Source: Escherichia coli (lineage in GTDB: Bacteria > Pseudomonadota > Gammaproteobacteria > Enterobacterales > Enterobacteriaceae). From it: a stretch of DNA of 64,000 nucleotides. The position numbers and the translations under genes were made by a program. The notes under the pieces are model-generated. The model made no database searches. It was not told where the DNA came from and was given only the letters and a program-made list of their open reading frames with translations. Location of the stretch: the NCBI RefSeq assembly GCF_030384885.1, contig NZ_CP128613.1. One strand, written 5' to 3'. Positions 1-64,000 of the stretch are shown here, piece by piece; positions within the stretch are counted from its first letter, which is position 1; each line of letters begins with the position of its first letter.

Positions 1-111
1 CACTTCAAAGTAGCGAAAATAGTTACCGTGCCAGGCCACGCCCATCATATCGACGTCGTGAAATGGAATGATCAGCTCGACTTCAGCGGTAAATCGGGGA
101 TCGTTAAGCAC
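1..111 (-). CDS. hotdog-fold acyl-CoA/acyl-ACP thioesterase, N-terminal fragment (gene runs off window start)
   Basis: Reverse complement of 1-111 reads VLNDPRFTAEVELIIPFHDVDMMGVAWHGNYFRYFEV from a GTG at 109-111, immediately after the stop of the upstream gene; the ...HDVD..GVAWHGNYF pattern is typical of 4HBT/YbgC-type thioesterases. Start codon uncertain. Confidence 0.5.
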   Translation of the reverse strand, partial: MLNDPRFTAEVELIIPFHDVDMMGVAWHGNYFRYFEV

Positions 112-114
112 CCT

Positions 115-1791
115 TTACTCCTTGTCCTGGACTTCCGGCAGTTGCCAGAAATCGAAAAAATTAAACCAGTCGAGGGGCGACTGGAGCGCGTGATGTTCCA
201 GACGCGCGGCGTAATGATCGATAGCGTTTTGCAGCGCCTGCTGGCGTTCGCCACGCGGCAACAGCAGCGGGTCGGCAAAGGTTTCGCAGTGAATATGCAG
301 CTTGCCGTGCTGGCGCAGGGCGAAAATCAGATTCACCGGGCAGCGCAAAATAGAGGCGAGAATAAACGGCCCCTGTGGGAAGGGCGCAGGCTGGCCCATA
401 AACGGACTCCAGCAGACGCGCCAGTCGCCGCCGCGTTGCGGGTTGATGGCGATGCGGTCAGCAACAATCGCCACCCATTCGCCGTTATCCAGCTTCTCTT
501 TTAGCAGGATGGCGGTGTCCGGGCCGATATCCGTCACCGGGAGCAGGTTGATGCCTGCCTGCGGGGCCATCTCCTGCATTATCTGTTTAAAACGTTGGGC
601 GTTTTCGCTAAACACCAGCGCGTTAATGGTTTTGTAGCCCTGAATTTTTGCCAGCGCCCGGCACACTTCCACATCGCCAAGATGCGAGGCCAGCAGCAAT
701 TTGCCGCGCGGATCGCTGACGTTAAGTGCCGCTTCTGCGCCTGGTGCAAACAGCACATCACGCCCGAGTTGCAGCTCGCCGCGCCAACTGGCGATTTTGT
801 CGAGCATGGCGTTGCCGAAACGTAGAAAGTGCTGATAGCTGTTGAGTTTTGCTGCCTGTGGTTGATGCTGGCGCACACGGGCGAGCCAGTCTTGCGACGC
901 TTTGCGCGCCCGGCTGGCGGTGAGCCAGTAGACGCCCACCACCGGGTAAAGCAGCGCGGTAAACGCCGTTCTTCCCAGCAGGCGCCAGACCAGCAGCATC
1001 AGGCGCATTCCCCATAATCCTTTCACTTCGCTCTGCCGCGCCCAGTGGCTGGAAGAGTGGCGCATCAGCAGCGAAGGAATACGCGGCAACATGCCGAAAA
1101 ACAGGCGCGTGTGCATGAGCGAGATGCGGACGTTATCTTTCAGGGCATCAAAGTGCGAAAGCCCGTCCAGCGGATAGGTGACGCGAGTCGGCACGAAATA
1201 GCTGGTGTTTCCCTGCCAGTAGAGGCGCACCATCACTTCGGTGTCGAAATCCATCCGCTTGCCGATGGTGGCGTGTTTTGCCAGTTGCAGCGTTGGCGCA
1301 ACCGGATAAACGCGAAAGCCGCACATGCTGTCTTTCAGTTGCAGGGAGAGCGTTTCGATCCACACCCAGACGTGGGTGACCCAGCGCCCGTACAGCCGTG
1401 AGCGGGGGATGGAGTCATCGTAAATTGGCTGGCCGGAGATCAGTGCCGCAGGGTGTTGTTCAGCGAGTGCCAGCAGTTTGGGGATATCTTCAATCGCGTG
1501 CTGACCGTCGGCATCCACCTGTACCGCATGGCTGAACCCCGCGTCTGCCGCTGCCTGTAAGCCGCGCATTACCGCCGCGCCTTTGCCTGCGTTTTCTGCC
1601 AGGCGAATTAATGTCACGCCAGGCTGTTCGGCAACCAGATTATCCAGTTGCTGTTGCGTGGCGGCATCGCTGCCGTCATCCACCACAATACAGGGCAGAT
1701 TAAATGGCTTAAGACGCGCCAGCACGCCCGGCATCATTGCGCCGTGGTTGTAGCAGGGGATCAACACGCAGGGAGAAAAGTTTACCGACAT
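115..1791 (-). CDS. bifunctional family-2 glycosyltransferase / LpxL-like lipid acyltransferase (ApeJ-like)
   Basis: 558-aa ORF; N-terminus has GT-A signatures (LIPCYNH, VVDDGSDA, VDADGQH); C-terminal half resembles lauroyl/myristoyl (HtrB/LpxL-family) acyltransferases. Family assignment by pattern recognition, not search. Confidence 0.8.
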   Translation of the reverse strand: MSVNFSPCVLIPCYNHGAMMPGVLARLKPFNLPCIVVDDGSDAATQQQLDNLVAEQPGVTLIRLAENAGKGAAVMRGLQAAADAGFSHAVQVDADGQHAIEDIPKLLALAEQHPAALISGQPIYDDSIPRSRLYGRWVTHVWVWIETLSLQLKDSMCGFRVYPVAPTLQLAKHATIGKRMDFDTEVMVRLYWQGNTSYFVPTRVTYPLDGLSHFDALKDNVRISLMHTRLFFGMLPRIPSLLMRHSSSHWARQSEVKGLWGMRLMLLVWRLLGRTAFTALLYPVVGVYWLTASRARKASQDWLARVRQHQPQAAKLNSYQHFLRFGNAMLDKIASWRGELQLGRDVLFAPGAEAALNVSDPRGKLLLASHLGDVEVCRALAKIQGYKTINALVFSENAQRFKQIMQEMAPQAGINLLPVTDIGPDTAILLKEKLDNGEWVAIVADRIAINPQRGGDWRVCWSPFMGQPAPFPQGPFILASILRCPVNLIFALRQHGKLHIHCETFADPLLLPRGERQQALQNAIDHYAARLEHHALQSPLDWFNFFDFWQLPEVQDKE

Positions 1792-2135
1792 AGGCGGATC
1801 TTCCCGCTACTGGCGGTGTGGCGGGCGTCACCGTCGTGACGCTGATAACTAAAGCTCAGAATCTGGCGTTCTTCCTGCCAGCTAAGCGTGAGTGTGACGC
1901 GGTTATCCGGCAGCAATGGAGCCTGGAATTTGATGTTCTGAATGGAGTGAAAACGCCAACCGGGCGCGAGCAGGGCAAGCGCGTAACTCATCGCCCAGTC
2001 GATTTGTGCCACGCCGGGGAGTAATGGTTGTACGGCAAAATGACCGCGAAACCAGAACAGATCTGCCCTGAGATGCAAAACAATCTCAAGGTGATTCACT
2101 TGTGCCTGATGGCGCTCGATTTCATGGGGCTTCAT
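1782..2135 (-). CDS. FabA/FabZ-like hotdog 3-hydroxyacyl-ACP dehydratase
   Basis: Motif FRGHFAVQPLLPGVAQIDWAMS resembles the FabZ motif F.GHFP..P.MPGV; start placed at the ATG (2133-2135) preceded by AGGAG rather than the track's upstream ATG at 2165; overlaps the upstream gene's stop by 14 nt. Confidence 0.75.
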   Translation of the reverse strand: MKPHEIERHQAQVNHLEIVLHLRADLFWFRGHFAVQPLLPGVAQIDWAMSYALALLAPGWRFHSIQNIKFQAPLLPDNRVTLTLSWQEERQILSFSYQRHDGDARHTASSGKIRLCR

Positions 2136-3483
2136 GAAATAACTCCTGTAATTGCGCATAGACACGCTTGTTCATACTGTTTACTGGCATTTCATCAATA
2201 ACGCGCCAGTAACGCGGAATAGCAACTGGCTCCAGCGTCGGGCGCAGTAATCGCCGCCAGGCCATTTCCTGGCTGTGCCCGCCGCCGTTTTGCCATTGCA
2301 GGCGAGCTTCGTCATCCAGCACCAGCAAAACGCCAATACTCTGACGCCCGCCGCGCGTAACGGGAACTGCCGCCGCCTCGTGAATACCGTCCAGCGCCAG
2401 CAGACGTTGTTCTACTTCCTGGAGTGAAATGCGTTTTTCTTCAATCTTAACGATGCGTCCGCGACGCCCCATCAGATGGAACTGGCCGTCTTCGCTAAAC
2501 TGCAAGATATCGTCGAGTAACAGGCCGCTATCTTCCTCCATCAGAGGTGAAAAGAGACGAAAGGCATCATCTTCGGCCTGGAACTGCATACCTGGAAAGG
2601 GCCGCCAGCGGCGTTGCTCTTGTTCGCGGTAACGCCAGGCGATGACGCCGGTTTCCGTGCTGCCGTAGATTTCATCAGGCCAGACGCGCAGCCAGCTCGC
2701 GGTGTGTTGTACGTCCTGCCACGGTAGTTCACCGCCAGCGGACAGAAGCACCTGAACGGGGGGCGGGGATAGCTGAGCATCCAGACGCTTCAAAAATGCC
2801 GGGCTGCTGATGAAGATATAGCGATGCTGATGACTCAACGCGGCAAACTGTTCGACATACCAGAGCATGGCGGCATGGAGCGGTAATCCCAGCGCCATGG
2901 GCAGGAAAACGCGAAAAGTCAGGCCGTACAAATGCTGCGGCAATACGGAACCGATGACACGACATCCGGCAAGACGTGCGCCTAATCGTTCAGCCAGCAG
3001 TTCTGCTTCACGGTCCAACAAACGAACAGGTTTAATCACCCGCTTCGGCTGCCCTGTGGAACCAGAGGTAAACAGCTCGATATAAGCGTCTGGCGCTATA
3101 GCGGCAAAGGTGAATGATTGTGTCGCGACTTGTGGGGAGCTTGCTACCAACTGCAATGAACCTTGGCAGTTAAGTTCGCTGTCGCTAAGCACACCATCGA
3201 ACAGTTCACGTTGCTCGTTAAGCTGGATGACGCGGTTATGCCCCGGAAGCACCGGTGTTTTTCCGGCGTGTAGCGTGGCGAGCAGGGCAACGATAAACAG
3301 ATAGCAGTCCTCAAAGCACAGCGCCCAGCGTTCACCTGGTTGTTGCTGTAAACGGCAGATAAGTTGCGAGACATCGTGACGCAAATCGCCCAGCGTCCAG
3401 GTGCTTTCGTCCAGCCACGCAATGGGCGTGTCATCAGAGCGTGGCGCAGTCAGCCAGCGTGCAAGCGGTAAGGTCTGCTTCAT
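2122..3483 (-). CDS. AMP-dependent synthetase/ligase (acyl-ACP/acyl-CoA synthetase-like)
   Basis: TSGSTGQPK AMP-binding motif; start placed at the ATG that overlaps the upstream TGA as ATGA (3480-3483); the track ORF extends to 3522. Confidence 0.8.
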   Translation of the reverse strand: MKQTLPLARWLTAPRSDDTPIAWLDESTWTLGDLRHDVSQLICRLQQQPGERWALCFEDCYLFIVALLATLHAGKTPVLPGHNRVIQLNEQRELFDGVLSDSELNCQGSLQLVASSPQVATQSFTFAAIAPDAYIELFTSGSTGQPKRVIKPVRLLDREAELLAERLGARLAGCRVIGSVLPQHLYGLTFRVFLPMALGLPLHAAMLWYVEQFAALSHQHRYIFISSPAFLKRLDAQLSPPPVQVLLSAGGELPWQDVQHTASWLRVWPDEIYGSTETGVIAWRYREQEQRRWRPFPGMQFQAEDDAFRLFSPLMEEDSGLLLDDILQFSEDGQFHLMGRRGRIVKIEEKRISLQEVEQRLLALDGIHEAAAVPVTRGGRQSIGVLLVLDDEARLQWQNGGGHSQEMAWRRLLRPTLEPVAIPRYWRVIDEMPVNSMNKRVYAQLQELFHEAP

Positions 3484-4061
3484 GAGCGATCTCTTTTCAT
3501 CACCTGACGGCGCACCAGCCATTCACCAGCCATTAACGTCCCCATCAACAAATAAGCAATCATGCCGTTCCAGGCAGTCCATAACGACATATCGCCATGC
3601 AGCGCGGTAAAGAGGGCAATTCCGCCGTTGATGATGAAAAAGCCGCACCAGATTTGCGTGACGTGGCGGGTATAGCGCACGCCCTTTTCCGGGAGGTCTG
3701 GCTCCTGCAAACGCGCCAGCCGCTCAACAATTGGCATTGCCGACCACAGCGAACCGCCAAAAACCGCCAGCATTACCGCGTTAACCACTACCGGGTAAAA
3801 CAGCAGTAGCTGGTGCGTTTTCAACAGAAAGCTGGCAACACACAAGGCGATACCCACAACAGCGACGATTTGTGTGACGGCTTGTAGCGGCCCGGCCTGG
3901 CAACGAGTCTGGCGCAGGCGCAATAAAAGCAGCAGCGCCATCAGCGGCAACAGCCAGTGCAGGCCGTTATGTGCCAAACCAAGCCAAATCACAAACGGCC
4001 AGGCGAGCAGCAATAATCCAGTCAGCAGTTTAATAATCGGTAGCGAGCGAATGCCCGACAT
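3480..4061 (-). CDS. integral membrane protein of the lipid-biosynthesis cluster
   Basis: 193-aa ORF, several hydrophobic segments, co-directional and translationally coupled within the cluster. Confidence 0.7.
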   Translation of the reverse strand: MSGIRSLPIIKLLTGLLLLAWPFVIWLGLAHNGLHWLLPLMALLLLLRLRQTRCQAGPLQAVTQIVAVVGIALCVASFLLKTHQLLLFYPVVVNAVMLAVFGGSLWSAMPIVERLARLQEPDLPEKGVRYTRHVTQIWCGFFIINGGIALFTALHGDMSLWTAWNGMIAYLLMGTLMAGEWLVRRQVMKRDRS

Positions 4062-4065
4062 CAGA

Positions 4066-4317
4066 TCAGGCTTCTTGTAGCAGGCGTTCTACGGCCTCTA
4101 CGACATCCCGGACTGTACGCACTGCTTTAAACTCTTCCGGCTTGATTTTCTTACCGGTTTTCTTTTGCAGATGCACAATCATGTCAACGGCGTCGATGCT
4201 GTCCAGTTCCAGATCTTCGTACAGGCGCGCTTCAGGTTTGATGTCCTGCGGTTCGATTTCAAACAGCTTAACCAGCAGAGCTGAGACTTCCTGATAGACG
4301 GTTTGTTGTTCTGTCAT
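4066..4317 (-). CDS. acyl carrier protein
   Basis: 83 aa, acidic, LDSIDAVDMI phosphopantetheine-attachment motif. Confidence 0.85.
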   Translation of the reverse strand: MTEQQTVYQEVSALLVKLFEIEPQDIKPEARLYEDLELDSIDAVDMIVHLQKKTGKKIKPEEFKAVRTVRDVVEAVERLLQEA

Positions 4318-4328
4318 GATGGCTTTCC

Positions 4329-4586
4329 TCAGGCACGTTGTGCAGCAATAAAAGAGGCCAGAGTGGCGACAGAGAAAAAGTGCTGACGCATCTCTTCACT
4401 TTCCGCAGAAAGTACAACGCCATATTCATTTTTCACTGCCAGCCCCAGTTCCAGGGCATCGATAGAGTCCAGCCCTAAACCGTCGCCAAACAGTGGCGCG
4501 TCGGTATCGATATCATCAGGAGCCAACTCGTCCAGATTGAGGGTGCTGATGATGAGATTTTTAATTTCCAGATAAAGCGCTTGCAT
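4329..4586 (-). CDS. acyl carrier protein
   Basis: 85 aa, GLDSIDALELG phosphopantetheine-attachment motif; 5' end overlaps the upstream acyltransferase gene, so the exact start is uncertain. Confidence 0.8.
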   Translation of the reverse strand: MQALYLEIKNLIISTLNLDELAPDDIDTDAPLFGDGLGLDSIDALELGLAVKNEYGVVLSAESEEMRQHFFSVATLASFIAAQRA

Positions 4587-5382
4587 TATTTATTCCTGAG
4601 AGAGGTAAACAACCTTGTTGTAATTGAAGCAAAAGATGCCGGTTTAACTGCCTTGCTGCTAGCGCCGGTTCTTGTGAAGTTGCATCGTAAAATTTATTGA
4701 TTTCTACCCGCCCACGGACTTCAACCGTAAAAAGTGGCCTGGCAGGTGGAACGTCATACCATTTACTTTGTTTATCCAGCAGATGCTCGCTACAGCCGAT
4801 CGTCACGATGCGTAAATCGCTGGCGCAGCGCACGGCAATATTCGCCGCACCGCGCTGTAACGTCATTTTTTCACCAGGCTTCGTCCGCGTGCCTTCGGGG
4901 AAAATCAAGATAGTGTCGCCCTGTGCCAGTCGCTGTTGGCAACGGGGTAAGAGAGTTTCAGCTTCGCTGTTGATTAAATAATCTGCCGCCCGCACGACGC
5001 CGCCAAGAAAAGGATTTTTTAACAGCGCGCTTTTTACCAGGCAGTCAGTTTCTGGCATGACTGATGCCAGTAGTACGTAATCGATAAGCGTGGGATGATT
5101 AGCTACGACGAGGCAACCGCGTTCCTGACGTAAAATTTCAGCCCCATCAATACGATAATCCAGCACGCCAAGCCCTTTTGCGACTGTTAAAAACAGACGA
5201 AAACTGGCGGCAATGCTGCGACGCGCCAAACGACGGCGGCGGGAAGTGTTCCACACCAAAACTAACAGTACGTTAAACCACACCACAGAGAGTAGTAGTC
5301 CGCCGAGGCCAAACAGGGCAAAACACAACCCGGTCATAACCAGTCGCCATGTCCATTCCAGGCGTGACATCAGCTTACTCAT
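4561..5382 (-). CDS. PlsC-family (lysophospholipid/1-acylglycerol-3-phosphate-like) acyltransferase
   Basis: 273 aa; N-terminal transmembrane segment, NH-x4-D motif (ANHPTLID) and FPEGTRT motif. Confidence 0.8.
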   Translation of the reverse strand: MSKLMSRLEWTWRLVMTGLCFALFGLGGLLLSVVWFNVLLVLVWNTSRRRRLARRSIAASFRLFLTVAKGLGVLDYRIDGAEILRQERGCLVVANHPTLIDYVLLASVMPETDCLVKSALLKNPFLGGVVRAADYLINSEAETLLPRCQQRLAQGDTILIFPEGTRTKPGEKMTLQRGAANIAVRCASDLRIVTIGCSEHLLDKQSKWYDVPPARPLFTVEVRGRVEINKFYDATSQEPALAARQLNRHLLLQLQQGCLPLSGINNASALSGN

Positions 5383-6125
5383 CTACGGCTCCAGCGCCAC
5401 TGTACGCGCTCACCAGGAAGTGAAAAAGCATCTGAATTTTGTAAATAGTGCTGTAAAAACAACATGCTTTGCGGCAGTGTTGTTTCATTGCCCGCAATGG
5501 CTGGCTGTGTTTCACATTGCCACTCATCGCCAGCTTCAATCACCAGCGCAACAGCATATGGCCAGGTCGGCATTTCTGCTGGGAGCTGCGGATGATAGAA
5601 CTCAGGTAGAAAGCCATCAAAATCGACCATCAACACACGCTGGTATCCCGCTTGTAGCAGGCTAAGCACTTCACTCAAACCTTGCTGGAAAGTGTCGCGA
5701 CCAGCCGAAAGCGATGACGAAACGATCGGCTGTTTGGCCGCAATGGTCAGGTTACCCACGGAAGAGTTGTGTACTGAAAGTGCAAAGTCGGTGGGGGAAA
5801 GCGCCTGTTCAGTTGCCAGTGCATGAACAATGCGGTAATTGCGCTCCAGTTCGCCATGACGACTGGTATACAAAACGGCGTCTGGCTGATGGCGGCGTAG
5901 CATTGCCAGGCCGCATTCAACAGCCAGTTTGCTGCCTGAACTGAGGCGGCGGGCGGTCATCATTGGCAGTTCACTTAATTTTGCCAACGGCGCGGCAGGG
6001 TCAATCGCCCACGGCTGGCGCGACCATGCTTGCCATTGCTGCGCTTCGCTAAGTCCAGGCGCCAGTGCCTGCCAGTCGGTAATATTTAATGTAAATTTCA
6101 TCAACGCGCGCCCGCGGTAAACCAA
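5379..6125 (-). CDS. hypothetical protein, possibly beta-ketoacyl-synthase N-terminal-like domain (chain-length-factor-like)
   Basis: 248-aa ORF with ATGA overlap to the downstream acyltransferase; function inferred only from position in the cluster and vague resemblance; needs an HMM search. Confidence 0.6.
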   Translation of the reverse strand: MVYRGRALMKFTLNITDWQALAPGLSEAQQWQAWSRQPWAIDPAAPLAKLSELPMMTARRLSSGSKLAVECGLAMLRRHQPDAVLYTSRHGELERNYRIVHALATEQALSPTDFALSVHNSSVGNLTIAAKQPIVSSSLSAGRDTFQQGLSEVLSLLQAGYQRVLMVDFDGFLPEFYHPQLPAEMPTWPYAVALVIEAGDEWQCETQPAIAGNETTLPQSMLFLQHYLQNSDAFSLPGERVQWRWSRR

Positions 6126-6141
6126 AATTATTAAGTGACGA

Positions 6142-7209
6142 TTATTTCTTTTGGCATATCAAAAGAGTATGCCCAACGCCTAAATTATCGTGGCGCTCTG
6201 CTACCTGAAATCCTGCTTTATTCAGATAGTCGTAAAATTTCTCTGCACTATAGAAACGGCTGTTACCGTTTGCCATGCAGGTGAAATAAAGTGAGGACGC
6301 GTTCAGGCTAAATGATGCTGCTTCAAACCGCTGCGCATCCCAGAACAACTCCATGATGCAAACTTTTGCGCCAGGCTTCATTACGCTGGCGATTTTGCTG
6401 AGTATGCTAATTATTTGTTCGGGTGAAAAACAGTCTAAAAATTGGCTCATCCACCAGATATCAGCCTCGCCCGGTAATGGGGCATCGCTTAGCATATCCA
6501 CCGCATGGAAATCTATGCGATCAGAAAAACCTGCATTCGCGATATTTTCTTTCGCTAGTACGATTTGTTGTGGCAGATCTAATAACGTCACGGCGATGTT
6601 TTCATTGTATTTGCAGCAACGCAAAGCCCACTTACCCGTATTGCCGCCTACATCGTACAATGTTGTGGGGTTGTTGGCGAATACATAAGGCAGTGCGGCG
6701 TTAAATGCGCCATCTGAATAGTAATGATCAAACGCAAACCAGCTTTCACGAGCGGCATCTGGTAATTGTGAAAGTGCGGGATATATCGTCGACCAGTCGC
6801 CAAATACTTTTAACCCGGACGGTTTTCCTTCATTGAGTGAATCGGCGAGGAAGAAGAGCCCCTGATAGCAGACATCCTGGGTGAAATCCATATTCACGCG
6901 AGTCATAGTGTCATGCAGGAGGTAATGACCGATTTTCGCCAGGTAATACATTCCCTCTTTACAGGTAATAATTCGCCCGCTTAAGCCCATATCTAACAGA
7001 ACGCTGGCCGCATATTCGTTGATATGGCTATGTTCGGTGATATCAGCCAGCGTTGCGCCATGTTTGCCTTGCCGATCCAGATATGAAAGTACACCCGCAT
7101 TACGTAGGCAGAGAGCTGTTTGAAAAAGCATGGGGGCAAAGGCAATGCGTTGAGCTTCGGTAATCGCATCCAGTGCGCTAAGAGAATCCTGTTCGTACAT
7201 GTTGGGCAC
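6142..7209 (-). CDS. class I SAM-dependent O-methyltransferase
   Basis: 355 aa; VGGNTGKWA glycine-rich SAM-binding motif followed by LLDLP...DM..D, typical of O-methyltransferase family 2. Confidence 0.85.
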   Translation of the reverse strand: MPNMYEQDSLSALDAITEAQRIAFAPMLFQTALCLRNAGVLSYLDRQGKHGATLADITEHSHINEYAASVLLDMGLSGRIITCKEGMYYLAKIGHYLLHDTMTRVNMDFTQDVCYQGLFFLADSLNEGKPSGLKVFGDWSTIYPALSQLPDAARESWFAFDHYYSDGAFNAALPYVFANNPTTLYDVGGNTGKWALRCCKYNENIAVTLLDLPQQIVLAKENIANAGFSDRIDFHAVDMLSDAPLPGEADIWWMSQFLDCFSPEQIISILSKIASVMKPGAKVCIMELFWDAQRFEAASFSLNASSLYFTCMANGNSRFYSAEKFYDYLNKAGFQVAERHDNLGVGHTLLICQKK

Positions 7210-7268
7210 AACCTGTTAAGAGGGAATTAAATTATTATCGGACCGAAGCGGCCCGACTTTAGGGGAAA

Positions 7269-7658
7269 TTACAAATCTGCGCCAGCCGACAAATTCAGTT
7301 GAATATCTTTGTCGAGATTGCGGACCCAGCGATTATAGTTTTTATGAATTTGTCCGCCTGATGCTTGCAGGTTCTGACTATTTTCATAATTGATATCGTA
7401 GCTGGATGCCGTGTAGTTAATGCGAATTTCGGCTGAATGATCGCGTGACTGTTGACGTGCTTTAATTACGCCTTGTCCGGCTTCGGACATAATCCATTTG
7501 CGTTCAACGCCAGCTTTCAGAATCGCTTTTTTCACTTGTTCCGGGGTATGACCAGCGCTGACGGTTGAGTGAACCTGATCAATTGGCGCAGTACGCGCGC
7601 AACCCGCTAAAGCACCCACAACAGCAATAGCCGCAAACCATTTCATGTAATGTCTCAT
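7269..7658 (-). CDS. small lipoprotein, first gene of the cluster in this window
   Basis: 129 aa; signal peptide with lipobox LAGC (MKWFAAIAVVGALAGC); exact start (7658 vs 7646) uncertain. Confidence 0.65.
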   Translation of the reverse strand: MRHYMKWFAAIAVVGALAGCARTAPIDQVHSTVSAGHTPEQVKKAILKAGVERKWIMSEAGQGVIKARQQSRDHSAEIRINYTASSYDINYENSQNLQASGGQIHKNYNRWVRNLDKDIQLNLSAGADL

Positions 7659-8037
7659 TAGAATCCCATTAAAGTATTGTTTTTACGAGTAAAGCAAGAT
7701 TTAACTGTAATTGCTGGCATCACTATTCTTTATTTAGCGAAAAAATTACTTGTGAGATAAGTCAGTAAGTGCACATCAGAGTAAAAATTTCTGAAATGAC
7801 TAAATTACTGCCAGCGGGGACCAACTATAAGTGAGTGAGAAAAATGAGGCAATAAAAATAACAGATTGTTATCAGTGCATTCTTTGAGAGGGATTTAATC
7901 GCTATTCGGCGTTTATATATATTTGACTTAAGGAATGGTTTTTATAAATTAATTGTCTGAATAATGTTTCTTCATTTCCTCAAATCAAATGGCCACTGTT
8001 AGATAAACGGTGGCCATTGCCTGCTCAGGAGGTGCTA

Positions 8038-9087
8038 TTAACCTGGTAACCGACTTTTCGGTCTGCCCGGCCCCAGTAAGATCGCCAGTTTGCTACCGCC
8101 TTTGGTGGTTTCCATCCAGATTTTACACACGCTGGTTAATGGTACCGAAAGTAGCATTCCAACCGGGCCGAGCAGCCATCCCCAAATCAACAATGAAAGA
8201 AATACCACCATGGTGGACATCCCCAGGCGATGGCCCATCATCCGCGGTTCTAAAATATTGCCGATGACCATATGGACAACTAAAAACAATGCGCCGACCA
8301 GAATACATTCGTAAACGCCATTAAACAGCAGCACCTGAATCATTGGCGGTACGGCGGAAATTACCGCGCCGATATTGGGGACGTAGTTAAGCAAAAACGC
8401 CAGTACCGCCCACATCAGCGCAAACTGTACACCCATAAGTTCCAGCCCCAGCCAGACGATAATGCCTGTCCATAAACTTAGCAGTGTCTTCAATGCAAGA
8501 TAGTGCGAAACACCTTTTAAGGCGCGGTGTAGTCCGGCGATGTGAATCTGTGGATTATTCAACGCAAAACGCATTTTGTAAGGGACGTGGCGCACTTCAA
8601 ACAGCATGAAAACTACGGTCATCACCAGCAAAAGCACGCTCGCCATTGCCCCGGAAAGCCCGGTCATTAGCGCCGTGGTGAAGGTAACCACTTTTTCCGA
8701 GTCCATCCGCTGCAGCATTCGCTCCGGCGACATATGCAAATTAAGAAAAGGCAACATCTCCTGCAATTTAAAAAGCTTGCGCGTCAGCTCCTTATTAAAC
8801 TTCGGCAGCATAGAGATAAATTCGTTAAACGAAGCTGCCAGTACACCGACCAGTGCGGTAAGTGCGATCAGCATCACCACCACCACAATCGTAATTGCAA
8901 CGGGGCGTTGTACTCCGCGACGAATAAACCAGGTGACGAGCGGGTTGAGGACGATGGCAAAAAACAGCGCCAGTAACAGTTGCACAATGATATCTGCCGC
9001 TGCGTGAATGCCCGCGAGGATTACTACCAGCGAGGCCAGTTTAAGCAGAATGTGCATGCCCGTTTTATCGGGTTGAGGGGTTTCCAT
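8038..9087 (-). CDS. yhhT: AI-2E/PerM-family membrane transporter YhhT
   Basis: Protein from METPQPDKTGMHILLK recognised as E. coli YhhT (349 aa); start at the ATG preceded by AGGAAG rather than the track's longer ORF. Confidence 0.93.
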   Translation of the reverse strand: METPQPDKTGMHILLKLASLVVILAGIHAAADIIVQLLLALFFAIVLNPLVTWFIRRGVQRPVAITIVVVVMLIALTALVGVLAASFNEFISMLPKFNKELTRKLFKLQEMLPFLNLHMSPERMLQRMDSEKVVTFTTALMTGLSGAMASVLLLVMTVVFMLFEVRHVPYKMRFALNNPQIHIAGLHRALKGVSHYLALKTLLSLWTGIIVWLGLELMGVQFALMWAVLAFLLNYVPNIGAVISAVPPMIQVLLFNGVYECILVGALFLVVHMVIGNILEPRMMGHRLGMSTMVVFLSLLIWGWLLGPVGMLLSVPLTSVCKIWMETTKGGSKLAILLGPGRPKSRLPG

Positions 9088-9218
9088 TGGGGCTTCCTTG
9101 TGACTTTTTGTATTAAGTGTAGCGGGAGTCACGCCAGCAATATTCTGATTCTTACTGCTGATTTTCACGTCAGCACGTGGTAAAAATGAAACACTGTTGT
9201 AAAAATGTGGTGATCCTC

Positions 9219-10436
9219 ATGCCCGAACCCGTAGCCGAACCCGCGCTAAACGGATTGCGCCTGAATTTGCGCATTGTCTCCATTGTCATGTTTAACTTCG
9301 CCAGCTACCTCACCATCGGGTTGCCGCTCGCTGTATTACCGGGCTATGTCCATGATGTGATGGGCTTTAGCGCTTTCTGGGCAGGATTGGTTATCAGCCT
9401 GCAATATTTCGCCACCTTGCTGAGCCGCCCTCATGCCGGACGTTACGCCGATTTGCTGGGACCCAAAAAGATTGTCGTCTTCGGTTTATGCGGCTGCTTT
9501 TTAAGCGGTTTGGGGTATCTGACGGCAGGATTAACCGCCAGTCTGCCCGTCATCAGCCTGTTATTACTTTGCCTGGGACGTGTGATTCTCGGCATTGGGC
9601 AAAGTTTTGCCGGAACAGGGTCGACACTGTGGGGCGTTGGCGTGGTTGGTTCGCTGCATATCGGGCGGGTGATTTCGTGGAACGGCATTGTCACTTACGG
9701 GGCGATGGCGATGGGTGCGCCGTTAGGTGTCGTGTTTTATCACTGGGGCGGCTTGCAGGCGTTAGCGTTAATCATTATGGGTGTGGCGCTGGTGGCCATT
9801 TTGTTAGCGATCCCGCGTCCGACGGTAAAAGCCAGTAAAGGCAAACCACTGCCGTTTCGCGCGGTGCTTGGGCGCGTCTGGTTATACGGCATGGCGCTGG
9901 CGTTGGCTTCTGCCGGATTTGGCGTTATCGCCACCTTTATCACATTGTTTTATGACGCTAAAGGCTGGGACGGTGCGGCTTTTGCGCTGACGCTGTTTAG
10001 CTGTGCATTTGTTGGAACGCGATTGTTATTCCCTAACGGCATAAATCGTATCGGCGGCTTAAATGTGGCGATGATTTGCTTTAGCGTTGAGATAATCGGC
10101 CTGCTACTGGTTGGCGTGGCGACTATGCCGTGGATGGCGAAAATCGGCGTCTTACTCGCGGGGGCGGGGTTTTCGCTGGTGTTCCCGGCATTGGGCGTAG
10201 TGGCGGTAAAAGCAGTGCCGCAGCAGAATCAGGGGGCGGCGCTGGCAACTTACACCGTATTTATGGATTTATCGCTTGGCGTGACCGGACCACTGGCTGG
10301 GCTGGTGATGAGTTGGGCGGGCGTCCCGGTGATTTATCTGGCGGCGGCGGGACTGGTCGCAATCGCGTTATTACTGACGTGGCGATTAAAAAAACGGCCT
10401 CCGGTGGAAGTACCTGAGGCCATCTCATCATCTTAA
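9219..10436 (+). CDS. yhhS: MFS transporter YhhS
   Basis: Recognised as E. coli YhhS from MPEPVAEPALNGLRLNL (405 aa); the track ORF starts 14 codons upstream. Confidence 0.93.
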   Translation: MPEPVAEPALNGLRLNLRIVSIVMFNFASYLTIGLPLAVLPGYVHDVMGFSAFWAGLVISLQYFATLLSRPHAGRYADLLGPKKIVVFGLCGCFLSGLGYLTAGLTASLPVISLLLLCLGRVILGIGQSFAGTGSTLWGVGVVGSLHIGRVISWNGIVTYGAMAMGAPLGVVFYHWGGLQALALIIMGVALVAILLAIPRPTVKASKGKPLPFRAVLGRVWLYGMALALASAGFGVIATFITLFYDAKGWDGAAFALTLFSCAFVGTRLLFPNGINRIGGLNVAMICFSVEIIGLLLVGVATMPWMAKIGVLLAGAGFSLVFPALGVVAVKAVPQQNQGAALATYTVFMDLSLGVTGPLAGLVMSWAGVPVIYLAAAGLVAIALLLTWRLKKRPPVEVPEAISSS

Positions 10437-10439
10437 AAC

Positions 10440-10997
10440 TTACTGAATAACCAGCGTATTAATGATGTTTTCTGCGGTGGTCTGTGCTTTTTGCTGATCG
10501 TCAGCTGGCAGCGTAATTTGCATGGTCAGCAGTTGATTACCCACGTTACCCAGAATAACGGAAGAGTACGCCGTCTGGCCTTTCGCGGAGATAATGCTGT
10601 CTAACTGCTGCATTTTGTGACCTTTCAGCTCAATGGCTTTGTTGGTCACTACTTGCAGCTGTGGATCGCGGCTACGTTGCTGATCTTCCAGGCGCTTCGC
10701 CAGCACCGCCAGATCTTCTTTCGGATCATCGCCCATGATGACGATGACTGCTTTTTGCCCGGTGGCGTCGGACCAGACATGCATGTTATTAGCCTGCGTT
10801 CCCAGCTTACCGCTCTGGTCGGTCATATCCGCTGGCAGCGAGAAACTTAACTTGCCATCAAGCAGGTTGACGGGATTCCCGGTAGCGTTACTTTCCGCGA
10901 CCGAACCCTGCGCCGTAGCGTTAGTGTCTTTATCATCACAGGCCGCAAGCCCCATAACCAGCAGGCCAATTCCGACATATTTAACCAGATTGCGCAT
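10440..10997 (-). CDS. dcrB: periplasmic lipoprotein DcrB
   Basis: Recognised from [24 protein letters not shown] (185 aa); lipobox LAAC. Confidence 0.92.
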
Positions 10998-11069
10998 TGA
11001 CTTCTTCCTTTCGATAAACGGCCATAACGGCTCATTCATCCATCTTATCACAACTCTGATAACGAACCT

Positions 11070-11735
11070 TTAACTCGCCTGCAAAGCGTTGATTTCGGAT
11101 TTATCTGCCAGTCTTTTCAACAGCATATTGAGTAATACGCCATACATTGGCAGGAAGAAAACGATACTGATTAACACTTTGAAACAGTAATCGACCAGCG
11201 CGATTTCCATCCAGTGTTCAGCCATAAAGGCATCTGGGCTGCGCCAGAAGGCAATGAAGAAGAAGGCCAGCGTGTCGCTGACGTTACCAAACAGGGTGGA
11301 AGCCGTCGGTGCCAGCCACCAGCGACGACTCTGACGCAGGCGGTTAAAAACGTGCACGTCGAGGATTTGCCCCAGCGCGTAGGCCATGAAACTGGCGGTG
11401 GCGATACGGGCGACAAACAGGTTGAAGTGGGCGAGCGCGCCGAATCCCTGCCAGGAACCCATATAGAACAGCGACGAGATGACGTAGGAGATCAGTAACG
11501 CCGGGATCATCACCGCAAAGATGATACGACGGGCCAGCGGTGCGCCAAAAATACGCACAGTCAGGTCGGTAGCAAGGAAAATAAACGGAAAGCTAAACGC
11601 GCCCCAGGTGGTATGGAAACCAAAAATGGATACGGGAAGCTGAACCAGATAGTTACTGGAGGTGATCACCAACAGATGAAATAACGATAACCAGAACAAC
11701 GCTTTATAGCGTTGAGTTTGCGAGAAAACGTTCAT
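11070..11735 (-). CDS. yhhQ: queuosine-precursor transporter YhhQ
   Basis: 221-aa membrane protein recognised as E. coli YhhQ. Confidence 0.93.
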   Translation of the reverse strand: MNVFSQTQRYKALFWLSLFHLLVITSSNYLVQLPVSIFGFHTTWGAFSFPFIFLATDLTVRIFGAPLARRIIFAVMIPALLISYVISSLFYMGSWQGFGALAHFNLFVARIATASFMAYALGQILDVHVFNRLRQSRRWWLAPTASTLFGNVSDTLAFFFIAFWRSPDAFMAEHWMEIALVDYCFKVLISIVFFLPMYGVLLNMLLKRLADKSEINALQAS

Positions 11736-11954
11736 ATTGTACCTTTTTGATTAACCATTGGGGTGAGGGAACCCAATACGTACGACACGTCTGTTACCTT
11801 AACATAATAACGTGCTGACCCTTTTTTCGAGCCGCCGCATGATACTGCTTTACGTTGACAATGCAATGGTTAATTTTCGCGCAATCGTTAACCTGGTTTG
11901 CTTACGGACTCACAGGGCGTAAACTAGCGCCGTTTTTTATGTGATGAGAAGAAA

Positions 11955-12200
11955 ATGACCGATCTCTTTTCCAGCCCTGACCACACACTCGACGCACTTG
12001 GCCTGCGCTGCCCGGAACCCGTGATGATGGTGCGCAAAACTGTGCGCAATATGCAACCTGGCGAAACGTTGCTGATTATTGCTGATGATCCGGCGACGAC
12101 ACGCGATATTCCTGGGTTTTGTACCTTTATGGAACACGAACTGGTTGCTAAAGAAACGGATGGACTGCCTTATCGTTATTTGATTCGTAAATCGGGGTAA
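11955..12200 (+). CDS. tusA: sulfur carrier protein TusA
   Basis: 81 aa with the CPEP active-site motif ([11 protein letters not shown]); recognised as E. coli TusA. Confidence 0.96.
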
Positions 12201-12254
12201 GGTGGATCAGGCTAGCGGACCGATCGCGCTCAATTTTGCGGCTTGCAACCGGTT

Positions 12255-12391
12255 TGTAGGACGGATAAAACGTTCAAGCTGCATCTGGCGATACGGTGCG
12301 CAATGCCTGATGCGACGCTGTCGCGTCTTATCATGCCTACGAGTTCAATGCCCTGTGTAGGCCAGATAAGGCGTTTACGCCGCATCCGGCA
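12255..12391. repeat. BIME / REP element cluster
   Basis: Copies of the REP palindrome (e.g. tgtaggccagataaggcgtttacgccgcatccggcac and gcctgatgcgacgctgtcgcgtcttatcatgcctac) in the tusA-zntA convergent intergenic region. Confidence 0.8.
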
Positions 12392-12414
12392 CGCAAACGT
12401 AATGGAATGCACAA

Positions 12415-12723
12415 ATGGATTATTTAATTCCAGTTTGTCTGGTATTGCTGGGATTGCTCGCGATCTTCACCCCCAATTGGCTGATCCCTGTTTTTATCGT
12501 CGTGGGGGGATGGCTGGGGGTACTTGCCTGGGGTTGGCTCTGGCTAATGATTTTTTTACCTTTACTTAACGGTGTCGGGCTTGCTTATGCCCTGTGGTTG
12601 ATGTTCAAAAGGCCATCCATAGCATCCCGCCTGGTTGCTGCATGCTGTGTTATCTCCGTCATTCTGATGTTAGCGCTTTATTATGCTTTCCTGACTATGC
12701 CGCCGTTCCCGCCTCAGCACTAA
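12415..12723 (+). CDS. hypothetical small hydrophobic protein (unverified ORF)
   Basis: 102-aa ORF directly after the BIME; Trp/Leu-rich with 2-3 predicted transmembrane segments (GGWLGVLAWGWLWLMIFLPLL); weak Shine-Dalgarno; could be a chance ORF. Confidence 0.3.
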   Translation: MDYLIPVCLVLLGLLAIFTPNWLIPVFIVVGGWLGVLAWGWLWLMIFLPLLNGVGLAYALWLMFKRPSIASRLVAACCVISVILMLALYYAFLTMPPFPPQH

Positions 12724-12755
12724 GCCTGATAGCCAGAGGCTATCAGGCAACACTT

Positions 12756-14954
12756 TTACTTCCTGCGCAACAATCTTAACGCATTCGCTGTCACCAGCAC
12801 CGTCGCACCCGTATCTGCCAGCACCGCCAGCCATAGTCCGGTCATCCCTAACAGCGTTGTGACGAGGAAGATCCCTTTCAGCCCCAGCGCAATGGTGATG
12901 TTCTGGCGGATATTGGCGTGAGTGGCGCGTGCCAGTTCAATCATCTGCACCAGGCCGCGCAGGTGGTTATGGGTTAATGCAGCGTCGGCGGTTTCCAGCG
13001 CCACATCTGTGCCACTGCCCATTGCAATCCCTATGGCGGCAGCTTTCATGGCGGGCGCGTCGTTAATACCGTCACCGACCATCGCCAGAGGCGCATGTTG
13101 ATTCAGCTCGGTCACCGCTTTGACTTTATCTTCTGGTAATAGGCCCGCTTTAAATTTCAGCCCCAGTTCACCGGCGATTGCCGCCGCTGCGTGTGGATTA
13201 TCGCCAGTGAGGATCACTCCTTTGACGCCCAGGGCGCTCAGTTCGCTGATGGCAGTTGCGGCGTCGGCGCGCAGGGTATCCTGCAATGCAATGACACCCA
13301 GCACTTCATCGTTACGCACCACCAGTACTACCGTTTGCCCGGCGCTTTCCAGTTCGTTAATTAAACCAGCAAATGCAACAGCCGGATGTTTTCCGGCAGC
13401 GCATATCAACACGCGCTCACCGTTAATCAGTGCTTCAATACCAGACCCGACCAGCGCCCGCTGTGATTCGGCGGCGGGAATGGCGAGTTCAGCAACCTGT
13501 GCTTCGCGTACGATGGCTTGCGCCAGTGGATGCGTCGCGCCTTGCTCGACCGCCGCTGCCAGTGTCAGCAGTTCAGATTCACTAATACCCGTTGCCGGAT
13601 GAATCGCGGTAACGCGCGGTTTACCGACGGTCAGCGTGCCGGTTTTATCAAACGCCACCTGGGTAACACGACCTAGTTGTTCCAGCGCCGCACCGCCTTT
13701 AATCAACGCCCCATGACGCGCTGCTGCCGCCAGCCCGGAGGTGATCGCCGCAGGTGTTGAGATCACCAGCGCACACGGGCAGCCAATCAGCAGCAGCGTC
13801 AGCCCTTTATAAATCCACTCCTGCCAGCTTGCGGCAAACAGCAGCGGTGGCACCAGCGTCACCAGCAGGGCGACGGCCATAATCGCTGGCGTGTAAATAC
13901 GGCTGAAACGGTCGATAAACCGCTCAATGGGCGCGCGGCGCTCTTCGGCTTCTTCGATCAGTTTCAGAATCCGGTCAATGGCGCTGGCACCCGGTTCTGA
14001 CAGCACTTCCAGCGTTACCAGACGGTCTACGCTGGTGGCGCCTGCAGGAACTTTATCACCCGTCGCGCGCTCCACCGGAATGGATTCGCCGGTCAGGGCG
14101 CTTTCATCAAAACTGGCAAAGGGCGAGAGCAGTTTACCGTCGGCAGGTAAACGCCCACCTGCCGCAACTTCGATAACATCGCCCGGACGCAGGCTGTTAA
14201 TTGCTACCTCTTCACGCTTGCCATTACGCAGGCGCGTGGCGGTTTCCGGTTTCAGCGCCATTAACGCGCTGACCCCTTGACGCGCGCGGCTGGCGGCCCA
14301 GCCTTCCAGTCGTTCACCAATCAAAAACAGCAGCAACACCATCGCAGCTTCAGCCGTTGCGCCAATAAACAGCGCACCAATAGCGGCTACGCTCATTAAG
14401 GTTTCAATAGCGAAGTAGCTGCCGGATTTGATCAGCCGTAATGCCTGACGAGCAATCGGGTACAGCCCAACCAGCGTGGTCGCGATAAACGCCAGTTGAC
14501 CGAACGGATGATTAAACTGCTCCAGACCCCAGCTGATTGCCATCAACACGATTAGCGTAATCAGCGGCAGATTCTCTTTCAGGCGTGATGCTTGCGGTTC
14601 TACGGCTGCCTGTTCATCGCGCAGGGAATAGCCCGCTTTTTGCACCGCAGATTCAACTTGTGCACGGATGTCATTGTCGGCATCAACCACCAGTTTTTCG
14701 GTGGCGAACAGCACCTGCACCTGATTCACGCCTGCAAGCTGGCGCACGGCATTTTCTACCTTGCGCGCGCAGGCGGCGCAGTCCATGCCGCTGACTTTCC
14801 AGCTATAGCGGGTGCCGGAGACGTTTTCAGAGAGCGTTGGCGTGCTGGAACATGCGCCGTCGCAGCAACAGTCGTTGACGTTCTGTACCGTGGTTAGCGG
14901 TTTGAACGCAGAAAATTGAGGGGCTTTCTTGCCGTGATTGTCAGGAGTCGACAT
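12756..14954 (-). CDS. zntA: Zn(II)/Cd(II)/Pb(II)-translocating P-type ATPase ZntA
   Basis: 732 aa; GMDCAACARKVE metal-binding motif, CPC, DKTGT; recognised as E. coli ZntA. Confidence 0.97.
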   Translation of the reverse strand: MSTPDNHGKKAPQFSAFKPLTTVQNVNDCCCDGACSSTPTLSENVSGTRYSWKVSGMDCAACARKVENAVRQLAGVNQVQVLFATEKLVVDADNDIRAQVESAVQKAGYSLRDEQAAVEPQASRLKENLPLITLIVLMAISWGLEQFNHPFGQLAFIATTLVGLYPIARQALRLIKSGSYFAIETLMSVAAIGALFIGATAEAAMVLLLFLIGERLEGWAASRARQGVSALMALKPETATRLRNGKREEVAINSLRPGDVIEVAAGGRLPADGKLLSPFASFDESALTGESIPVERATGDKVPAGATSVDRLVTLEVLSEPGASAIDRILKLIEEAEERRAPIERFIDRFSRIYTPAIMAVALLVTLVPPLLFAASWQEWIYKGLTLLLIGCPCALVISTPAAITSGLAAAARHGALIKGGAALEQLGRVTQVAFDKTGTLTVGKPRVTAIHPATGISESELLTLAAAVEQGATHPLAQAIVREAQVAELAIPAAESQRALVGSGIEALINGERVLICAAGKHPAVAFAGLINELESAGQTVVLVVRNDEVLGVIALQDTLRADAATAISELSALGVKGVILTGDNPHAAAAIAGELGLKFKAGLLPEDKVKAVTELNQHAPLAMVGDGINDAPAMKAAAIGIAMGSGTDVALETADAALTHNHLRGLVQMIELARATHANIRQNITIALGLKGIFLVTTLLGMTGLWLAVLADTGATVLVTANALRLLRRK

Positions 14955-14984
14955 GGCATCCTCCGGTTAAGTTTTTTCTCATTA

Positions 14985-15021
14985 ACCGAAGGATACACTC
15001 TGGAGTCGACTCCAGAGTCAA
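14985..15021 (-). promoter_or_regulatory. zntA promoter with ZntR (MerR-type) operator
   Basis: Perfect 22-bp palindrome ACTCTGGAGTCGACTCCAGAGT (14997-15018) lying between TTGACT and TATCCT hexamers on the zntA strand with a long MerR-type spacer, upstream of the zntA GGAGG/ATG. Confidence 0.8.
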
Positions 15022-15027
15022 GTTTTA

Positions 15028-15654
15028 TCAGAGATACAGCGAGCGGACGATGAGGAAATGTCCGGCAAAGTAGCAGGCCGCAGCAATCGCGTTGTCCGCA
15101 CGGAAGCGTCGGCGATAGTGACTACCCAGCCAGACAAAGTTACTTATAAACAGCAACGAAGCGCCGACAAACGCAGAGAGCGCCGGAGCGGTCGGACGGA
15201 AGAACCACAGTTCACCTGCCAGCCACACCATCACCAGCGTCATGCCGATAAACGTGCAGATAGGCCAACGATACTCTTCCAGACGCGTCCAGATAATCGC
15301 CAGTAACAGCGCACCCAGCACCAGCAACACCAGCGGCAAAGGCCAGAAGAAAGAGAGCGTCATCTGGCTGGCGAAATAGATGGTGTACAACAGGTGCGAG
15401 AGGAAAAACGCGCCGATGGCGTACATCAGACGTTGACGTGGCAACAGGGTTAGCGCATCGCCCAGCAGTGAGGCGCACAGTCCCGCCAGCACCAGATAGC
15501 TAATGGCGTCGAACATCGGCGCTTGCCAGGCCAGCAACAGCAGGAGAAGAAGGGTTAATGGTTTAAATACCCAGCGTTGCCAGGTTGGCCCACGATACGA
15601 TGCATCCACAGATAGCCATGCGGAAAGACAGACAGCGATAAACGACCAAAGCAT
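15028..15654 (-). CDS. yhhN: inner membrane protein YhhN
   Basis: 208-aa multi-pass membrane protein, recognised as E. coli YhhN. Confidence 0.9.
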
Positions 15655-15794
15655 CTTAGTTCCTTGAATTCGTTATTTTTTCGTAAGCGGAATGCCTACG
15701 GTCTTGCTTCCAGTTTAGTGGCGAGGGTGGACGGATGACAACACCATAACTGGCAGGGTATGCTTATTTCCGCATTTTCCGATGAGGGATAAAG

Positions 15795-16154
15795 ATGAGC
15801 AAACCACCTCTTTTCTTTATTGTTATCATTGGCTTAATTATCGTCGCCGCATCGTTTCGTTTTATGCAACAGCGACGGGAAAAAGCTGATAATGATATAG
15901 CGCCACTCCAGCAAAAGTTGGTGGTGGTGAGCAATAAGCGGGAAAAACCGATTAACGATCGCCGTTCGCGCCAGCAGGAAGTGACACCGGCTGGTACCAG
16001 CATGCGCTATGAGGCGAGCTTCAAACCGCAAAGCGGAGGAATGGAACAGACGTTTCGCCTCGACGCCCAGCAGTACCATGCCCTGACAGTGGGCGATAAA
16101 GGTACGCTGAGCTATAAAGGAACGCGCTTTGTCAGCTTTGTCAGCAAACAATAA
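15795..16154 (+). CDS. yhhM: DUF2500-family protein YhhM
   Basis: 119 aa, recognised (MSKPPLFFIVIIGLIIVAAS...). Confidence 0.9.
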   Translation: MSKPPLFFIVIIGLIIVAASFRFMQQRREKADNDIAPLQQKLVVVSNKREKPINDRRSRQQEVTPAGTSMRYEASFKPQSGGMEQTFRLDAQQYHALTVGDKGTLSYKGTRFVSFVSKQ

Positions 16155-16156
16155 GG

Positions 16157-16426
16157 TTATTTTTTAACGTTAAATTTCTTCTGCCAGACCAGCAATTCAA
16201 ACACGCCGAAAAGGAAAATCCGCACCTTTTCGGCGGTGGTCATCTGCGGGCCATCTTTCGGCAAAGTGGATTTCAATAGCGCCAGCTGCATACCATGCAT
16301 CAGCACGGTAAAAATCAGCGCCACGTTAACGAAAATATTCAGCGGACGCGGGAAGGGATGCACCAGGTTGAGGATTAAAAATCCCCAAACGCAGAGCATT
16401 AACAAACGTCCAATATTAATCAACAT
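16157..16426 (-). CDS. yhhL: DUF1145-family membrane protein YhhL
   Basis: Recognised from MLINIGRLLMLCVWGFLILNL (89 aa); the track ORF is longer; overlaps the rsmD 3' end. Confidence 0.85.
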   Translation of the reverse strand: MLINIGRLLMLCVWGFLILNLVHPFPRPLNIFVNVALIFTVLMHGMQLALLKSTLPKDGPQMTTAEKVRIFLFGVFELLVWQKKFNVKK

Positions 16427-17012
16427 CACTTTCTCCTTGTGCTTCGCGTTGATACAGGCGGTAAGCCACCTGACCTGCCACTTTTTCCCGATGTAATGAC
16501 CAGTTCGCCGGAACAGTGGGCAGACCGTTTTCGACTTCGCTTTCGACATAAATCAGGGCTTCGTCAGCCAGCCAGCCGTTATCTTCCAGTAAATTTATCG
16601 TCTCTTCTAACAAGCCACGGCGGAACGGTGGATCGACAAACACGATATTATGCGGTGTGCCTTTTTGCGCCAGGAATGACATCGCGTTGCTGTTCACCAC
16701 GCGTGCATTGCCTGCTTTTAGTGTCGCCAGATTCTTAATTAACTGTTGAGAAACCGCGCGATCCATCTCAATCAACGTGGCCCCCGCAGCGTAGCGCGAT
16801 AACGCTTCCAGCCCCAGCGCGCCGCTCCCGGCGAAGCAATCCAGACATTGGGCGTCAACAATGACCGGAGCCAGCCAGTTAAACAACGTTTCGCGTACGC
16901 GGTCGGTGGTGGGGCGCAGGCCTGGGCTATCAGGAACCGGGAGTTTACGGCCTCGCCACTGCCCGCCAATAATGCGGATTTGGCCGCTGCCGGAATGATT
17001 CGGTTTTTTCAT
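16416..17012 (-). CDS. rsmD: 16S rRNA (guanine966-N2)-methyltransferase RsmD
   Basis: 198 aa; recognised as E. coli RsmD (YhhF). Confidence 0.94.
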   Translation of the reverse strand: MKKPNHSGSGQIRIIGGQWRGRKLPVPDSPGLRPTTDRVRETLFNWLAPVIVDAQCLDCFAGSGALGLEALSRYAAGATLIEMDRAVSQQLIKNLATLKAGNARVVNSNAMSFLAQKGTPHNIVFVDPPFRRGLLEETINLLEDNGWLADEALIYVESEVENGLPTVPANWSLHREKVAGQVAYRLYQREAQGESDVD

Positions 17013-17161
17013 GATAAATTGCTCAATCCGCCAGATAACACATACTTGCAGGCGGTGATGTGAATTAAGTTAAGTGATAGACTATTTCATCATTTTTTTA
17101 GCTGCTATGTACATAGCGTTAACGCTGTGCCATGAAGCAACAGCGAGGAGTGTAGTCGCAA

Positions 17162-18700
17162 ATGGCGAAAGAAAAAAAACGTGGCTTTTTTTCCTGGCTG
17201 GGCTTTGGTCAAAAAGAGCAGACCCCGGAAAAAGAGACAGAAGTCCAGAACGAACAACCGGTTGTAGAAGAAATCGTTCCGGCGCAAGAGCCTGCGAAGG
17301 CTTCTGAACAAGCCGTTGAAGAGCAGCCGCAGGCGTATACTGATGCCGAGGCGGAAACTTTTGCTGCCGAAGTTGTGGAAGTCACTGAACAGGTTGCTGA
17401 AAGTGAAAAAGCGCAGCCTGAAGCTGTTGCTGAACCGGAAGTTATTACTGAGCCGGAAACGATAGTTGAAGAAACGCCAGCGTCAGTCATTGAACCTGAA
17501 GTTACGCCAGAGCCTGTGGCTATCGAGCGTGAAGAGCTGCCGTTGCCGGAAGACGTCAAAGCCGAAGAGGTTTCGCCAGAAGAGTGGCAGGCCGAAGCGG
17601 AAACCGTAGAGATTGTCGAAGCGGCGGAAGAAGAAGCGGCTAAAGACGAAATCACCGACGAAGAGCTGGAAGCACAGGCGCTGGCTGCCGAAGCGGCAGA
17701 AGAGGCGATGATGGTGGTTCCTCCGGCAGAAGAAGAGCAGCCGGTGGAAGAAATCGCTCAGGAGCAGGAAAAACCGACCAAAGAAGGTTTCTTCGCGCGC
17801 CTGAAACGCAGCCTGTTAAAAACCAAAGAAAACCTCGGTTCCGGATTTATCAGCCTGTTCCGCGGTAAAAAAATCGACGATGATCTGTTTGAAGAATTGG
17901 AAGAGCAATTGCTCATCGCCGATGTGGGCGTGGAAACCACGCGTAAAATTATCACCAATCTGACAGAAGGTGCGACCCGCAAGCAGCTACGTGATGCCGA
18001 GGCGCTCTATGGCCTGCTGAAAGAAGAGATGGGCGAGATTCTGGCGAAAGTCGATGAACCGCTGAACGTTGAAGGTAAAACGCCGTTCGTGATCCTGATG
18101 GTGGGCGTCAACGGTGTGGGTAAAACCACGACGATTGGTAAGCTGGCGCGTCAGTTTGAGCAGCAGGGTAAATCAGTGATGCTGGCGGCGGGCGATACTT
18201 TCCGTGCAGCAGCGGTTGAACAGCTTCAGGTCTGGGGTCAGCGTAATAATATTCCGGTGATTGCCCAGCATACCGGTGCGGATTCCGCTTCTGTTATCTT
18301 CGACGCCATTCAGGCCGCTAAAGCGCGTAACATCGACGTTTTGATTGCCGATACCGCCGGACGCCTGCAGAACAAATCGCACTTGATGGAAGAGTTGAAG
18401 AAAATCGTCCGCGTGATGAAGAAACTCGACGTTGAAGCTCCGCATGAAGTTATGCTGACTATCGACGCCAGTACCGGGCAGAATGCAGTAAGCCAGGCCA
18501 AACTGTTCCACGAAGCCGTTGGCTTAACCGGCATCACGCTAACGAAACTGGACGGCACGGCGAAAGGCGGGGTAATTTTCTCGGTGGCTGACCAGTTTGG
18601 TATCCCTATCCGCTACATTGGTGTCGGCGAACGTATTGAGGATTTGCGTCCGTTTAAAGCGGACGACTTTATAGAGGCACTTTTTGCCCGAGAGGATTAA
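17162..18700 (+). CDS. ftsY: signal recognition particle receptor FtsY
   Basis: 512 aa; acidic N-terminal A domain followed by NG domain with GVNGVGKTTT and DTAGR motifs. Confidence 0.96.
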   Translation: MAKEKKRGFFSWLGFGQKEQTPEKETEVQNEQPVVEEIVPAQEPAKASEQAVEEQPQAYTDAEAETFAAEVVEVTEQVAESEKAQPEAVAEPEVITEPETIVEETPASVIEPEVTPEPVAIEREELPLPEDVKAEEVSPEEWQAEAETVEIVEAAEEEAAKDEITDEELEAQALAAEAAEEAMMVVPPAEEEQPVEEIAQEQEKPTKEGFFARLKRSLLKTKENLGSGFISLFRGKKIDDDLFEELEEQLLIADVGVETTRKIITNLTEGATRKQLRDAEALYGLLKEEMGEILAKVDEPLNVEGKTPFVILMVGVNGVGKTTTIGKLARQFEQQGKSVMLAAGDTFRAAAVEQLQVWGQRNNIPVIAQHTGADSASVIFDAIQAAKARNIDVLIADTAGRLQNKSHLMEELKKIVRVMKKLDVEAPHEVMLTIDASTGQNAVSQAKLFHEAVGLTGITLTKLDGTAKGGVIFSVADQFGIPIRYIGVGERIEDLRPFKADDFIEALFARED

Positions 18701-18702
18701 CA

Positions 18703-19371
18703 ATGATTCGCTTTGAACATGTCAGCAAGGCTTATCTCGGTGGGAGACAGGCGCTGCAGGGCGTTACGTTCCATATGCAGCCGGGTGAGATGGCGTTTCT
18801 GACCGGTCATTCCGGCGCAGGGAAAAGTACCCTCCTGAAGCTGATCTGTGGGATTGAGCGGCCCAGCGCCGGGAAAATCTGGTTTAGCGGCCATGACATC
18901 ACGCGTCTGAAAAACCGTGAAGTTCCGTTTCTGCGCCGCCAGATTGGCATGATTTTCCAGGATCACCATCTACTGATGGACCGTACTGTCTACGATAACG
19001 TGGCGATACCCCTGATTATCGCCGGTGCCAGCGGTGACGATATTCGTCGTCGTGTATCGGCGGCGCTGGATAAAGTCGGGCTACTGGACAAAGCGAAGAA
19101 CTTCCCTATTCAGCTTTCCGGCGGTGAACAACAGCGTGTTGGCATTGCCCGCGCGGTGGTGAACAAGCCCGCGGTACTGCTGGCGGATGAACCGACCGGT
19201 AACCTTGACGACGCGTTGTCAGAAGGAATTCTACGTCTGTTTGAAGAATTTAACCGCGTTGGGGTAACCGTATTGATGGCAACGCACGACATCAACCTGA
19301 TTTCGCGGCGTTCCTATCGCATGCTCACCCTGAGCGATGGTCACTTGCATGGAGGCGTGGGCCATGAATAA
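18703..19371 (+). CDS. ftsE: cell division ATP-binding protein FtsE
   Basis: 222 aa; Walker [10 protein letters not shown] and ABC signature LSGGEQQR. Confidence 0.97.
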
Positions 19372-20422
19372 GCGCGATGCAATCAATCATATCCGGCAGT
19401 TTGGCGGGCGTCTGGATCGCTTCCGTAAATCGGTCGGCGGCTCTGGCGACGGCGGTCGTAACGCGCCAAAACGGGCGAAATCCTCGCCAAAACCGGTAAA
19501 TCGCAAAACCAACGTTTTCAACGAACAGGTGCGCTATGCCTTCCACGGCGCATTGCAGGATCTGAAAAGTAAACCGTTCGCCACGTTTTTAACGGTGATG
19601 GTTATCGCCATCTCCCTGACGCTGCCCAGCGTCTGTTATATGGTGTACAAAAACGTTAACCAGGCGGCGACGCAGTATTATCCGTCACCGCAAATCACCG
19701 TTTATCTGCAAAAAACGCTGGACGATGACGCCGCTGCGGGCGTGGTGGCACAGTTGCAGGCCGAGCAAGGTGTAGAGAAAGTGAATTATCTTTCTCGTGA
19801 AGACGCACTGGGCGAGTTCCGTAACTGGTCTGGTTTTGGTGGTGCGCTGGATATGCTGGAAGAAAACCCGCTTCCGGCAGTGGCGGTGGTGATCCCGAAA
19901 CTCGATTTTCAGGGGACCGAGTCACTGAATACCTTGCGCGATCGTATCACCCAGATCAACGGCATTGACGAAGTGCGAATGGATGACAGCTGGTTTGCCC
20001 GTCTGGCGGCGTTGACCGGGCTGGTCGGGCGCGTTTCGGCAATGATCGGCGTATTGATGGTGGCGGCAGTGTTCCTCGTCATCGGTAACAGTGTGCGTCT
20101 GAGCATCTTTGCTCGCCGTGACTCCATTAACGTACAGAAACTGATTGGTGCGACAGATGGTTTCATCCTGCGCCCATTCCTGTACGGTGGCGCATTGCTG
20201 GGATTTTCTGGCGCATTGCTGTCATTAATTTTGTCGGAAATTCTGGTCCTGCGTTTGTCTTCGGCGGTTGCGGAAGTGGCACAGGTTTTCGGAACGAAGT
20301 TTGATATCAATGGCTTATCTTTCGATGAATGTCTGCTTTTGCTGCTGGTGTGTTCGATGATTGGCTGGGTGGCAGCCTGGCTTGCCACGGTACAACATTT
20401 ACGCCACTTTACGCCTGAATAA
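19364..20422 (+). CDS. ftsX: cell division permease FtsX
   Basis: Recognised from [15 protein letters not shown] (352 aa); ATG overlaps the ftsE stop. Confidence 0.95.
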
Positions 20423-20546
20423 TAAAAGCGTGTTATACTCTTTCCCTGCAATGGGTTCCGTAGCAGGGAAAGAGACCCCGTTGTCTCTTCCCGGTATTTC
20501 ATCTCTATGTCACATTTTGTGCGTAATTTATTCACAGCGTTGCATT

Positions 20547-20573
20547 GAACTTGTGGATAAAATCACGGTCTGA
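20547..20573 (+). promoter_or_regulatory. rpoH sigma-E-dependent promoter (P3)
   Basis: GAACTT - 16 bp - TCTGA matches the sigma-E consensus and the known rpoH P3 sequence (ttgaacttgtggataaaatcacggtctgataaaac). Confidence 0.85.
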
Positions 20574-20666
20574 TAAAACAGTGAATGATAACCTCGTTGC
20601 TCTTAAGCTCTGGCACAGTTGTTGCTACCACTGAAGCGCCAGAAGATATCGATTGAGAGGATTTGA

Positions 20667-21521
20667 ATGACTGACAAAATGCAAAGTTTAGCTTTAGCCC
20701 CAGTTGGCAACCTGGATTCCTACATCCGGGCAGCTAACGCGTGGCCGATGTTGTCGGCTGACGAGGAGCGGGCGCTGGCTGAAAAGCTGCATTACCATGG
20801 CGATCTGGAAGCAGCAAAAACGCTGATCCTGTCTCACCTGCGGTTTGTTGTTCATATTGCTCGTAATTATGCGGGCTATGGCCTGCCACAGGCGGATTTG
20901 ATTCAGGAAGGTAACATCGGCCTGATGAAAGCAGTGCGCCGTTTTAACCCGGAAGTGGGTGTGCGCCTGGTCTCCTTCGCCGTTCACTGGATCAAAGCAG
21001 AGATCCACGAATACGTTCTGCGCAACTGGCGTATCGTCAAAGTTGCGACCACCAAAGCGCAGCGCAAACTGTTCTTCAACCTGCGTAAAACCAAGCAGCG
21101 TCTGGGCTGGTTTAATCAGGATGAAGTCGAAATGGTGGCCCGTGAACTGGGCGTAACCAGCAAAGACGTACGTGAGATGGAATCGCGTATGGCGGCACAG
21201 GACATGACCTTTGACCTGTCTTCCGATGACGATTCCGACAGCCAGCCGATGGCTCCGGTGCTTTATCTGCAGGATAAATCGTCCAACTTTGCCGACGGCA
21301 TTGAAGATGATAACTGGGAAGAGCAGGCGGCAAACCGTCTGACCGACGCGATGCAGGGCCTGGATGAGCGTAGCCAGGACATTATCCGCGCACGCTGGTT
21401 GGACGAAGACAACAAGTCCACGTTGCAGGAACTGGCTGACCGTTACGGTGTTTCCGCTGAGCGTGTGCGCCAGCTGGAAAAGAACGCGATGAAAAAACTT
21501 CGCGCTGCTATTGAAGCGTAA
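20667..21521 (+). CDS. rpoH: RNA polymerase sigma-32 factor RpoH
   Basis: 284 aa; recognised ([34 protein letters not shown]...). Confidence 0.98.
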
Positions 21522-21540
21522 TTTCCACTATTAATCAGAG

Positions 21541-21576
21541 AACCCTGGATGAGAGTCCGGGGTTTTTGTTTTTTGG
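21541..21576 (+). terminator. rho-independent terminator after rpoH
   Basis: Hairpin aaccctggatgagagtccggggtt followed by tttgttttttgg. Confidence 0.75.
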
Positions 21577-21792
21577 ACCTCTGCAATAATCAATTACCCC
21601 CTCCGACAAAACGCCAATCCCCACGCAGATTGTTAATAAACTGTCAAAATAGCTATTCCAATATCATAAAAATCGGGTATGTTTTAGCAGAGTATGCTGC
21701 TAAAGCACGGGTAGTCATGCATAAAACGAAATAAAGTGCTGAACAACAACATCACAACACACGTAATAACCAGATGAATGGGGATTCTCAGG

Positions 21793-22896
21793 ATGAATAT
21801 AAAGGGTAAAGCGTTACTGGCAGGATGTATCGCGCTGGCATTCAGCAATATGGCTCTGGCAGAAGATATTAAAGTCGCGGTTGTGGGCGCAATGTCCGGT
21901 CCGGTGGCCCAGTACGGCGACCAGGAGTTTACTGGCGCAGAGCAGGCAGTTGCGGATATTAACGCTAAAGGCGGTATCAAAGGCAACAAACTGCAAATCG
22001 TAAAATATGACGATGCCTGTGACCCGAAACAGGCGGTTGCGGTGGCGAACAAAGTCGTTAACGACGGCATTAAATATGTCATTGGCCACCTCTGTTCTTC
22101 ATCAACGCAGCCAGCGTCTGACATCTACGAAGACGAAGGCATTTTAATGATCACCCCAGCAGCAACCGCACCAGAGCTGACCGCCCGTGGCTATCAGCTG
22201 ATCCTGCGCACCACCGGCCTGGACTCCGACCAGGGACCGACGGCGGCGAAATATATTCTTGAGAAAGTGAAACCGCAGCGTATTGCTATCGTTCATGATA
22301 AACAGCAATACGGCGAAGGTCTGGCGCGTGCGGTGCAGGACGGCCTGAAGAAAGGCAATGCTAACGTGGTGTTCTTTGATGGCATCACCGCCGGGGAAAA
22401 AGATTTCTCAACGCTGGTGGCGCGTCTGAAAAAAGAGAATATCGACTTCGTTTACTACGGCGGTTATCACCCGGAAATGGGGCAGATCCTGCGTCAGGCA
22501 CGCGCGGCAGGGCTGAAAACTCAGTTTATGGGGCCGGAAGGCGTGGCTAACGTCTCGCTGTCTAACATTGCGGGCGAATCAGCGGAAGGGCTGCTGGTAA
22601 CCAAGCCGAAGAACTACGATCAGGTTCCGGCGAACAAACCCATTGTTGACGCGATCAAAGCGAAAAAACAGGACCCAAGCGGCGCGTTCGTCTGGACCAC
22701 CTACGCCGCGCTGCAATCTTTGCAGGCGGGCCTGAATCAGTCTGACGATCCGGCTGAAATCGCCAAATACCTGAAAGCGAACTCCGTGGATACCGTGATG
22801 GGGCCGCTGACCTGGGATGAGAAAGGCGATCTGAAAGGCTTTGAGTTCGGCGTATTTGACTGGCACGCCAACGGCACGGCGACCGATGCGAAGTAA
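21793..22896 (+). CDS. livJ: Leu/Ile/Val-binding periplasmic protein LivJ
   Basis: Recognised from [23 protein letters not shown] (367 aa). Confidence 0.96.
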
Positions 22897-22939
22897 TCAT
22901 TAATCGGCAACTTTGGGTTGCCGCCAAATTGCTAATATC

Positions 22940-23050
<111 letters not shown>

Positions 23051-23096
23051 CAGGCAATTTCTCGTTGGTCATCACTTTTGAAATCAAACTTGACGA

Positions 23097-23480
23097 TTAA
23101 CGCTTCTCCCAGCCGCCCTGTTGTGCCGTAAACCCCAGCGCCTGCATAAACGCCGTCATCACGCCGCGATCTTCCACGCCTGCATCCGCCATCCACCAGC
23201 CTGAAACGCCGGGATTGTTACGCAAAACCTCTTCCAGCAAATATTGCCCCACACCGCGACGTCGGGTGACTTCCCGCACGCGCAGGGAATCCAGTGCCCC
23301 CTCGGTGCCGCTTAAGGTTACGCGCACGGCAGCAAGCAGGCGCTCGTTAAAACGCGCGGCGTAGATGCGGTGGTTATCGTCAACCTGTAAAGAGGAAGAT
23401 GAATACTCCGGCCAGATCTTTTGCAGATCAATCCGGTCCTGGTCGCTAAAGTGTTCTAATCGAATGATGGTCAGCTTCAT
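23097..23480 (-). CDS. panM: PanD maturation factor PanM/PanZ (YhhK), GNAT fold
   Basis: 127 aa; recognised (MKLTIIRLEHFSDQDRIDLQKIW...). Confidence 0.92.
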   Translation of the reverse strand: MKLTIIRLEHFSDQDRIDLQKIWPEYSSSSLQVDDNHRIYAARFNERLLAAVRVTLSGTEGALDSLRVREVTRRRGVGQYLLEEVLRNNPGVSGWWMADAGVEDRGVMTAFMQALGFTAQQGGWEKR

Positions 23481-23903
23481 GGGGAACCCGTGTAAATCAC
23501 AAAAGTGGAACCAGTGTAGCGAAATAATTTAATCGGAGGCTTTCTCTTTTTTATTTCTTTTGGCAGGTGATTAATTTTTTAACAGCAATAATTACAAATT
23601 AAAAACATTAGAGAATGAAAAATGTCCAGCATAATCCCCTGAATGGTAGTGAATTATTCCGCCCTTTGTACCGTTATTTTATGCTGACAACGGCGCTTTT
23701 TTCTGTTTATCTATCAATAAATTCAGAATATTATCTGTTCTTAATCGACTGAAAAATAGGGATTTTAATCGCTATTATCACAAAACACTGCGCTAAACCC
23801 TTAATCAGACAGGCAAAAACAGTGCAGTATAAAAAAAGTACAGTCTGATTTGTTAACACATAAAAACAAAGCAACACAACATCACGAATGGGGATTTTTG
23901 ACT

Positions 23904-25013
23904 ATGAAACGGAATGCGAAAACTATCATCGCAGGGATGATTGCACTGACAATTTCACACACCGCTATGGCCGACGATATTAAAGTTGCCGTTGTCGGCG
24001 CGATGTCCGGTCCGATTGCCCAGTGGGGCGATATGGAATTTAACGGCGCGCGTCAGGCGATTAAAGACATTAATGCCAAAGGGGGAATTAAGGGCGATAA
24101 GCTGGTGGGCGTGGAATATGACGACGCCTGCGACCCGAAGCAAGCCGTTGCGGTCGCCAACAAAATCGTTAGCGACGGCATTAAATACGTTATTGGTCAT
24201 CTGTGTTCTTCTTCTACCCAACCTGCATCAGATATCTACGAAGATGAAGGTATTTTGATGATCTCGCCGGGGGCGACCAACCCGGAACTGACTCAACGCG
24301 GTTATCAACACATCATGCGGACTGCCGGGCTGGACTCTTCCCAGGGGCCTACGGCGGCAAAATACATTCTTGAGACGGTGAAGCCCCAGCGCATCGCCAT
24401 CATTCACGACAAACAACAGTATGGCGAAGGGCTGGCGCGTTCGGTGCAGGACGGATTGAAAGCAGCCAATGCCAACGTCGTCTTCTTCGACGGTATTACC
24501 GCTGGTGAGAAAGATTTCTCCGCGCTGATCGCACGCCTGAAAAAAGAAAACATCGACTTCGTTTACTACGGCGGTTACTACCCGGAAATGGGGCAGATGC
24601 TGCGCCAGGCCCGTTCCGTTGGCCTGAAAACTCAGTTTATGGGGCCGGAAGGGGTGGGTAATGCGTCGCTGTCGAACATTGCCGGTGATGCCGCCGAAGG
24701 TATGTTGGTCACTATGCCAAAACGCTATGACCAGGACCCGGCAAACAAAGGCATCGTTGATGCGCTGAAAGCAGACAAGAAAGATCCGTCCGGGCCATAT
24801 GTCTGGATCACCTACGCGGCGGTGCAATCTCTGGCGACTGCCCTTGAGCGTACCGGCAGCGATGAGCCGCTGGCGCTGGTGAAAGATTTAAAAGCTAACG
24901 GTGCAAACACCGTGATTGGGCCGCTGAACTGGGATGAAAAAGGCGATCTTAAGGGATTTGATTTTGGTGTCTTCCAGTGGCACGCCGACGGTTCATCGAC
25001 GGCAGCCAAGTGA
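23904..25013 (+). CDS. livK: leucine-specific periplasmic binding protein LivK
   Basis: Recognised from [15 protein letters not shown] (369 aa); paralogue of LivJ. Confidence 0.96.
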
Positions 25014-25060
25014 TCATCCCACCGCCCGTGAAATGCGGGCGGTTTTAGAAAGGTTACCTT

Positions 25061-25987
25061 ATGTCTGAGCAGTTTTTGTATTTCTTGCAGCAGATGTTTA
25101 ACGGCGTCACGCTGGGCAGTACCTACGCGCTGATAGCCATCGGCTACACCATGGTTTACGGCATTATCGGCATGATCAACTTCGCCCACGGCGAGGTTTA
25201 TATGATCGGCAGCTACGTCTCCTTTATGATCATCGCCGCACTGATGATGCTGGGTATTGATACCGGCTGGCTGCTGGTGGCGGCGGGATTCGTCGGCGCA
25301 ATCGTCATTGCCAGCGCCTATGGCTGGAGTATCGAACGTGTGGCTTACCGCCCGGTGCGTAACTCTAAGCGCCTGATTGCGCTCATCTCGGCAATCGGCA
25401 TGTCCATCTTCCTGCAAAACTACGTCAGCCTGACCGAAGGTTCGCGCGACGTGGCGCTACCCAGCCTGTTTAACGGTCAGTGGGTTGTGGGCCATAGTGA
25501 AAACTTCTCTGCCTCTATTACCACCATGCAGGCGGTGATCTGGATTGTTACCTTCCTCGCCATGTTGGCGCTGACAATTTTCATCCGCTATTCCCGCATG
25601 GGGCGCGCCTGTCGTGCCTGCGCGGAAGACCTGAAAATGGCGAGCCTGCTTGGCATCAACACTGACCGGGTGATTGCGCTGACCTTTGTGATTGGCGCGG
25701 CGATGGCGGCGGTGGCCGGCGTGTTGCTCGGCCAGTTCTACGGCGTAATTAATCCCTACATCGGCTTTATGGCCGGGATGAAAGCCTTTACTGCTGCGGT
25801 ACTCGGTGGGATTGGCAGTATTCCGGGAGCGATGATTGGCGGCTTGATCCTGGGGATTGCGGAGGCGCTCTCTTCTGCCTATCTGAGTACGGAATATAAG
25901 GATGTGGTTTCATTTGCCCTGCTGATTCTGGTGTTGCTGGTGATGCCGACCGGTATTCTGGGTCGCCCGGAGGTAGAGAAAGTATGA
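25061..25987 (+). CDS. livH: branched-chain amino acid ABC transporter permease LivH
   Basis: 308-aa membrane protein, recognised. Confidence 0.97.
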
Positions 25988-27261
25988 AACCGATGCATAT
26001 TGCAATGGCGCTGCTCTCTGCCGCCATGTTCTTTGTTCTCGCGGGCGTCTTTATGGGTGTGCAACTGGAGCTGGACGGCACCAAACTGGTGGTCGATACG
26101 GCTTCAGACATCCGTTGGCAGTGGGTGTTTATTGGCACTGCGGTGGTCTTTTTCTTCCAGCTTGTGCGACCTGCGTTTCAGAAAGGATTGAAAAGCGTTT
26201 CCGGGCCGAAGTTTATTCTGCCCGCGATTGATGGCTCCACGGTGAAGCAAAAGCTGTTCCTCGTCGCACTGTTGGTGCTTGCGGTGGCGTGGCCGTTTAT
26301 GGTGTCGCGCGGGACGGTGGATATCGCCACCCTGACCATGATCTACATTATCCTCGGCCTCGGGCTGAACGTGGTGGTGGGGCTGTCTGGCTTACTGGTA
26401 CTGGGTTACGGTGGTTTTTACGCCATCGGCGCTTACACCTTTGCGCTGCTCAATCACTATTACGGTCTTGGCTTCTGGACCTGTTTGCCGATTGCCGGGT
26501 TGATGGCGGCGGCGGCGGGCTTCCTGCTCGGCTTCCCGGTGTTGCGTTTACGTGGCGACTATCTGGCGATCGTTACCCTCGGTTTCGGCGAAATTGTGCG
26601 CATATTGCTGCTCAATAACACGGAAATCACCGGCGGTCCGAACGGAATCAGTCAGATCCCGAAACCGACACTCTTCGGACTCGAGTTCAGTCGCACCGCC
26701 CGCGAAGGCGGCTGGGATACGTTCAGCAATTTCTTTGGCCTGAAATACGACCCGTCCGATCGCGTCATCTTCCTCTACCTGGTGGCGTTACTGTTGGTGG
26801 TGTTAAGCCTGTTTGTCATTAATCGCTTACTGCGGATGCCGCTGGGCCGCGCCTGGGAAGCGTTGCGTGAAGATGAAATCGCTTGTCGTTCGCTGGGCTT
26901 AAGCCCGCGTCGTATCAAGCTGACTGCCTTTACCATCAGCGCTGCGTTTGCCGGTTTTGCCGGAACGCTGTTCGCGGCGCGTCAGGGATTTGTCAGCCCG
27001 GAATCTTTCACCTTTGCCGAATCGGCGTTTGTGCTGGCGATAGTGGTGCTCGGTGGTATGGGTTCGCAATTTGCGGTGATTCTGGCGGCAATTTTGCTGG
27101 TGGTGTCGCGCGAGTTGATGCGTGATTTCAACGAATACAGCATGTTAATGCTCGGTGGTTTGATGGTGCTGATGATGATCTGGCGTCCGCAGGGCTTGCT
27201 GCCCATGACGCGCCCGCAACTGAAGCTGAAAAACGGCGCAGCGAAAGGAGAGCAGGCATGA
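25984..27261 (+). CDS. livM: branched-chain amino acid ABC transporter permease LivM
   Basis: 425 aa; ATGA overlap with livH stop. Confidence 0.97.
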
Positions 27262-28025
27262 GTCAGCCATTATTATCCGTTAACGGCCTGATGATGCGCT
27301 TCGGCGGCCTGCTGGCGGTGAATAACGTCAATCTTGAACTGTACCCGCAGGAGATCGTCTCGTTAATCGGCCCTAACGGTGCCGGAAAAACCACGGTTTT
27401 TAACTGCCTGACCGGTTTCTACAAACCCACCGGTGGCACTATTTTACTGCGCGATCAGCATCTGGAAGGTTTGCCCGGCCAGCAAATCGCCCGCATGGGC
27501 GTGGTGCGCACCTTCCAGCATGTGCGTCTGTTCCGTGAAATGACGGTGATTGAAAACTTGCTGGTGGCGCAGCATCAGCAACTGAAAACCGGGCTGTTCT
27601 CCGGCCTGTTGAAAACGCCATCCTTCCGTCGCGCCCAAAGTGAAGCGCTCGACCGCGCCGCCACCTGGCTTGAGCGCATTGGTTTGCTGGAACACGCCAA
27701 CCGCCAGGCGAGCAACCTGGCCTATGGTGACCAGCGCCGTCTGGAGATCGCCCGCTGCATGGTAACGCAGCCGGAGATTTTAATGCTCGACGAACCAGCG
27801 GCAGGTCTTAACCCGAAAGAAACCAAAGAGCTGGATGAGCTGATTGCCGAACTGCGTAACCATCACAACACCACTATCTTGTTGATTGAACACGATATGA
27901 AGCTGGTGATGGGGATTTCAGACAGAATTTACGTGGTCAATCAGGGGACGCCGCTGGCAAACGGTACGCCGGAGCAGATCCGTAATAACCCGGACGTGAT
28001 CCGTGCCTATTTAGGTGAGGCATAA
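27258..28025 (+). CDS. livG: branched-chain amino acid ABC transporter ATPase LivG
   Basis: 255 aa; Walker [10 protein letters not shown]. Confidence 0.97.
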
Positions 28026-28026
28026 G

Positions 28027-28740
28027 ATGGAAAAAGTCATGTTGTCCTTTGACAAAGTCAGCGCCCACTACGGCAAAATCCAGGCGCTGCATGAGGTGAG
28101 CCTGCATATCAATCAGGGCGAAATTGTCACGCTGATTGGCGCGAACGGGGCGGGGAAAACCACCTTGCTCGGCACGTTATGCGGCGACCCACGCGCCACC
28201 AGCGGGCGAATTGTGTTTGATGATAAAGACATTACCGACTGGCAGACGGCGAAAATCATGCGCGAAGCGGTAGCGATTGTCCCGGAAGGACGTCGCGTCT
28301 TCTCACGCATGACGGTGGAAGAGAACCTGGCGATGGGCGGCTTTTTTGCCGAACGCGACCAGTTCCAGGAGCGCATAAAGTGGGTGTATGAACTGTTTCC
28401 GCGTCTGCATGAGCGCCGTGTTCAGCGAGCGGGCACTATGTCTGGCGGTGAACAGCAGATGCTAGCGATTGGTCGCGCTTTGATGAGTAACCCGCGTTTG
28501 CTACTGCTTGATGAGCCATCGCTCGGGCTGGCACCGATTATCATCCAGCAAATTTTCGACACCATCGAACAACTGCGCGAGCAGGGGATGACCATCTTCC
28601 TCGTCGAGCAGAACGCCAACCAGGCGCTAAAGCTGGCGGATCGCGGCTACGTGCTGGAAAACGGTCATGTAGTGCTCTCCGATACCGGCGACGCGCTGCT
28701 GGCGAATGAAGCAGTGAGAAGTGCATATTTAGGCGGGTAA
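28027..28740 (+). CDS. livF: branched-chain amino acid ABC transporter ATPase LivF
   Basis: Recognised from MEKVMLSFDKVSAHYGKIQAL (237 aa); Walker A GANGAGKTT. Confidence 0.96.
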   Translation: MEKVMLSFDKVSAHYGKIQALHEVSLHINQGEIVTLIGANGAGKTTLLGTLCGDPRATSGRIVFDDKDITDWQTAKIMREAVAIVPEGRRVFSRMTVEENLAMGGFFAERDQFQERIKWVYELFPRLHERRVQRAGTMSGGEQQMLAIGRALMSNPRLLLLDEPSLGLAPIIIQQIFDTIEQLREQGMTIFLVEQNANQALKLADRGYVLENGHVVLSDTGDALLANEAVRSAYLGG

Positions 28741-28858
28741 ATTATCGAATACCCGGCAGCCACGTTCTGCCGGGCTCTTCGTCCGTATACAGACTTGTTT
28801 CAACAGACCGGGAGGATTAAAACCAGACCACTTATTTGCCACGGAAAGGTTCCCTCCC

Positions 28859-29605
28859 ATGCATTATGCCGTTGTCGTCATGCTTGAACTGCTTTGCTGT
28901 ATTCACGCTTACCGTACTGGACAAGAGCGGTATTGGATTTTTATCATCTTCTGTTTTCCGGTGATTGGCTGCGTGGCGTATTTTGTCATGGTGATGCTGC
29001 CAGAAACGGGCGCTGACCGTCACGGGCGTACCTTTCTGATGCGCCTGCAGGACAAAATCAATCCGGAACGTCACCTGCGCAAATTAACCGAAGAGCTGGC
29101 GATTGCCGAGACCAATCAAAACCACTATCAACTTGCCAACGAGCTGGCGCGTCTGGAGCGTTACCACGAAGCCGTTCCCCATTATCAGCAGGCGTTAAGC
29201 GGGATATTCGTCCATGAAGCGGCAATGATGCTAAGCCTGGCGCAGGCGCAGTTTGCCATTCAGGAGTTCGCCGCCTGTCAGCAGACGCTGGAAGATGTGA
29301 TGCGTTATAACCCCGATTTTCAGTCGGCAGACGGACACTTGTTATTCGCCAGAACCTTAGCCGCCCAGGAGAAATACGCTGACGCGGAAAGCGAGTTTGA
29401 AGTATTGATTTCTTATTACCCCGGCCCGCAGGCACGTATTTTCTATGCGGAAATGCTGGCGAAAATGAGTCGACTACGTGAAGCCAACGAGCAATATGTT
29501 GCTGTGGTTGATACGGCTAAACGCTCAAGACCACATTATAGAAAACACCACCGGGAATGGATTAAGACCGCCAATGACCGGCTGAAGCAGAGTATTGTTC
29601 GATAA
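28859..29605 (+). CDS. hypothetical membrane-anchored protein: PLDc_N-like two-helix N-terminus plus helical (TPR-like) soluble domain
   Basis: 248-aa ORF with E. coli-like codon usage; N-terminus YWIFIIFCFPVIGCVAYFVMVML resembles the cardiolipin-synthase N-terminal (PLDc_N) motif W..II...P..G...Y; followed by its own hairpin terminator; weak Shine-Dalgarno. Confidence 0.6.
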   Translation: MHYAVVVMLELLCCIHAYRTGQERYWIFIIFCFPVIGCVAYFVMVMLPETGADRHGRTFLMRLQDKINPERHLRKLTEELAIAETNQNHYQLANELARLERYHEAVPHYQQALSGIFVHEAAMMLSLAQAQFAIQEFAACQQTLEDVMRYNPDFQSADGHLLFARTLAAQEKYADAESEFEVLISYYPGPQARIFYAEMLAKMSRLREANEQYVAVVDTAKRSRPHYRKHHREWIKTANDRLKQSIVR

Positions 29606-29610
29606 GTGCT

Positions 29611-29641
29611 GCGCCAGATAGTCTCTGGCGCATTAATTTTT
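29611..29641 (+). terminator. rho-independent terminator after the 248-aa ORF
   Basis: Perfect 8-bp stem gcgccaga/tctggcgc, then attaattttt. Confidence 0.6.
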
Positions 29642-29700
29642 CCCAACGTAGCATTATCCGTGCCCCATCTCCCATTTTCCCTCACCCGTACCGTCACCGC

Positions 29701-29745
29701 CTTGTCATCTTTCTGACACCTTACTATCTTACAAATGTAACAAAA
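29701..29745 (+). promoter_or_regulatory. ugpB promoter Pho boxes (PhoB binding)
   Basis: cTTGTCATctttCTGaCAC and the following direct-repeat-like segments match the Pho box consensus CTGTCATA(A/T)A(T/A)CTGTCA(C/T), about 100 bp upstream of ugpB. Confidence 0.65.
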
Positions 29746-29837
29746 AAGTTATTTTTATGTAATTCGAGCATGTCATGTTACCCCGCGAGCATAAAACGCG
29801 TGAATTCGCGCATTCGGTACAACAAGAGAGATAAACG

Positions 29838-31154
29838 ATGAAACCGTTACATTATACAGCTTCAGCACTGGCGCTCGGACTGGCGTTAATGGGGAATGCA
29901 CAGGCAGTGACGACCATTCCGTTCTGGCATTCTATGGAAGGGGAATTGGGTAAAGAGGTGGATTCTCTGGCCCAACGTTTTAACGCCGAAAACCCGGATT
30001 ACAAAATTGTACCGACCTATAAAGGCAACTACGAACAGAATTTAAGCGCGGGGATTGCCGCATTTCGTACCGGCAACGCGCCGGCTATTTTGCAGGTTTA
30101 TGAAGTTGGCACCGCCACCATGATGGCGTCGAAAGCCATTAAACCGGTGTATGACGTGTTTAAAGAAGCGGGGATTCAATTCGATGAGTCGCAGTTTGTG
30201 CCGACGGTTTCAGGCTACTACTCCGACAGCAAAACCGGTCACTTACTCTCCCAGCCGTTCAACAGCTCGACTCCCGTTCTCTATTACAACAAAGATGCTT
30301 TCAAGAAAGCGGGATTAGACCCGGAACAGCCGCCGAAAACCTGGCAGGATCTGGCAGACTATGCCGCGAAACTGAAAGCCTCCGGCATGAAGTGCGGCTA
30401 CGCAAGCGGCTGGCAGGGCTGGATCCAACTGGAAAACTTTAGCGCCTGGAACGGTCTGCCGTTTGCCAGCAAAAACAACGGCTTTGACGGCACGGACGCG
30501 GTGCTTGAGTTCAACAAGCCGGAGCAGGTGAAACACATCGCCATGCTCGAAGAGATGAACAAGAAGGGCGATTTCAGTTACGTCGGGCGTAAGGATGAAT
30601 CCACCGAGAAGTTCTATAACGGTGATTGCGCGATGACGACCGCTTCTTCCGGTTCTCTTGCCAACATTCGCGAGTATGCCAAATTCAACTACGGCGTAGG
30701 TATGATGCCTTACGACGCCGATGCGAAAGATGCGCCACAAAACGCCATTATCGGCGGGGCCAGCCTGTGGGTGATGCAGGGCAAAGATAAAGAAACTTAC
30801 ACCGGCGTGGCGAAGTTCCTCGACTTCCTCGCGAAGCCAGAAAACGCTGCCGAGTGGCATCAGAAAACCGGTTATCTGCCAATCACCAAAGCGGCGTATG
30901 ACCTGACCCGTGAGCAGGGCTTTTACGAGAAAAACCCCGGGGCGGATACCGCGACGCGTCAGATGCTGAACAAGCCGCCGTTACCGTTCACCAAAGGGCT
31001 GCGTCTGGGCAACATGCCGCAGATCCGCGTGATTGTGGATGAAGAGCTGGAGAGCGTGTGGACCGGTAAGAAGACACCACAGCAGGCGCTGGATACCGCC
31101 GTTGAGCGTGGGAACCAGTTACTGCGCCGCTTTGAGCAGTCTACGAAGTCTTAA
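29838..31154 (+). CDS. ugpB: sn-glycerol-3-phosphate-binding periplasmic protein UgpB
   Basis: 438 aa, recognised. Confidence 0.97.
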
Positions 31155-31165
31155 CCAGTGAAATG

Positions 31166-31232
31166 TCGGATGCGTTTCGCTTATCTGACCTGGCATCGCG
31201 TGTAGGCCGGATAAGCGAAGCGCATCCGGCAC
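31166..31232. repeat. REP elements
   Basis: tgtcggatgcgtttcgcttatctgacctggca and tgtaggccggataagcgaagcgcatccggcac. Confidence 0.75.
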
Positions 31233-31251
31233 AGTTCAGGAATTAACCGTA

Positions 31252-32139
31252 ATGTCATCATCCCGTCCGGTGTTCCGCTCGCGCTGGCTGCCTTATTTGC
31301 TGGTCGCGCCGCAGCTTATCATCACCGTTATCTTTTTTATCTGGCCTGCGGGCGAAGCGTTGTGGTACTCGCTACAAAGCGTCGATCCGTTTGGCTTTTC
31401 CAGCCAGTTTGTCGGCCTGGATAACTTCGTCACGCTGTTTCATGACAGCTACTATCTCGACTCCTTCTGGACGACGATAAAATTCAGCACCTTTGTCACG
31501 GTCAGCGGTTTGCTGGTGTCGCTGTTCTTCGCGGCGCTGGTGGAGTACATCGTGCGCGGCAGCCGTTTCTATCAAACCTTAATGCTGCTGCCGTATGCCG
31601 TGGCTCCCGCCGTTGCCGCCGTATTGTGGATCTTCCTGTTTAACCCTGGTCGCGGGCTGATCACTCATTTTCTCGCTGAGTTCGGCTACGACTGGAACCA
31701 TGCGCAAAACAGCGGTCAGGCAATGTTCCTGGTGGTGTTTGCCTCAGTATGGAAGCAAATCAGCTACAACTTTCTGTTCTTCTATGCCGCGCTGCAATCC
31801 ATTCCCCGTTCGTTGATTGAAGCCGCAGCCATCGACGGGGCTGGCCCGATTCGCCGCTTCTTTAAGATTGCGCTGCCGCTTATCGCGCCGGTGAGTTTCT
31901 TCCTGCTGGTGGTGAACCTGGTGTACGCCTTCTTCGACACCTTCCCGGTGATCGATGCCGCCACGTCCGGCGGACCGGTTCAGGCTACCACGACGCTGAT
32001 TTATAAGATCTACCGCGAAGGCTTTACCGGGCTGGATTTGGCTTCGTCTGCCGCGCAGTCGGTGGTGTTGATGTGCCTCGTCATCGTGCTGACGGTGGTG
32101 CAGTTCCGCTATGTTGAAAGCAAGGTGCGTTACCAATGA
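31252..32139 (+). CDS. ugpA: sn-glycerol-3-phosphate ABC transporter permease UgpA
   Basis: 295 aa, recognised. Confidence 0.96.
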
Positions 32140-32981
32140 TTGAGAACCGTCCGTGGCTGACAATATTCAGCCATACCATGCTGATCCTCGGGATCGCGGT
32201 GATCCTCTTCCCGCTGTACGTGGCGTTTGTCGCGGCGACGCTGGATAAACAGGCCGTCTACGCCGCGCCGATGACGCTCATCCCCGGCACGCATCTGTTG
32301 GAAAACATCCACAACATCTGGGTGAACGGGGTAGGCACAAATAGCGCGCCGTTCTGGCGGATGTTGCTTAACAGCTTCGTGATGGCGTTCAGCATTACGC
32401 TCGGCAAGATTACCGTCTCGATGCTCTCGGCATTTGCCATTGTCTGGTTTCGTTTTCCGCTGCGTAACCTCTTCTTTTGGATGATTTTTATCACCCTGAT
32501 GCTGCCAGTTGAAGTGCGTATCTTCCCGACAGTAGAAGTCATCGCCAACCTGAACATGCTCGACAGCTACGCTGGTTTAACGCTGCCGCTGATGGCCTCG
32601 GCAACTGCTACCTTCCTGTTCCGCCAGTTCTTTATGACGCTGCCGGATGAGCTGGTGGAAGCCGCGCGGATCGACGGCGCGTCACCAATGCGTTTCTTTT
32701 GCGACATCGTTTTCCCGCTGTCGAAAACCAATCTGGCGGCGCTGTTTGTGATCACTTTTATTTACGGCTGGAACCAGTATTTGTGGCCGTTGTTGATTAT
32801 TACCGACGTTGATCTCGGCACCACTGTGGCAGGGATCAAAGGGATGATCGCTACAGGCGAAGGCACCACGGAATGGAATTCGGTGATGGCGGCGATGTTG
32901 TTAACGCTTATCCCTCCGGTGGTGATTGTTTTAGTGATGCAGCGTGCCTTCGTGCGCGGCCTGGTCGATAGTGAGAAATAA
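32136..32981 (+). CDS. ugpE: sn-glycerol-3-phosphate ABC transporter permease UgpE
   Basis: 281 aa; ATGA overlap with ugpA. Confidence 0.96.
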
Positions 32982-32982
32982 G

Positions 32983-34053
32983 ATGGCAGGACTGAAATTA
33001 CAGGCAGTAACCAAAAGCTGGGATGGCAAAACCCAGGTCATTAAACCGCTGACCCTTGATGTGGCGGATGGCGAATTTATCGTGATGGTCGGGCCGTCTG
33101 GCTGCGGGAAATCCACGTTGCTGCGCATGGTTGCCGGGCTGGAGCGGGTCACCGAAGGCGATATCTGGATTAACGACCAACGCGTGACCGAAATGGAGCC
33201 GAAAGATCGCGGGATTGCGATGGTGTTCCAGAACTACGCTCTTTATCCGCATATGAGTGTCGAAGAAAACATGGCGTGGGGGCTGAAAATTCGCGGCATG
33301 GGCAAGCAACAAATTGCCGAACGTGTTAAAGAAGCGGCGCGCATTCTGGAGCTGGATGGCCTGCTCAAGCGCCGTCCGCGTGAGCTTTCTGGCGGTCAGC
33401 GTCAGCGTGTGGCGATGGGCCGTGCGATTGTGCGCGATCCGGCGGTGTTCCTGTTTGATGAGCCGCTCTCTAACCTCGATGCCAAGCTGCGTGTTCAGAT
33501 GCGCCTTGAGCTGCAACAACTGCACCGTCGCCTGAAAACGACTTCACTCTACGTTACTCACGATCAGGTTGAGGCGATGACGCTCGCTCAGCGGGTAATG
33601 GTGATGAACGGCGGCGTTGCCGAACAGATTGGCACGCCAGTTGAAGTCTACGAAAAGCCCGCCACTCTGTTTGTGGCGAGTTTTATCGGCAGTCCGGCGA
33701 TGAACCTGCTGACAGGCCGCGTGAATAACGAAGGCACGCATTTCGAACTGGATGGCGGTATCGCGCTACCGCTAAACGGTGGCTACCGTCAGTATGCCGG
33801 GCGTAAAATGACTCTTGGCATTCGCCCGGAACATATTGCGTTAAGCTCGCAGGCAGAAGGCGGCATACCGCTGGTGATGGACACGCTGGAGATCCTCGGC
33901 GCAGATAACCTGGCGCACGGACGCTGGGGCGAACAGAAGCTGGTGGTGCGACTGGCGCATCAGGAGCGCCCGACGACAGGCAGCACGCTGTGGCTGCATC
34001 TGCCGGAAAATCAGCTGCATCTTTTTGATGGTGAAACAGGACAACGAGTATGA
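32983..34053 (+). CDS. ugpC: sn-glycerol-3-phosphate ABC transporter ATPase UgpC
   Basis: Recognised from [15 protein letters not shown] (356 aa); the track ORF begins 13 codons upstream. Confidence 0.95.
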
Positions 34054-34793
34054 GTAACTGGCCTTATCCCCGCATCGTCGCCCACCGTGGCGGCGGTAAA
34101 CTGGCCCCGGAAAACACCCTGGCGGCAATCGACGTTGGGGCAAAATACGGTCATAAGATGATCGAATTTGACGCGAAGTTATCGAAAGATGGCGAGATCT
34201 TCCTGCTGCATGACGACAATCTCGAGCGTACCAGCAATGGTTGGGGCGTCGCGGGCGAACTGAACTGGCAGGATTTACTGCGCGTGGATGCGGGCAGTTG
34301 GTACAGCAAAGCGTTTAAAGGTGAGCCGCTGCCGTTGCTTTCGCAGGTGGCGGAACGCTGCCGTGAACATGGGATGATGGCAAATATTGAAATCAAACCC
34401 ACCACTGGCACTGGTCCATTAACGGGCAAAATGGTATCGCTGGCGGCGCGCGAACTGTGGGCTGGTATGACGCCGCCGCTGCTGTCATCGTTTGAGATTG
34501 ATGCTTTAGACGCCGCACACCAGGCTGCACCGGAACTGCCGCGCGGTTTGTTGCTGGATGAGTGGCGCGACGACTGGCGCGAACTGACCACGCGGCTGGA
34601 CTGCGTCTCTATTCATCTCAATCATAAGTTGCTCGATAAAGCGCGAGTGATGCAGTTGAAAGACGCTGGATTACGGATTCTGGTTTATACCGTCAACAAA
34701 CCCCAGCGCGCGGCAGAGTTGCTGCGCTGGGGCGTGGATTGCATCTGTACCGATGCGATTGATGTGATTGGCCCGAACTTTACGGCCCAATAG
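34050..34793 (+). CDS. ugpQ: glycerophosphodiester phosphodiesterase UgpQ
   Basis: 247 aa, recognised ([16 protein letters not shown]...). Confidence 0.96.
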
Positions 34794-35220
34794 TTTTCAA
34801 CGGAATATCAGGCTGCGGCGTGCTGGGCTGATTCAGCATGTCGCCGTTTCTTCTCTCTGGCAACATATGCTGCTGATTCAACGAACTATCCGGATTACGG
34901 TTGCTGTTTAACATTCCGCCGTTGGTGTTGGGCAGCATTTGCTGCCGGGCGGGATTTAGCTCCCCCGGCTGTGACTGCAATACCCGCTGAGAGTTGCTAT
35001 TAAGCTGATTTTCTAAATGCTGCTGTTGCAACTGCGTTTGCGTTTTCAGTTGCTGATTCAGCATCCCTTTTTGCTGGATTTGCTGCGTTTGCATTTGAGT
35101 TTGCATTCGCTGCTGGCTGGGGATCTGATACCCCGGCTGGTTAGGGTTGTTCAGAGTATTAATGGGCTGTGCAAAGCCGACAAAAGGCAGGAGTGCCGTC
35201 AAAAGCAGAAGTCGTTTCAT
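34780..35220 (-). CDS. yhhA: Gln-rich secreted protein YhhA (DUF2756)
   Basis: 146 aa, signal peptide, Q/N-rich low-complexity; 3' end overlaps ugpQ convergently. Confidence 0.88.
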
Positions 35221-35342
35221 CGCGTATCCTCCTCTGAAGATATTCTTTAAGTTTACTCCTTTCCTGCAATCATCAGGATTAATTCAGAGTTATATACCAG
35301 GCTTAGCTGGGGTTGCCCCTTAATCTCTGGAGTATAACGATG

Positions 35343-37085
35343 ATAAAACCGACGTTTTTACGCCGGGTGGCTATTGCTGCTCTGCTCACAGGAAGTTGTT
35401 TTAGTGCTGTCGCCGCGCCACCTGCGCCGCCGCCAGTCTCGTATGGCGTGGAGGAGGATGTCTTCCATCCGGTACGCGCGAAGCAGGGGATGGTAGCATC
35501 TGTGGACGCCACTGCCACTCAGGTGGGGGTAGATATCCTTAAGCAGGGCGGGAATGCCGTTGATGCTGCCGTGGCAGTGGGCTACGCGCTGGCGGTAACG
35601 CATCCGCAGGCAGGGAATCTGGGCGGCGGCGGTTTTATGCTGATCCGCACTAAAGATGGCAATACCACCGCCATCGATTTCCGCGAAATGGCACCCGCCA
35701 AAGCGACCCGCGATATGTTCCTTGATGATCAGGGCAACCCGGACAGCAAAAAATCTCTCACTTCGCATCTTGCTTCTGGCACACCCGGTACGGTAGCGGG
35801 CTTCTCGTTGGCGCTGGAGAAATACGGCACCATGCCGCTGAACAAAGTTGTGCAGCCTGCGTTTAAACTGGCACGCGATGGTTTTATCGTTAACGATGCG
35901 CTGGCAGACGATCTCAAAACCTACGGCAGTGAAGTGCTACCAAATCACGAAAACAGCAAAGCTATCTTCTGGAAAGAGGGCGAACCGCTGAAAAAGGGCG
36001 ACAAGCTGGTACAGACGAATCTGGCAAAGAGCCTGGAGATGATTGCCGAAAACGGCCCGGATGAATTCTACAAAGGCACGATAGCGGAACAAATCGCCCT
36101 GGAGATGCAGAAAAACGGTGGCTTGATCACTAAAGAAGATTTAGCGGCGTATAAAGCGGTCGAACGTACACCAATAAGTGGCGATTATCGCGGGTATCAG
36201 GTTTACTCCATGCCACCGCCATCTTCCGGCGGGATTCATATCGTGCAGATCCTCAATATTCTGGAAAACTTCGATATGCAGAAATACGGCTTTGGCAGCG
36301 CCGATGCGATGCAAATCATGGCAGAAGCGGAGAAATACGCCTACGCCGACCGCTCGGAATATCTTGGCGACCCGGATTTTGTCAAAGTACCGTGGCAGGC
36401 GCTGACCAATAAAGCCTATGCCAAATCTATTGCCGATCAAATCGATATCAATAAAGCGAAGCCATCCAGCGAAATTCGTCCTGGCAAGCTTGCGCCTTAT
36501 GAGAGTAATCAAACTACCCATTACTCAGTGGTGGATAAAGACGGTAACGCCGTGGCGGTGACCTATACGCTGAACACCACCTTCGGTACGGGCATTGTCG
36601 CGGGCGAGAGCGGTATTTTGCTTAATAATCAGATGGATGATTTCTCCGCCAAACCAGGCGTACCGAACGTTTACGGGCTGGTGGGCGGCGATGCTAACGC
36701 TGTCGGGCCGAATAAACGTCCGCTGTCATCGATGTCACCAACCATTGTGGTGAAAGACGGAAAAACCTGGCTGGTGACCGGTAGCCCTGGCGGAAGCCGA
36801 ATTATCACCACTGTGCTGCAAATGGTGGTGAACAGCATCGATTATGGCATGAATGTCGCCGAAGCGACCAATGCGCCGCGTTTCCACCATCAGTGGTTGC
36901 CGGACGAGCTGCGTGTCGAGAAAGGATTTAGTCCGGATACGCTCAAGCTGCTGGAAGCAAAAGGTCAGAAAGTGGCGCTGAAAGAGGCGATGGGCAGTAC
37001 ACAAAGCATTATGGTTGGGCCTGACGGTGAGTTGTACGGTGCATCCGACCCGCGCTCGGTGGATGATTTAACGGCGGGGTACTAA
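35343..37085 (+). CDS. ggt: gamma-glutamyltranspeptidase
   Basis: Recognised from MIKPTFLRRVAIAALL (580 aa); catalytic Thr in the ...NQTTHYSVVDKDGNAV context. Confidence 0.97.
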   Translation: MKPTFLRRVAIAALLTGSCFSAVAAPPAPPPVSYGVEEDVFHPVRAKQGMVASVDATATQVGVDILKQGGNAVDAAVAVGYALAVTHPQAGNLGGGGFMLIRTKDGNTTAIDFREMAPAKATRDMFLDDQGNPDSKKSLTSHLASGTPGTVAGFSLALEKYGTMPLNKVVQPAFKLARDGFIVNDALADDLKTYGSEVLPNHENSKAIFWKEGEPLKKGDKLVQTNLAKSLEMIAENGPDEFYKGTIAEQIALEMQKNGGLITKEDLAAYKAVERTPISGDYRGYQVYSMPPPSSGGIHIVQILNILENFDMQKYGFGSADAMQIMAEAEKYAYADRSEYLGDPDFVKVPWQALTNKAYAKSIADQIDINKAKPSSEIRPGKLAPYESNQTTHYSVVDKDGNAVAVTYTLNTTFGTGIVAGESGILLNNQMDDFSAKPGVPNVYGLVGGDANAVGPNKRPLSSMSPTIVVKDGKTWLVTGSPGGSRIITTVLQMVVNSIDYGMNVAEATNAPRFHHQWLPDELRVEKGFSPDTLKLLEAKGQKVALKEAMGSTQSIMVGPDGELYGASDPRSVDDLTAGY

Positions 37086-37122
37086 GGTTAGCGGCCCTCT
37101 TCGTGGGAAGAGGGCCGTATTG

Positions 37123-37407
37123 TCAGGGCAAGCCGAAGGTAGCTTTTTTTATTTCATAATCCTGTAGATATTCTTCCAGCGGCTTTGCCGTTCCCAGCGA
37201 ATGAATTTCACCACTGTCTTTATCAATAATAAAAGGTGCGTTACCAGCTAAGCGCGCGGCCTCATCACCAGTTTCGAGAAATTCTCGTGCTTCGAAACAG
37301 AAATACCAGCCCTGGCTAAAGCGTCCATGTAGAGTAATGACGACGGCGAGATCTGCATCATCAAGGTAATGGTTCGCTTTCGCGAATGCTTCCTGATAAT
37401 TAATCAT
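37123..37407 (-). CDS. yrhB: heat-stable chaperone-like protein YrhB
   Basis: 94 aa, recognised (MINYQEAFAKANHYLDDADLAVVITLHG...). Confidence 0.85.
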   Translation of the reverse strand: MINYQEAFAKANHYLDDADLAVVITLHGRFSQGWYFCFEAREFLETGDEAARLAGNAPFIIDKDSGEIHSLGTAKPLEEYLQDYEIKKATFGLP

Positions 37408-37518
37408 AATGATTCTGGATTTTCCGATGGGGCAGTTAGGTCATGCTTTTTTTCAAGCGCAACATATCCAACAAAGCCTTAATAAAATATTGTAATTTAC
37501 AATAAGTGTTAATGATGT

Positions 37519-38007
37519 TCATTTCACACGCGCCATATAATACGCATCGACATATTCACCGTTTCGTAATGCGTACTTCTTGCCAGTCCCTTCAATCTCA
37601 AAGCCGAATTTTTTATAGACCTTAATTGCTGGCGCGTTATCAACGAACACCGTTAGTTCAATACGATCTACCCGCAACCAGTTGTCGCACATTGCAATCA
37701 TCTCTCGCATCAGGGCGCTGGCGACGCCGCGGTTCTTCCAGCGGGAGTCGACACAGATACCAAAGTCGGCAACATGACTGCGGCGTGGGCGTTGTTGCAC
37801 GTCAATAGTGAGATGACCCACAACGTCTCCATCAATACAGGCGACGAGTTGCTTGATGCCGGGACGATCGGCGAGTCGCTCCTGCCACATATGATCGGAA
37901 GGATGAGGCACCTGTAGTGTGTTGCAATACACCTCCGGCTGGGCGTGAATCTGCCTGATGGCCTCGTAATCCCGTGTTTCTGCATGGCGTATTACTATCT
38001 CACTCAT
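37519..38007 (-). CDS. yhhY: GNAT-family N-acetyltransferase YhhY
   Basis: Recognised from MSEIVIRHAETRDYEAIRQIHAQ (162 aa). Confidence 0.92.
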   Translation of the reverse strand: MSEIVIRHAETRDYEAIRQIHAQPEVYCNTLQVPHPSDHMWQERLADRPGIKQLVACIDGDVVGHLTIDVQQRPRRSHVADFGICVDSRWKNRGVASALMREMIAMCDNWLRVDRIELTVFVDNAPAIKVYKKFGFEIEGTGKKYALRNGEYVDAYYMARVK

Positions 38008-38099
38008 TCCTTTGTCCTCTTTGGGGTAAATGTCCCTTTCAACATCATTGACTTTCAAATGCGAGTCAAATGCATTTTTTTGCAAAAAGTGTTGGACAA

Positions 38100-38127
38100 G
38101 TGCGAATGAGAATGATTATTATTGTCT
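38100..38127 (+). promoter_or_regulatory. Fur box / ryhB promoter
   Basis: gaatgagaatgattattattg matches the Fur consensus GATAATGATAATCATTATC and sits immediately upstream of the RyhB start. Confidence 0.75.
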
Positions 38128-38128
38128 C

Positions 38129-38219
38129 GCGATCAGGAAGACCCTCGCGGAGAACCTGAAAGCACGACATTGCTCACATTGCTTCCAGTATTACTTAGCC
38201 AGCCGGGTGCTGGCTTTTT
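38129..38219 (+). ncRNA. ryhB: RyhB small RNA (Fur-repressed, iron-sparing)
   Basis: Sequence gcgatcaggaagaccctcgcggagaacctgaaagcacgacattgctcacattgcttccagtattacttagccagccgggtgctggcttttttt recognised as E. coli RyhB with its terminal hairpin and U-tract; lies between yhhY and yhhX as expected. Confidence 0.92.
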
Positions 38220-38341
38220 TTTTGACCTTTCGTTCTCAATTTATCCACGGGAAGTGCTTGTGTTTGTTATGCGCACTCCTGTAGGAACCGCGTCCGCTTT
38301 GCGCTAAGGTGGTAGATAACCACCTTAAAAAGGACGAAATC

Positions 38342-39379
38342 ATGGTCATCAACTGCGCCTTTATTGGCTTCGGCAAAAGCACCACCCGTTACCATCTGCC
38401 GTATGTACTTAACCGCAAGGATAGCTGGCATGTCGCGCATATTTTTCGCCGCCATGCGAAGCCGGAAGAACAGGCTCCCATTTATTCCCATATTCATTTC
38501 ACCAGCGATCTCGACGAAGTGCTAAACGATCCCGACGTTAAGTTGATTGTCGTCTGCACTCATGCGGACAGCCACTTCGAGTACGCGAAACGCGCGCTGG
38601 AAGCCGGGAAAAATGTGCTGGTCGAAAAACCGTTCACCCCGACACTTGCGCAGGCGAAAGAGCTGTTTGCGCTGGCGAAAAGCAAAGGGCTGACCGTTAC
38701 GCCGTATCAGAATCGTCGCTTTGACTCCTGTTTTCTGATGGCGAAAAAAGCGATTGAAAGCGGCAAGCTGGGAGAGATTGTCGAAGTGGAAAGCCATTTT
38801 GACTATTACCGCCCGGTGGCAGAAACCAAACCTGGACTGCCGCAGGATGGCGCGTTCTATGGCCTTGGTGTGCATACCCTCGACCAGATAATCTCGCTGT
38901 TCGGTCGCCCGGATCACGTCGCTTATGACATCCGCAGCCTGCGTAATAAAGCCAATCCTGACGACACCTTCGAAGCGCAGCTGTTTTATGGCGATCTAAA
39001 AGCCATCGTCAAAACCAGCCATCTGGTGAAAATCGATTATCCGAAATTTATCGTTCACGGGAAGAAAGGTTCGTTTATTAAATATGGTATCGACCAGCAG
39101 GAAACCAGCCTGAAGGCTAATATTATGCCGGGCGAGCCGGGATTCGCAGCGGATGATTCGGTCGGTGTGCTGGAGTATGTCAATGACGAGGGCGTTACGG
39201 TCAGAGAAGAGATGAAGCCGGAGATGGGCGATTACGGACGCGTTTATGATGCGTTGTACCAAACCATCACCAACGGTGCACCAAATTACGTCAAGGAATC
39301 TGAAGTTCTTACCAATCTGGAAATCCTTGAACGCGGTTTTGAGCAAGCCTCTCCCTCCACAGTGACTCTTGCGAAGTAA
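38342..39379 (+). CDS. yhhX: Gfo/Idh/MocA-family NAD(P)-dependent oxidoreductase YhhX
   Basis: Recognised from MVINCAFIGFGKSTTRYHLPYV (345 aa); good Shine-Dalgarno (aaggacg); the track ORF starts at an upstream GTG. Confidence 0.93.
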   Translation: MVINCAFIGFGKSTTRYHLPYVLNRKDSWHVAHIFRRHAKPEEQAPIYSHIHFTSDLDEVLNDPDVKLIVVCTHADSHFEYAKRALEAGKNVLVEKPFTPTLAQAKELFALAKSKGLTVTPYQNRRFDSCFLMAKKAIESGKLGEIVEVESHFDYYRPVAETKPGLPQDGAFYGLGVHTLDQIISLFGRPDHVAYDIRSLRNKANPDDTFEAQLFYGDLKAIVKTSHLVKIDYPKFIVHGKKGSFIKYGIDQQETSLKANIMPGEPGFAADDSVGVLEYVNDEGVTVREEMKPEMGDYGRVYDALYQTITNGAPNYVKESEVLTNLEILERGFEQASPSTVTLAK

Positions 39380-39501
39380 GTTTGATGACCTCTCGAATAG
39401 TTCAATTTTTTTGAACAGAGGGGTCAATTTTCACCCTCTATCATCCCAGGCGGATCGGGTCCACACTAAGCCCATCGAAATCATTCAGGGGGCGAATACA
39501 A

Positions 39502-40197
39502 ATGATCTACTTACGCAAAGCAAATGAACGTGGTCATGCAAATCATGGCTGGCTGGACTCCTGGCATACTTTCTCTTTTGCCAACTATTACGACCCGAAC
39601 TTTATGGGCTTTTCCGCGCTGCGCGTGATTAACGACGACGTGATTGAAGCAGGGCAGGGCTTCGGCACTCACCCGCATAAAGATATGGAAATTTTGACCT
39701 ACGTGCTGGAAGGTACTGTTGAGCACCAGGACAGCATGGGCAATAAAGAGCAGGTTCCGGCGGGCGAGTTCCAGATTATGAGTGCGGGTACGGGTATTCG
39801 TCACTCAGAGTACAACCCAAGCAGTACCGAGCGTCTGCATCTGTATCAGATCTGGATCATGCCAGAAGAAAACGGCATTACGCCACGTTATGAACAACGT
39901 CGCTTCGATGCCGTACAGGGTAAACAGCTGGTGCTTTCGCCTAATGCGCGAGATGGTTCGTTGAAAGTGCATCAGGATATGGAGCTGTACCGTTGGGCGC
40001 TGGTGAAAGATGAGCAGTCGGTGCATCAGATTGCCGCTGAACGCCGCGTCTGGATCCAGGTGGTGAAAGGCAATGTCACCATTAACGGCGTGAAAGCCTC
40101 GACCAGCGATGGTCTGGCAATCTGGGATGAGCAGGCAATCTCCATCCATGCGGATAGCGACAGCGAAGTGTTACTGTTCGATCTGCCGCCGGTTTAA
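39502..40197 (+). CDS. yhhW: pirin-like quercetin 2,3-dioxygenase YhhW
   Basis: 231 aa, cupin motifs, recognised. Confidence 0.94.
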   Translation: MIYLRKANERGHANHGWLDSWHTFSFANYYDPNFMGFSALRVINDDVIEAGQGFGTHPHKDMEILTYVLEGTVEHQDSMGNKEQVPAGEFQIMSAGTGIRHSEYNPSSTERLHLYQIWIMPEENGITPRYEQRRFDAVQGKQLVLSPNARDGSLKVHQDMELYRWALVKDEQSVHQIAAERRVWIQVVKGNVTINGVKASTSDGLAIWDEQAISIHADSDSEVLLFDLPPV

Positions 40198-40420
40198 AAC
40201 TTAACGGCATTTTTGAAGCCTGCCTTTTTGCGGGCTTCATCGCTCGCCCCGGTCGCGTGCTGATGTACGCGACCGGGGTTTCGTCGCGTCTTTAGTACAA
40301 TGCGATGCAATTGATTTAGTGTATATCTAATTATTGTAAACAAGCACTGTTTTCTCCGGGAAGGTTCTGATGCGTCCGTGTTAAACTAAGAGAATCTATC
40401 TCTTTTGTACCTTCAGGACG

Positions 40421-41416
40421 ATGAAAAAGAAAAGACCCGTACTTCAGGATGTGGCTGACCGTGTTGGCGTGACCAAAATGACGGTCAGCCGTTTTTTACG
40501 CAACCCGGAGCAGGTTTCCGTCGCTCTACGTGGCAAGATTGCCGCCGCTCTTGATGAACTGGGTTATATTCCCAATCGCGCGCCCGATATCCTCTCTAAT
40601 GCCACCAGCCGGGCGATTGGCGTCCTGTTACCTTCACTCACCAACCAGGTTTTCGCTGAAGTATTACGCGGTATCGAAAGCGTCACGGACGCACACGGTT
40701 ATCAGACGATGCTGGCGCACTACGGTTACAAACCGGAAATGGAGCAAGAACGCCTCGAATCAATGCTTTCCTGGAATATCGACGGACTTATTCTCACCGA
40801 ACGTACCCACACGCCCCGCACCTTAAAGATGATTGAAGTAGCGGGTATTCCGGTGGTGGAGCTGATGGACAGTAAGTCGCCGTGCCTCGATATCGCCGTC
40901 GGTTTTGATAACTTTGAAGCGGCACGCCAGATGACCACCGCCATTATTGCTCGCGGGCATCGTCACATTGCCTATCTCGGCGCACGCCTCGACGAACGTA
41001 CTATCATCAAACAGAAGGGATATGAGCAGGCGATGCTGGATGCAGGCCTGGTGCCGTATAGCGTGATGGTCGAGCAATCTTCTTCTTACTCTTCCGGTAT
41101 TGAACTGATTCGCCAGGCGCGGCGGGAATATCCGCAGTTGGATGGCGTATTTTGTACTAATGATGACCTGGCGGTCGGCGCGGCGTTTGAATGTCAGCGT
41201 CTGGGGCTGAAAGTTCCTGACGATATGGCGATTGCCGGTTTCCACGGTCATGACATTGGTCAGGTGATGGAGCCACGGCTGGCGAGCGTGCTGACGCCGC
41301 GTGAGCGGATGGGCAGCATTGGCGCTGAGCGCCTGCTGGCGCGTATTCGTGGCGAATCTGTGACACCGAAAATGTTAGATTTAGGTTTCACCTTGTCACC
41401 AGGCGGATCTATTTAA
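40421..41416 (+). CDS. gntR: gluconate utilisation repressor GntR (LacI family)
   Basis: 331 aa, N-terminal helix-turn-helix (LQDVADRVGVTKMTVSRFL), recognised. Confidence 0.96.
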   Translation: MKKKRPVLQDVADRVGVTKMTVSRFLRNPEQVSVALRGKIAAALDELGYIPNRAPDILSNATSRAIGVLLPSLTNQVFAEVLRGIESVTDAHGYQTMLAHYGYKPEMEQERLESMLSWNIDGLILTERTHTPRTLKMIEVAGIPVVELMDSKSPCLDIAVGFDNFEAARQMTTAIIARGHRHIAYLGARLDERTIIKQKGYEQAMLDAGLVPYSVMVEQSSSYSSGIELIRQARREYPQLDGVFCTNDDLAVGAAFECQRLGLKVPDDMAIAGFHGHDIGQVMEPRLASVLTPRERMGSIGAERLLARIRGESVTPKMLDLGFTLSPGGSI

Positions 41417-41495
41417 GCTCACAAATTTGAAGTAGCTCACACTTATACACTTAAGGCACGGATGGATATTGCTTCTGTTTTTGTCCGGCTGGACA

Positions 41496-41525
41496 ATGTT
41501 ACCGATAACAGTTACCCGTAACATT
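41496..41525 (+). promoter_or_regulatory. GntR operator(s) in the gntK promoter
   Basis: aatgttaccgataacagttacccgtaacatt contains two overlapping ATGTTAC-N-GTAACAT-like palindromic half-site arrangements, about 30 bp upstream of gntK. Confidence 0.75.
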
Positions 41526-41555
41526 TTCTGATTCTTGTATTGTGGGGGCACCACT

Positions 41556-42083
41556 TTGAGCACGACTAACCATGATCACCACATTTACGTCTTGATGGGC
41601 GTATCGGGCAGCGGCAAATCTGCAGTCGCCAGTGAAGTGGCGCATCAACTTCATGCCGCGTTTCTTGATGGCGATTTCCTCCATCCGCGCTGCAATATCG
41701 AAAAAATGGCGTCTGGCGAACCGCTGAATGACGACGATCGCAAACCGTGGTTACAGGCGCTTAACGACGCCGCGTTTGCCATGCAGCGCACCAATAAAGT
41801 GTCGCTGATCGTCTGTTCTGCACTGAAAAAGCACTATCGCGACCTGCTGCGTGAAGGTAATCCGAATCTCTCTTTCATCTACCTGAAAGGCGATTTTGAT
41901 GTAATTGAAAGCCGTCTGAAAGCGCGCAAAGGCCATTTCTTTAAAACCCAAATGCTGGTGACGCAGTTTGAAACGCTGCAGGAGCCGGGTGCGGACGAAA
42001 CCGATGTACTGGTGGTGGATATCGATCAACCGCTGGAAGGTGTTGTGGCAAGCACCATTGAGGTTATTAAAAAAGGCAAATAA
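41556..42083 (+). CDS. gntK: thermoresistant gluconokinase GntK
   Basis: Recognised (STTNHDHHIYVLMGVSGSGKSAV, P-loop); start assigned to the TTG giving a 175-aa product; the track's upstream ATG at 41535 is the alternative. Confidence 0.9.
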   Translation: MSTTNHDHHIYVLMGVSGSGKSAVASEVAHQLHAAFLDGDFLHPRCNIEKMASGEPLNDDDRKPWLQALNDAAFAMQRTNKVSLIVCSALKKHYRDLLREGNPNLSFIYLKGDFDVIESRLKARKGHFFKTQMLVTQFETLQEPGADETDVLVVDIDQPLEGVVASTIEVIKKGK

Positions 42084-42086
42084 GTA

Positions 42087-43427
42087 GTGACTACATTAAC
42101 GCTTGTTTTAACAGCAGTAGGGTCTGTTTTACTGCTGCTGTTTTTAGTCATGAAGGCGCGTATGCACGCTTTCCTGGCTTTGATGGTGGTGTCTATGGGG
42201 GCTGGCCTTTTTTCCGGTATGCCGCTCGATAAAATCGCAGCGACGATGGAAAAAGGGATGGGAGGCACCCTCGGCTTCCTGGCGGTAGTTGTCGCCCTGG
42301 GAGCCATGTTTGGCAAGATCTTACATGAAACCGGCGCAGTCGATCAGATTGCCGTCAAAATGCTCAAATCCTTCGGTCACAGTCGTGCGCATTATGCCAT
42401 TGGCCTTGCGGGCCTGGTTTGTGCGCTACCACTGTTCTTTGAAGTGGCGATTGTTCTGCTGATTAGCGTTGCTTTCTCAATGGCGCGCCATACTGGCACG
42501 AACCTGGTGAAGCTGGTTATCCCGTTATTCGCGGGCGTGGCGGCAGCAGCGGCGTTCTTACTACCGGGGCCAGCGCCAATGCTGCTGGCATCGCAGATGA
42601 ATGCTGACTTTGGCTGGATGATCCTGATTGGCCTGTGTGCGGCAATCCCGGGAATGATTATTGCCGGGCCGCTGTGGGGTAATTTCATCAGCCGCTATGT
42701 GGAGCTGCATATTCCTGACGATATCAGCGAACCGCATCTCGGCGAAGGCAAAATGCCGTCCTTCGGATTCAGCCTGTCGCTGATCCTGCTGCCGCTGGTG
42801 CTGGTGGGGCTGAAAACCATTGCCGCACGTTTTGTGCCGGAAGGCTCTACCGCTTACGAATGGTTCGAGTTTATCGGTCATCCGTTTACCGCAATTCTGG
42901 TCGCTTGCCTGGTAGCAATTTACGGCCTGGCGATGCGTCAGGGTATGCCGAAAGACAAAGTGATGGAGATTTGCGGTCACGCGCTGCAACCGGCGGGGAT
43001 TATTCTGCTGGTGATTGGTGCAGGCGGCGTGTTCAAACAGGTGCTGGTTGACTCTGGCGTAGGTCCGGCGCTGGGCGAAGCGTTAACCGGCATGGGCCTG
43101 CCGATTGCCATCACCTGCTTCGTGCTGGCAGCTGCAGTGCGCATCATTCAGGGTTCTGCCACCGTTGCCTGTTTAACGGCGGTGGGACTGGTGATGCCGG
43201 TTATTGAACAGCTGAACTACTCCGGTGCGCAAATGGCGGCGCTGTCAATTTGTATCGCCGGTGGTTCGATTGTTGTCAGCCACGTTAACGACGCCGGTTT
43301 CTGGTTGTTCGGTAAATTTACCGGCGCGACCGAAGCCGAAACGCTGAAAACCTGGACCATGATGGAAACCATCCTCGGCACCGTTGGTGCCATCGTCGGG
43401 ATGATTGCGTTCCAGCTGTTGAGTTAA
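42087..43427 (+). CDS. gntU: low-affinity gluconate transporter GntU
   Basis: 446 aa, GTG start, GntP-family membrane protein, recognised. Confidence 0.94.
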   Translation: MTTLTLVLTAVGSVLLLLFLVMKARMHAFLALMVVSMGAGLFSGMPLDKIAATMEKGMGGTLGFLAVVVALGAMFGKILHETGAVDQIAVKMLKSFGHSRAHYAIGLAGLVCALPLFFEVAIVLLISVAFSMARHTGTNLVKLVIPLFAGVAAAAAFLLPGPAPMLLASQMNADFGWMILIGLCAAIPGMIIAGPLWGNFISRYVELHIPDDISEPHLGEGKMPSFGFSLSLILLPLVLVGLKTIAARFVPEGSTAYEWFEFIGHPFTAILVACLVAIYGLAMRQGMPKDKVMEICGHALQPAGIILLVIGAGGVFKQVLVDSGVGPALGEALTGMGLPIAITCFVLAAAVRIIQGSATVACLTAVGLVMPVIEQLNYSGAQMAALSICIAGGSIVVSHVNDAGFWLFGKFTGATEAETLKTWTMMETILGTVGAIVGMIAFQLLS

Positions 43428-43436
43428 GTTTGTTCG

Positions 43437-43467
43437 CCCGGTAGTTGTGACGCTACCGGGCTCTTTT
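43437..43467 (+). terminator. rho-independent terminator after gntU
   Basis: Stem cccggtag/ctaccggg followed by ctctttt; lies between convergent gntU and yhgN. Confidence 0.7.
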
Positions 43468-43483
43468 CGAAAAACTCTCCTCG

Positions 43484-44077
43484 TTACCCCTTCATCCACA
43501 TTCGAATGCCGTCGAGGAACATCTGAGTTGCCATCATCACCAGAATCAATCCCATCAGGCGTTCAAGTGCATTCACCCCTTTCTCGCCCAGCAGACGTAA
43601 AAATAGCGAAGACTGTAGCAGGATGACAAAGGTGCCACCCCAGGCCAGCAGCAGAGCAATTACCAGATGTCCCATCTGATTCGGGTACTGATGAGACAAC
43701 AACATCAGCGTGGCGAGAATAGTCGGCCCGGCGACTAACGGAATTGCCAACGGCACGATAAACGGCTCTTCACCTGCCGGAAGCCCGCTGCTATTTCCTG
43801 AAGCACTGGGGAAAATCATCTTAATGGCGATCAGAAACAGAATGATGCCGCCAGAAATGGAGACGGTTTCTGCCCGCAGGCTAAGAAATGCCAGAATTTT
43901 CTCGCCCGCAAACAGGAACACCAGCATCACCAGGAGAGCAATAAGCAACTCTCGCACCATGATTGCCCGCCGTCTTTTCGGTTCAGTATGTTTCAGTACG
44001 GACATGAAAATAGGTAGGTTTCCGAGCGGATCCATAATCAGGATCAATAAAACTGCTGCAGAAATGATTTCATTCAT
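43484..44077 (-). CDS. yhgN: MarC-family inner membrane protein YhgN
   Basis: 197 aa, recognised. Confidence 0.92.
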   Translation of the reverse strand: MNEIISAAVLLILIMDPLGNLPIFMSVLKHTEPKRRRAIMVRELLIALLVMLVFLFAGEKILAFLSLRAETVSISGGIILFLIAIKMIFPSASGNSSGLPAGEEPFIVPLAIPLVAGPTILATLMLLSHQYPNQMGHLVIALLLAWGGTFVILLQSSLFLRLLGEKGVNALERLMGLILVMMATQMFLDGIRMWMKG

Positions 44078-44269
44078 AACTCAAATTCCCTGATAATTGC
44101 CGCGGACTTTCTGCGTGCTAACAAAGCAGGATAAGTCGCATTACTGATGGCTTCGCTATCATTGATTAATTTCACTTGCGACTTTGGCTGCTTTTTGTAT
44201 GGTGAAAGATGTGCCACGAGGAGACCGGCACATTTATACAGCACACATCTTTGCAGGAAAAAAACGCTT

Positions 44270-45373
44270 ATGAAAAATGTTGGTTTTATCGGCTGGCGCG
44301 GTATGGTCGGCTCCGTTCTCATGCAACGCATGGTTGAAGAGCGCGACTTCGACGCCATTCGCCCTGTCTTCTTTTCTACTTCTCAGCTTGGTCAGGCTGC
44401 GCCGTCTTTTGGCGGAACCACTGACACACTTCAGGATGCCTTTGATCTGGAGGCGCTAAAGGCCCTCGATATCATTGTGACCTGTCAGGGCGGCGATTAT
44501 ACCAACGAAATCTATCCAAAGCTTCGTGAAAGCGGATGGCAAGGTTACTGGATTGACGCAGCATCATCTCTGCGCATGAAAGATGACGCCATCATCATTC
44601 TTGACCCCGTCAATCAGGACGTTATTACCGACGGATTAAATAATGGCATCAGGACTTTTGTTGGCGGTAACTGTACCGTAAGCCTGATGTTGATGTCGTT
44701 GGGTGGTTTATTCGCCAATGATCTTGTTGATTGGGTGTCCGTTGCAACCTACCAGGCCGCTTCCGGCGGTGGTGCGCGACATATGCGTGAGTTATTAACC
44801 CAGATGGGCCATCTGTATGGCCATGTGGCAGATGAACTCGCGACCCCGTCCTCTGCTATTCTCGATATCGAACGCAAAGTCACAACCTTAACCCGTAGCG
44901 GTGAGCTGCCGGTGGATAACTTTGGCGTGCCGCTGGCGGGTAGCCTGATTCCGTGGATCGACAAACAGCTCGATAACGGTCAGAGCCGCGAAGAGTGGAA
45001 AGGGCAGGCGGAAACCAACAAGATCCTCAACACATCTTCCGTAATTCCGGTAGATGGTTTATGTGTGCGTGTCGGGGCATTGCGCTGCCACAGCCAGGCA
45101 TTCACTATTAAATTGAAAAAAGATGTGTCTATTCCGACCGTGGAAGAACTACTGGCTGCGCACAATCCGTGGGCGAAAGTCGTTCCGAACGATCGGGAAA
45201 TCACTATGCGTGAGCTAACCCCAGCTGCCGTTACCGGCACGCTGACCACGCCGGTAGGCCGTCTGCGTAAGCTGAATATGGGGCCGGAGTTCCTGTCAGC
45301 CTTTACCGTGGGCGACCAGCTGCTGTGGGGGGCCGCGGAGCCGCTGCGTCGGATGCTTCGTCAACTGGCGTAA
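44270..45373 (+). CDS. asd: aspartate-semialdehyde dehydrogenase
   Basis: Recognised from [21 protein letters not shown] (367 aa); the track ORF starts 41 codons upstream. Confidence 0.97.
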
Positions 45374-45645
45374 TCTTTATTCATTAAATCTGGGGCGCGT
45401 TGCCGCCCCTGTTAGTGCGTAATACAGGAGTAAGCGCAGATGTTTCATGATTTACCGGGAGTTAAATAGAGCATTGGCTATTCTTTAAGGGTGGCGGAAT
45501 ACAAGAGTATTTACAGCCTTACCTGAAGTGAGGACGACGCAGAGAGGATGCACAGAGTGCTGCGCCGTTCAGGTCAAAAAAATGTCACAACCAGAAGTCA
45601 AAAATCCAGTTGGATGGGGTGACACAATAAAACAGGAAGACAAGC

Positions 45646-47832
45646 ATGTCCGATCGTATCGATAGAGACGTGATTAACGCGCTAATTGCAGGCCATTTTG
45701 CGGATCCTTTTTCCGTACTGGGAATGCATAAAACCACCGCGGGACTGGAAGTCCGTGCCCTTTTACCCGACGCTACCGATGTGTGGGTGATTGAACCGAA
45801 AACTGGGCGCAAACTCGCAAAACTGGAGTGTCTCGACTCACGTGGATTCTTTAGCGGCGTCATTCCGCGGCGTAAGAATTTTTTCCGCTATCAGTTGGCT
45901 GTTGTCTGGCATGGTCAGCAAAACCTGATTGATGATCCTTACCGTTTTGGTCCGCTAATCCAGGAAATGGATGCCTGGCTATTATCTGAAGGTACGCATC
46001 TGCGCCCATATGAAACCTTAGGCGCGCATGCAGATACTATGGATGGCGTCACGGGGACGCGTTTTTCTGTCTGGGCTCCAAACGCCCGCCGGGTCTCGGT
46101 AGTCGGTCAATTCAACTACTGGGACGGTCGCCGTCACCCGATGCGCCTGCGTAAAGAGAGCGGCATCTGGGAACTGTTTATCCCTGGGGCGCATAACGGT
46201 CAGCTCTATAAATACGAGATGATTGATGCCAATGGCAACTTGCGTCTGAAGTCCGACCCTTATGCCTTCGAAGCGCAAATGCGCCCGGAAACCGCGTCTC
46301 TTATTTGCGGGCTGCCGGAAAAGGTTGTGCAGACTGAAGAGCGCAAAAAGGCGAATCAGTTTGATGCGCCAATCTCTATTTATGAAGTTCACCTGGGCTC
46401 CTGGCGTCGCCACACCGACAACAATTTCTGGTTGAGCTATCGCGAGCTGGCCGATCAACTGGTGCCTTATGCTAAATGGATGGGCTTTACCCACCTCGAA
46501 CTGCTGCCCATTAACGAGCATCCGTTCGATGGTAGTTGGGGTTATCAGCCAACCGGCCTGTATGCGCCGACCCGCCGCTTTGGTACTCGCGACGACTTCC
46601 GTTATTTCATTGATGCCGCACACGCAGCTGGTCTGAACGTGATTCTCGACTGGGTGCCAGGCCACTTCCCGACCGATGACTTTGCGCTTGCCGAATTTGA
46701 TGGCACGAACTTGTATGAACACAGCGATCCGCGCGAAGGCTACCATCAGGACTGGAATACGCTGATCTACAACTATGGTCGCCGTGAAGTCAGTAACTTC
46801 CTTGTCGGTAATGCGCTTTACTGGATCGAACGTTTTGGTATTGATGCGCTGCGCGTCGATGCTGTGGCATCAATGATTTATCGCGACTACAGCCGCAAAG
46901 AGGGGGAGTGGATCCCGAACGAATTTGGCGGGCGCGAGAATCTTGAAGCGATTGAATTCTTGCGTAATACCAACCGTATTCTTGGTGAGCAGGTTTCCGG
47001 TGCGGTGACAATGGCTGAGGAGTCTACCGATTTCCCTGGCGTTTCTCGTCCGCAGGATATGGGCGGTCTGGGCTTCTGGTACAAGTGGAACCTCGGCTGG
47101 ATGCATGACACCCTGGACTATATGAAGCTCGACCCGATTTATCGTCAGTATCATCACGGTAAGCTCACCTTCGGGATGCTCTACAACTACACTGAAAATT
47201 TCGTCCTGCCGTTGTCGCATGATGAAGTGGTCCACGGTAAAAAATCGATTCTCGACAGGATGCCAGGCGACGCATGGCAGAAATTCGCTAACCTGCGCGC
47301 GTACTATGGCTGGATGTGGGCATTCCCGGGCAAGAAACTGCTGTTCATGGGGAACGAATTTGCCCAGGGCCGCGAGTGGAACCATGACGCCAGCCTCGAC
47401 TGGCATCTGCTGGAAGGCGGCGATAACTGGCACCACGGTGTCCAGCGTCTGGTGCGCGATCTGAACCACACCTACCGCCACCATAAAGCAATGCATGAAC
47501 TGGATTTTGACCCGTATGGCTTTGAATGGCTGGTGGTGGATGACAAAGAACGCTCGGTGCTGATCTTTGTTCGCCGCGACAAAGCCGGGAATGAAATCAT
47601 CGTTGCCAGTAACTTTACGCCAGTGCCGCGTCATGATTATCGCTTCGGCATTAACCAGCCGGGTAAATGGCGTGAGATCCTCAATACCGATTCCATGCAC
47701 TATCACGGCAGTAATGCAGGCAATGGCGGCACGGTACACAGCGATGAGATTGCCAGCCACGGTCGTCAGCATTCACTAAGCCTGACACTACCACCGCTGG
47801 CCACTATCTGGCTGGTTCGGGAGGCAGAATGA
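45646..47832 (+). CDS. glgB: 1,4-alpha-glucan branching enzyme GlgB
   Basis: 728 aa, GH13 motifs, recognised. Confidence 0.98.
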
Positions 47833-49802
47833 CACAACTCGCTATTGGCAAACCCGCACCCCTCGGCGCGCATTACGACGGTCAGGGCGTCAACTTCACA
47901 CTTTTCTCCGCTCATGCCGAGCGGGTAGAACTGTGTATCTTTGACGCCAATGGCCAGGAACATCGCTATGACTTGCCAGGGCACAGTGGCGACATTTGGC
48001 ACGGTTATCTGCCGGATGCGCGTCCGGGTTTGCGTTATGGTTATCGCGTTCATGGCCCCTGGCGACCCGCCGAGGGACATCGCTTTAACCCGGCGAAGTT
48101 GTTGATTGATCCTTGCGCGCGGCAAATTGACGGGGAGTTTAAAGATAACCCGCTGCTGCACGCAGGTCATAATGAACCTGACTATCGCGACAACGCCGCC
48201 ATTGCGCCGAAATGTGTAGTGGCGGTTGATCACTATGACTGGGAGGATGATGCCCCGCCGCGCACGCCGTGGGGCAGCACTATCATTTATGAAGCCCATG
48301 TCAAAGGATTAACGTATCTGCACCCGGAGATCCCGGTCGATATCCGCGGCACTTATAAAGCCCTGGGGCATCCGGTGATGATCAACTATTTGAAACAGTT
48401 GGGCATTACTGCGCTGGAGTTGCTGCCGGTGGCACAATTTGCCAGCGAACCACGCCTGCAACGTATGGGGTTAAGTAACTACTGGGGCTATAACCCGGTG
48501 GCGATGTTTGCCCTGCATCCGGCGTATGCCTGCTCGCCAGAAACGGCGCTGAATGAGTTTCGCGATGCAATCAAAGCACTGCATAAAGCGGGTATCGAAG
48601 TCATTCTTGATATCGTGCTTAACCATAGTGCGGAACTGGACCTCGACGGTCCGTTATTCTCTCTGCGTGGGATCGACAACCGTAGCTATTATTGGATAAG
48701 AGAAGATGGTGATTATCACAATTGGACAGGCTGTGGCAACACGCTCAATTTGAGTCATCCGGCGGTGGTGGATTATGCCAGCGCCTGCCTGCGTTATTGG
48801 GTAGAAACCTGCCACGTCGATGGTTTCCGTTTTGATCTGGCGGCAGTCATGGGCCGTACGCCTGAGTTCCGTCAGGATGCTCCGTTGTTTACCGCAATTC
48901 AGAACTGCCCGGTGCTCTCGCAGGTGAAGTTAATTGCCGAACCGTGGGATATTGCGCCTGGTGGTTATCAGGTGGGAAATTTCCCGCCACTGTTTGCTGA
49001 GTGGAACGATCATTTCCGTGATGCTGCCCGTCGTTTCTGGCTGCATTATGATTTGCCTCTGGGGGCGTTTGCCGGGCGTTTTGCTGCCTCCAGCGATGTT
49101 TTTAAACGTAATGGTCGTCTGCCGAGTGCCGCGATTAATCTCGTCACCGCGCATGACGGTTTTACGCTTCGCGACTGCGTTTGCTTCAACCATAAACACA
49201 ATGAAGCAAACGGAGAAGAAAATCGCGACGGGACCAACAACAATTACAGTAACAATCATGGTAAAGAAGGATTAGGCGGTACTCTTGACCTGGTTGAACG
49301 GCGGCGCGACAGCATTCACGCCCTGTTAACAACGTTGTTGCTCTCCCAGGGTACGCCGATGTTACTGGCCGGTGACGAACATGGTCATAGCCAGCATGGC
49401 AATAACAATGCCTACTGTCAGGATAATCAATTAACCTGGTTGGACTGGTCGCAGGCAAGCAGTGGTTTAACCGCATTTACCGCCGCGTTAATCCATCTGC
49501 GCAAGCGCATTCCCGCTTTGGTGGAGAATCGCTGGTGGGAAGAAGGCGACGGCAATGTCCGTTGGCTAAATCGATATGCTCAACCTTTAAGCACGGATGA
49601 GTGGCAAAACGGGCCGAAACAGCTGCAAATTCTGCTCTCGGATCGCTTTTTGATCGCAATTAACGCCACGCTTGAGGTAACAGAGATTGTTTTACCTGCT
49701 GGGGAGTGGCACGCCATTCCCCCATTCGCTGGAGAGGATAACCCAGTGATTACGGCTGTCTGGCAGGGACCTGCACACGGATTGTGTGTGTTCCAGAGAT
49801 GA
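47829..49802 (+). CDS. glgX: glycogen debranching enzyme GlgX
   Basis: 657 aa; ATGA overlap with glgB. Confidence 0.98.
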
Positions 49803-49819
49803 TAAAAAAGGAGTTAGTC

Positions 49820-51115
49820 ATGGTTAGTTTAGAGAAGAACGATCACTTAATGTTGGCGCGCCAGCTGCCATTGAAATCTGTTGCCCTGATACTGGCGGGA
49901 GGACGTGGTACCCGCCTGAAGGATTTAACCAATAAGCGAGCAAAACCGGCCGTACACTTCGGCGGTAAGTTCCGCATTATCGACTTTGCACTGTCTAACT
50001 GCATCAACTCCGGGATCCGTCGTATGGGCGTGATCACCCAGTACCAGTCCCATACTCTGGTGCAGCACATTCAGCGCGGCTGGTCATTCTTCAATGAAGA
50101 AATGAACGAGTTTGTCGATCTGTTGCCAGCGCAGCAGAGAATGAAAGGGGAAAACTGGTATCGCGGCACCGCAGATGCGGTCACGCAAAACCTCGACATT
50201 ATTCGCCGTTACAAAGCGGAATATGTGGTGATCCTGGCGGGCGACCATATCTACAAGCAAGACTACTCGCGTATGCTTATCGACCACGTCGAAAAAGGCG
50301 CACGTTGCACCGTCGCTTGTATGCCTGTACCGATTGAAGAAGCCTCCGCATTTGGCGTTATGGCGGTTGATGAGAACGATAAAATTATCGAATTCGTTGA
50401 AAAACCCGCTAACCCGCCGTCAATGCCGAACGATCCGAGCAAATCTCTGGCGAGCATGGGTATCTACGTCTTTGACGCCGACTATCTGTATGAACTGCTG
50501 GAAGAAGACGATCGCGATGAGAACTCCAGCCACGACTTTGGTAAAGATTTGATTCCCAAAATCACCGAAGCCGGTCTGGCCTATGCGCACCCGTTCCCGC
50601 TCTCTTGCGTACAATCCGACCCGGATGCCGAGCCGTACTGGCGCGATGTGGGTACGCTTGAAGCTTACTGGAAAGCGAACCTCGATCTGGCCTCAGTGGT
50701 GCCGGAACTGGATATGTACGATCGCAATTGGCCAATTCGCACCTACAATGAATCATTACCGCCAGCGAAATTCGTGCAAGATCGCTCCGGTAGCCACGGG
50801 ATGACCCTTAACTCACTGGTTTCCGGCGGTTGTGTGATCTCCGGTTCGGTGGTGGTGCAGTCCGTTCTGTTCTCGCGCGTTCGCGTGAATTCATTCTGCA
50901 ACATTGATTCCGCCGTATTGTTACCGGAAGTATGGGTAGGTCGCTCGTGCCGTCTGCGCCGCTGCGTCATTGATCGTGCTTGTGTTATTCCGGAAGGCAT
51001 GGTGATTGGTGAAAACGCAGAGGAAGATGCACGTCGTTTCTATCGTTCAGAAGAAGGCATCGTGCTGGTAACGCGCGAAATGCTACGGAAGTTAGGGCAT
51101 AAACAGGAGCGATAA
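49820..51115 (+). CDS. glgC: glucose-1-phosphate adenylyltransferase GlgC
   Basis: Recognised from [33 protein letters not shown] (431 aa). Confidence 0.97.
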
Positions 51116-52548
51116 TGCAGGTTTTACATGTATGTTCAGAGATGTTCCCGCTGCTTAAAACCGGCGGTCTGGCTGATGTTATTGGGGCATTACCCGCAGC
51201 ACAAATCGCAGACGGCGTTGACGCTCGCGTACTGTTGCCTGCATTTCCCGATATTCGCCGTGGCGTAACCGATGCGCAGGTGGTATCTCGCCGTGATACC
51301 TTCGCTGGGCATATCACGCTGTTGTTCGGCCATTACAACGGGGTTGGCATTTACCTGATTGACGCGCCGCATCTCTATGATCGTCCGGGAAGCCCGTATC
51401 ACGATACCAACTTATTTGCCTACACTGACAACGTATTGCGTTTTGCGCTGTTGGGGTGGGTTGGGGCAGAAATGGCCAGCGGGCTTGACCCATTCTGGCG
51501 CCCTGATGTGGTGCATGCGCACGACTGGCATGCGGGCCTTGCGCCTGCGTATCTGGCGGCGCGTGGGCGTCCGGCGAAGTCGGTGTTTACTGTGCACAAC
51601 CTGGCCTATCAAGGCATGTTTTATGCACATCACATGAATGACATTCAATTGCCATGGTCATTCTTTAATATTCATGGGCTGGAATTCAACGGACAAATCT
51701 CTTTCCTGAAGGCTGGTCTGTACTATGCCGATCATATTACGGCGGTCAGCCCGACCTACGCTCGCGAGATCACCGAACCGCAGTTTGCCTACGGTATGGA
51801 AGGTCTGTTGCAACAGCGTCACCGTGAAGGGCGTCTTTCCGGCGTACTAAACGGCGTGGATGAAAAAATCTGGAGTCCAGAGACGGACTTACTGTTGGCC
51901 TCGCGTTACACCCGCGATACGTTGGAAGATAAAGCGGAGAATAAGCGCCAGTTACAAATCGCAATGGGGCTTAAGGTTGACGATAAAGTGCCGCTTTTTG
52001 CAGTGGTGAGCCGTCTGACCAGCCAGAAAGGTCTCGACCTGGTGCTGGAAGCCTTACCAGGCCTTCTGGAGCAGGGCGGACAGCTGGCGCTACTCGGCGC
52101 GGGTGATCCGGTGCTGCAGGAAGGTTTCCTTGCCGCGGCCGCGGAATATCCCGGACAAGTGGGCGTTCAGATTGGCTATCACGAAGCATTTTCGCATCGC
52201 ATTATGGGCGGCGCGGACGTCATTCTGGTGCCCAGCCGTTTTGAACCGTGCGGCTTAACGCAACTTTATGGATTGAAGTACGGTACGCTGCCGTTAGTGC
52301 GGCGCACCGGTGGGCTTGCTGATACGGTTTCTGACTGTTCTCTTGAGAACCTTGCAGATGGCGTCGCCAGTGGGTTTGTCTTTGAAGATAGTAATGCCTG
52401 GTCGCTGTTACGGGCTATTCGACGTGCTTTTGTACTGTGGTCCCGTCCTTCACTGTGGCGGTTTGTGCAACGTCAGGCTATGGCAATGGATTTTAGCTGG
52501 CAGGTCGCGGCGAAGTCGTACCGTGAGCTTTACTATCGCTTGAAATAG
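51115..52548 (+). CDS. glgA: glycogen synthase GlgA
   Basis: 477 aa, recognised ([22 protein letters not shown]...). Confidence 0.98.
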
Positions 52549-55014
<2,466 letters not shown>

Positions 55015-55030
55015 GTTCACTATAAAATAG

Positions 55031-55060
55031 AACGGGGCCAAATCGGTCCCGTTTTTTTTC
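55031..55060 (+). terminator. rho-independent terminator after glgP
   Basis: Hairpin aacggggccaaatcggtcccgtt followed by tttttttc. Confidence 0.8.
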
Positions 55061-55131
55061 GCCTTTATTTCGGAGAAGTGTCCAGAGGGGCAAGGGGATT
55101 CGGGGGAGTATAATTTCGCCATTCAGAAAGA

Positions 55132-56649
55132 ATGGAAAGAATAATGCAAAACAGAAAATGGATTTTGACCTCGCTGATAATGACTTTTTTCGGCATCCCC
55201 ATACTGGCGCAATTTTTGGCAGCGGTTATTGCCATGCTGGGGGCCGGGCTTGCCGCTATTCTTGAGGCTTGCAATTTACTCTTTACGCCAACAATTTATC
55301 TTCTACTCAACGTCTTTATGCTGACGCTGGGGGCGATAATCCTATTTTTCTCTGGTCGCGTGTGGGCCGGTGATAGCGCACCAGAAAACAGAGAAATAGC
55401 CGTCTGGCGGCAATGCTTTTTTCTTTTACCTGCACTGTTAACTCTGGTTGGCTGGATAATCACGCTACATCTGGCAGATTATCAATTTCGCCAAATGGGA
55501 GCAGGTTGGTTGGCAGAGCTTATGCTCCCCTGGCTGGGAGTTTTGTTAGTCTCATTAGTCGGAGGTGAGTTCTGGTGGATAGTCATTATACCCGTTGGTG
55601 CGCATATTAGTTTTTCGCTGGGGTATGGCTGGCCGACCAGATATCCTTTAACCGGCACGTACGGGTTACGTTGCCGTAATTCCCTCCTGTTTATCCTTCT
55701 CATGCTTGGTTTTATCGCTGGTTATCAGGCTTATTTATATAAACAGATTAATCCCGGCGTCGGTGTGCGTGAAAATATTGATACCTGGGCCTGGCGACCC
55801 GATAAACTCAATAATCAACTGACGCCACTGCGTGGTAAACCGCAAATTCAGTTTACACAAAACTGGCCGCGACTCGATGGTGCTACGGCGGCGTACCCAA
55901 TTTATGCTTCTGCCTTTTATGCGTTGAGCGTTATACCGGAAGATTTCCACACATGGGAATATCTGGAGAACTCTCGTACCCCCGATGCATATAACAGGAT
56001 TGTTAAAGGTGATGCCGATATTATTTTTGTGGCGCAACCTTCCGGTGGGCAGAAAAAACGTGCAGAGGAATCGGGCGTCACTTTGAACTACACTCCTTTC
56101 GCCCGTGAAGCATTCGTTTTCATCGTCAATGCGGATAACCCGGTTAATTCCCTGACTGACCAACAGGTGCGTGACATCTTCAGTGGCGCAATTACCAACT
56201 GGCGTACTGTTGGCGGTAACGATCAGGAGATCCAGACCTGGCAACGCCCGGAAGACTCTGGCAGCCAGACAGTGATGCAATCGCAGGTCATGAAAAATGT
56301 CCGCATGATCTCGCCGCAGGAAACCGAAGTGGCAAGCATGATGGAGGGAATGATTAAAGTTGTTGCCGAATACCGTAATACAAACAACTCAATAGGCTAC
56401 ACCTTCCGCTATTACGCAACACAAATGAATGCCGATAAAAATATAAAACTGCTAGCTATTAACGGTATTGCACCGACTGCGGAAAATATTCGTAACGGCA
56501 AATATCCATATATCGTCGATGCCTTTATGGTAACGCGGGAAAATACTACGTCAGAAACACAAAAACTGGTCGAATGGTTTTTAACGCCGCAGGGGCAGAG
56601 TCTGGTGGAAGATGTGGGTTATGTACCGTTGCATACAACAATGAAATAA
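55132..56649 (+). CDS. hypothetical fusion protein: N-terminal multi-pass membrane domain + C-terminal PstS-like (PBP-like) periplasmic binding domain
   Basis: 505-aa ORF; the first ~230 aa are hydrophobic helices; the C-terminal domain carries PstS-family-like segments (NSLTDQQVRDIFSGAITNWRTVGG, WQRPEDSGSQTVM); start may instead be the ATG at 55144. Confidence 0.8.
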   Translation: MERIMQNRKWILTSLIMTFFGIPILAQFLAAVIAMLGAGLAAILEACNLLFTPTIYLLLNVFMLTLGAIILFFSGRVWAGDSAPENREIAVWRQCFFLLPALLTLVGWIITLHLADYQFRQMGAGWLAELMLPWLGVLLVSLVGGEFWWIVIIPVGAHISFSLGYGWPTRYPLTGTYGLRCRNSLLFILLMLGFIAGYQAYLYKQINPGVGVRENIDTWAWRPDKLNNQLTPLRGKPQIQFTQNWPRLDGATAAYPIYASAFYALSVIPEDFHTWEYLENSRTPDAYNRIVKGDADIIFVAQPSGGQKKRAEESGVTLNYTPFAREAFVFIVNADNPVNSLTDQQVRDIFSGAITNWRTVGGNDQEIQTWQRPEDSGSQTVMQSQVMKNVRMISPQETEVASMMEGMIKVVAEYRNTNNSIGYTFRYYATQMNADKNIKLLAINGIAPTAENIRNGKYPYIVDAFMVTRENTTSETQKLVEWFLTPQGQSLVEDVGYVPLHTTMK

Positions 56650-56674
56650 CTTTTGAGAGAACGGAATCAGCGCG

Positions 56675-57667
56675 ATGAATAAATTCATAGGCGTTTTACT
56701 GCTAGGTGCGGTTTTACTGGCGGGATGTGTCGACCGGGAAGGCTACTATAACAGCGTCAGGGAAGAAGACAGCCATGGACTGACGACTCTGCGGGGGCAA
56801 CCTGAATTACGTTACAACGATGATTGGTCAAGATGGCCGAGAGTATACGGCGCTACAGCCTTATACCCGCTGTATGCCTCCGCGTATTATGAATTAGTAC
56901 CCGAGCCAAAAGATAAGGATCGAACCTCGCTGGCCTGGCAGGCGTATGGTTTGCAACAAACCCGAACAGCTGAAGCCTACGATAGTCTGATCAAGGGTAC
57001 CGCGACGGTTATTTTTGTTGCACAACCGTCGGAAGGACAGAAAAAACGTGCAGAAGAAGCAGGCGTTAAACTGAAATATACCGCGTTTGCCCGCGAAGCC
57101 TTTGTCTTTATCGTTGATATCAAAAACCCGGTTAATTCACTTAGCGAACAGCAGGTCAAAGACATTTTTAGCGGTAAAGTGAGTCGCTGGAATAAAGTGG
57201 GCGGCGGTGACGAAAGTATAAAAGTCTGGCAGCGGCCAGAAGATTCTGGAAGCCAAACGGTTATGAAGGGACTGGTTATGCAAGATACTCCAATGCTGCC
57301 AGCCAAAAAATCCACTGTTATCGATCTTATGGGCGGTTTAATTACCGAAGTCGCCGACTACCAAAACACAACATCTTCCATTGGATACACCTTCCACTAT
57401 TACGTCACACGTATGAATGACAATATGCTCAAAATGCGCAAACAGATCAAACTGCTAGCTATAACTGGCATTGCGCCTACAGAGGAAAATATCCGTAACG
57501 GCACTTATCCGTACATAATTGATGCTTATATGGTGACGCACGAAACCCCTGCGCTGGAAACGCAGAAATTCGTCGACTGGTTTTTAAGCCCGCAGGGACA
57601 GCAATTGGTAGAGGATGTGGGGTATGTGCCGATTCATGACGCATCATACGAATCATCAGTGCAATAA
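56675..57667 (+). CDS. hypothetical PstS-like (PBP-like) lipoprotein, paralogue of the C-terminal domain of the upstream gene
   Basis: 330 aa; lipobox LLAGC; long identical/near-identical stretches with the preceding protein (FVAQPS.GQKKRAEE.GV, NPVNSL..QQV.DIFSG, WQRPEDSGSQTVM, IGYTF.YY.T.MN). Confidence 0.85.
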   Translation: MNKFIGVLLLGAVLLAGCVDREGYYNSVREEDSHGLTTLRGQPELRYNDDWSRWPRVYGATALYPLYASAYYELVPEPKDKDRTSLAWQAYGLQQTRTAEAYDSLIKGTATVIFVAQPSEGQKKRAEEAGVKLKYTAFAREAFVFIVDIKNPVNSLSEQQVKDIFSGKVSRWNKVGGGDESIKVWQRPEDSGSQTVMKGLVMQDTPMLPAKKSTVIDLMGGLITEVADYQNTTSSIGYTFHYYVTRMNDNMLKMRKQIKLLAITGIAPTEENIRNGTYPYIIDAYMVTHETPALETQKFVDWFLSPQGQQLVEDVGYVPIHDASYESSVQ

Positions 57668-58269
57668 TGATGAATAAAATCAGACTTTATATTCCTCCGT
57701 TAATTCTTGGTTTTGTTATTGTGCCGTTGTTGGTGTGGCCGACGGTGGTTGCGCTGGCTGCTTCTGTTATCACGCTGAGTTTTCTGGGAGAGATACTGTT
57801 CTCTATCCCGCTCATGATCAGGCGTATTTCACTTCTGCAATTACAACTATGGTTATCGGCTGAATATGCGCTTTTCTTCTGTGCAATGGTGGGCGTTGGT
57901 TGGCAATTTGCGCGCAGAACGCCACCTGAATTGAAAAGCAGACTGCATTGTTGGCTGGTATTTGCACCAGTTTATTTCTGGTTGCTCCTGTGGAATATCA
58001 TTTTCTATGTCGCGCCAGCGAATATTGCGTTGCTGGAGAATATGCGCAGTTTCTTTCTGACAGTTGTCTGGCTCCCACTGAATTTTTCGCCATTTTGGTC
58101 TCAACCGTGGATTGACTTTGTCGGTCCAATAAGCGCACAGCTTGGTTTTGCGTTGGGATATTATTGCCAGTGGCGTAGCAAAAATAGAAGCCAGATACGG
58201 AAGTGGAGTGAGTGGGGAACGTGCCTGAGTTTTGTTACGTTGGGTATGATGGCGTGGGCTTTGCGGTAA
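57667..58269 (+). CDS. hypothetical membrane protein, paralogue of the N-terminal membrane domain of the 505-aa protein
   Basis: 200 aa, multi-pass; TAATG overlap with the upstream lipoprotein gene; segment GPISAQLGFALGYYCQW matches PVGAHISFSLGYGWPTR of the fusion protein. Confidence 0.75.
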   Translation: MMNKIRLYIPPLILGFVIVPLLVWPTVVALAASVITLSFLGEILFSIPLMIRRISLLQLQLWLSAEYALFFCAMVGVGWQFARRTPPELKSRLHCWLVFAPVYFWLLLWNIIFYVAPANIALLENMRSFFLTVVWLPLNFSPFWSQPWIDFVGPISAQLGFALGYYCQWRSKNRSQIRKWSEWGTCLSFVTLGMMAWALR

Positions 58270-58376
58270 TTCCCTGACTCAAAAAGTAGGTCAGATTGTT
58301 GACAAAGTGCGCTTTGTTCATGCCGGATGCGACATGAACGTCTTATTGGCCTACAAGACCATGCAAATTGTAGTGG

Positions 58377-59626
<1,250 letters not shown>

Positions 59627-59742
59627 AATTCAATATATTGCATAAGCCACGTAGGCCTGATAAGCGTAGCGCATCAGGCAGTTTTTTGTTTATCATCAGT
59701 CTCAGGTCAGATTGAAATCTGACCTGGCCACCTTACGTTAAT

Positions 59743-61248
59743 TTACGACGCCAGCGACAACCTCTGCTGCGTATATTCCCCTAGCCACTGACTCACACGG
59801 GATTGTTGCTGCGCATTCAGCCACATGCCTTGTTTTGTGCGACGCCACAGGGCATCGTCGGCGCGGCGGACCCATTCGTGGTCGACCAGATATTTCAGCT
59901 CTGCTTCGTAAAACTCATGCCCGAAATCCTCCCCAAGATCGCTTACCGCCCCCGCATTGCCGAGCAGCAGCTCGCTATTGCTGCCGTAAGTGCGCGCGTA
60001 GTGACGTGCCAGCGATTCAGTCAGGAACGGGTAACGGCGGCGCAGGCGGGCGGCGTAATCGTCGCGGTCGCCTTCAATGGCTCCGCCCGGCAGCACGCTC
60101 TCTTTCGTCCACGCTGGGCCAATGCCCTGATAATATGGCGTCAGTTTTTCCAGCGCGTGTTCCGCCAGTTTGCGGTAGGTGGTCAGCTTACCGCCGAATA
60201 CCGATAACAGCGGAGCTTTGCCGTTTTCATCATGGATATCAAGGGTGTAATCACGGGTAATGGCCTGCGGCGAATCAGATTCATCATCACACAGTGGACG
60301 CACGCCGGAGTAGGTCCAGACGATATCATCCCGGCTTAGCGGCTTTTTAAAGTGCGCGTTATACACTTTCAGCAGGTAATTGATTTCACTCTCTTCAATC
60401 TTCACCGCTTTCGGATCGCCTTTATACTCCACATCGGTGGTGCCGATAATGGAAAACTCGTCCATCCACGGGATCACGAAGACAATACGTTTATCTTCGT
60501 TTTGCAGAATGTAGGCTTGCTTCTGGGTATGCACACGCGGCACGACAATATGGCTGCCTTTGATCAGGCGAATGCCATAAGGTGAGGGTAGATGCATACC
60601 GTCGTCGAAGAACTGCTTCACCCACGGGCCGGTGGCGTTCACGAGGCCGCGCGCTTGCCAGCTATATTTTTTGCCGGTATCGATATCTTCCGCTTCCACA
60701 ATCCACAGGCCGTTTTCGCGGCGAGCAGAAGTGGCACGAGTACGGGTAAGCACTTCACCGCCTTTACGCACCACCATCTGGGCGTTGGCGAGTACCAGAC
60801 GGGCGTCGTCTACCCAACAGTCGGAATATTCGAATCCGCGCTTAATTTCCGGTTTTAACACTGAATTTGCGCCAAAACGCAAACCGGTTGATCCCGGCAG
60901 GCTGGTGCGTTTACCCAGATGATCGTACATAAACAGACCAATACGGATCATCCACGCCGGACGCAGATGCGGGCGATGCGGCAGGCGAAAACGCATCGGG
61001 AAAGCGATATGGGGAGCCATTTTCAGCAACACTTCACGTTCAGCCAGCGCCTCGCTGACCAGGCGGAATTCATAGTGCTCAAGGTAGCGCAGGCCACCAT
61101 GAATGAGTTTTGAACTGGCGGAAGAGGTCGCACAAGCGAGATCCTGCGCCTCCAGCATCAGCACGGATAAACCGCGTCCAGCGGCGTCTGCCGCGATACC
61201 AGCACCATTGATGCCGCCACCTATCACAATCAGATCTTTGGTTTCCAT
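59743..61248 (-). CDS. glpD: aerobic glycerol-3-phosphate dehydrogenase GlpD
   Basis: Recognised from METKDLIVIGGGINGAGIAADAAGRG (501 aa, FAD-binding GxGxxG). Confidence 0.97.
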   Translation of the reverse strand: METKDLIVIGGGINGAGIAADAAGRGLSVLMLEAQDLACATSSASSKLIHGGLRYLEHYEFRLVSEALAEREVLLKMAPHIAFPMRFRLPHRPHLRPAWMIRIGLFMYDHLGKRTSLPGSTGLRFGANSVLKPEIKRGFEYSDCWVDDARLVLANAQMVVRKGGEVLTRTRATSARRENGLWIVEAEDIDTGKKYSWQARGLVNATGPWVKQFFDDGMHLPSPYGIRLIKGSHIVVPRVHTQKQAYILQNEDKRIVFVIPWMDEFSIIGTTDVEYKGDPKAVKIEESEINYLLKVYNAHFKKPLSRDDIVWTYSGVRPLCDDESDSPQAITRDYTLDIHDENGKAPLLSVFGGKLTTYRKLAEHALEKLTPYYQGIGPAWTKESVLPGGAIEGDRDDYAARLRRRYPFLTESLARHYARTYGSNSELLLGNAGAVSDLGEDFGHEFYEAELKYLVDHEWVRRADDALWRRTKQGMWLNAQQQSRVSQWLGEYTQQRLSLAS

Positions 61249-61281
61249 GCTGCCCTCATTCACTTTCGTTAAAGCTCATAA

Positions 61282-61299
61282 ATGTTCGTTATCGAACAT
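61282..61299 (-). promoter_or_regulatory. GlpR operator in the glpD promoter
   Basis: Perfect palindrome ATGTTCGTTATCGAACAT, matching the GlpR operator consensus, about 35-50 bp upstream of the glpD start. Confidence 0.8.
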
Positions 61300-61359
61300 A
61301 TTAGCAAAGAATCGCGCTTTGGGTAACATTGAAAAAACATTTTAGAGTGATATGTATAA

Positions 61360-61764
<405 letters not shown>

Positions 61765-61796
61765 CGCTTTATACTGTCCCCTTTTGTGTGGAATAA

Positions 61797-62639
<843 letters not shown>

Positions 62640-62655
62640 TTCCAGGGATTTATAA

Positions 62656-63414
62656 ATGAAACAAACACAACGTCACAACGGTATTATTGAACTGGTTAAA
62701 CAGCAGGGTTATGTCAGCACCGAAGAACTGGTGGAACACTTCTCCGTCAGTCCGCAGACTATTCGTCGTGACCTCAACGAGCTGGCGGAGCAAAACCTGA
62801 TCCTGCGTCACCATGGCGGCGCGGCACTGCCTTCCAGTTCGGTTAACACGCCGTGGCACGATCGTAAGGCCACCCAGACCGAAGAAAAAGAGCGTATTGC
62901 CCGCAAAGTGGCGGAGCAAATTCCTAACGGCTCGACGCTATTTATTGATATCGGCACCACGCCGGAAGCGGTGGCGCACGCGCTGCTTAATCACAGCAAT
63001 TTGCGCATTGTGACCAACAATCTCAACGTCGCTAACACGCTGATGGTGAAAGACGATTTCCGCATTATCCTCGCCGGTGGCGAATTACGCAGCCGCGATG
63101 GTGGGATCATTGGCGAAGCGACGCTCGATTTTATCTCCCAGTTCCGCCTCGACTTCGGGATTCTGGGGATCAGCGGCATCGATAGCGACGGCTCGCTGCT
63201 GGAGTTCGATTACCACGAAGTTCGCACCAAACGCGCTATTATTGAGAACTCGCGCCACGTTATGCTGGTTGTCGATCACTCGAAATTTGGCCGTAATGCG
63301 ATGGTCAATATGGGCAGCATCAGCATGGTCGATGCCGTCTACACCGACGCCCCGCCACCAGCGAGCGTGATGCAGGTGCTGACAGACCATCATATTCAGC
63401 TGGAGCTGTGCTGA
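62656..63414 (+). CDS. glpR: glycerol-3-phosphate regulon repressor GlpR (DeoR family)
   Basis: 252 aa, recognised (MKQTQRHNGIIELVKQQGYVSTEELVEHFSVSPQTIRRDL). Confidence 0.97.
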   Translation: MKQTQRHNGIIELVKQQGYVSTEELVEHFSVSPQTIRRDLNELAEQNLILRHHGGAALPSSSVNTPWHDRKATQTEEKERIARKVAEQIPNGSTLFIDIGTTPEAVAHALLNHSNLRIVTNNLNVANTLMVKDDFRIILAGGELRSRDGGIIGEATLDFISQFRLDFGILGISGIDSDGSLLEFDYHEVRTKRAIIENSRHVMLVVDHSKFGRNAMVNMGSISMVDAVYTDAPPPASVMQVLTDHHIQLELC

Positions 63415-64000
63415 TCCTGCACGGCTTCCCACGTCAGACCAAAACGCGCCAGGTATTTGCGTAGCCGATCCGCGTCGTTGACGCTGGCTTTGCCCTGGCG
63501 CGAAACATCAAAGAGTTCACGCCCGGCAGCGGAAAGCGATTTTGCCTGACGGCAAACGACGATAACGTTTTCCAGTTGCATGCGGTCAAAGAGATCGATG
63601 TTTTCCGCTTCAGCGCCCAGTAGCGGTGTAAGCACGGAAGGGCGGCTTTCCTGCCAGTTATAGCGCAGACGGTTTATCTCATCTTCAACCACTTCCAGAG
63701 TGATGCGTCCGCTAGTGGCAAAGGTTGCCATTCGCGTGACGCTGGCAGAAAGCTCGCGAAAGTTACCGCGCCATGTTGCCTGGGGAGATGTCGCAAAGGC
63801 CAGCCAGGCGCGCCTCGCTTCGGTGTTAAAACGTACGCTGTCGCCGGTGAGTGAGGCGTGGCGCTCCACTTCATAATCCAGGTTCGGTTCAATATCTTCC
63901 TGGCGCTGGCGTAGACCCGGCAGGGTGAAGGTCCAGAGATTGATCCGCGCGTACAGGTCTTCGCGAAATTTGCCTTCGGCAACCAGCTGACGCAAATCGC
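63396..64000 (-). CDS. rtcR: sigma-54-dependent transcriptional regulator RtcR, C-terminal portion (gene continues beyond window end)
   Basis: Minus-strand frame open to the window edge; C-terminal sequence ...GRELFDVSRQGKASVNDADRLRKYLARFGLTWEAVQDQHSSS fits the RtcR C-terminal DNA-binding region; converges on and overlaps glpR by 19 bp. Confidence 0.85.
   Translation of the reverse strand, partial: DLRQLVAEGKFREDLYARINLWTFTLPGLRQRQEDIEPNLDYEVERHASLTGDSVRFNTEARRAWLAFATSPQATWRGNFRELSASVTRMATFATSGRITLEVVEDEINRLRYNWQESRPSVLTPLLGAEAENIDLFDRMQLENVIVVCRQAKSLSAAGRELFDVSRQGKASVNDADRLRKYLARFGLTWEAVQDQHSSS

Follow-up and report, generated by a model that had tools for sequence, protein, structure and literature searches.

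An aryl polyene-type gene cluster at the yhhT-acpT site of Escherichia coli and its divergence from the CFT073 cluster

Introduction

The aryl polyene (APE) family, whose products are yellow pigment lipids of the membrane, is among the most widespread groups of bacterial biosynthetic gene clusters. The minus-strand genes that lie beside yhhT at the beginning of a 64,000-nucleotide stretch of E. coli DNA (hereafter, the window) raise the question of whether they belong to such a cluster, where the rest of it is located and how far the biology worked out on other APE clusters can be extended to it. Demonstrated APE chemistry is confined to the clusters of CFT073 and Xenorhabdus (PMC8253772; bioRxiv 10.1101/2020.12.19.423268), and the roles assigned to individual proteins in this work were taken from these two sources and applied by orthology.

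Results

Identity and extent of the cluster

Positions 1-7658 of the window are, with very little doubt, the minus-strand, promoter-proximal part of the 18-gene E. coli APE cluster that occupies the yhhT-acpT site and constitutes an island in O157:H7. This 7658-nt stretch is genuine coding DNA and not a product of chance. The open reading frame list and the RefSeq annotation agree on ten whole genes on the minus strand and an eleventh that the window start cuts: apeA to apeJ are present in full, and apeK is represented by its first 37 codons only (Table 1). The packing is tight, with overlaps of 4-26 nt at five junctions and gaps of 3-68 nt elsewhere. The initial annotation, which had described ten tightly packed genes, was right about packing, strand and gene labels, but its count has to be read as ten whole genes plus one fragment. 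Every ape enzyme shows a family match and intact catalytic motifs, and the gene order is collinear with the CFT073 cluster and with the published apeA-apeR table (c1204-c1186; PMC8253772), bearing out, together with matches to two Xenorhabdus structures (6QSP_B and 6QSR_A), the earlier proposal of an APE-type cluster in ApeB-ApeK order.

Table 1. Window coordinates of the ape genes and flanking elements, from promoter-proximal to distal, with the upstream stem-loop last.
Feature	Position	Strand	Basis
ape operon leader, AT-rich non-coding, presumed promoter region	7647..7987	-	GC 0.376 in 7501-8000
apeA, small lipoprotein	7269..7646 (possible alternative start ATG at 7658)	-	signal peptide and lipobox LAGC
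apeB, SAM-dependent methyltransferase, aryl head group	6142..7200	-	NF053543 FlxJ family, E 1e-142, 475 bits; DVGGNTG motif
apeC, chain-length-factor-like truncated ketosynthase, KS-N-like	5379..6101	-	PF13723, E 1.7e-66; 6QSP_B
apeD, PlsC/LPLAT-type lysophospholipid acyltransferase	4561..5382	-	TIGR00530, E 3.4e-15; HPTLID (HX4D) and FPEGTR motifs
apeE, first ACP, putative aryl polyene chain carrier	4329..4586	-	NF006617, 90.7 bits; GLDSI site
apeF, second ACP	4066..4317	-	NF003757, 144.5 bits; DSID phosphopantetheine site
apeG, integral membrane protein, COG4648 family, export role proposed	3480..4061	-	PGAP names of orthologues
apeH, adenylate-forming enzyme, proposed 4-hydroxybenzoate loader onto ACP	2122..3483	-	TIGR02372, A-domain matches; TSGSTGQPK, YGSTE motifs
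apeI, small FabZ-like hotdog dehydratase	1782..2135	-	6QSR_A; HFxxxPxxPG motif; PGAP 'ApeI family dehydratase'
apeJ, GT2 (N-terminal) and LpxL/LPLAT-like acyltransferase (C-terminal) fusion	115..1791	-	PF00535; homologues' PF03279
apeK, hotdog acyl-CoA thioesterase, first 37 codons	1..111, cut by window start	-	source-record annotation
stem-loop right after yhhT stop codon	7988..8018	-	9-bp stem AAUGGCCAC/GUGGCCAUU, then UGAUUUG

The remainder of the cluster can be read from the source record, NZ_CP027579.1 (E. coli 2013C-4282), which matches the window at 100%, with 2 differing positions in 21.7 kb, and whose annotation lists all 18 ape genes and acpT with none flagged as a pseudogene. There, the stretch immediately to the left of the window holds apeK to apeR, followed by acpT. 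The ApeO and ApeR ketosynthases, the ApeQ ketoreductase and the ApeM RND/MMPL transporter are thus encoded outside the window but contiguously with it, and are 97-99% identical to their CFT073 counterparts; ApeP, also to the left, is annotated as 'ApeP family dehydratase' and is 97% identical to CFT073 ApeP. Hence, the expectation that the cluster would run past the window start, with ketosynthase, ketoreductase and exporter genes beyond it, holds in the 2013C-4282 annotation, where acpT marks the far end of the island.

The yhhT-acpT site

In K-12, yhhT adjoins acpT and the cluster is absent, as the initial annotation had stated, which makes the ape genes accessory at this site. Alignment of the junctions reveals that K-12 retains the last 5-6 codons of apeR (..KRWP*) upstream of acpT as a deletion scar. 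In the intact arrangement, acpT lies 2 nt downstream of apeR. The site carries the island in 569 of 5,426 complete E. coli genomes and the K-12-type junction in 4,856 of them, and an APE cluster is found anywhere in the genome in 825. The site is therefore strictly two-state across these genomes, harboring either the island or a single common scar that keeps apeR codons, and CFT073-type strains combine the scar with a second-site copy of the cluster. A single common deletion has removed the cluster from K-12 and some 90% of E. coli, orphaning acpT.

Individual proteins and upstream region

ApeC aligns over its full length (residues 9-247) with the Xenorhabdus structure 6QSP_B (E 4e-92) and is labelled 'beta-ketoacyl synthase chain length factor' by PGAP, and ApeI matches Xenorhabdus 6QSR_A (E 4.4e-38); the published partnerships are ApeO-ApeC and the ApeI/ApeP dehydratase pair. 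Both acyl carrier proteins score above the cut-offs of their families (70 bits in NF006617 for ApeE, 65 bits in NF003757 for ApeF), whereas ApeB falls below the equivalog cut-off of 560 bits of NF053543. ApeH belongs to an orthologue set that extends across the Enterobacterales, and PF00501 was found on its homologues. For ApeG, the NCBIfam search returned no match and the Pfam search only a weak IspA match (E 0.0049); its export role has been proposed in the literature (PMC8253772; bioRxiv 10.1101/2020.12.19.423268). Pfam and NCBIfam searches assigned ApeA to no family.

The proposal of a GT2-LpxL-like fusion in ApeJ, which is 97% identical to CFT073 ApeJ, was upheld directly for the first half and by way of homologues for the second. 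Residues 8-131 match PF00535 (E 2.5e-20), and Pfam and PDB sequence searches with ApeJ itself detected no acyltransferase in its C-terminal half. PF03279 is present in homologues of this half that share 42-50% identity with it and go by the name of LpxL/LpxP family acyltransferase, supporting, transitively, a putative LpxL-like acyltransferase domain. The hotdog thioesterase fragment recognized earlier at the window start proved to be 97% identical to the ApeK thioesterase of CFT073 and O157:H7.

The search upstream of apeA detected one sigma-70-like site (7852-7824), not above chance expectation, and no significant promoter signal. The stem-loop that follows yhhT lies in a 56-nt segment (7975-8030) with a predicted fold of -21.2 kcal/mol (z -3.9), and is probably the terminator of yhhT, insulating the ape operon.

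Divergence from CFT073

Relative to the CFT073 proteins, 14 of the 18 are 94-99% identical. Less expected is the divergence of apeA and of a block comprising the 3' part of apeG, apeH and apeI, where identities drop to 65% (ApeA), 82% (ApeG), 65% (ApeH) and 72% (ApeI), a genus-level distance. Nucleotide identity falls correspondingly to 62-71% at positions 1850-3650 and 7000-7650 of the window, and the region upstream of apeA cannot be aligned with its CFT073 counterpart. Because these four proteins are only 65-82% identical to those of CFT073, the transfer of function to them relies on weaker similarity, and because the upstream regions are unrelated, regulation of the ape genes may also differ.

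Discussion

A proposed pathway

By analogy with the orthologues of CFT073 and Xenorhabdus doucetiae, the window-type cluster would be expected to produce an APE chromophore and lipid. In the proposed pathway, 4-hydroxybenzoate would be adenylated by ApeH and loaded onto the acyl carrier protein ApeE, and AcpT would convert ApeE and ApeF to their holo forms. ApeR would initiate chain growth, and the ApeO:ApeC ketosynthase/chain-length-factor pair would elongate the chain with malonyl units, with reduction by ApeQ and dehydration by ApeI/ApeP presumably giving rise to the conjugated polyene. ApeB would methylate the phenol ring, and the thioesterase ApeK may have a proofreading role. ApeD is predicted to acylate lysophosphatidylglycerol, for which the Xenorhabdus enzyme uses a second conjugated acyl chain built on ApeF. 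In ApeJ, the GT2 domain would add a GalNAc unit and the acyltransferase domain would esterify the APE onto it. The APE lipid would then reach the outer membrane via ApeG, ApeL, ApeM, ApeN and perhaps the lipoprotein ApeA, and may there protect against oxidative stress and promote biofilm formation.

Alternative readings

The divergent alleles allow for an interpretation in which the two E. coli types are mosaics, with about 1.8 kb of apeG(3')-apeH-apeI, plus apeA and the promoter region, being of genus-level foreign origin in one of them, and in which the O157/2013C-4282 type departs from the CFT073 type in starter loading, dehydratase partnership or, above all, regulation. We regard this as rather unlikely; if true, results obtained with CFT073 would not be transferable to EHEC. 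The record of the two-state site, of the second-site copy in CFT073-type strains and of the divergence between the copies could be useful where work on APE in uropathogenic strains is extended to EHEC.

It is improbable that the difference extends to the product itself, with the window- and O157-type clusters departing from CFT073 in the aryl starter, in the length of the chain or in the lipid anchor. Such a departure would be attributed to the deeply divergent ApeH, ApeI, ApeG and ApeA alleles, and the contrast between their identities and those of the other 14 proteins, the two drops in nucleotide identity and the fact that the two E. coli ApeH alleles are as distant as ApeH between genera all speak in its favor. 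Of 158 positions with at least 97% conservation in 118 homologues, however, each ApeH allele keeps 155; its three substitutions are mild, and the two alleles differ evenly along the length of the protein. Furthermore, identity between the types reaches 95-99% for the chain-length factor ApeC and for both ketosynthases, and Xenorhabdus, with ApeC and ApeI more distant still, shares a 4-hydroxy-3-methylphenyl hexaene with CFT073 (bioRxiv 10.1101/2020.12.19.423268).

The intact cluster might instead be a cryptic, effectively silent relic that yields pigment under no natural condition. Its deletion in about 90% of E. coli suggests dispensability, the upstream region gave no significant promoter signal, and the window-type cluster may be silent as well, like that of Xenorhabdus under laboratory conditions (bioRxiv 10.1101/2020.12.19.423268). 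Yet the 18 genes and acpT are all intact, the reading frames overlap, the catalytic motifs are conserved, and the island is kept at 93-99% protein identity across O157, O145 and other lineages. Lastly, studies cited in a 2026 preprint report that host epithelial cells induce the ape genes of O157:H7 and that ApeH is expressed in human infection. On balance, we consider a silent relic unlikely.

A flexirubin/xanthomonadin-type cluster, a generic second fatty-acid synthase or a lipid A modification locus, as the FlxJ (flexirubin) methyltransferase family of ApeB, the relationship of the ApeJ C-terminus to lipid A late acyltransferases and the type II FAS-like character of many of the proteins might suggest, is scarcely credible and, within the limits of sequence comparison, has already been refuted, for ApeB scores only 475 bits against the FlxJ equivalog cut-off, the product names of the 18 genes include neither a halogenase nor a dialkylresorcinol enzyme, and the cluster is collinear with, and mostly 94-99% identical to, a CFT073 cluster of determined product.

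Comparison with known systems

The reading as an APE cluster of the yhhT-acpT site places the window within a gene system that is already known; the finding is ordinary and of little importance beyond correct annotation. Flexirubin and xanthomonadin clusters share with it a type II PKS/FAS-like logic, an aryl starter and a methyltransferase of the related FlxJ family. Their hallmark genes encode a halogenase (xanthomonadin) or dialkylresorcinol enzymes (flexirubin), in contrast to the products named for the 18 genes annotated here, and a flexirubin-type cluster was rejected as a candidate on the ApeB score (475 against 560 bits) and on these product names.

The X. doucetiae cluster encodes orthologous ApeC (6QSP_B) and ApeI (6QSR_A), has been described as 'highly similar' to that of E. 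coli with a common chromophore (bioRxiv 10.1101/2020.12.19.423268), and is the only one for which the intact APE lipid structure has been determined; it belongs to another genus, and in residue alignments its protein identity is below the within-E. coli level. The CFT073 cluster (APE_Ec), dissected genetically and biochemically, with both product and gene essentiality determined (Cimermancic 2014; Johnston 2021; PMC8253772), has the same 18 genes, apeA-apeR, in identical order. It differs in lying at another chromosomal site, in an island-like neighborhood of pseudogenes, fragments of IS elements and genes for contact-dependent inhibition, and away from acpT, and the yhhT-acpT site of CFT073 bears the K-12-type deletion scar.

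Another close known system is the O157:H7 island, which the initial annotation had placed beside acpT and which strain BB24-1 indeed carries there, with the 18 ape genes in identical order between yhhT and acpT and with ape proteins and AcpT 93-99.6% identical to those of the window type. The location of the O157:H7 island beside acpT has been known since 2006; in work by De Lay and Cronan of that year, its acyl carrier proteins reportedly emerged as AcpT substrates. This ape gene set may correspond to OI-138. In the O157/O145 lineage, OI-138 is reported as a large island (PMC3893438), and O145 strains likewise carry the ape island. For O157:H7 EDL933, activation of the ApeE and ApeF homologues by AcpT has been reported (PMC8253772). 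The window nevertheless carries a distinct allele, with ApeC 92.9% identical to that of O157:H7, DNA 94.8% identical over 7.7 kb and a best non-self match of 95.7% among the 5,426 genomes. ApeA, in turn, is 98% identical to its O157:H7 counterpart, and nothing points to a difference in function between the two alleles.

Results

Gene content and operon layout

Minus-strand open reading frames fill positions 1-7658 of the window in one run, and the junctions between the ape genes comprise five overlaps of 4-26 nt and otherwise gaps of 3-68 nt. In a megablast search of 5,426 complete E. coli genomes, the human stool isolate E. coli 2013C-4282 (USA; NZ_CP027579.1) gave a 100% match, and direct comparison yielded two mismatches in 21.7 kb, so that the RefSeq annotation of this genome is valid for the window as well. 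The single-base differences fall at 4109 (C vs. T), inside apeF, and at 13192 (T vs. C). As the initial annotation had anticipated, the cluster extends past the window start, where ketosynthase (KS), ketoreductase (KR), and transporter genes are annotated in 2013C-4282, all on one strand and with no pseudogene flags, and acpT lies at the far end of the island, starting 2 nt past the final ketosynthase gene.

Features of the window and of the adjoining operon
Feature	Position	Strand	Source
Thioesterase (apeK), cut at window start	1-111	-	RefSeq annotation
GT2 protein (apeJ)	115-1791	-	RefSeq annotation
'ApeI family dehydratase' (apeI)	1782-2135	-	RefSeq annotation
AMP-binding protein (apeH)	2122-3483	-	RefSeq annotation
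Hypothetical membrane protein (apeG)	3480-4061	-	RefSeq annotation
Carrier protein (apeF)	4066-4317	-	RefSeq annotation
Carrier protein (apeE)	4329-4586	-	RefSeq annotation
Lysophospholipid acyltransferase (apeD)	4561-5382	-	RefSeq annotation
'Beta-ketoacyl synthase chain length factor' (apeC)	5379-6101	-	RefSeq annotation
Methyltransferase (apeB)	6142-7200	-	RefSeq annotation
Small hypothetical protein (apeA)	7269-7646	-	RefSeq annotation
LolA-like, MMPL transporter, DUF3261, ketosynthase	left of window	-	RefSeq annotation
Then 'ApeP family dehydratase', FabG2, second ketosynthase	left of window	-	RefSeq annotation
Probable yhhT terminator stem-loop	7988-8018	-	
102-aa hypothetical protein WP_000385061.1, between tusA and zntA	12415-12723	+	
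248-aa hypothetical protein WP_000558846.1, between livF and ugpB	28859-29605	+	Annotation
RyhB small RNA, yhhX/yhhY region	38158-38222	+	Rfam RF00057, 83 bits
Small accessory insert between glgP and glpD	55141-59554		
isrC match, overlapping the IS3 end in the glgP-glpD insert	59436-59558	-	Rfam

Elsewhere in the window, the tusA-zntA interval holds no annotated gene in K-12 or O157:H7 BB24-1, and the glgP-glpD insert encodes a pair of phosphate-binding proteins of the PstS family along with a hypothetical protein and an IS3-family transposase subject to programmed frameshifting.

Identity as an aryl polyene cluster

The cluster of the window strain is collinear with the CFT073 cluster in a gene-by-gene comparison, and its genes match one-for-one the published apeA-apeR table (c1204 to c1186 in CFT073), which lists in order a lipoprotein, methyltransferase, KS, lysophospholipid acyltransferase, two ACPs, and COG4648 (apeA-apeG), an acyl-ACP synthetase, dehydratase, glycosyl/acyltransferase, thioesterase, LolA-like protein, and RND protein (apeH-apeM), and DUF3261, KS, DH, KR, and KS (apeN-apeR) (PMC8253772). 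Along its full length, the truncated ketosynthase ApeC aligns with PDB 6QSP chain B (E 4e-92), and the small dehydratase ApeI matches 6QSR chain A (E 4.4e-38); both structures are of Xenorhabdus doucetiae proteins, and the two matches agree with the published ApeO-ApeC and ApeI/ApeP pairs. These results bear out the initial reading of the region as an APE-type island. By sequence, the locus belongs with the enterobacterial APE clusters, displaying every defining feature of that family that can be tested at that level.

Protein family searches place both carrier proteins above curated NCBIfam cut-offs and locate PlsC-type, adenylate-forming, FabZ-like, and GT2 matches each in the expected Ape protein, with Pfam assigning PF13723 to ApeC. 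Characteristic motifs are intact in ApeA (lipobox LAGC), ApeB (DVGGNTG), ApeD (HX4D, FPEGTR), both ACPs (DSI), ApeH (TSGSTGQPK, YGSTE), and ApeI (HFxxxPxxPG). ApeA matches no Pfam or NCBIfam family, and ApeG has no significant match in either, with only a weak one to IspA. The ApeB methyltransferase is nearest to the FlxJ family, which might suggest a flexirubin- or xanthomonadin-type cluster; this assignment is rejected because the score (475 bits) falls below the 560-bit equivalog cut-off and no resorcinol-enzyme or halogenase names occur among the annotated genes.

The description of the ApeJ C-terminal half as LpxL-like in the initial annotation holds indirectly. GT2 (PF00535, at the N-terminus) is the sole Pfam match on full-length ApeJ, and for the C-terminal half Pfam reports no acyltransferase domain and a PDB sequence search nothing meaningful, so that direct detection on ApeJ itself fails. 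Homologues with 42-50% identity over 97-99% of this half, however, bear a PF03279 domain and go under the name LpxL/LpxP family acyltransferase; they include both standalone proteins and GT2 fusions. Through their Pfam domains the C-terminal half of ApeJ can be assigned transitively as an LpxL-like acyltransferase.

The yhhT-apeA intergenic region

Immediately after the yhhT stop codon, a 9-bp stem with a 13-nt loop is followed by UGAUUUG, and the 56-nt stretch containing it (7975-8030) folds at -21.2 kcal/mol (z -3.9). This stem-loop is probably the yhhT terminator, missed by a simple terminator scan because of its 13-nt loop. The approximately 340 bp between the hairpin and apeA are AT-rich; a promoter scan upstream of apeA returned sites no more frequently than in shuffled controls, and an Rfam scan of positions 1-8100 identified no RNA family.

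The chromosomal site and the K-12 deletion scar

In MG1655, yhhT is annotated as followed after 54 bp by acpT, with the island genes not at that site, and in O157:H7 BB24-1 the same 18 genes are annotated between acpT and yhhT, with protein identities of 93-99.6% to the window strain; both arrangements agree with the initial annotation. Junction alignments show that K-12 homology passes the acpT start codon and continues for a further 16-17 nt, corresponding to the last apeR codons (..KRWP, stop), and restarts at the yhhT stop codon on the other edge of the island. K-12 thus retains, just upstream of acpT, a remnant of the last 5-6 apeR codons plus stop (10950-10969 in L003, the K-12 locus, corresponding to 6633-6650 in L001). 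Because these terminal codons persist beside acpT and the matching sequence picks up again at the yhhT stop codon, the alignments identify the K-12 state as a deletion scar, in agreement with the title of De Lay and Cronan (2006), as cited in PMC8253772. Integrase-type insertion is disfavoured: when the entire island was searched for repeats, neither direct repeats nor the ends of a mobile element were detected at its borders, so there is no sign of such an event, and the K-12 apeR remnant argues for deletion instead.

Among the 5,426 complete E. coli genomes, 825 carry the cluster anywhere in the genome, 569 have the apeA-yhhT junction, and 4,856 the K-12-type junction. Since island and scar genomes sum to 5,425, the yhhT-acpT site has strictly two states, and the scar genomes appear to share one and the same deletion event. 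A genome search finds the K-12-type scar at yhhT-acpT in CFT073 too; the APE cluster of this strain occupies a second site, so that acpT is unlinked from it. The neighbours at that second site are degraded genes for sugar utilisation, a locus for contact-dependent inhibition, IS fragments, and pseudogenes.

Mosaic alleles

Of the 18 Ape proteins, 14 are 94-99% identical to those of CFT073, with lower values in ApeA (65%), ApeH (65%), ApeI (72%), and ApeG (82%). At the DNA level, identity drops to 62-71% at 1850-3650 (apeG 3' part, apeH, and apeI) and 7000-7650 (apeA), the remaining cluster being 91-98% identical. Full-length copies of the window-type apeG-H-I block occur in 566 genomes, nearly the same set as the genomes that have the island at yhhT-acpT. 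Identity among relatives of the window ApeH drops from 97% within its own Escherichia cluster straight to 74% in Citrobacter and Klebsiella, and the CFT073 ApeH is no closer to it than are alleles from other genera. The ApeJ C-terminus behaves differently: the two E. coli types share 97% identity there, and identity to Klebsiella and Enterobacter is 74-78%. Given ApeH alleles a genus apart alongside this conserved ApeJ C-terminus, the two E. coli APE cluster types are, on sequence comparison, recombinational mosaics that arose when sequence was exchanged long ago with a distant relative. A difference in ApeH specificity is unsupported, because each allele retains 155 of 158 positions conserved among 118 homologues and the differences between them are evenly spread, giving no sign of altered function.

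Discussion

With 93-99% identity to O157:H7 and 65-99% to CFT073, orthology suggests that the published APE pathway would also run in the window strain. In that pathway, ApeH activates 4-hydroxybenzoate and loads it onto ACP, ApeR initiates and ApeO:ApeC elongates the chain, ApeQ and ApeI/ApeP process each round, and ApeB methylates the ring, the role of the thioesterase ApeK being uncertain (PMC8253772). ApeD acylates lysophosphatidylglycerol with a conjugated fatty acyl chain built on ApeF, and ApeJ adds GalNAc and subsequently esterifies the ApeE-bound aryl polyene to this sugar; the resulting lipid, a glycerol-phosphate-GalNAc lipid in Xenorhabdus, is exported to the outer membrane via ApeG, ApeL, ApeM, and ApeN (bioRxiv 10.1101/2020.12.19.423268).

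By gene content and position, the locus is the same island as that of O157:H7, and the system is already known. The island at yhhT-acpT is putatively OI-138 of O157:H7, a label reportedly used by De Lay and Cronan (2006) and indirectly supported by the description of OI-138 as a large island of the O157/O145 lineage (PMC3893438). The two-state site and the mosaic ape alleles are each a modest addition to this known system, whose counterpart in CFT073, with product and gene requirements determined, shares its gene order with the cluster of the window strain.

Follow-up and report, generated by a model that had tools for sequence, protein, structure and literature searches.

Gene content and identity of the locus

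The window analysed here, a stretch of 64,000 nucleotides from Escherichia coli 2013C-4282 (contig NZ_CP128613.1), opens within a minus-strand gene cluster that is flanked by yhhT and acpT in the PGAP annotation. The following genes of the cluster lie in the window:

7269..7646, minus strand: apeA, lipoprotein, the cluster's first gene (PGAP CDS; gene order agrees with Johnston 2021, Table 1)
6142..7200, minus strand: apeB, SAM-dependent O-methyltransferase (Pfam Methyltransf_2; NCBIfam FlxJ-family methyltransferase)
5379..6101, minus strand: apeC, ketosynthase-like chain length factor, "KS-like" in the earlier note (PF13723, E = 1.5e-66)
4561..5382, minus strand: apeD, lysophospholipid acyltransferase (Pfam PF01553)
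4329..4586, minus strand: apeE, starter acyl carrier protein (Pfam PP-binding; starter role from PMC12624758)
4066..4317, minus strand: apeF, second acyl carrier protein, 11 nt past apeE and 4 nt ahead of apeG
3480..4061, minus strand: apeG, membrane protein (COG4648 in the literature)
2122..3483, minus strand: apeH, 4-hydroxybenzoate adenylating acyl-ACP synthetase, the "ligase" of the earlier note (Pfam AMP-binding)
1782..2135, minus strand: apeI, ApeI-family 3-hydroxyacyl-ACP dehydratase (PF22818, E = 1e-39)
115..1791, minus strand: apeJ, GT2 domain plus C-terminal acyltransferase domain (Pfam GT2 from residue 8)
1..111, minus strand: 5' end of apeK, thioesterase, 3 nt past the apeJ stop

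The remainder (apeK-apeR, then acpT) extends past the window's left edge. A 40-nt gap separates apeB from apeC. ApeG gave no match in the Pfam profile search.

The PGAP gene table agrees gene for gene with apeA-apeR in Table 1 of Johnston 2021 (PMC8253772), where the aryl polyene (APE) order starts with methyltransferase, CLF, LPLAT, two ACPs, membrane protein, adenylating enzyme and ApeI dehydratase and ends with GT/AT, thioesterase, LolA-like protein, MMPL, DUF3261, KS, ApeP dehydratase, KR and KS. Both APE signature domains are present (ApeI-like PF22818 and the Ketoacyl-synt_2 chain length factor PF13723), together with an ApeP-family dehydratase by PGAP name. The minus-strand overlaps described below are junctions within the 5' half of the APE operon, apeC-apeJ.

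The APE_Ec cluster of E. coli CFT073 (apeA-apeR, c1204-c1186; Cimermancic 2014; Johnston et al. 2021, PMC8253772) holds these 18 genes in identical order, at 90.7% nucleotide identity over 14.95 kb (14,951 aligned bases). Wherever they were compared, its junctions are identical to those found here (-4, -26, +11, +4, -4, -14, -10, +3, -4, -32, -4, +1, -4, -1, -4). The clusters differ in location, since that of CFT073 sits in an integrase-bearing island adjoining dgcT, in the spacer between apeA and apeB (68 nt here, without overlap, versus 64 nt) and in the length of ApeH (453 versus 452 aa; homologues are mostly 449-453 aa). Heterologous expression has shown that the CFT073 cluster makes a cell-bound yellow aryl polyene pigment. 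The overlaps are already known: those of this sister cluster were previously in print, and the operon is a well-known E. coli pigment-lipid operon.

A cluster of E. coli O157:H7 EDL933, named O-island 138, also lies beside acpT and carries two tandem ACP genes resembling apeE and apeF, a likeness drawn from location and genes. The paper behind the work on its carrier proteins as AcpT substrates is reportedly that of De Lay and Cronan from 2006. As Johnston 2021 cites that work (ref. 25; PMC8253772), both carrier proteins of the acpT-linked cluster are AcpT substrates.

Overlapping junctions and their packing

Direct extraction reproduced the overlaps to which the earlier note had drawn attention. 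ATGA at 3480-3483 (minus strand) combines the ApeG stop with the ApeH start, and ATGA at 5379-5382 (minus strand) the ApeC stop with the ApeD start. The 14-nt overlap at 2122-2135 (minus strand) reads ATGAAGCCCCATGA, from the ApeI ATG to the ApeH TGA, and the 10-nt overlap at 1782-1791 (minus strand) reads ATGTCGGTAA, from the ApeJ ATG to the ApeI TAA. The ACP start had been placed inside the 3' end of the acyltransferase gene with no length given; positions 4561-4586 (minus strand) read ATGCAAGCGCTTTATCTGGAAATTAA, from the ApeE ATG to the ApeD TAA, an overlap of 26 nt. Stop-to-start distances lie between -8 and +10 nt at apeC/D (-4), apeG/H (-4) and apeF/G (+4), and outside that range at apeE/F (+11, by one nt), apeI/J (-10), apeH/I (-14) and apeD/E (-26).

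Over the whole cluster, 11/18 junctions overlap. Junctions within -8 to +6 nt also number 11/18, against 24% among all unidirectional pairs in E. coli (Huber 2023, PMC10666635; binomial p = 8e-4). When the cluster was compared with the close pairs of the window's nik, liv, ugp, glg and fts operons, the overlapping share was the same (11/17 vs 13/24, Fisher p = 0.54). The overlaps are ordinary tight operon packing, typical for operons of the same window, and the sole standout is an enrichment of long overlaps (>8 nt), with 4/18 in the cluster vs 1/41 (p = 0.03).

Conservation of the junctions

The junctions were followed through 80 other Enterobacterales species, with ApeH identities of 47-96%. 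The apeC/D distance is -4 in 63/79 species and -8, -1, +7 or +13 in the rest. Of 79 apeG/H junctions scored, 58 are -4, 13 are -8 (ATGnnTAA), 2 are -1 (TGATG), 5 are +2 (TAAnnATG) and one is non-adjacent, so that the distance stays within -8 to +2 at all 78 adjacent junctions despite changes in the motif and in the ApeG C-terminal residues. At apeH/I, 68/80 species have -14 and 8 have -4; at apeI/J, 70/80 have -10, 5 have -7 and 3 have -4, and Gilliamella and locus L087 share the -10. The apeK/L junction is -4 in 78/79 species. The apeD/E distance spans -56 to +33 nt, and constraint therefore does not act on every overlap. Its overlap is 20 nt in 49/79 species; E. coli has GGA in place of the usual TGA, and apeD thus ends two codons later, at TAA. 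Distant APE clusters show similar series of -1, -4, -8 or -10 junctions.

Shine-Dalgarno motifs and codon choice

Motifs ahead of the overlapping starts lie inside the upstream genes:

5389..5393, minus strand: apeD Shine-Dalgarno TGGAG, within apeC codons Trp-Ser
4594..4597, minus strand: apeE Shine-Dalgarno AGGA, within apeD
3490..3494, minus strand: apeH Shine-Dalgarno-like AGAGA, weak and purine-rich, within apeG (duplex energy -2.9 kcal/mol)
2143..2147, minus strand: apeI Shine-Dalgarno AGGAG, apeH Gln446-Glu447 (duplex energy -6.9 kcal/mol)
1800..1805, minus strand: apeJ Shine-Dalgarno-like GGGAAG, within apeI

The codons that underlie these motifs depart from background usage. The apeC Ser codon under the apeD motif is AGY in 42/45 species (background 0.52), the apeD Gly codon under the apeE motif is GGA in 45/48 (0.10), and the apeH Glu codon under the apeI motif is GAG in 64/68 (0.41). 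Under the apeJ motif, apeI uses GGG for Gly in 59/70 species (0.17) and AAG for Lys in 50/70 (0.31). At the apeG Arg codon under the apeH motif, neither CGT nor CGC is used in 56/56 species (background 0.25 for the codons actually used). The skewed synonymous codons of each upstream gene maintain the Shine-Dalgarno-like motif of the next. Every overlapping start has such a selected motif, strong at apeI and apeD; at apeH, apeG and apeM the motif is weak or absent.

The earlier note had argued from the packing that the ORFs are real. Domain matches, conservation across the 80 species and deletion genetics published for the CFT073 cluster, which is 90.7% identical, support this, and the reality of both ORFs and starts follows from the conserved starts and overlaps and from the synonymous codons that keep the motifs.

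Probable translational coupling

We consider it quite probable that the overlaps are genuine conserved ape junctions, with termination-reinitiation likely at the ATGA sites and initiation tied to the upstream gene probable at the longer overlaps. Co-translation of the overlapping genes, which the earlier note had taken from the packing, is plausible. At the 4-nt junctions coupling is likely, to judge from E. coli gene pairs in which it was tested. Those pairs (Huber et al. 2019, 2023; review PMC12548453) are likewise co-directional, with ATGA and with a Shine-Dalgarno motif that lies in the gene upstream, and the -4, -1 and -8 variants swap among species at the ape junctions as they do genome-wide. 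All E. coli -4 overlap pairs tested were strictly coupled, reinitiation was demonstrated over -8 to +10 nt, and coupling disappears once the spacing reaches about 20-40 nt (PMC10666635). The ape cluster differs in that three of its five junctions (-10, -14, -26) are longer than the tested classes and exceed the range of demonstrated reinitiation, and in that the products of neighbouring genes are not known to share a complex as subunits.

At the ATGA of apeC/D and apeG/H, a ribosome ending the upstream gene would most likely reinitiate on the downstream one, and the weak apeH motif would fit reinitiation at apeG/H. At the 10-, 14- and 26-nt overlaps the downstream start would be covered by the terminating or transiting ribosome; initiation there would probably have the help of the Shine-Dalgarno motif and be linked to ribosome traffic upstream, either by back-scanning across 10-26 nt or by unmasking of the site. 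Neighbours would then be expected to be expressed coordinately from a polycistronic mRNA, without a fixed 1:1 ratio.

The overlaps leave no space for a promoter or terminator; inside the cluster, terminator-like sites are not enriched and no Rfam elements were found. No junction region folds more stably than its shuffles (z -1.68 to +1.27), and the RNA-unfolding variant of coupling is therefore unsupported. In CFT073, all ape mRNAs go up jointly at 37 C and 14/18 Ape proteins were detected. The mRNA induction falls from 5' to 3' (log2FC 2.1 for apeC to 0.3 for apeR), a gradient that may reflect more than one transcript.

The overlaps might instead be neutral by-products of stop loss and start drift, each gene initiating independently with no role for coupling. 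Independent initiation is possible because a selected motif lies at every overlapping start, and drift would account well for apeD/E, where a single TGA-to-GGA change turns 20 nt into 26 nt and the distance ranges so widely among species; an overlapping share no different from that of neighbouring operons fits as well. Drift alone sits poorly with apeG/H and apeK/L, which hold their distances in 78/78 adjacent junctions and 78/79 species, with the weak or absent motifs of apeH, apeG and apeM, and with the strict coupling of native -4 pairs. We regard this neutral reading as unlikely.

Stoichiometry and natural fusions

Less of the earlier note's further claim stands, namely that the genes are stoichiometrically linked. 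Coupling does not imply equimolar output, and a stoichiometric link is not established; fusions found elsewhere lend it slight weight, and overlapping neighbours are not known complex partners. Among the 150 best ApeI representatives, 22 are fused: 20 ApeH-ApeI, one ApeH-ApeI-ApeJ and one ApeG-ApeH-ApeI, the last on a single metagenomic contig. The fused proteins are located in canonical APE clusters and align collinearly with concatenated E. coli ApeH and ApeI, with a linker of 0-40 aa exactly at the overlap. In these lineages (Gilliamella, Psychromonas, Opitutaceae, Puniceicoccales and metagenomes) domains, order and cluster context are as in E. coli, and the linker sits where E. coli has the 14-nt apeH/I overlap (2122..2135); the difference is that they have a single polypeptide and E. 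coli separate overlapping genes.

Such fusions could suggest that ApeG, ApeH, ApeI and ApeJ form a physical, membrane-anchored assembly line, with the overlaps giving equimolar output from the same ribosomes and assembly during translation. Such a reading takes the earlier note's idea in its strong form, limited to apeG, apeH, apeI and apeJ. A fusion, however, shows tolerance of a 1:1 ratio and not a need for it, and the ApeG-ApeH-ApeI protein is known from one contig. The known heterodimer is encoded by apeO and apeC, about 9 kb apart, and ApeI is said to pair with ApeP in the Grammbitter primary paper. [quoted passage not shown] We find the assembly-line reading doubtful.

Start positions and reading frame

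The overlapping starts are those of the NCBI PGAP annotation of the source genome. A start codon stands where projection from E. coli places it in 79/79 species for ApeC (ATG in every case), 79/79 for ApeE, 79/80 for ApeI, 65/79 for ApeH, 60/79 for ApeD and 67/78 for ApeJ, the exceptions being mostly shifted by small indels. The overlaps would be artefacts if the true starts lay downstream (ApeD Met16, ApeJ Met19/20) or upstream (ApeH ATG 3522), and start codons do recur at such sites: at ApeD offset +15 in 69/79 species, at ApeJ offsets +18 (73/78) and +19 (69/78), and, as ATG or GTG, at ApeH offset -13 in 40/79. Yet the ApeD Met16 is preceded by a conserved LNRxWR, which favours the overlapping start, and the ApeJ Met-Met by a conserved PCVLIPCYNHG, which makes up strand one of the GT2 fold and likewise favours the overlapping start. 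At ApeH offset -13 the codon is ApeG Glu-Trp read in a different frame, and in 53% of species a stop in frame within the 13 codons upstream cuts off ATG 3522. The ApeI-like profile begins aligning at ApeI residue 1 (residues 1-117 to profile positions 1-119), and the selected motifs lie 6-9 nt 5' of the overlapping starts. Mis-called starts are very improbable.

Exceedingly improbable, finally, is a programmed +1 frameshift at UUU-C, 3 nt past AGGAG near the apeH end, yielding low-level ApeH-ApeI fusion: after such a slip ...QELF would run on into MKPHEIE, as it does in natural fusions, 10 codons ahead of apeI are open in its frame and the spacing in AGGAG-UUA-UUU-C-AUG resembles that of the prfB shift site, but the A-site codon is an ordinary His, neither stop nor rare, no slow-decoding feature marks the site, and the Phe codon is TTC, unable to slip, in 10/68 species.

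Coupling of conserved junctions remains our preferred reading. It is quite unlikely that the apeG/H/I/J overlap run is a "split polyprotein", an equimolar, co-translationally assembled, membrane-anchored module for starter loading and lipid anchoring; if it were, other lineages would reach the same end through fused ApeH-ApeI, ApeH-ApeI-ApeJ and ApeG-ApeH-ApeI proteins.

Identity and location of the cluster

In the annotated record, 18 co-directional minus-strand genes stand between yhhT and acpT. They encode a lipoprotein, a methyltransferase, a ketosynthase chain length factor, a lysophospholipid acyltransferase, two acyl carrier proteins (ACPs), a membrane protein, an AMP-binding enzyme, an ApeI-family dehydratase, a GT2/acyltransferase, a thioesterase, LolA-like, MMPL and DUF3261 proteins, a ketosynthase (KS), an ApeP-family dehydratase, FabG2 and a second KS. 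The window covers apeA-apeJ and 111 bases of apeK from its 5' end, with the remaining genes lying past its left edge. Gene for gene, the series matches the apeA-apeR table of E. coli CFT073 (PMC8253772), and domain searches concur. It is the known aryl polyene (APE) cluster (Cimermancic 2014; Johnston 2021, PMC8253772) in its acpT-linked version. The ACPs of the acpT-linked cluster of O157:H7 are AcpT substrates (PMC8253772); our literature search on AcpT and O-island 138 returned no relevant paper.

The CFT073 cluster is collinear with that of the window (90.7% identity over 14,951 bases) but lies in an integrase-bearing island adjoining dgcT, whereas the window copy lies between yhhT and acpT. 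One cluster is found at two chromosomal sites within E. coli (window 1-7646 plus 6044-14111 of L001, the source-region locus; L089, the CFT073 locus). Over its first 8 kb, the window matches E. coli 2013C-4282 (chromosome NZ_CP027579.1) with 100% identity. Among 5426 complete E. coli genomes, 825 have the same region, and at least one has two copies.

Upstream of apeA there is a single sigma-70-like match (TTGCCT-17 nt-TATAGT, 7824-7852, minus strand), located in the 391-nt yhhT-apeA spacer; it is a candidate operon promoter judging from its consensus match. Counts of promoter- and terminator-like sites were within shuffle expectation, and an Rfam search of 1-9000 gave no match at E <= 1.

Elsewhere in the window, an accessory insert between glgP and glpD (55141-59554) carries two genes for PstS-family substrate-binding proteins, one hypothetical gene and an IS3-family transposase with an annotated programmed frameshift. 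Spurious ORFs in the tusA-zntA (12243-12569) and livJ-panM (22655-23050) spacers encode RRLRRIRH motifs, typical of REP/BIME intergenic repeats.

Overlaps and start codons

Direct sequence extraction showed every overlap listed in the earlier note to be exact, with all coordinates right on the minus strand:

5379-5382, minus strand: ATGA, ApeC stop and ApeD start
4561-4586, minus strand: 26-nt overlap, ApeE start within the ApeD 3' end
3480-3483, minus strand: ATGA, ApeG stop and ApeH start
2122-2135, minus strand: ATGAAGCCCCATGA, 14 nt from ApeI start to ApeH stop
1782-1791, minus strand: ATGTCGGTAA, 10 nt from ApeJ start to ApeI stop

The PGAP starts are identical to those that create these overlaps. 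In cluster order, the 18 junction distances (negative for overlaps, positive for gaps, in nt) are +68, +40, -4, -26, +11, +4, -4, -14, -10, +3, -4, -32, -4, +1, -4, -1, -4 and +1; those of CFT073 are the same except for the first spacer.

The starts were compared across 80 Enterobacterales loci obtained by an ApeH alignment scan of one genome per species (GTDB; ApeH identity 47-96%). The E. coli Ape proteins were mapped onto these loci and every candidate start was listed. The position projected from E. coli was occupied by a start codon in all or all but one of the species for ApeC (79/79), ApeE (79/79) and ApeI (79/80), and in 65/79, 60/79 and 67/78 species for ApeH, ApeD and ApeJ, with the exceptions mostly shifted by small indels. 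The Pfam ApeI-like profile matches ApeI from residue 1.

Alternative starts were rejected in each case. For ApeH, ATG 3522 gives the longest ORF (466 aa), but it corresponds to a conserved ApeG Glu-Trp read in another frame, an in-frame stop lies at most 13 codons upstream in 53% of species, and the homologues are mostly 449-453 aa long. The second ATGA at 2122-2125 has its ATG out of frame with ApeI. Starting ApeD at Met16 or ApeJ at Met19/20 would remove the respective overlap; the conserved peptide LNRxWR precedes the former, and the conserved PCVLIPCYNHG, where the GT2 domain starts, precedes the latter. The claim that these ORFs are real is borne out, with starts backed by comparison across species, and the annotated starts of apeC-apeJ can be trusted.

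Left of the window, apeL and apeM overlap by 32 nt (L001 13087-13118), a distance kept in 56/76 species. The apeM start lacks a Shine-Dalgarno motif (+0.7 kcal/mol), and the true start is uncertain because 65/74 species share another ATG six codons further downstream.

Conservation and packing of the junctions

Most junction distances recur across species: -4 at apeC/apeD in 63/79, -14 at apeH/apeI in 68/80 (-4 in 8), -10 at apeI/apeJ in 70/80 and -4 at apeK/apeL in 78/79. At apeG/apeH, scored in 79 species, the distance was -4 in 58, -8 (ATGnnTAA) in 13, +2 (TAAnnATG) in 5 and -1 (TGATG) in 2, and the genes were non-adjacent in one; all 78 adjacent junctions fell within -8 to +2 despite varying final ApeG residues. 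The apeD/apeE junction is loose: 49/79 species have -20, E. coli is one of 6 with -26, and about 20 have gaps of up to +33. In E. coli apeD, the usual Enterobacterales TGA (inside the apeE Leu-Glu codons) reads GGA; the gene is therefore two codons longer, running to a TAA, and overlaps by 26 nt instead of the 20 nt of most species. In more distant APE clusters (L085, L086 and L087), this stretch is also a chain of -1, -4, -8 or -10 junctions.

No gene spacing is commoner in bacterial operons than start/stop overlap, whose link to coupling is textbook knowledge. [quoted passage not shown] Against closely spaced pairs in the window and its flank (nik, liv, ugp, glg and fts operons), there was no excess of overlaps (11/17 versus 13/24, p = 0.54), and the sole difference was that overlaps longer than 8 nt were commoner in the cluster (4/18 versus 1/41, p = 0.03). 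What the cluster shows is ordinary operon packing plus a small number of longer overlaps that are conserved.

Embedded Shine-Dalgarno motifs

At each overlapping start, synonymous codons of the upstream gene build a Shine-Dalgarno-like motif. The background for their use was taken from the interior of these genes, species by species.

Codon use at embedded motifs (residue; codon and count; background frequency; resulting motif)
ApeC Ser; AGY 42/45; 0.52; GGAG for ApeD
ApeD Gly; GGA 45/48; 0.10; AGGA for ApeE
ApeG Arg; never CGT/CGC 56/56; 0.25; purine-rich, for ApeH
ApeH Glu447; GAG 64/68; 0.41; AGGAG for ApeI
ApeI Gly; GGG 59/70; 0.17; GGGAAG for ApeJ
ApeI Lys; AAG 50/70; 0.31; GGGAAG for ApeJ

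Binomial p values ranged from 1e-9 to 1e-41, a significance that is overstated as the species are related. The bias does not simply reflect shared ancestry, because adjacent codons are synonymously scrambled. Predicted motif strength was good for ApeI (-6.9 kcal/mol), ApeF (-6.1) and ApeD (-5.6) and weak for ApeH (-2.9) and ApeG (-0.8). Any refactoring or deletion must spare the last 15-30 nt of the upstream genes, because the next ribosome binding site and start lie there.

Probable translational coupling

The earlier note had further proposed that the genes are co-translated. Coupling of the ape genes is likely. On native E. coli pairs, -4 and -1 overlaps show strict termination-reinitiation coupling, which fades within about 20-40 nt of extra spacing (PMC10666635; PMC12548453). 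By this comparison apeC/apeD and apeG/apeH are probably coupled, and the weak apeH motif would be compatible with dependence on reinitiation. At the -10, -14 and -26 junctions the downstream start would lie under the terminating ribosome, so that coupling would require short back-scanning or unmasking of the site; the selected Shine-Dalgarno motifs permit independent initiation there as well.

A variant in which coupling acts through RNA unfolding found no support: when 10 junction windows were folded for structure masking the starts, none was unlike shuffles (z -1.68 to +1.27). The apeH/apeI junction does hold a palindromic hairpin, AUUUCAUG-AAGCCC-CAUGAAAU (2119-2140, minus strand), in which the apeI AUG pairs with the apeH stop region. 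Seven to eight pairs are possible in 51/68 species (z = -1.28), but compensatory changes are absent among the 68 and varying bases mostly break pairs; a functional role was rejected, and the hairpin probably arises as a side effect of two His-Glu codon pairs. A programmed +1 frameshift yielding an ApeH-ApeI fusion was dismissed, as the Phe codon that would have to slip is not kept across species.

In CFT073 at 37 C, every ape mRNA is up, with log2FC falling steadily 5' to 3' from 2.1 (apeC) to 0.3 (apeR) in the supplementary table, the meaning of that column being inferred from the paper's text, and 14/18 Ape proteins were detected. These data fit "one or multiple polycistronic mRNAs" and are silent on stoichiometry. 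The gradient suggests 5' promoter-proximal regulation with polarity, or extra internal transcripts.

Stoichiometry and fusion proteins

A stoichiometric link, the last part of the earlier proposal, is not established. Coupling does not amount to a 1:1 ratio. The Ape complex documented in PMC8253772 and PMC12624758 is the ApeO-ApeC heterodimer, whose genes are about 9 kb apart, and ApeH acts catalytically on ApeE (PMC12624758). ApeI reportedly pairs with ApeP (Grammbitter 2019).

We searched 1.84 billion representative proteins with ApeI and examined the best 150 of 1950 matches (E <= 1e-3). Among these 150 were 22 fusions, all with the ApeI domain C-terminal to an AMP-binding enzyme: 20 ApeH-ApeI, one ApeH-ApeI-ApeJ (1185 aa, on at least 6 contigs) and one ApeG-ApeH-ApeI (748 aa, one contig; ApeG match E = 5e-28). 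Their hosts include Gilliamella (71 cluster members), Psychromonas, Opitutaceae and Puniceicoccales, with fused genes at L083 8001-11558 and L084 8001-9737 (loci of other lineages), and they are located in canonical APE clusters. The fusions are collinear with E. coli ApeH plus ApeI (window 1782-3483), with a linker of 0-40 residues exactly at the position of the 14-nt overlap. Such protein architectures do point to a special relation between the neighbours that overlap, and they show that a 1:1 ratio of these products is tolerated, perhaps favoured; they do not show equal amounts in E. coli.

Overlaps in this type of cluster were already noted in 2021 (PMC8253772), so that those described here are correct but known and add little new biology. 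This analysis adds support for the starts from comparison between species, evidence at codon level that Shine-Dalgarno motifs are embedded in the upstream genes, and the ApeH-ApeI, ApeH-ApeI-ApeJ and ApeG-ApeH-ApeI fusions, which suggest ApeG, ApeH, ApeI and ApeJ as candidates for a physical module.

Follow-up and report, generated by a model that had tools for sequence, protein, structure and literature searches.

The 64,000-nucleotide stretch of Escherichia coli DNA analysed here (the window) carries two adjacent open reading frames on the minus strand at positions 4066-4586. Both encode small acidic proteins in which a DSIDA motif holds the phosphopantetheine-attachment serine. An initial annotation, made from the sequence alone, had described the two as tandem acyl carrier proteins (ACPs), and this description is borne out by the exact boundaries of the reading frames, the isoelectric points of their products, the position of the serines and the profile scores. 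The two genes are as follows.

4329..4586, minus strand: apeE, an ApeE-type acyl carrier protein of 85 aa with an ATG start, pI 4.05, 9.2 kDa
4066..4317, minus strand: apeF, an ApeF-type acyl carrier protein of 83 aa with an ATG start, pI 4.75, 9.6 kDa

Both reading frames are intact. The closest genome to the window, that of E. coli 2013C-4282 (NZ_CP027579.1; about 100% identity to the first 12 kb of the window and 2 differences in 24,001 compared bases), carries the same two coding sequences, which RefSeq annotates as "phosphopantetheine-binding protein" (apeE) and "acyl carrier protein" (apeF). The apeE product contains the sequence LGLDSIDALEL with the attachment serine at residue 41 (codon 4464-4466), and the apeF product contains LELDSIDAVDM with the attachment serine at residue 40 (codon 4198-4200). 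Both proteins match the PP-binding model of Pfam (PF00550, gathering cut-off 20.8 bits), ApeF with 50 bits (E = 3.5e-13) and ApeE with 34.2 bits (E = 3e-8).

The start of apeE overlaps the end of the preceding gene, apeD, by 26 nt. The start of apeF lies 11 nt past the apeE stop codon, which is itself overlapped by a GAGGAAAG ribosome-binding site, and apeG starts 4 nt past the apeF stop codon. A promoter and terminator scan of positions 3400-8200 revealed no terminator-like site at or between apeE and apeF, and such sites were not enriched in the scanned region (4, versus 5.7 in shuffled sequence). We therefore dropped the idea that the two genes belong to separate transcription units. The two carriers are translated from one minus-strand operon, which runs in the order apeA-B-C-D-E-F-G-H-I-J and onward. 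In the gap between apeA and yhhT (7659-8037), the sequence that best resembles a sigma-70 promoter is a candidate promoter for this operon by consensus match only (TTGCCT, 17-nt spacer, TATAGT; 7852-7824, minus strand).

The aryl polyene cluster around the carriers

The carrier genes lie in the 5' half of an aryl polyene (APE) gene cluster at the acpT-yhhT site. The remaining cluster genes in the window are listed below in the order of transcription.

7269..7646, minus strand: apeA, first gene of the cluster, annotated as a hypothetical protein and without a match in Pfam or NCBIfam; its place fits the published 18-gene order (PMC8253772)
6142..7200, minus strand: apeB, a SAM-dependent O-methyltransferase, FlxJ-family-like, by Pfam PF00891 and annotation; 475 bits on NCBIfam NF053543, under its 560-bit cut-off
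5379..6101, minus strand: apeC, a ketosynthase chain-length factor by Pfam PF13723 (224.5 bits) and annotation
4561..5382, minus strand: apeD, directly upstream of apeE, of the lysophospholipid acyltransferase family by Pfam PF01553 (70.7 bits) and RefSeq annotation
3480..4061, minus strand: apeG, annotated as a membrane protein, with a weak, sub-threshold Pfam match
2122..3483, minus strand: apeH, an adenylating (AMP-binding) enzyme by Pfam PF00501 and annotation
1782..2135, minus strand: apeI, an ApeI-family dehydratase by Pfam PF22818 (ApeI-like, 135.5 bits) and annotation
115..1791, minus strand: apeJ, a family 2 glycosyltransferase by Pfam PF00535 and annotation, whose C-terminal part resembles an acyltransferase
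1..111, minus strand: 5' end of apeK, an acyl-CoA thioesterase cut at the window edge, from the annotation of the closest genome

Pfam and NCBIfam scans agreed with the RefSeq gene annotations across the region. The genes apeA to apeJ are inside the window, and apeK to apeR together with acpT lie just past its left edge, as seen in NZ_CP027579.1. There, the DNA beyond the edge encodes the thioesterase, LolA, an MMPL transporter, a DUF3261 protein, a ketosynthase, an ApeP-family dehydratase, FabG2 and a second ketosynthase, followed by acpT. The gene order of the window and the adjoining DNA is that of the published 18-gene apeA-apeR cluster of E. coli CFT073 (PMC8253772). The core genes of APE clusters have been defined as those for the ketosynthases (apeO/apeR), the chain-length factor (apeC), the ACPs (apeE/apeF), the dehydratases (apeI/apeP), the ketoreductase (apeQ) and the transporter (apeM) (bioRxiv 10.1101/2020.12.19.423268). 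This set is present, with apeC, apeE, apeF and apeI in the window and apeM, apeO, apeP, apeQ and apeR in the adjoining DNA of NZ_CP027579.1.

Assignment of the two carriers to ApeE and ApeF

We assigned the carriers via their closest solved relatives. The protein encoded at 4329-4586 has 9LS6 as its best solved relative (E = 1.2e-24), with no entry for 9L1V in the match list; the best solved relative of the protein encoded at 4066-4317 is 9L1V (E = 1.8e-19). These entries are orthologue structures determined by NMR, 9LS6 being ApeE and 9L1V being ApeF of A. baumannii (Lee et al. 2025, PMC12624758). The NCBIfam models separate the two proteins in the same way. ApeE passes NF006617 with 90.7 bits (cut-off 70) and scores 26.7 bits on NF003757. 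ApeF passes NF003757 with 144.5 bits (cut-off 65) and has a cross-score of 33.2 bits on NF006617, the ApeE model.

The published hallmarks of ApeE are a Gly-rich motif before helix II and insertions in the alpha1-alpha2 and alpha2-alpha3 loops (PMC12624758). The Gly-rich motif reads GDGLG in the window ApeE and GEGLG in the A. baumannii protein, and a GxGxGxDS motif is found in 93 of 150 ApeE-family representatives. The three-residue insertion reads LDELA in the window and LEDIT in A. baumannii, and the six-residue insertion SAESEEMRQH and NAESDETKQH, respectively. In the alignment, both loop insertions are missing from ApeF and from AcpP. Counting the Gly-rich motif, the window ApeE has three ApeE-specific insertions in common with the A. 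baumannii protein. Ser41 of the window ApeE (LDSIDA) aligns with S41 of 9LS6, and Ser40 of the window ApeF with S40 of 9L1V. The window ApeF also keeps A43, F63, K64 and V66 of the shallow cavity described for A. baumannii ApeF, with V38 replaced by L38. Identity to the A. baumannii orthologues is 56% for ApeE and 45% for ApeF. Finally, apeE sits between apeD (acyltransferase) and apeF in the APE cluster, and the same order is seen at the comparison loci L006/L007, L010 and L012/L013.

Both proteins give weak matches to AcpP models, as would be expected on an older, FAS-like view of the cluster in which they would be alternative ACPs for fatty acid synthesis without a role in pigment formation. 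Housekeeping AcpP does belong to the same four-helix PP-binding fold family, is likewise small and acidic, and has its serine at the start of helix II. However, on the AcpP equivalog model TIGR00517 the two proteins score 48 and 26.2 bits, under the cut-off of 70.45, and we rejected membership of the AcpP family on this basis. Their identity to AcpP is 21-24%, AcpP has DSLDT in place of DSIDA, and AcpT serves the APE pair according to the literature (PMC8253772). The surrounding genes make up a complete APE cluster, which encodes a chain-length factor, the ApeI/ApeP dehydratases and an enzyme that adenylates aryl acids but lacks an enoyl reductase, and the CFT073 cluster makes APE when expressed heterologously (PMC8253772). 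We regard the fatty-acid-synthesis reading as effectively refuted and its probability as negligible. It is, by our estimate, highly probable that the two reading frames are apeE and apeF, the discrete ACPs of the type II PKS-like APE cluster of E. coli, working in the carrier scheme set out further below. The initial annotation had foreseen the carrier pair and its link to AcpT; the APE cluster, and ApeE and ApeF as such, were not named in it.

ApeE and ApeF are divergent and form separate clades

In a BLASTP comparison, ApeE and ApeF of the window were 31% identical across 81 aa, with 10 gap positions (E = 2e-9). The similarity exceeds chance, and the two are distant homologs. The ApeE/ApeF pair of A. 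baumannii has been reported to be 16% identical, whereas the 31% for the window pair is a local BLASTP value. The two proteins are neither near-identical nor devoid of the attachment serine, and the statement in the initial annotation that they are quite different outside the DSIDA motif holds. We calculated a neighbor-joining tree of 17 sequences, which comprised the ApeE/ApeF pairs of the window, A. baumannii and four metagenomic clusters, both halves of a fused metagenomic protein (P0128), two ACP domains from the metagenomic locus L014, and AcpP as the outgroup. The tree contained two clean clades, ApeE and ApeF. Identity is 42-57% within the ApeE clade and 36-55% within the ApeF clade (the outlying free ACP of L014 left out), compared to 19-32% between the clades, which are also set apart by clade-specific insertions and deletions. 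A recent duplication, already doubted in the initial annotation, is ruled out by the 31% identity of the pair and the two-clade tree.

To look beyond close relatives, we turned to clustered databases: the best 120 matches in a protein homologue search with ApeE were all near-identical enterobacterial proteins, and deep conservation was therefore examined via representatives of 50%-identity clusters. Among these, 571 matched ApeE at E <= 1e-10. We inspected the genomic context of six representatives from this search, four unfused, one ApeE-ApeF fusion and one ketosynthase fusion. Each of the four unfused ApeE relatives (46-51% identity) is followed by a gene for a PP-binding protein of 82-98 aa and then by an apeG-like gene, whose product has 150-200 aa and no Pfam match. 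Where upstream DNA was visible, the distant ApeE relatives are preceded by acyltransferase and chain-length-factor genes. The ordered ApeE/ApeF pair is adjacent or fused in five other clusters, that of A. baumannii and four metagenomic ones. ApeE and ApeF are ancient paralogs. They represent separate groups of orthologues, whose members occur side by side in a fixed order from cluster to cluster and are sometimes fused.

Two metagenomic proteins, P0128 (174 aa, locus L009, 30-554) and P0152 (182 aa), are single-chain ApeE-ApeF fusions that keep the order of the tandem genes. A different arrangement was observed at L014, a flexirubin-like metagenomic locus that also has genes for an aromatic ammonia-lyase, a radical SAM protein and LolA. 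Here, an ApeE-type domain is located on the C-terminus of a 774-aa ketosynthase (P0216, 6001-8325), and the second ACP is encoded by a separate 82-aa gene (2686-2934) about 3 kb upstream, such that the locus has two carriers without the tandem layout.

The probable link to AcpT and the DSIDA motif

In NZ_CP027579.1, acpT follows directly after apeR on the same strand, outside the window, and encodes an Sfp-type phosphopantetheinyl transferase (PPTase) with a PF01648 domain. In E. coli K-12, acpT is directly beside yhhT and the APE cluster is absent, in agreement with the title of De Lay & Cronan 2006. According to that study, as it is cited in PMC8253772 and also in PMC4103896, AcpT activates the O157:H7 homologues of ApeE and ApeF in vitro. 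The initial annotation had proposed that the tandem depends on a dedicated PPTase such as AcpT. The position of acpT after apeR, the K-12 acpT without the cluster and the reported activation of the O157:H7 homologues (PMC8253772) lend support to such a dependence, which for the window pair would follow by analogy.

A PPTase gene was also found at L006, a distant APE-type cluster with an ApeE that is 51% identical. This gene (3701-4249, minus strand) lies immediately upstream of apeC and is transcribed from the opposite strand, and its Sfp-type product contains PF01648 and a sub-threshold PF22624 match. The possession of its own PPTase by this cluster parallels the linkage to acpT in E. coli.

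DSIDA is the majority motif at helix II, being present in at least 121 of the 150 ApeE representatives and in 7 of 8 ApeF-type sequences, and it is common to both carrier clades across very divergent clusters. One could speculate from this pattern that DSIDA is the signal by which AcpT and the Ape enzymes recognize ApeE and ApeF, and that it shields both carriers from AcpS and the fatty acid synthase, in which case E. coli ApeF could carry a second conjugated fatty-acyl chain, not malonyl. We consider this idea unlikely.

Proposed division of labor between ApeE and ApeF

Published data assign different roles to the two carriers. In E. coli CFT073, deletion of apeE abolished APE (Johnston et al. 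2021, PMC8253772), whilst deletion of apeF left partial pigmentation and led to the accumulation of yellow intermediates of the APE carboxylic acid type (PMC8253772). ApeH adenylates 4-hydroxybenzoate and loads it preferentially onto ApeE, a property demonstrated with the orthologues of A. baumannii and Xenorhabdus (PMC12624758, PMC8253772), and in NMR titrations with the A. baumannii proteins, ApeH perturbed ApeE but not ApeF (PMC12624758). FabD binds and malonylates A. baumannii ApeF in vitro, and the shallow cavity of ApeF has been described as suited to malonyl (PMC12624758). The ketosynthase/chain-length-factor pair ApeO-ApeC has a Kd of 74 nM for ACP1 and of 43 uM for ACP2 (PMC8358021). 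By analogy, the window pair is likely to consist of functionally distinct carriers, as the initial annotation had suggested: the apeE and apeF deletions differ in effect (PMC8253772), and ApeH acts on ApeE and FabD on ApeF (PMC12624758). Its two examples of such a distinction, starter versus elongation and lipid versus polyene, both correspond to published models (PMC12624758; bioRxiv 10.1101/2020.12.19.423268).

The scheme that we propose for the window cluster is drawn in all its steps from the published work on orthologues. AcpT would convert apo-ApeE and apo-ApeF to their holo forms, and ApeH would adenylate 4-hydroxybenzoate and load it onto holo-ApeE. ApeE would then carry the growing polyene through cycles of ApeO-ApeC/ApeR (ketosynthase), ApeQ (ketoreductase) and ApeI/ApeP (dehydratase). 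The housekeeping FabD would charge ApeF with malonyl, and ApeF would supply the extender units, a function in which it might be partly replaceable by AcpP or ApeE. The finished chain would be passed to a lipid anchor by ApeD and ApeJ. The data on AcpT, ApeH, ApeO-ApeC and FabD and the deletion phenotypes make this the best-supported model by analogy, with ApeE as the putative starter and chain-bearing carrier and ApeF as the putative extender (malonyl) carrier. The suggested division of labor draws on the orthologues of A. baumannii, Xenorhabdus and E. coli CFT073, the latter being about 94% identical as judged from the Nissle 1917 alleles, and the probable malonyl role of ApeF draws on binding and loading in vitro.

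The apeF-deletion phenotype of E. coli fits the malonyl role and a later role in lipid assembly equally well. Grammbitter et al. proposed from the structure of the APE-lipid and from Xenorhabdus deletion mutants that ApeF is a dedicated carrier for the second, conjugated fatty-acyl chain of the APE-lipid, with ApeE as the carrier of the aryl polyene chromophore (bioRxiv 10.1101/2020.12.19.423268). This is the main rival to our scheme. It would account for the yellow intermediates still made by the E. coli apeF deletion, a trait of the late-pathway apeD and apeJ mutants as well (PMC8253772), and the duplicated ketosynthases and dehydratases (ApeO/ApeR and ApeI/ApeP) could serve two chains. However, the binding and malonylation of ApeF by FabD and the malonyl-suited cavity (PMC12624758) speak against it, as does an in vitro polyene synthesis that was run with malonyl on ACP2 (PMC8358021). 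We hold the second-chain role to be a possibility worth keeping, albeit a doubtful one; it is not exclusive of the malonyl role, and the two are compatible with each other.

The partial pigmentation of the apeF deletion could also mean that ApeF is mostly redundant, a spare carrier that persists through linkage and for which ApeE or the housekeeping AcpP can substitute, and some APE-type clusters, such as that for xanthomonadin, have a single ACP (PMC8253772). Against this, members of the ApeF clade accompany ApeE in the five other clusters with an adjacent or fused pair, and some are joined to it in a single protein. Purifying selection acts on both genes within E. coli, with dN/dS values of 0.20-0.38 for apeF and 0.04-0.15 for apeE. 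Moreover, the apeF deletion alters the product profile (PMC8253772). Redundancy of ApeF therefore strikes us as improbable by a wide measure, and an extender role for ApeF in the chain-building scheme above is the reading that we retain.

The biology of ApeE and ApeF at this locus is already known and is ordinary for the APE cluster type. As published work already covers the carrier pair, our finding adds correct annotation and nothing new, namely that of apeE, apeF and the 5' half of the APE cluster at the acpT-yhhT site. The tandem ApeE/ApeF is a recognized signature of APE clusters and has been proposed as an anti-virulence target; in E. coli, APE makes cells more resistant to oxidative stress and enhances biofilm formation (PMC8253772).

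Distribution and allelic variation in E. coli

To get a picture of the distribution within the species, we searched complete E. coli genomes and found the 521-bp apeE-apeF pair in 824 of 5,426, always on the chromosome and in one or two copies per genome. The cluster is found at no fewer than two places in the chromosome, one being the acpT-yhhT site of the window and of O157:H7 and another the site used in Nissle 1917. The CFT073/Nissle 1917 locus, from the same species, has the 18-gene order and the tandem apeE-apeF of the window. Whereas the window cluster lies between yhhT and acpT, the cluster of the Nissle type is at a different location without acpT next to it; in Nissle 1917 it is found beside hemagglutinin/ShlB pseudogenes (L004, NZ_CP007799.1, 1115839-1140357). 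The Nissle 1917 alleles share 80 of 85 ApeE residues and 78 of 83 ApeF residues with the window, and the DNA of the pair is about 93% identical. O157:H7 strain F3113 has the cluster at the same acpT site as the window and shows allelic differences only (ApeE 83/85 and ApeF 80/83 residues identical).

One of the two differences between the window and NZ_CP027579.1 falls in apeF. Position 4109, in codon 70, is C in the window and T in NZ_CP027579.1, and residue 70 of ApeF is therefore Arg in the window and Gln in NZ_CP027579.1. The O157:H7 F3113 and Nissle 1917 alleles also have Gln here. With Leu at the equivalent position of A. baumannii ApeF, the site is not conserved, and R70 may be peculiar to this strain or stem from a difference in sequencing. 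The sole other difference in the 24,001 bases is at position 13192 inside zntA (12756-14954, minus strand), which is T in the window and C in NZ_CP027579.1.

The spacer between tusA and zntA (12201-12755) is 555 bp long in the window compared to about 100 bp in K-12, and the full spacer is present in only 264 of the 5,426 genomes. It contains an open reading frame (12415-12723, plus strand) for a very hydrophobic protein of 102 aa, annotated as hypothetical and without a Pfam match. Spacer bases ~56-191 (window ~12256-12391) are part of a dispersed repeat, for which the median number of matching places in a genome is 5.

Follow-up and report, generated by a model that had tools for sequence, protein, structure and literature searches.

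What does a stable, conserved hairpin do at the head of an aryl-polyene (APE) biosynthetic cluster, between the lipoprotein gene apeA (5') and the methyltransferase gene apeB (3')? APE clusters have no dedicated regulator gene and the control of their expression is unknown (10.64898/2026.01.21.700819), and they are often silent in culture (10.1101/2020.12.19.423268). The cluster studied here lies in a 64,000-nt stretch of DNA, referred to below as the window, which matches the chromosome of Escherichia coli 2013C-4282 (NZ_CP027579.1) at 100% identity. It occupies positions 1-7658 on the minus strand and corresponds to O-island 138 of O157:H7, between yhhT and acpT, with a counterpart in strain Sakai that runs from ECs_4324 to ECs_4341. 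This version of the cluster is found in about 569 of 5426 complete E. coli genomes, and a CFT073-type paralogue is present at another locus in a further 250 or so. The names ApeA and ApeB are taken from that paralogous cluster (c1204/c1203; Johnston et al. 2021, PMC8253772). In the Sakai record, some of the old RefSeq product names are clearly wrong for ape genes, such as "DNA gyrase subunit B" for ECs_4330 and "surfactin synthetase" for ECs_4331. RefSeq carries no annotation for the hairpin, and in the literature, including searches with the locus tags c1204/c1203, ECs4324/4325 and Z4849/Z4850, we found no mention of it and no transcript maps.

The two genes that flank the junction are as follows.

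7269..7658, minus strand: apeA, lipoprotein gene (ORF list, RefSeq annotation, and homologue alignment with an invariant lipobox Cys)
6142..7200, minus strand: apeB, SAM-dependent O-methyltransferase gene (ORF list, RefSeq annotation, and Pfam), which opens the tightly packed apeB-R block

The initial annotation had placed a stem-loop between a lipoprotein and a methyltransferase gene, and both gene identities hold, with a lipobox reading LAGC in ApeA and a match to PF00891 (E = 6.6e-18) in ApeB. The limits of the spacer needed correction. On its 5' side, apeA ends with a TAA codon at 7269-7271 (minus strand). On its 3' side, the apeB start is ATG 7200, as called by PGAP and conserved in the form MYEQD, while GTG 7209, given in the ORF list, is ruled out by indels that are not multiples of three between the GTG and the ATG in relatives. 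The spacer is thus 7201-7268 (68 nt), rather than 7210-7268 as originally given. As for the apeA start, PGAP places it at ATG 7646 (125 aa), but an in-frame upstream ATG at 7658, preceded a few nucleotides 5' by GGGA, would give a 129-aa protein starting with MRHYMKWF, which fits the MKxxxKWF N-termini of most homologues. The annotated start is therefore probably four codons too short. Between the two paralogous E. coli clusters (window 6142-7658 compared with NZ_CP061206), ApeB is 94% identical and ApeA only 64% at the protein level, which makes the lipoprotein a much faster evolving protein than the adjoining enzyme. From apeB onward, in the stretch of the cluster that we examined, genes overlap or lie at most 11 nt apart, except for a 40-nt gap between apeB and apeC (6102-6141, minus strand). 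The apeB-R block looks like a single translationally coupled operon, fed by transcription arriving through the hairpin.

Reading 5' to 3' on the minus strand, the spacer contains the following elements.

7258..7268, minus strand: 11-nt linker from the apeA stop to the hairpin, UUUCCCCUAAA, an A-rich 5' flank whose CUAAAG end is conserved in many relatives
7249..7257, minus strand: 5' arm of the stem, GUCGGGCCG (folding, covariation counts)
7246..7248, minus strand: loop, CUU (folding), replaced by TTG or CTG in other E. coli strains; other species have 3-8 nt of variable sequence here
7237..7245, minus strand: 3' arm of the stem, CGGUCCGAU (folding, covariation counts)
7225..7236, minus strand: A/U-rich tail, AAUAAUUUAAUU, a degraded U-tract with 6 U in 12 nt, broken by A
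7208..7219, minus strand: conserved motif, UUAACAGGUUGU (alignment, column identity 0.66), which includes the apeB Shine-Dalgarno AGG at 7212-7214

The hairpin spans 7237-7257 and reads GUCGGGCCG-CUU-CGGUCCGAU, with nine pairs made of six G-C, one U-A and two G.U. The core that had been singled out at first, tcgggccgcttcggtccga, corresponds to 7238-7256 and is extended by flanking U-A and G.U pairs. The stem begins 11 nt past the apeA stop and ends 36 nt ahead of the apeB ATG. It is followed by the A/T-rich stretch that had also been described at the outset (AAUAAUUUAAUU, 7236-7225), then by a pyrimidine-rich stretch, and then by the motif UUAACAGGUUGU.

Folding with ViennaRNA shows that the structure is stable, with an energy for the hairpin of about -13 to -14 kcal/mol (-13.3 to -14.3). 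In its 33-nt context it reaches -14.3 kcal/mol with z = -4.08, and none of 200 shuffled sequences was as stable. The low predicted stability that could have weakened the initial proposal was not seen for the 7210-7268 interval either, which folds at -15.4 kcal/mol with z = -2.33 (4 of 200 shuffles as stable). The opposite strand folds worse than the sense strand, at -11.1 kcal/mol and z = +0.16. How often would such a hairpin occur by chance? When comparable hairpins are defined by an unbroken stem, a span of at most 26 nt and an energy of -13 kcal/mol or better, there are 16 on the minus strand of the window, about one per 4 kb per strand, and the chance of finding one in a given 68-nt spacer is about 2%. 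On this figure alone the hairpin is mildly unusual, which is suggestive only, and it is the cross-species evidence that lifts it above chance. The hairpin sequence has a single match in the window at up to three mismatches and occurs at one place per genome in the 569 E. coli genomes, and we could thus rule out a REP/BIME element or another dispersed repeat. A permissive Rfam search of 6000-8500 returned no family at threshold, the only matches being two chance-level eukaryotic snoRNAs (E = 1.3 and 4.5), far below the gathering score.

The same folding calculations bear on the possibility that the hairpin controls translation of apeB, as part of a larger fold that would hide the apeB ribosome-binding site until apeA has been translated. 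The minimum free energy structure of 7190-7290 does pair the last apeA codons with AACAGGUUGUGCC around the apeB Shine-Dalgarno and encloses the hairpin. This larger fold is, however, not significant (z = -0.56, with 52 of 200 shuffles as good), the consensus structure of 30 relatives lacks it, and the hairpin itself ends 22 nt ahead of the Shine-Dalgarno. We consider this explanation extremely improbable.

We then asked how widely the hairpin is conserved, using 80 loci with an apeA homologue, fetched from one-genome-per-species contigs by alignment of apeA homologues. They cover Escherichia, Citrobacter, Klebsiella, Enterobacter, Lelliottia, Kosakonia, Phytobacter, Atlantibacter, Mangrovibacter, Serratia, Edwardsiella, Pantoea, Dickeya, Brenneria, Hafnia, Yersinia, Morganella and Xenorhabdus. 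apeB is the next gene after apeA in about 60 of these loci, and a G+C-rich hairpin is found just past the apeA stop in nearly all 80. The distance from stop to stem is 10-12 nt in most Enterobacteriaceae loci. There, the stem is most often UCGGGCC/GGCCCGA, and it reads UCGGACC/GGUCCGA in Kosakonia and one Citrobacter, UUGGGCC/GGUCCAA in Phytobacter and Kosakonia, and AACCGGCC/GGCCGGUU in Atlantibacter. In Dickeya, Brenneria, Morganella and Xenorhabdus, apeA is followed by quite different, longer stems. Of 63 apeB-linked loci, 49 have z < -2 for the folding of the 60 nt past the apeA stop (median z = -2.96), compared with 16 of 189 coding control windows (median z = -0.24). Comparing minimum free energies of the two strands, the sense strand is more stable in 41 of 81 loci, i.e., there is no overall excess. 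A covariance model built from the alignment matches almost only the apeA-apeB junction in 696 kb of related loci. It also detects the hairpin in Enterobacter sp. EA-1 (L066), where a natural deletion had seemed to be present but was an artefact, caused by a frameshift in the assembly.

In three species the spacer is interrupted by insertions of 90-190 nt (L013:4421-4550, L015:4379-4467 and L034:4426-4615), and all three keep the hairpin. The insertion lies 3' of the hairpin in Citrobacter amalonaticus S646 and Serratia sp. DD3 and 5' of it in C. koseri. Part of the L013 insert recurs at L037:2287-2337 with 88% identity, which makes it a small dispersed repeat.

Conservation within the junction is concentrated in the stem. 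Mean pairwise identity is 0.80 in stem columns (0.875 for the inner 7 bp), compared with 0.31 in the loop, 0.42-0.51 in the flanks and 0.42 at apeA third codon positions. Among E. coli strains, the stem is invariant and only the loop varies (CTT, TTG or CTG). In the CFT073-type paralogous cluster, BLAST left the spacer unaligned past the apeB start, and AUCGGGC-N7-GCCCGAU is nevertheless kept at the same place in that spacer. These figures bear on the possibility that the hairpin is an evolutionary relic, the former terminator of a free-standing lipoprotein gene with no function left in E. coli. Its U-tract has indeed decayed, and stand-alone apeA-like genes with hairpins of their own do exist. 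A relic would, however, be expected to decay like its flanks, whereas this stem is the best-conserved non-coding element of the spacer (0.80-0.875 as against 0.42 at third codon positions), is maintained by compensatory changes (see below), stays invariant among E. coli strains whose loops differ and is retained in a paralogous cluster whose spacer could not be aligned by BLAST. We regard this scenario as very unlikely.

Stand-alone homologues of the ApeA lipoprotein, with no methyltransferase or other ape genes 3', were found in Raoultella, Pluralibacter, Cedecea and some Citrobacter and Enterobacter (at about 4001-4450 in each of L027, L031, L032, L045, L049, L050, L052, L053, L055, L057, L059, L060 and L075).

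Most of these stand-alone genes carry their own hairpin past the stop (Raoultella, Pluralibacter, some Citrobacter and Enterobacter), which indicates that the element belongs to the 3' end of the lipoprotein gene.

Is it the RNA that is under selection? To answer this, we counted paired cells in a MAFFT alignment of 43 sequences, in which three misaligned Mangrovibacter rows count against the structure. Paired cells amount to 91.2%, compared with 84.3% in shuffled alignments, and none of 500 shuffles reached the observed value. Cells changed on both sides of a pair number 28, compared with 8.6 in shuffles, and compensatory changes occur at five of the nine stem pairs. When partner columns were slid as a control, only 18-47% of cells could pair. 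At one pair that is G.U in the window, most species have G-C and two have A-U, and the G.U thus represents the intermediate step between the two. An independent RNAalifold run on 30 sequences, each covering the last 10 codons of apeA, the spacer and the first five codons of apeB, predicted the hairpin as the sole structure. The strand under selection can be read from the wobble pairs, with 47 G.U cells and 2 A.C cells, although a single inherited closing pair accounts for about half of the G.U cells. This asymmetry argues for selection on the ape mRNA strand and not on a DNA palindrome. These comparative sequence data confirm the hairpin as a selected RNA structure of the sense strand, at a fixed position after the apeA stop.

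The wobble asymmetry also speaks to the idea that the inverted repeat is a DNA palindrome bound by a dimeric regulator of the cluster, with no RNA structure involved. The repeat does adjoin the first biosynthetic gene, and which regulators act on APE clusters is unknown (10.64898/2026.01.21.700819). The 47 G.U and 2 A.C cells nonetheless mean that the symmetry is kept only as sense-strand RNA pairing. In addition, the half-sites vary freely in sequence from one genus to another and yet still pair, and a loop that varies from 3 to 8 nt would alter the spacing of the half-sites. A DNA operator is thus highly improbable.

What kind of RNA element might it be? The initial annotation had suggested a partial terminator or an RNA processing or stability element that would uncouple the lipoprotein gene from the biosynthetic genes 3' of it, and we scored terminator character with d, an approximate re-implementation of a d'Aubenton-Carafa-type function that combines stem energy per nucleotide with a weighted U-tail and that, using modern energy parameters, has a zero point that is only indicative. 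The window hairpin has the G+C-rich stem and the position past a stop codon expected of an intrinsic terminator, but not the U-run (about five or more U in 8 nt). It scores d = -22 with a tail nT of 1.85, which is below threshold, and it was not called by a terminator scan that requires 5 T in 8 nt. In 14 loci, by contrast with the window, d is above 0, including Atlantibacter, Superficieibacter, Phytobacter massiliensis, Edwardsiella, Brenneria and an Enterobacteriaceae isolate. The highest values, d = +48 to +53, are those of Atlantibacter, where AACCGGCC...GGCCGGUU is followed by UUUUUUUGUUU. By their sequence, these positive-scoring orthologous hairpins with U-runs would be textbook canonical intrinsic terminators. 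In most Enterobacteriaceae, including the window, AUAAC or AUAAU comes after the stem instead, and then a pyrimidine-rich tract with interruptions. The initial suggestion is sustained in part. The hairpin is selected, it has terminator-type orthologues, no promoter-like site lies between it and apeB, and the E. coli version lacks a proper U-tract and falls below threshold, all of which agrees with that suggestion. Actual termination at the E. coli hairpin could even be negligible.

This last point leads to the possibility of a pure mRNA stability or processing element, which would cause no termination and would shield the apeA mRNA once the A/U-rich spacer has been cut by an endonuclease, or once transcription has ended further 3'. 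The poor U-tract suits this possibility, and so does the conservation, across many Enterobacteriaceae, of a stem followed by AUAAC or AUAAU in place of a U-run. Single-stranded A/U-rich sequence is also the kind that RNase E prefers. On the other hand, orthologues at the same position in several genera are full canonical terminators, which argues for termination as at least the ancestral activity. We find stabilization with no termination at all unlikely, bearing in mind that the terminator and stabilizer roles are not mutually exclusive and cannot be separated by sequence alone.

The effect of such a hairpin would depend on where transcription starts. A consensus scan of the minus strand identified one candidate promoter upstream of the cluster.

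7824..7852, minus strand: candidate sigma-70 promoter, TTGCCT-17-TATAGT (consensus scan), identical in O157:H7 Sakai

This is the sole promoter-like minus-strand site between yhhT and apeB. The scan found none between the hairpin and apeB and none inside apeA, but it relies on crude matching to a consensus and could have missed an apeB promoter that is weak or not of the sigma-70 type. The TTAACA in the conserved spacer motif was dismissed as a -35 element, as no -10 follows, and is simply part of the ribosome-binding-site region. Directly past the yhhT stop, at 7991-8015 (minus strand), a GGCCACC-N11-GGUGGCC hairpin followed by AUUUGAUUUG is likely the terminator of yhhT, and it separates that gene from the 390-nt A/T-rich region that holds the candidate promoter at 7852-7824. 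We also considered an RfaH ops element. Its core, GGCGGTAG, is found at 8093-8100 (minus strand), inside the 3' end of yhhT, but with three matches in the window and 1.44 expected this is probably a coincidence.

Published expression data give some context. In CFT073 at 37°C, apeA (c1204) shows a log2 fold change of 1.46 and c1203-c1200 of 1.4-2.1, rising together (PMC12890032 supplement), which fits a shared promoter with read-through. An array study of RpoS lists other O-island 138 genes among those regulated, with apeA and apeB absent from them, and is uninformative here.

An arrangement in which the hairpin is an efficient terminator, making apeA a separate unit while apeB-R is transcribed from its own promoter hidden in apeA or overlapping the hairpin, has several points in its favour. 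A -10-like hexamer, GATAAT, overlaps the 3' arm and the tail, and some genera have canonical terminators at the junction. In Xenorhabdus doucetiae, the silent cluster was activated by PBAD placed directly before apeB, i.e., 3' of the junction, and not before apeA (10.1101/2020.12.19.423268), and when apeA is deleted the pigment persists, with final lipid products altered (PMC8253772). Yet GATAAT has no acceptable -35 at 16-18 nt 5', was not called by the scan, which is silent there and within apeA, and is not conserved, being GATAAC or GATACT in most relatives. In Atlantibacter, which has the strongest terminator, the apeB start follows it after only about 30 nt, too short a distance to hold a promoter. 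The tail in E. coli has too few U for efficient termination, and apeA and apeB show the same temperature response in CFT073. For these reasons, we judge a hidden promoter to be quite unlikely.

Taken together, these findings lead us to favour, with a probability of roughly 0.6, a 3'-end element of apeA that would act as a weak terminator and/or an exonuclease block, with some read-through into apeB-R. In essence this agrees with the initial suggestion, and the activation of the silent Xenorhabdus doucetiae cluster by PBAD placed 3' of the junction also counts in its favour. The element is built like an intrinsic terminator, in that a 9-bp G+C-rich stem with a short loop follows an A-rich 5' flank, and its U-tract would have degraded to AAUAAUUUAAUU in Escherichia. 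Transcription would initiate 5' of apeA, and a minority of RNA polymerase complexes would terminate on leaving the hairpin. Transcripts ended or cut in the A/U-rich stretch would be trimmed back to the stem, which would then block 3'-to-5' exonucleases. The remaining polymerases would read through into apeB-R, which has no recognisable promoter of its own. In this way, partial termination and stabilization could make apeA mRNA more abundant and longer lived than apeB-R mRNA from a single promoter, and the junction would limit the transcription entering the biosynthetic genes.

A more far-reaching version is that the junction is a checkpoint that keeps the APE cluster nearly silent, with all apeB-R transcription passing the hairpin and the outcome set by a condition-dependent factor. 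Such a factor could be an antitermination protein, one of the NusG/RfaH type, Rho, or the traffic of ribosomes reaching the apeA stop codon. Differences in U-tract strength would then adjust basal cluster output from one genus to the next. This is unlikely as matters stand, but if true it would tie the regulation of these clusters, described as the most widespread biosynthetic gene cluster family in bacteria, to a concrete cis-element. A conserved terminator-type hairpin before the first biosynthetic gene, with no visible promoter after it, suggests that apeA is expressed above the enzyme genes and that the same junction limits the entry of transcription into apeB-R. It also offers a practical hint for activating or engineering the cluster, namely to remove the hairpin or go around it, which the placement of PBAD before apeB effectively did.

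How does this junction compare with known systems? It resembles the intrinsic terminators of Enterobacteria in its G+C-rich stem of 7-10 bp, its short loop, its A-rich 5' flank and its position about 11 nt past a stop codon, and its orthologues in Atlantibacter, Edwardsiella, Brenneria and others have a full U-tract. It differs from them in its own tail, AAUAAUUUAAUU, which has no U-run and leaves it uncalled by the scan and below threshold, and in its location, since a co-directional gene starts 36 nt further on and the hairpin thus lies inside an apparent operon rather than at its end. Unlike a regulated attenuator or riboswitch, it shows no conserved alternative antiterminator structure among the 30 relatives folded with RNAalifold and matches no Rfam family at threshold; the lack of a conserved antiterminator means that there is no sign of regulated attenuation. 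Nor is it akin to REP/BIME elements, being single-copy per genome, with no other copy in the window and no Rfam match.

Two classes of internal operon elements come closer. Attenuators and partial terminators within E. coli operons include the rplL-rpoB attenuator and the internal terminator of rpsU-dnaG-rpoD, for which termination efficiencies have been measured. The ape junction has the same layout: a terminator-type hairpin stands between genes of one orientation that probably have a common promoter upstream, and it would set the ratio of upstream to downstream expression. Intercistronic hairpins that stabilize mRNA include the REP between malE and malF, the one involved in papB-papA processing in E. 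coli, and the hairpins of the puf operon in Rhodobacter. Here too, a stable stem-loop lies just past the gene for an abundant envelope or structural protein, with genes needed at lower levels 3', and would block 3' exonucleases. That the ape stem-loop is a conserved one in the spacer of co-directional genes belonging to one unit is indicated by covariation, by the absence of a promoter-like site in the spacer in our scan and by co-regulation in CFT073. The apeA-apeB hairpin, although previously unannotated, is ordinary operon punctuation, an intercistronic terminator-like hairpin.

Follow-up and report, generated by a model that had tools for sequence, protein, structure and literature searches.

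The AT-rich gap between yhhT and the aryl-polyene cluster of Escherichia coli: candidate terminator and promoter at the edge of the K-12 rearrangement

The window analyzed here is a stretch of 64,000 nucleotides from Escherichia coli strain 2013C-4282, and its positions 7659–8037 correspond exactly to the 379-bp intergenic gap between yhhT and an apeA homologue. Both genes, as well as the cluster that apeA opens, are encoded on the minus strand, and the gap is bounded by the yhhT stop codon TAA (8038–8040, minus strand) and by the first ATG of apeA (7658, minus strand). In the PGAP annotation yhhT (8038–9087, minus strand) codes for an AI-2E family transporter, whose Pfam domain AI-2E_transport is matched with E = 7e-85. 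The apeA homologue (7269–7658, minus strand) encodes a 129-aa lipoprotein with the lipobox LAGC, and is the first gene of an aryl-polyene (APE) cluster. It is followed by genes for a methyltransferase, which has a Pfam match, a chain-length factor, an acyltransferase and two acyl carrier proteins, and by the remaining cluster genes; in the cluster PGAP recognizes the ApeI and ApeP dehydratases, a LolA-like protein, an MMPL transporter, a DUF3261 protein, ketosynthases and a ketoreductase. The cluster measures 15,026 bp and ends 1 bp before acpT, and nikA comes after acpT.

Gene by gene, this cluster matches Table 1 of PMC8253772, and the segment is the known APE cluster of O157:H7, designated O-island 138 (OI-138) or S-loop 225 (Z4850–Z4866, ECs4325–4341). 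In O157:H7 it occupies the same locus, with the same gene order ending at acpT, and the gap between yhhT and the lipoprotein gene is 97.1% identical. Strain 2013C-4282 differs in carrying a divergent allele (3–4% different), with CCA-GGT-TAA at the yhhT end and an A replacing a G in the ribosome-binding site. The stretch 7000–8600 of the window is itself unusually divergent, since only one complete E. coli genome, that of 2013C-4282 itself, is at least 99% identical to it over 1.6 kb, the other cluster-bearing strains being ~96% and K-12 yhhT ~95% identical. The carrier proteins of the OI-138 cluster, described as fatty acid synthase (FAS)-like or aryl-polyene, are substrates of AcpT, according to the account that PMC8253772 gives of De Lay & Cronan 2006. 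The same content and order are found in the APE(Ec) cluster of CFT073 (c1186–c1204, apeA–apeR), which also opens with the lipoprotein ApeA and the methyltransferase ApeB, and whose genes are all co-oriented and thought to be polycistronic (PMC8253772). However, the DNA upstream of the CFT073 cluster has no similarity to the gap, which blastn detects only in 569 genomes where it is linked to yhhT.

The GC content of the gap is 0.338, versus 0.524 for the window and 0.528 for the mean coding sequence, and just 0.3% of all windows of 379 bp have so low a value. A preliminary description of this DNA had called the region AT-rich compared with the flanking coding DNA, and the gap indeed lies clearly below the local average. 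It ranks third in AT-richness among the 25 intergenic gaps of at least 50 bp in the first 50 kb, whose median GC is ~0.44. The core panM–livK gap (23481–23903) has a GC of 0.336 and includes the 379-bp window with the lowest GC of the entire 64,000 nucleotides (0.317, from 23491); therefore, the composition of the yhhT–apeA gap is at the extreme of normal regulatory DNA, not outside it. Only the 379-bp gap is AT-rich, the GC content of the cluster being 55.2% as against 52.4% for the flanking 56 kb. Relatives of ApeA are encoded in 80 loci that were fetched for synteny, and in 73 of them the region upstream of apeA is AT-rich (mean GC 0.35), irrespective of whether yhhT is adjacent; it is equally AT-rich in the 51 loci with a different neighbor. 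AT-richness thus accompanies the cluster wherever it is located and is not a junction effect. Elsewhere in the window, the tusA–zntA gap (12201–12755) is 555 bp long, versus ~100 bp in K-12. Its extra DNA contains a 102-aa ORF (12415–12723) with no Pfam match, the stretch 12211–12391 is a dispersed repeat found at 6 places per genome in the median and at 18 at most, and the full arrangement occurs in only 264 complete E. coli genomes.

Transcription leaving yhhT would meet a strong hairpin 19 nt past its stop codon. The preliminary description had quoted a hairpin just downstream of this codon, and its sequence is the exact reverse complement of 7991–8015, within a stem-loop that spans 7988–8018 (minus strand). 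This stem-loop, AAUGGCCACCGUU-UAUCU-AACAGUGGCCAUU, has 13-nt arms that are 92% complementary, with one C·A mismatch, and a 5-nt loop; it folds at −16.3 kcal/mol (z = −3.83), better than any of 200 shuffles. The U-rich tail UUUGAUUUG overlaps the last stem bases and extends to ~7981. Stem-loop and tail together (7975–8018, minus strand) most likely constitute the intrinsic terminator of yhhT, as judged from their sequence. They resemble Rho-independent terminators in having a G+C-rich stem-loop right after the stop codon, followed by a U-rich stretch, at a place that is kept in many genera with differing sequences. They depart from them in the mismatched stem, in a U-tract (6 U in 9) that is interrupted by G and A, and in that a consensus terminator scan makes no call at the site.

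Five other E. coli alleles carry the hairpin unchanged. Escherichia sp. E1V33 has G·U in place of one stem pair and C-G in place of the C·A mismatch, so that pairing is kept. Compared with dinucleotide shuffles, the first 100 nt after the yhhT stop fold with z < −2 in 24 of 30 loci (mean z −3.5), whereas two control segments, the following 100 nt and the final 100 nt of the gap, do so in 2 and 1 of the 30, with a mean z of ~0 (Wilcoxon p ~2e-8 or lower). Almost every locus in which yhhT is linked to apeA harbors one or two strong hairpins 1–80 nt after the stop codon, often in tandem, as exemplified by GAAAATAAAAACGCCCATCTGATTGTGGGCGTTTTTATTTTC in Kosakonia and by AGCGCTGCCATATATTATGGCGGCGCT followed by TTTTATTATT in E. 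asburiae. Their stem sequences are unrelated between genera; many are flanked by runs of A and T, and most of those in other genera have 5–7 T in the next 8 nt.

Between the putative terminator and the predicted promoter extends an AT-rich spacer (7871–7974, minus strand), in which no feature is conserved outside Escherichia and which, together with the leader, accumulates most of the E. coli polymorphisms of the gap. It includes an imperfect 15-nt inverted repeat (7921–7935 / 7976–7990). On the plus strand, a promoter-like TTGACT-16-TAAATT (7923–7950) points to the yhhT 3′ end, in antisense orientation, within the part that does not align outside Escherichia. In the cluster-bearing E. coli 23CRST031 (locus L089, 684–968), an IS1A element with a frameshifted transposase lies at the yhhT-proximal end of the gap, ~10 nt from the expected stop position, and replaces the yhhT 3′ end.

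The predicted σ70 promoter of the ape operon (7824–7870, minus strand) is composed of a −35 hexamer TTGCCT (7852–7847), a 17-nt spacer and a −10 hexamer TATAGT (7829–7824), and the A/T-rich stretch GTTATTTTTA precedes its −35. It matches the consensus at 9 of 12 positions and is the sole minus-strand σ70-like site in the gap. The scan found four σ70-like matches in the gap versus 3.0 expected in shuffles, which by itself is no better than chance, and it is therefore the conservation of the site that argues for it. At aligned positions, TTGATA-17-TATACT or the same −35 with TATAGT occurs in eight loci of two other genera, namely Citrobacter youngae, C. gillenii, C. amalonaticus S646, three further Citrobacter, Klebsiella indica and K. 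michiganensis. The hexamers and the upstream ATTATTTT stretch are conserved in these eight loci, while the spacer sequence varies freely. Among E. coli alleles that differ at 4–13 other positions of the gap, 7817–7863 is invariant. The site is thus probably the σ70 promoter of the ape operon (7852–7824, minus strand), from which transcription would start near 7817.

No orthologous promoter was recognized in C. sedlakii, two of the three C. amalonaticus loci, C. koseri, Leclercia or Enterobacter, and in Lelliottia and Huaxiibacter the only matches are different ones (9–10 of 12), ~120 nt from the ATG. As the orthologue goes unrecognized in several genera, the site may not be the only or the universal start. 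A second, proximal ape promoter is plausible on sequence grounds in Citrobacter Cu233 and K. michiganensis, where 9 of 12 positions match near the conserved TAAATAAA block; the corresponding E. coli sequence is a poor match. A literature search found neither a published description of a promoter or terminator at the yhhT–apeA gap nor a mapped start or termination site for this locus.

A transcript starting at this promoter would carry a predicted 5′ leader of ~160 nt (7659–7817, minus strand), the predicted length in Citrobacter and Klebsiella being ~200 nt. This leader appears to be unstructured: its fold is no better than that of shuffles (z −0.64), RNAalifold on eight orthologous leaders gave neither a consensus structure nor covariation, and an Rfam scan of 7000–9300 gave no match at E ≤ 1. 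The small ORFs of the gap have only 20–27 codons and no conservation, and the gap as a whole is barely alignable between genera. Two short elements are nevertheless kept across genera, namely a block at 7725–7744 (TTTTTCGCTAAATAAAGAAT on the minus strand) and the ribosome-binding region TGATAGGGAGTTTTAATG, with the Shine–Dalgarno sequence GGGAT at 7663–7667. The −35, the −10 and the Shine–Dalgarno sequence are all weaker in E. coli than in Citrobacter. In C. amalonaticus S646 (locus L014, ~3700–3900) the predicted leader measures 297 nt, versus 198 nt in the other Citrobacter loci, and includes a GC-rich stretch (GCGCTTGCGCTGGCCCCGAAGGGGCGAGGCCGAG...), perhaps a repetitive extragenic element.

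PGAP places the start of the apeA homologue at the ATG at 7646 (125 aa) instead of 7658. Codon 5, which is ATT in Citrobacter, is ATG in E. coli and creates this alternative start. Homologues across Enterobacterales are mostly 129 aa long and have the N-terminus MKKxxKWF; together with the conserved ribosome-binding site, this shows that the first ATG (7658) is the ancestral start.

The preliminary description had placed this region upstream of the first gene of a segment absent from K-12, and had proposed that the K-12 and cluster-bearing arrangements diverge here. Both statements hold, as the gap opens on apeA and alignment to the K-12 yhhT–acpT DNA locates the breakpoint at its right-hand edge and not elsewhere. 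K-12-type genomes align only from window position 8042/8045 onward. The last yhhT codons are CCA-GGT-TAA in the window, CCG-GGT-TAA in other cluster-bearing E. coli, CCG-GGA-TAA in Escherichia sp. E1V33 and CCG-GGA-TGA in K-12. Since they differ only synonymously, homology ends at or within the stop codon, and all 379 bp, the hairpin included, are absent from K-12. At the other end, immediately before acpT, K-12 retains a remnant of the last cluster gene, which encodes a β-ketoacyl-ACP synthase (KS); this remnant matches the 3′ end of the gene at 19 of 20 bases. The K-12-type yhhT–acpT spacer (locus L002, 3943–3996) is 54 bp long and has no terminator hairpin, its best fold reaching −6.2 kcal/mol; thus, acpT may be transcribed there by read-through from yhhT. 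The ~35-bp filler between yhhT and the KS remnant matches neither the cluster nor the gap significantly, and its gapped alignment to the KS gene end is suggestive but scores no better than shuffles (p = 0.71). The hairpin's 3′ arm (AACAGTGGCC) shares microhomology with the KS gene end (AACGTTGGCC); this was considered as the deletion joint, and rejected because the K-12 sequence upstream of it mismatches the gap.

In complete E. coli genomes this locus exists as two alleles. The gap is present in 569 of them by blastn, always as one copy and with 96.6–100% identity, and the other 4,856 share a single K-12-type yhhT–acpT junction with at least 97.4% identity, which together make up all 5,425 complete genomes with a match. 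Since there are only two alleles and the K-12 junction is everywhere the same one, a single deletion, and not an empty island site, is the most likely origin of the K-12 form.

The synteny outside E. coli bears on the same question. YhhT (81–99% identical) is encoded directly upstream of apeA and on the same strand in 29 of the 80 loci, with yhhS beyond it in most, and the order yhhS–yhhT–AT-rich gap–apeA–methyltransferase recurs in at least 10 genera of Enterobacteriaceae. The yhhT-linked taxa comprise Citrobacter (sedlakii, amalonaticus, youngae, gillenii, koseri and freundii), Klebsiella indica, K. michiganensis, Superficieibacter, Lelliottia, Leclercia, Huaxiibacter, Enterobacter, Kosakonia and Pluralibacter. 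In all 29 loci the yhhT–apeA gap is 265–696 bp long, with a GC content of 0.30–0.43. In Raoultella (L031, L047, L049 and L050) the apeA homologue adjoins yhhS, and no yhhT or methyltransferase match was detected in the locus. In six other loci (L044, L046, L052 and L054–L056) yhhT–apeA is present with no methyltransferase after it. One of these, L052 (CACSKA010000004.1), is titled Chryseobacterium sp. 18061 and has an enterobacterial YhhT (83% identical) beside apeA; this assembly is probably mislabelled or contaminated. Representative genomes of other named Escherichia species were absent from the top hits for ApeA relatives.

The idea that the segment is a foreign island, as the preliminary description pictured it, is not supported. 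No tRNA gene was found within window positions 1–13000, the annotation holds no mobility gene, and the longest word shared by the two junctions, searched for att sites or direct repeats, is 8 nt long and inverted. Considered together with the GC content above that of the core, the KS remnant in K-12 and the synteny in other genera, this indicates that the K-12 state is best read as a deletion. The title of the 2006 study by De Lay and Cronan reportedly agrees with this reading. The sequence comparison therefore makes it most likely that the locus is ancestral in Enterobacteriaceae, the other genera being judged at the yhhT end, and that one deletion allele is now predominant in E. coli. Loss and regain by recombination may have occurred within the genus Escherichia.

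On the observed composition, hairpin, synteny, conserved hexamers and two-allele population structure, we propose, with a probability of about 0.75, that the gap is a native control region between yhhT and apeA, made of a terminator and a promoter in their ancestral arrangement, which was lost in a single old deletion in K-12. According to this model, the stem-loop and its U-rich tail would end transcription of yhhT and shield the downstream operon from read-through. About 135 nt past the hairpin, the σ70 promoter with its A/T-rich upstream stretch would start transcription near 7817, giving a transcript with an unstructured, AT-rich leader of ~160 nt followed by the apeA ribosome-binding site. 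This transcript would probably run on through the 18 same-strand ape genes into acpT. The K-12 deletion would extend from the yhhT stop codon to ~20 bp, possibly ~55 bp, before acpT, and would have taken the terminator, the promoter and the whole cluster.

It could be argued instead that this is the junction of a horizontally acquired island, whose AT-rich promoter is silenced by H-NS like those of xenogeneic islands. AT-rich tracts of such composition (33.8% GC over 379 bp) are commonly bound by H-NS, and the segment is missing from 4,856 of the 5,425 matching complete genomes. Preferential expression at 37 °C and induction by a regulator such as TosR are, moreover, behaviors often seen at H-NS-controlled genes. 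Both have been described for the separate CFT073 APE cluster, which is expressed preferentially at 37 °C (PMC12890032) and induced by the regulator TosR (PMC8253772). The likeness to H-NS-silenced AT-rich promoters, such as LEE1 in EHEC (PMC4764244), consists in the ~34% GC upstream of an accessory operon; here, however, the body of the operon is GC-rich and the locus ancestral, not mobile. The lack of tRNA gene, longer junction repeats and mobility genes, and the cluster remnant kept in K-12, also speak against acquisition, as does finding the same locus and promoter in many genera. The core panM–livK gap of the same window is equally AT-rich, and the high-affinity H-NS motif TCGATAAATT occurs in the gap only as two matches with 2 mismatches, which are uninformative in AT-rich DNA. 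Neither ChIP nor hns-mutant results for the yhhT–apeA locus were found in the literature, where the papers joining aryl polyenes and H-NS were irrelevant, and the supplements of PMC4764244 have no entry for ECs4324–4327 or yhhT. Expression data point in the same direction. In EDL933 the OI-138 genes Z4851–Z4855 give mid-range log2 array signals of 7–10 in stationary phase, which are 2–6 fold higher in an rpoS mutant (PMC2907692); Z4853 and Z4854 rise ~2.2–2.5 fold when host epithelial cells are present (PMC2654852), and in Sakai spinach lysate induces ECs4325–4340 (bioRxiv 10.1101/2020.04.13.038984). Genes that are expressed and inducible on arrays argue against tight silencing, and indicate an operon that is regulated rather than simply silent; the co-regulation of ECs4325–4340 and of Z4851–Z4861 fits one operon. 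We thus consider a silenced island junction unlikely, while binding of H-NS to the gap is in itself plausible.

Two further explanations dispense with either the promoter or the ordinary nature of the gap. If the ape genes had no promoter of their own here, they would depend on read-through from yhhT, with the hairpin acting as an attenuator or stabilizer and not as a terminator. That yhhT and apeA share a strand, that the U-tract is imperfect and that no terminator hairpin separates yhhT from acpT in K-12 would agree with it. Yet three genera conserve the −35 and −10 hexamers 165–210 nt before apeA, in most genera yhhT is followed by strong hairpins with T-runs, frequently as a tandem pair, and the DNA upstream of apeA is equally AT-rich in the 51 loci where yhhT is not the neighbor, all of which makes read-through quite improbable as the source of the ape transcript. 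Still harder to sustain is the notion of an unannotated element within the gap, be it a small RNA, a riboswitch-like leader or a small protein gene. The length of the predicted leader (~160–200 nt) and the short block 7725–7744 conserved across genera could hint at one; against it stand the empty Rfam scan, the unremarkable leader fold with neither consensus structure nor covariation, the short and non-conserved ORFs, and the poor alignability of the gap between genera.

Compatible with a native yhhT–apeA control region, the AT-rich upstream region of apeA, the 160–200 nt leader and the TTAGCTTAAATAAA block might together form a conserved switch, operated either by H-NS/StpA against an anti-silencer or by a novel regulator acting on the block. 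Such a switch would travel with the cluster in Enterobacterales and set aryl-polyene production according to temperature, plant or host cues. This is a speculative extension, to which we give limited credence; if it were true, the weakened −35, −10 and Shine–Dalgarno sequences of E. coli would make the cluster nearly cryptic.

The region is an ordinary terminator–promoter gap; both the gene cluster that it precedes and the K-12 rearrangement whose edge it marks are known, and it is in that respect largely known already. What sequence comparison adds is a breakpoint placed at the stop codon, evidence for an ancestral locus, and a conserved candidate promoter and terminator. These provide concrete candidate sites for the terminator that would insulate yhhT and for the promoter of the O157-type aryl-polyene operon, whose pigment has been linked to protection from oxidative stress and to biofilm formation (PMC8253772); beyond such housekeeping their import is small. 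As an ancestral locus that was most likely lost once in E. coli, O-island 138 counsels caution against treating O-islands as foreign DNA.

Follow-up and report, generated by a model that had tools for sequence, protein, structure and literature searches.

A candidate ancestral membrane-protein gene between tusA and zntA, deleted from most Escherichia coli

The tusA–zntA interval

The window, by which we mean the whole 64,000-nucleotide stretch of Escherichia coli contig NZ_CP128613.1 that was analysed, contains an open reading frame of 102 codons running on the + strand from an ATG at 12415 to a TAA stop at 12721–12723, with dcrB, yhhQ, tusA and zntA as its gene neighbours. The features on which the argument depends are these:

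11955–12200, + strand: tusA (sulfurtransferase TusA), the co-oriented upstream gene, as annotated by RefSeq in an identical record
12259–12394, no strand assigned: REP/BIME cluster between tusA and the ORF, with naRNA4-like matches at 12259–12337 and 12360–12394
12400–12414, + strand: translation-initiation region, with an in-frame TAA at 12400–12402, GGA at 12404–12406 and weak Shine–Dalgarno pairing
12415–12723, + strand: the ORF, coding sequence of a predicted 102-residue four-helix membrane protein, RefSeq WP_000385061.1 ‘hypothetical protein’
12418–12474, + strand: ancient duplication, copy 1, helix 1 (DYLIPVCLVLLGLLAIFTP, residues 2–20), absent from the distant homologue P0039
12475–12531, + strand: ancient duplication, copy 2, helix 2 (NWLIPVFIVVGGWLGVLAW, residues 21–39), equivalent to the N-terminal helix of P0039
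12724–12748, no strand assigned: hairpin with a perfect 11-bp stem and a 3-nt loop (inverted repeat I2, folding energy)
12756–14954, − strand: zntA (Zn/Cd/Pb P-type ATPase), the convergent downstream neighbour, from the RefSeq annotation

The original prediction described a Trp- and Leu-rich reading frame in the convergent interval between tusA and zntA, and this description holds: the product has 22 Leu and 6 Trp, with a computed GRAVY of +1.47, and its charged or ionisable residues are limited to D2, K65, R66, R72 and H102. Codon usage had been judged reasonable, and the GC content of 0.49 (0.55 at third positions) does lie inside the range of the adjoining genes. The in-frame TAA at 12400–12402 rules out a longer N-terminus and makes the ATG at 12415 the first possible start. 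The length of the frame is by itself no evidence of a gene, since five other ORFs of at least 100 residues occur in non-gene frames within the 4.5 kb from 11000 to 15500. A third-frame ORF (12243–12569, beginning MECTNGLF) overlaps the 102-codon frame.

The ORF abuts the REP cluster as proposed, although the final REP, which ends at 12394, is separated from the ATG by about 20 nt and not by the 15 bp first stated. In the Escherichia loci the spacer between tusA and the ORF measures 136–253 nt, is made up largely of REP elements and varies among lineages in REP copy number. An Rfam search of 11700–12900 returned no family within the ORF and only two matches upstream, both below the gathering score, to naRNA4, which we take to be REP-derived. 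Across loci the 15 nt leading up to the ATG follow the conserved pattern GT[A/T]ATGGAAT[G/A]CA..A, with the GGA at −11 to −9 invariant in 13 of the 13 loci compared and the GGAAT motif also kept in locus L010. The pairing of this region with the anti-Shine–Dalgarno sequence is weak, no better than that of random 22-mers, with a duplex energy of −3.3 kcal/mol (−2.7 for tusA and −3.9 for yhhQ).

How would such a gene be expressed? A promoter scan of 11700–12900 found no sigma-70-like promoter, and in the distant relative described below only 35 nt separate the gene from tusA; together these point to read-through, so that the ORF is probably co-transcribed with tusA across the REP elements. The hairpin at 12724–12748 begins 1 nt past the ORF stop and ends 7 nt short of the zntA stop, and is predicted to fold at −20.6 kcal/mol on the + strand (z = −6.0) and −20.3 kcal/mol on the − strand. 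Because just four U follow the stem, it escaped a simple scan for terminators; it nevertheless looks like a shared terminator or 3′-end stabiliser for the two convergent genes. The tusA transcript would then probably read through the REP elements into the ORF and end at the hairpin held in common with zntA.

Two or three hydrophobic helices had been expected in the protein. AlphaFold2, run on an alignment of 18 sequences, places four, at residues 4–18, 21–39, 41–65 and 69–93 (pLDDT 77.8, pTM 0.62), and hydropathy agrees on this number. The sole basic cluster, K65-R66...R72, falls between helices 3 and 4. According to the positive-inside rule basic loops are cytoplasmic, so this loop would face the cytoplasm and both the N- and the C-terminus would lie in the periplasm. 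Residues M1, Y3–L9 and L11–L14 are invariant among the intact proteins aligned, and the C-terminal tail carries a conserved FP(A/P)QH motif, which in the window ends the protein as PPFPPQH. The membrane part is devoid of conserved polar or catalytic residues and shows instead small, Pro and Gly positions typical of helix packing; none of the conserved residues suggests catalysis or ion binding inside the membrane.

Selection, distribution and loss

All 14 distinct DNA alleles that we compared, drawn from E. coli, E. albertii, E. whittamii and other Escherichia assemblies, share the start, the stop and the length of 102 codons. Substitutions counted by the Nei–Gojobori method along the minimum spanning tree of these alleles gave Sd = 94 and Nd = 111 over S = 75 and N = 231 sites, hence an omega of 0.38 (binomial p against neutrality 2.8e-11); dN is clearly below dS, the synonymous-dominant pattern that the original prediction had named as a check. 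Read in its two remaining forward frames, this DNA yields omega values of 0.89 and 1.37, and the variable sites are distributed over codon positions 1, 2 and 3 as 22, 16 and 39 (p = 0.004). Among the forward frames, purifying selection acts in this one only. The protein evolves much faster than its neighbours: across the genome pairs compared its dN is 0.05–0.09, and that of tusA and yhhQ 0–0.03. Its dS in these pairs is below that of the neighbouring genes, a difference that may be sampling noise, as the synonymous sites number only about 75, or may stem from some nucleotide-level constraint.

Far from being unannotated, which was one of the options first considered, the gene already has its place in the databases as a hypothetical protein. 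Over 651 bases around the ORF the sequence matches E. coli 2013C-4282 with 100% identity, and for that strain RefSeq lists tusA, then, precisely where the ORF lies, the ‘hypothetical protein’ WP_000385061.1, and after it zntA. In other strains the locus carries allelic orthologues, the RefSeq/PGAP hypothetical proteins WP_000385056.1 and WP_000385059.1, and the UniRef entries are A0A0L7AHN6 and A0A1M2T030. None of these entries is linked to a function, a family or a publication, and full-text searches on the accessions, on DUF2004 and on the tusA/zntA context returned nothing relevant. With its DNA 100% identical to the annotated coding sequence, the window copy belongs to the WP_000385061 group, taken at full-length identity of at least about 83%, whose other full-length members are 83–97% identical.

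A sensitive blastn search found the ORF in 317 of 5426 complete E. coli genomes, always in single copy and chromosomal, with allele identities of at least 99% in 91 genomes, 95–99% in 173 and 90–95% in 53, the last band taking in O145:H28 strains. The remaining 5109 genomes (~94%) are without it. Scanning GTDB, with a single genome for each species, added intact orthologues at the same position in E. albertii, E. whittamii, Escherichia sp. E1V33, Escherichia sp. MOD1-EC7003 and strain SCPM-O-B-8794, and five further loci with the same arrangement encode proteins sourced to E. coli, E. marmotae, Escherichia sp. E4742 and multi-species Escherichia. Of the possibilities raised originally, a strain-specific small membrane protein is thus the one favoured, given its presence in a minority of E. 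coli and in at least five other species-level Escherichia genomes, the selection on its frame and its homologue. The gene is found neither in phages (0 of 50,697 records) nor on true plasmids, for the plasmid collection gave a single match, to a record of 4.9 Mb that is evidently a mislabelled chromosome.

The position of the gene is equally constant. In all loci inspected (L001, L002, L005–L013 and L021–L025) tusA lies upstream on the same strand, and convergent zntA follows directly in the window and in L001, L002, L011, L013 and L021–L025. In L007 and L012 a gene of 164–165 residues sits between the ORF and zntA. This neighbour is acidic, unrelated to the ORF and itself gained or lost among genomes; RefSeq calls it DUF2004 in some of them, a name that our Pfam search did not reproduce, and no PDB relative of it was found.

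What happened to the gene in the bulk of E. coli can be read from two types of spacer that are without the ORF. The polymorphic segment begins within the last two codons of tusA, so aligned, and the window TusA ends in ...RKSG where the K-12 type ends in ...RKGG. In the ATCC 25922-type spacer the ORF is gone, but the REPs are still there, as is one arm (CTGATAGCC) of the hairpin that lies downstream. The K-12-type spacer between tusA and zntA amounts to 101 bp, reaching from just before the first REP to the end of zntA, and all that is left in it is a short stretch resembling the remains of a REP. This also bears out the statement that K-12 has no annotated gene here, because K-12-type genomes miss that DNA altogether. 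Orthologues in other Escherichia species, taken together with the deletion scars, show that E. coli lineages lost the gene, by at least two different deletions, and that the window strain did not gain it. The ancestor of the genus Escherichia already had the gene at this position, between tusA and zntA, and most E. coli have deleted it since; the spacer is a presence/absence polymorphism in which the window strain keeps the ancestral gene.

Frameshifts or truncations affect a minority of alleles (P0023, P0026–P0028, P0030–P0037), several of them at runs of G6, G5 or T7, and in the frameshifted ones gene callers fuse the third-frame ORF (MECTNGLF...) to the conserved C-terminal half. Frameshifts in relatives had been named at the outset as grounds for giving up the gene; they do exist, but only in this small minority. 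The fast evolution of the protein, the broken alleles and the loss from ~94% of E. coli, at no evident cost, mark the gene as presumably dispensable, weakly constrained and non-essential.

Could the window copy then be a decaying relic, functional in the ancestor of Escherichia, effectively neutral in present-day E. coli and by now without function? The absence from 5109 of 5426 complete genomes through two or more different deletions, an omega far above that of the neighbouring genes, the frameshifts at homopolymer runs, the weak Shine–Dalgarno pairing and the lack of a promoter in the scanned region would all accord with such decay. Against it stand the integrity of all 14 alleles over their 102 codons and the predominance of intact forms in a large protein collection, where the exact window protein occurs on 410 contigs and a sister sequence on at least 1000, under hypothetical or uncharacterised names, while each frameshifted form is confined to 1–12 contigs. 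Omega is, moreover, significantly below 1 in each of three segments of the protein (0.45 for residues 1–20, 0.57 for 21–46 and 0.29 for 47–102). We therefore consider decay improbable, though it is the most serious of the alternatives. The reading that we prefer, to which we give a probability of about 0.8, is that the ORF is a real, translated gene for an inner-membrane protein, ancestral and frequently lost.

A distant homologue and an internal duplication

One distant homologue, the 83-residue P0039 (E = 1.8e-5 database-wide; 37% identity to the window protein, pairwise E = 6e-16), emerged when a profile was searched against the full set of 1.84 billion representative proteins. The remaining matches were the protein's own cluster and its fragments, plus a single 360-residue protein that is repetitive and does not look related. 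The gene for P0039 lies on a 1.4-kb contig from Logan run ERR10299652 and starts 35 nt after tusA on the same strand; we describe the contig as Superficieibacter-like, as its TusA shares a 90% cluster with Superficieibacter TusA. Used as a query, P0039 returned only itself, a singleton among 5.8 billion clusters, and at other tusA loci of the same TusA cluster, some of them named Superficieibacter, no gene is called downstream.

The similarity is confined to the reading frame of the protein. When all six frames of one sequence were compared with all six of the other, only the pairing of frame 0 with frame 0 scored (148), the other 35 pairs reaching at most 40 and 500 shuffles giving a mean of 36 and a maximum of 72. 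A tblastn search of P0039 against the 7.3 Gb of DNA in the plasmid collection likewise found only the E. coli ORF, in this frame. P0039 aligns from residue 21 to residue 102 of the window protein and keeps both the start context (GGAAT) and the FPAQH-stop ending. Conserved in the two genera are L23, P25, G32, W33, L44, F47, G55, L60, M63, R72, L73, S81, L84, M85, L88, F98, P99, Q101 and the C-terminal His. The two proteins are thus alike in their position downstream of tusA, in the three C-terminal helices and in the R72-L73, S81 and FP(A)QH motifs, and they differ in that P0039 has three helices against four and a Lys at residue 2 in place of Asp.

The origin of the additional helix can be read from the DNA itself. 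The segments 12418–12474 and 12475–12531 are identical at 32 of 57 bases, while other in-frame offsets give 9–23. This self-similarity at an offset of 57, together with the alignment of P0039 from residue 21 only, shows that an ancient 57-nt (19-codon) tandem duplication added an N-terminal helix to the Escherichia form. The change of residue 2 from Lys to Asp would fit a shift of the N-terminus from the cytoplasm to the periplasm. The gene is a lineage-restricted orphan with one detectable relative, the 83-residue three-helix form of a Superficieibacter-like enterobacterium.

Possible roles of the encoded protein

What might such a protein do? Comparison with known families gives little to build on. 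Pfam and PADLOC-DB hold no family or model matching at E ≤ 1, the sole PHROG match (E = 0.59) is to a family of unknown function, and a PDB profile search produced only 6u8y_B at E = 1.3. The one family giving any score is NCBIfam NF009243, the MrpF/MnhF/PhaF subunit F of monovalent cation/H+ antiporters, which matched residues 45–91 (17.1 bits, E = 0.0069). Its members are similar in size (84–91 residues) and likewise polytopic, but the score compares with a cut-off of 95 bits, there is no mrp/mnh/pha operon, and no MrpF-type subunit is among the structure matches listed; we reject this assignment.

Other candidates fare no better. Transporters of the SMR type (EmrE/SugE) have a membrane-embedded Glu in helix 1; the window protein contains no Glu and has no Pfam match to them. 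A phage holin is contradicted by the empty phage records, the lack of a PHROG holin match and a PPFPPQH tail free of any charge cluster. Type I toxin peptides are under about 60 residues, with a single helix and an overlapping antisense RNA, whereas here we have 102 residues and four helices, and no Rfam antitoxin RNA in 11700–12900. No PADLOC-DB model supports a component of anti-phage defence, and on reading the sequence the IPVC motif is not a lipobox and no basic n-region precedes it, which disposes of a lipoprotein signal.

With no polar or charged residues inside the membrane, and conservation at Gly, Pro, Ser and aromatic residues of the kind expected for helix packing, the 102-residue protein is unlikely to be a transporter or an enzyme itself. 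These same properties underlie our tentative guess, the best on offer though short of an even chance, that, in the manner of many small membrane proteins of bacteria, it may pack against a larger protein of the membrane and serve it as an accessory or modulatory subunit. Small accessory proteins of the enterobacterial inner membrane such as AcrZ, KdpF, CydX and MgtS, of 30–50 residues and one helix, each have a demonstrated partner. They too are small, very hydrophobic, free of catalytic residues, dispensable and encoded beside or inside the operons of larger membrane or metabolic systems; the protein described here differs in its 102 residues and four helices, and the likeness is not known to extend to sequence similarity.

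A different role, quite unlikely in our judgement, is that of an orphan immunity-type protein directed against a membrane-targeting bacteriocin or microcin and kept or lost according to ecological exposure. The small size, strong hydrophobicity, fast evolution, patchy distribution and lack of conserved polar residues may be taken, by inference only, to suit this role, and so may the unrelated acidic 165-residue gene that adjoins in some genomes and is likewise gained or lost. The surroundings argue otherwise: toxin and export genes are lacking nearby, there are no true plasmid copies and no phage copies, and no PADLOC or PHROG family matches, so that membership in a known bacteriocin or microcin immunity group is rejected; the chromosomal position is also fixed across the genus, unlike that of most bacteriocin modules.

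The constant association with tusA raises the question of a membrane partner of TusA that would tether or modulate the sulfur relay at the inner membrane. There is precedent in the TusA-like protein YeeD, which works with the thiosulfate transporter YeeE. The only evidence in this case is positional, the gene lying always downstream of tusA on the same strand and within 35 nt of it on the P0039 contig, and we put this possibility slightly below that of an immunity role. Were it true, the partnership would be ancestral in Escherichia and dispensed with by most E. coli.

It is also very unlikely that the functional product consists of the C-terminal 58 residues from Met45 (12547), with the N-terminal half serving as a variable leader. 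Residues 47–102 are indeed the best conserved, the frameshifted alleles hold the C-terminal part in frame, and one E. albertii annotation (P0031) begins at Met45. The homology to P0039 nevertheless begins well before this point, at residue 21, and both residues 1–20 (p = 0.009) and residues 21–46 (p = 0.023) are themselves under purifying selection, with the invariant M1, Y3–L9 and L11–L14 among the former. Weakest of all is the notion of a chance ORF in non-coding DNA conserved for the zntA 3′ end, an antisense RNA or a REP flank, for although long spurious frames are common in the region, a third-frame ORF overlaps this one and the low dS hints at nucleotide-level constraint, the frame is preserved, selection is specific to it, no Rfam family lies inside it and the homologue is visible only as protein and only in this frame, with start context and ending retained, so that this option from the original prediction is rejected.

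The finding of a real, ancestral and frequently lost membrane-protein gene explains an ORF that is unexpected to readers with K-12 in mind, and its practical value is small. The gene belongs to no new kind of system. Beyond the catalogue entry, the analysis adds the loss history, the single distant homologue and the helix-adding duplication. For the pangenome it represents a rare orphan family of membrane proteins, with one relative outside its own cluster among 1.84 billion representative proteins, and for the evolution of membrane proteins it offers a case in which a tandem duplication of 19 codons turned a three-helix protein into a four-helix one. The frequent loss of the gene argues for a conditional or minor function, and any function that it may have would be new knowledge.

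Repeats and hairpin flanking the gene

The polymorphic segment begins in the last two codons of tusA (window 12193-12260 compared with L003 and L004, the K-12-type and ATCC 25922-type loci from which the gene is deleted). TusA terminates in ...RKSG in the window and in E. albertii, and in ...RKGG in the K-12 and ATCC 25922 types. Downstream of tusA, the latter two loci carry the repeat CCCTCTCCCCAGAGGGGCGAGGGGACCGATCG, which we read as a BoxC-like element; the window keeps only its 3' part, AGGCTAGCGGACCGATCG. The two REP elements that follow in the window, at 12259-12337 and 12360-12394, match the Rfam family RF02564 (naRNA4/CssrE) at 52.7 and 34.1 bits, respectively, both below the gathering score of 59.5 bits. 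On the other side of the gene, the three-nucleotide loop of the hairpin (window 12735-12737) reads AGA in the window; E. whittamii (L009) and the remnant left in ATCC 25922 (L004) both have TCT at this position, a difference that inversion of the hairpin tip would be expected to produce.

Overlapping frame and translation start

Another reading frame is open across the REPs and the first half of the gene:

12243-12569, + strand, 108-aa ORF in another frame

Its inner part begins at the ATG at 12402 (MECTNGLFNSS...), and in frameshifted alleles (e.g. P0023, P0026, P0027 and P0030) it is this part that gene callers fuse to the conserved C-terminal half. Near the start of the gene itself, two Escherichia lineages (loci L006 and L023) display a short duplication of the start-proximal motif TGGAATGCAAAGGAATG, located ~22 nt before the start codon, which gives a stronger Shine-Dalgarno match (-5.6 to -6.2 vs -3.3 kcal/mol).

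An acidic gene before zntA

The window is devoid of an acidic gene of 162-165 aa that separates the small ORF from zntA in E. albertii, E. coli GF4-3 and a Superficieibacter-like contig.

Acidic genes located between the small ORF and zntA
L007 (E. albertii), 3369-3866, - strand
L012 (E. coli GF4-3), 1885-2379, - strand
L010 (Superficieibacter-like contig), 688-1176, - strand

In the Superficieibacter-like contig the stop codons of the two genes overlap, and in Escherichia sp. MOD1-EC7003 (L008) there is matching sequence downstream. RefSeq names the acidic gene 'DUF2004 domain-containing', a label not reproduced in our Pfam search, which returned no match; a search for a relative in the PDB likewise found none.

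Uneven divergence and a probable mosaic locus

The sole 'plasmid' match for the small gene is a 4.94-Mb E. coli record in PLSDB (NZ_CP141089.1), which is evidently a chromosome. The EC1515 allele of the ORF, from the 92.2% identity band to which O145:H28 strains also belong, is separated by just 6 nt from the allele in Escherichia sp. E1V33. When the window strain is compared with two other E. coli, CB7453 and THO-008 (loci L002 and L013), dS is ~0.25 in tusA (window 11955-12200); for these pairs, the 102-codon ORF next to tusA shows no more than 5 nt of difference and yhhQ has a dS of 0.08-0.10. Such uneven divergence between neighbouring genes points to a mosaic, recombined locus.
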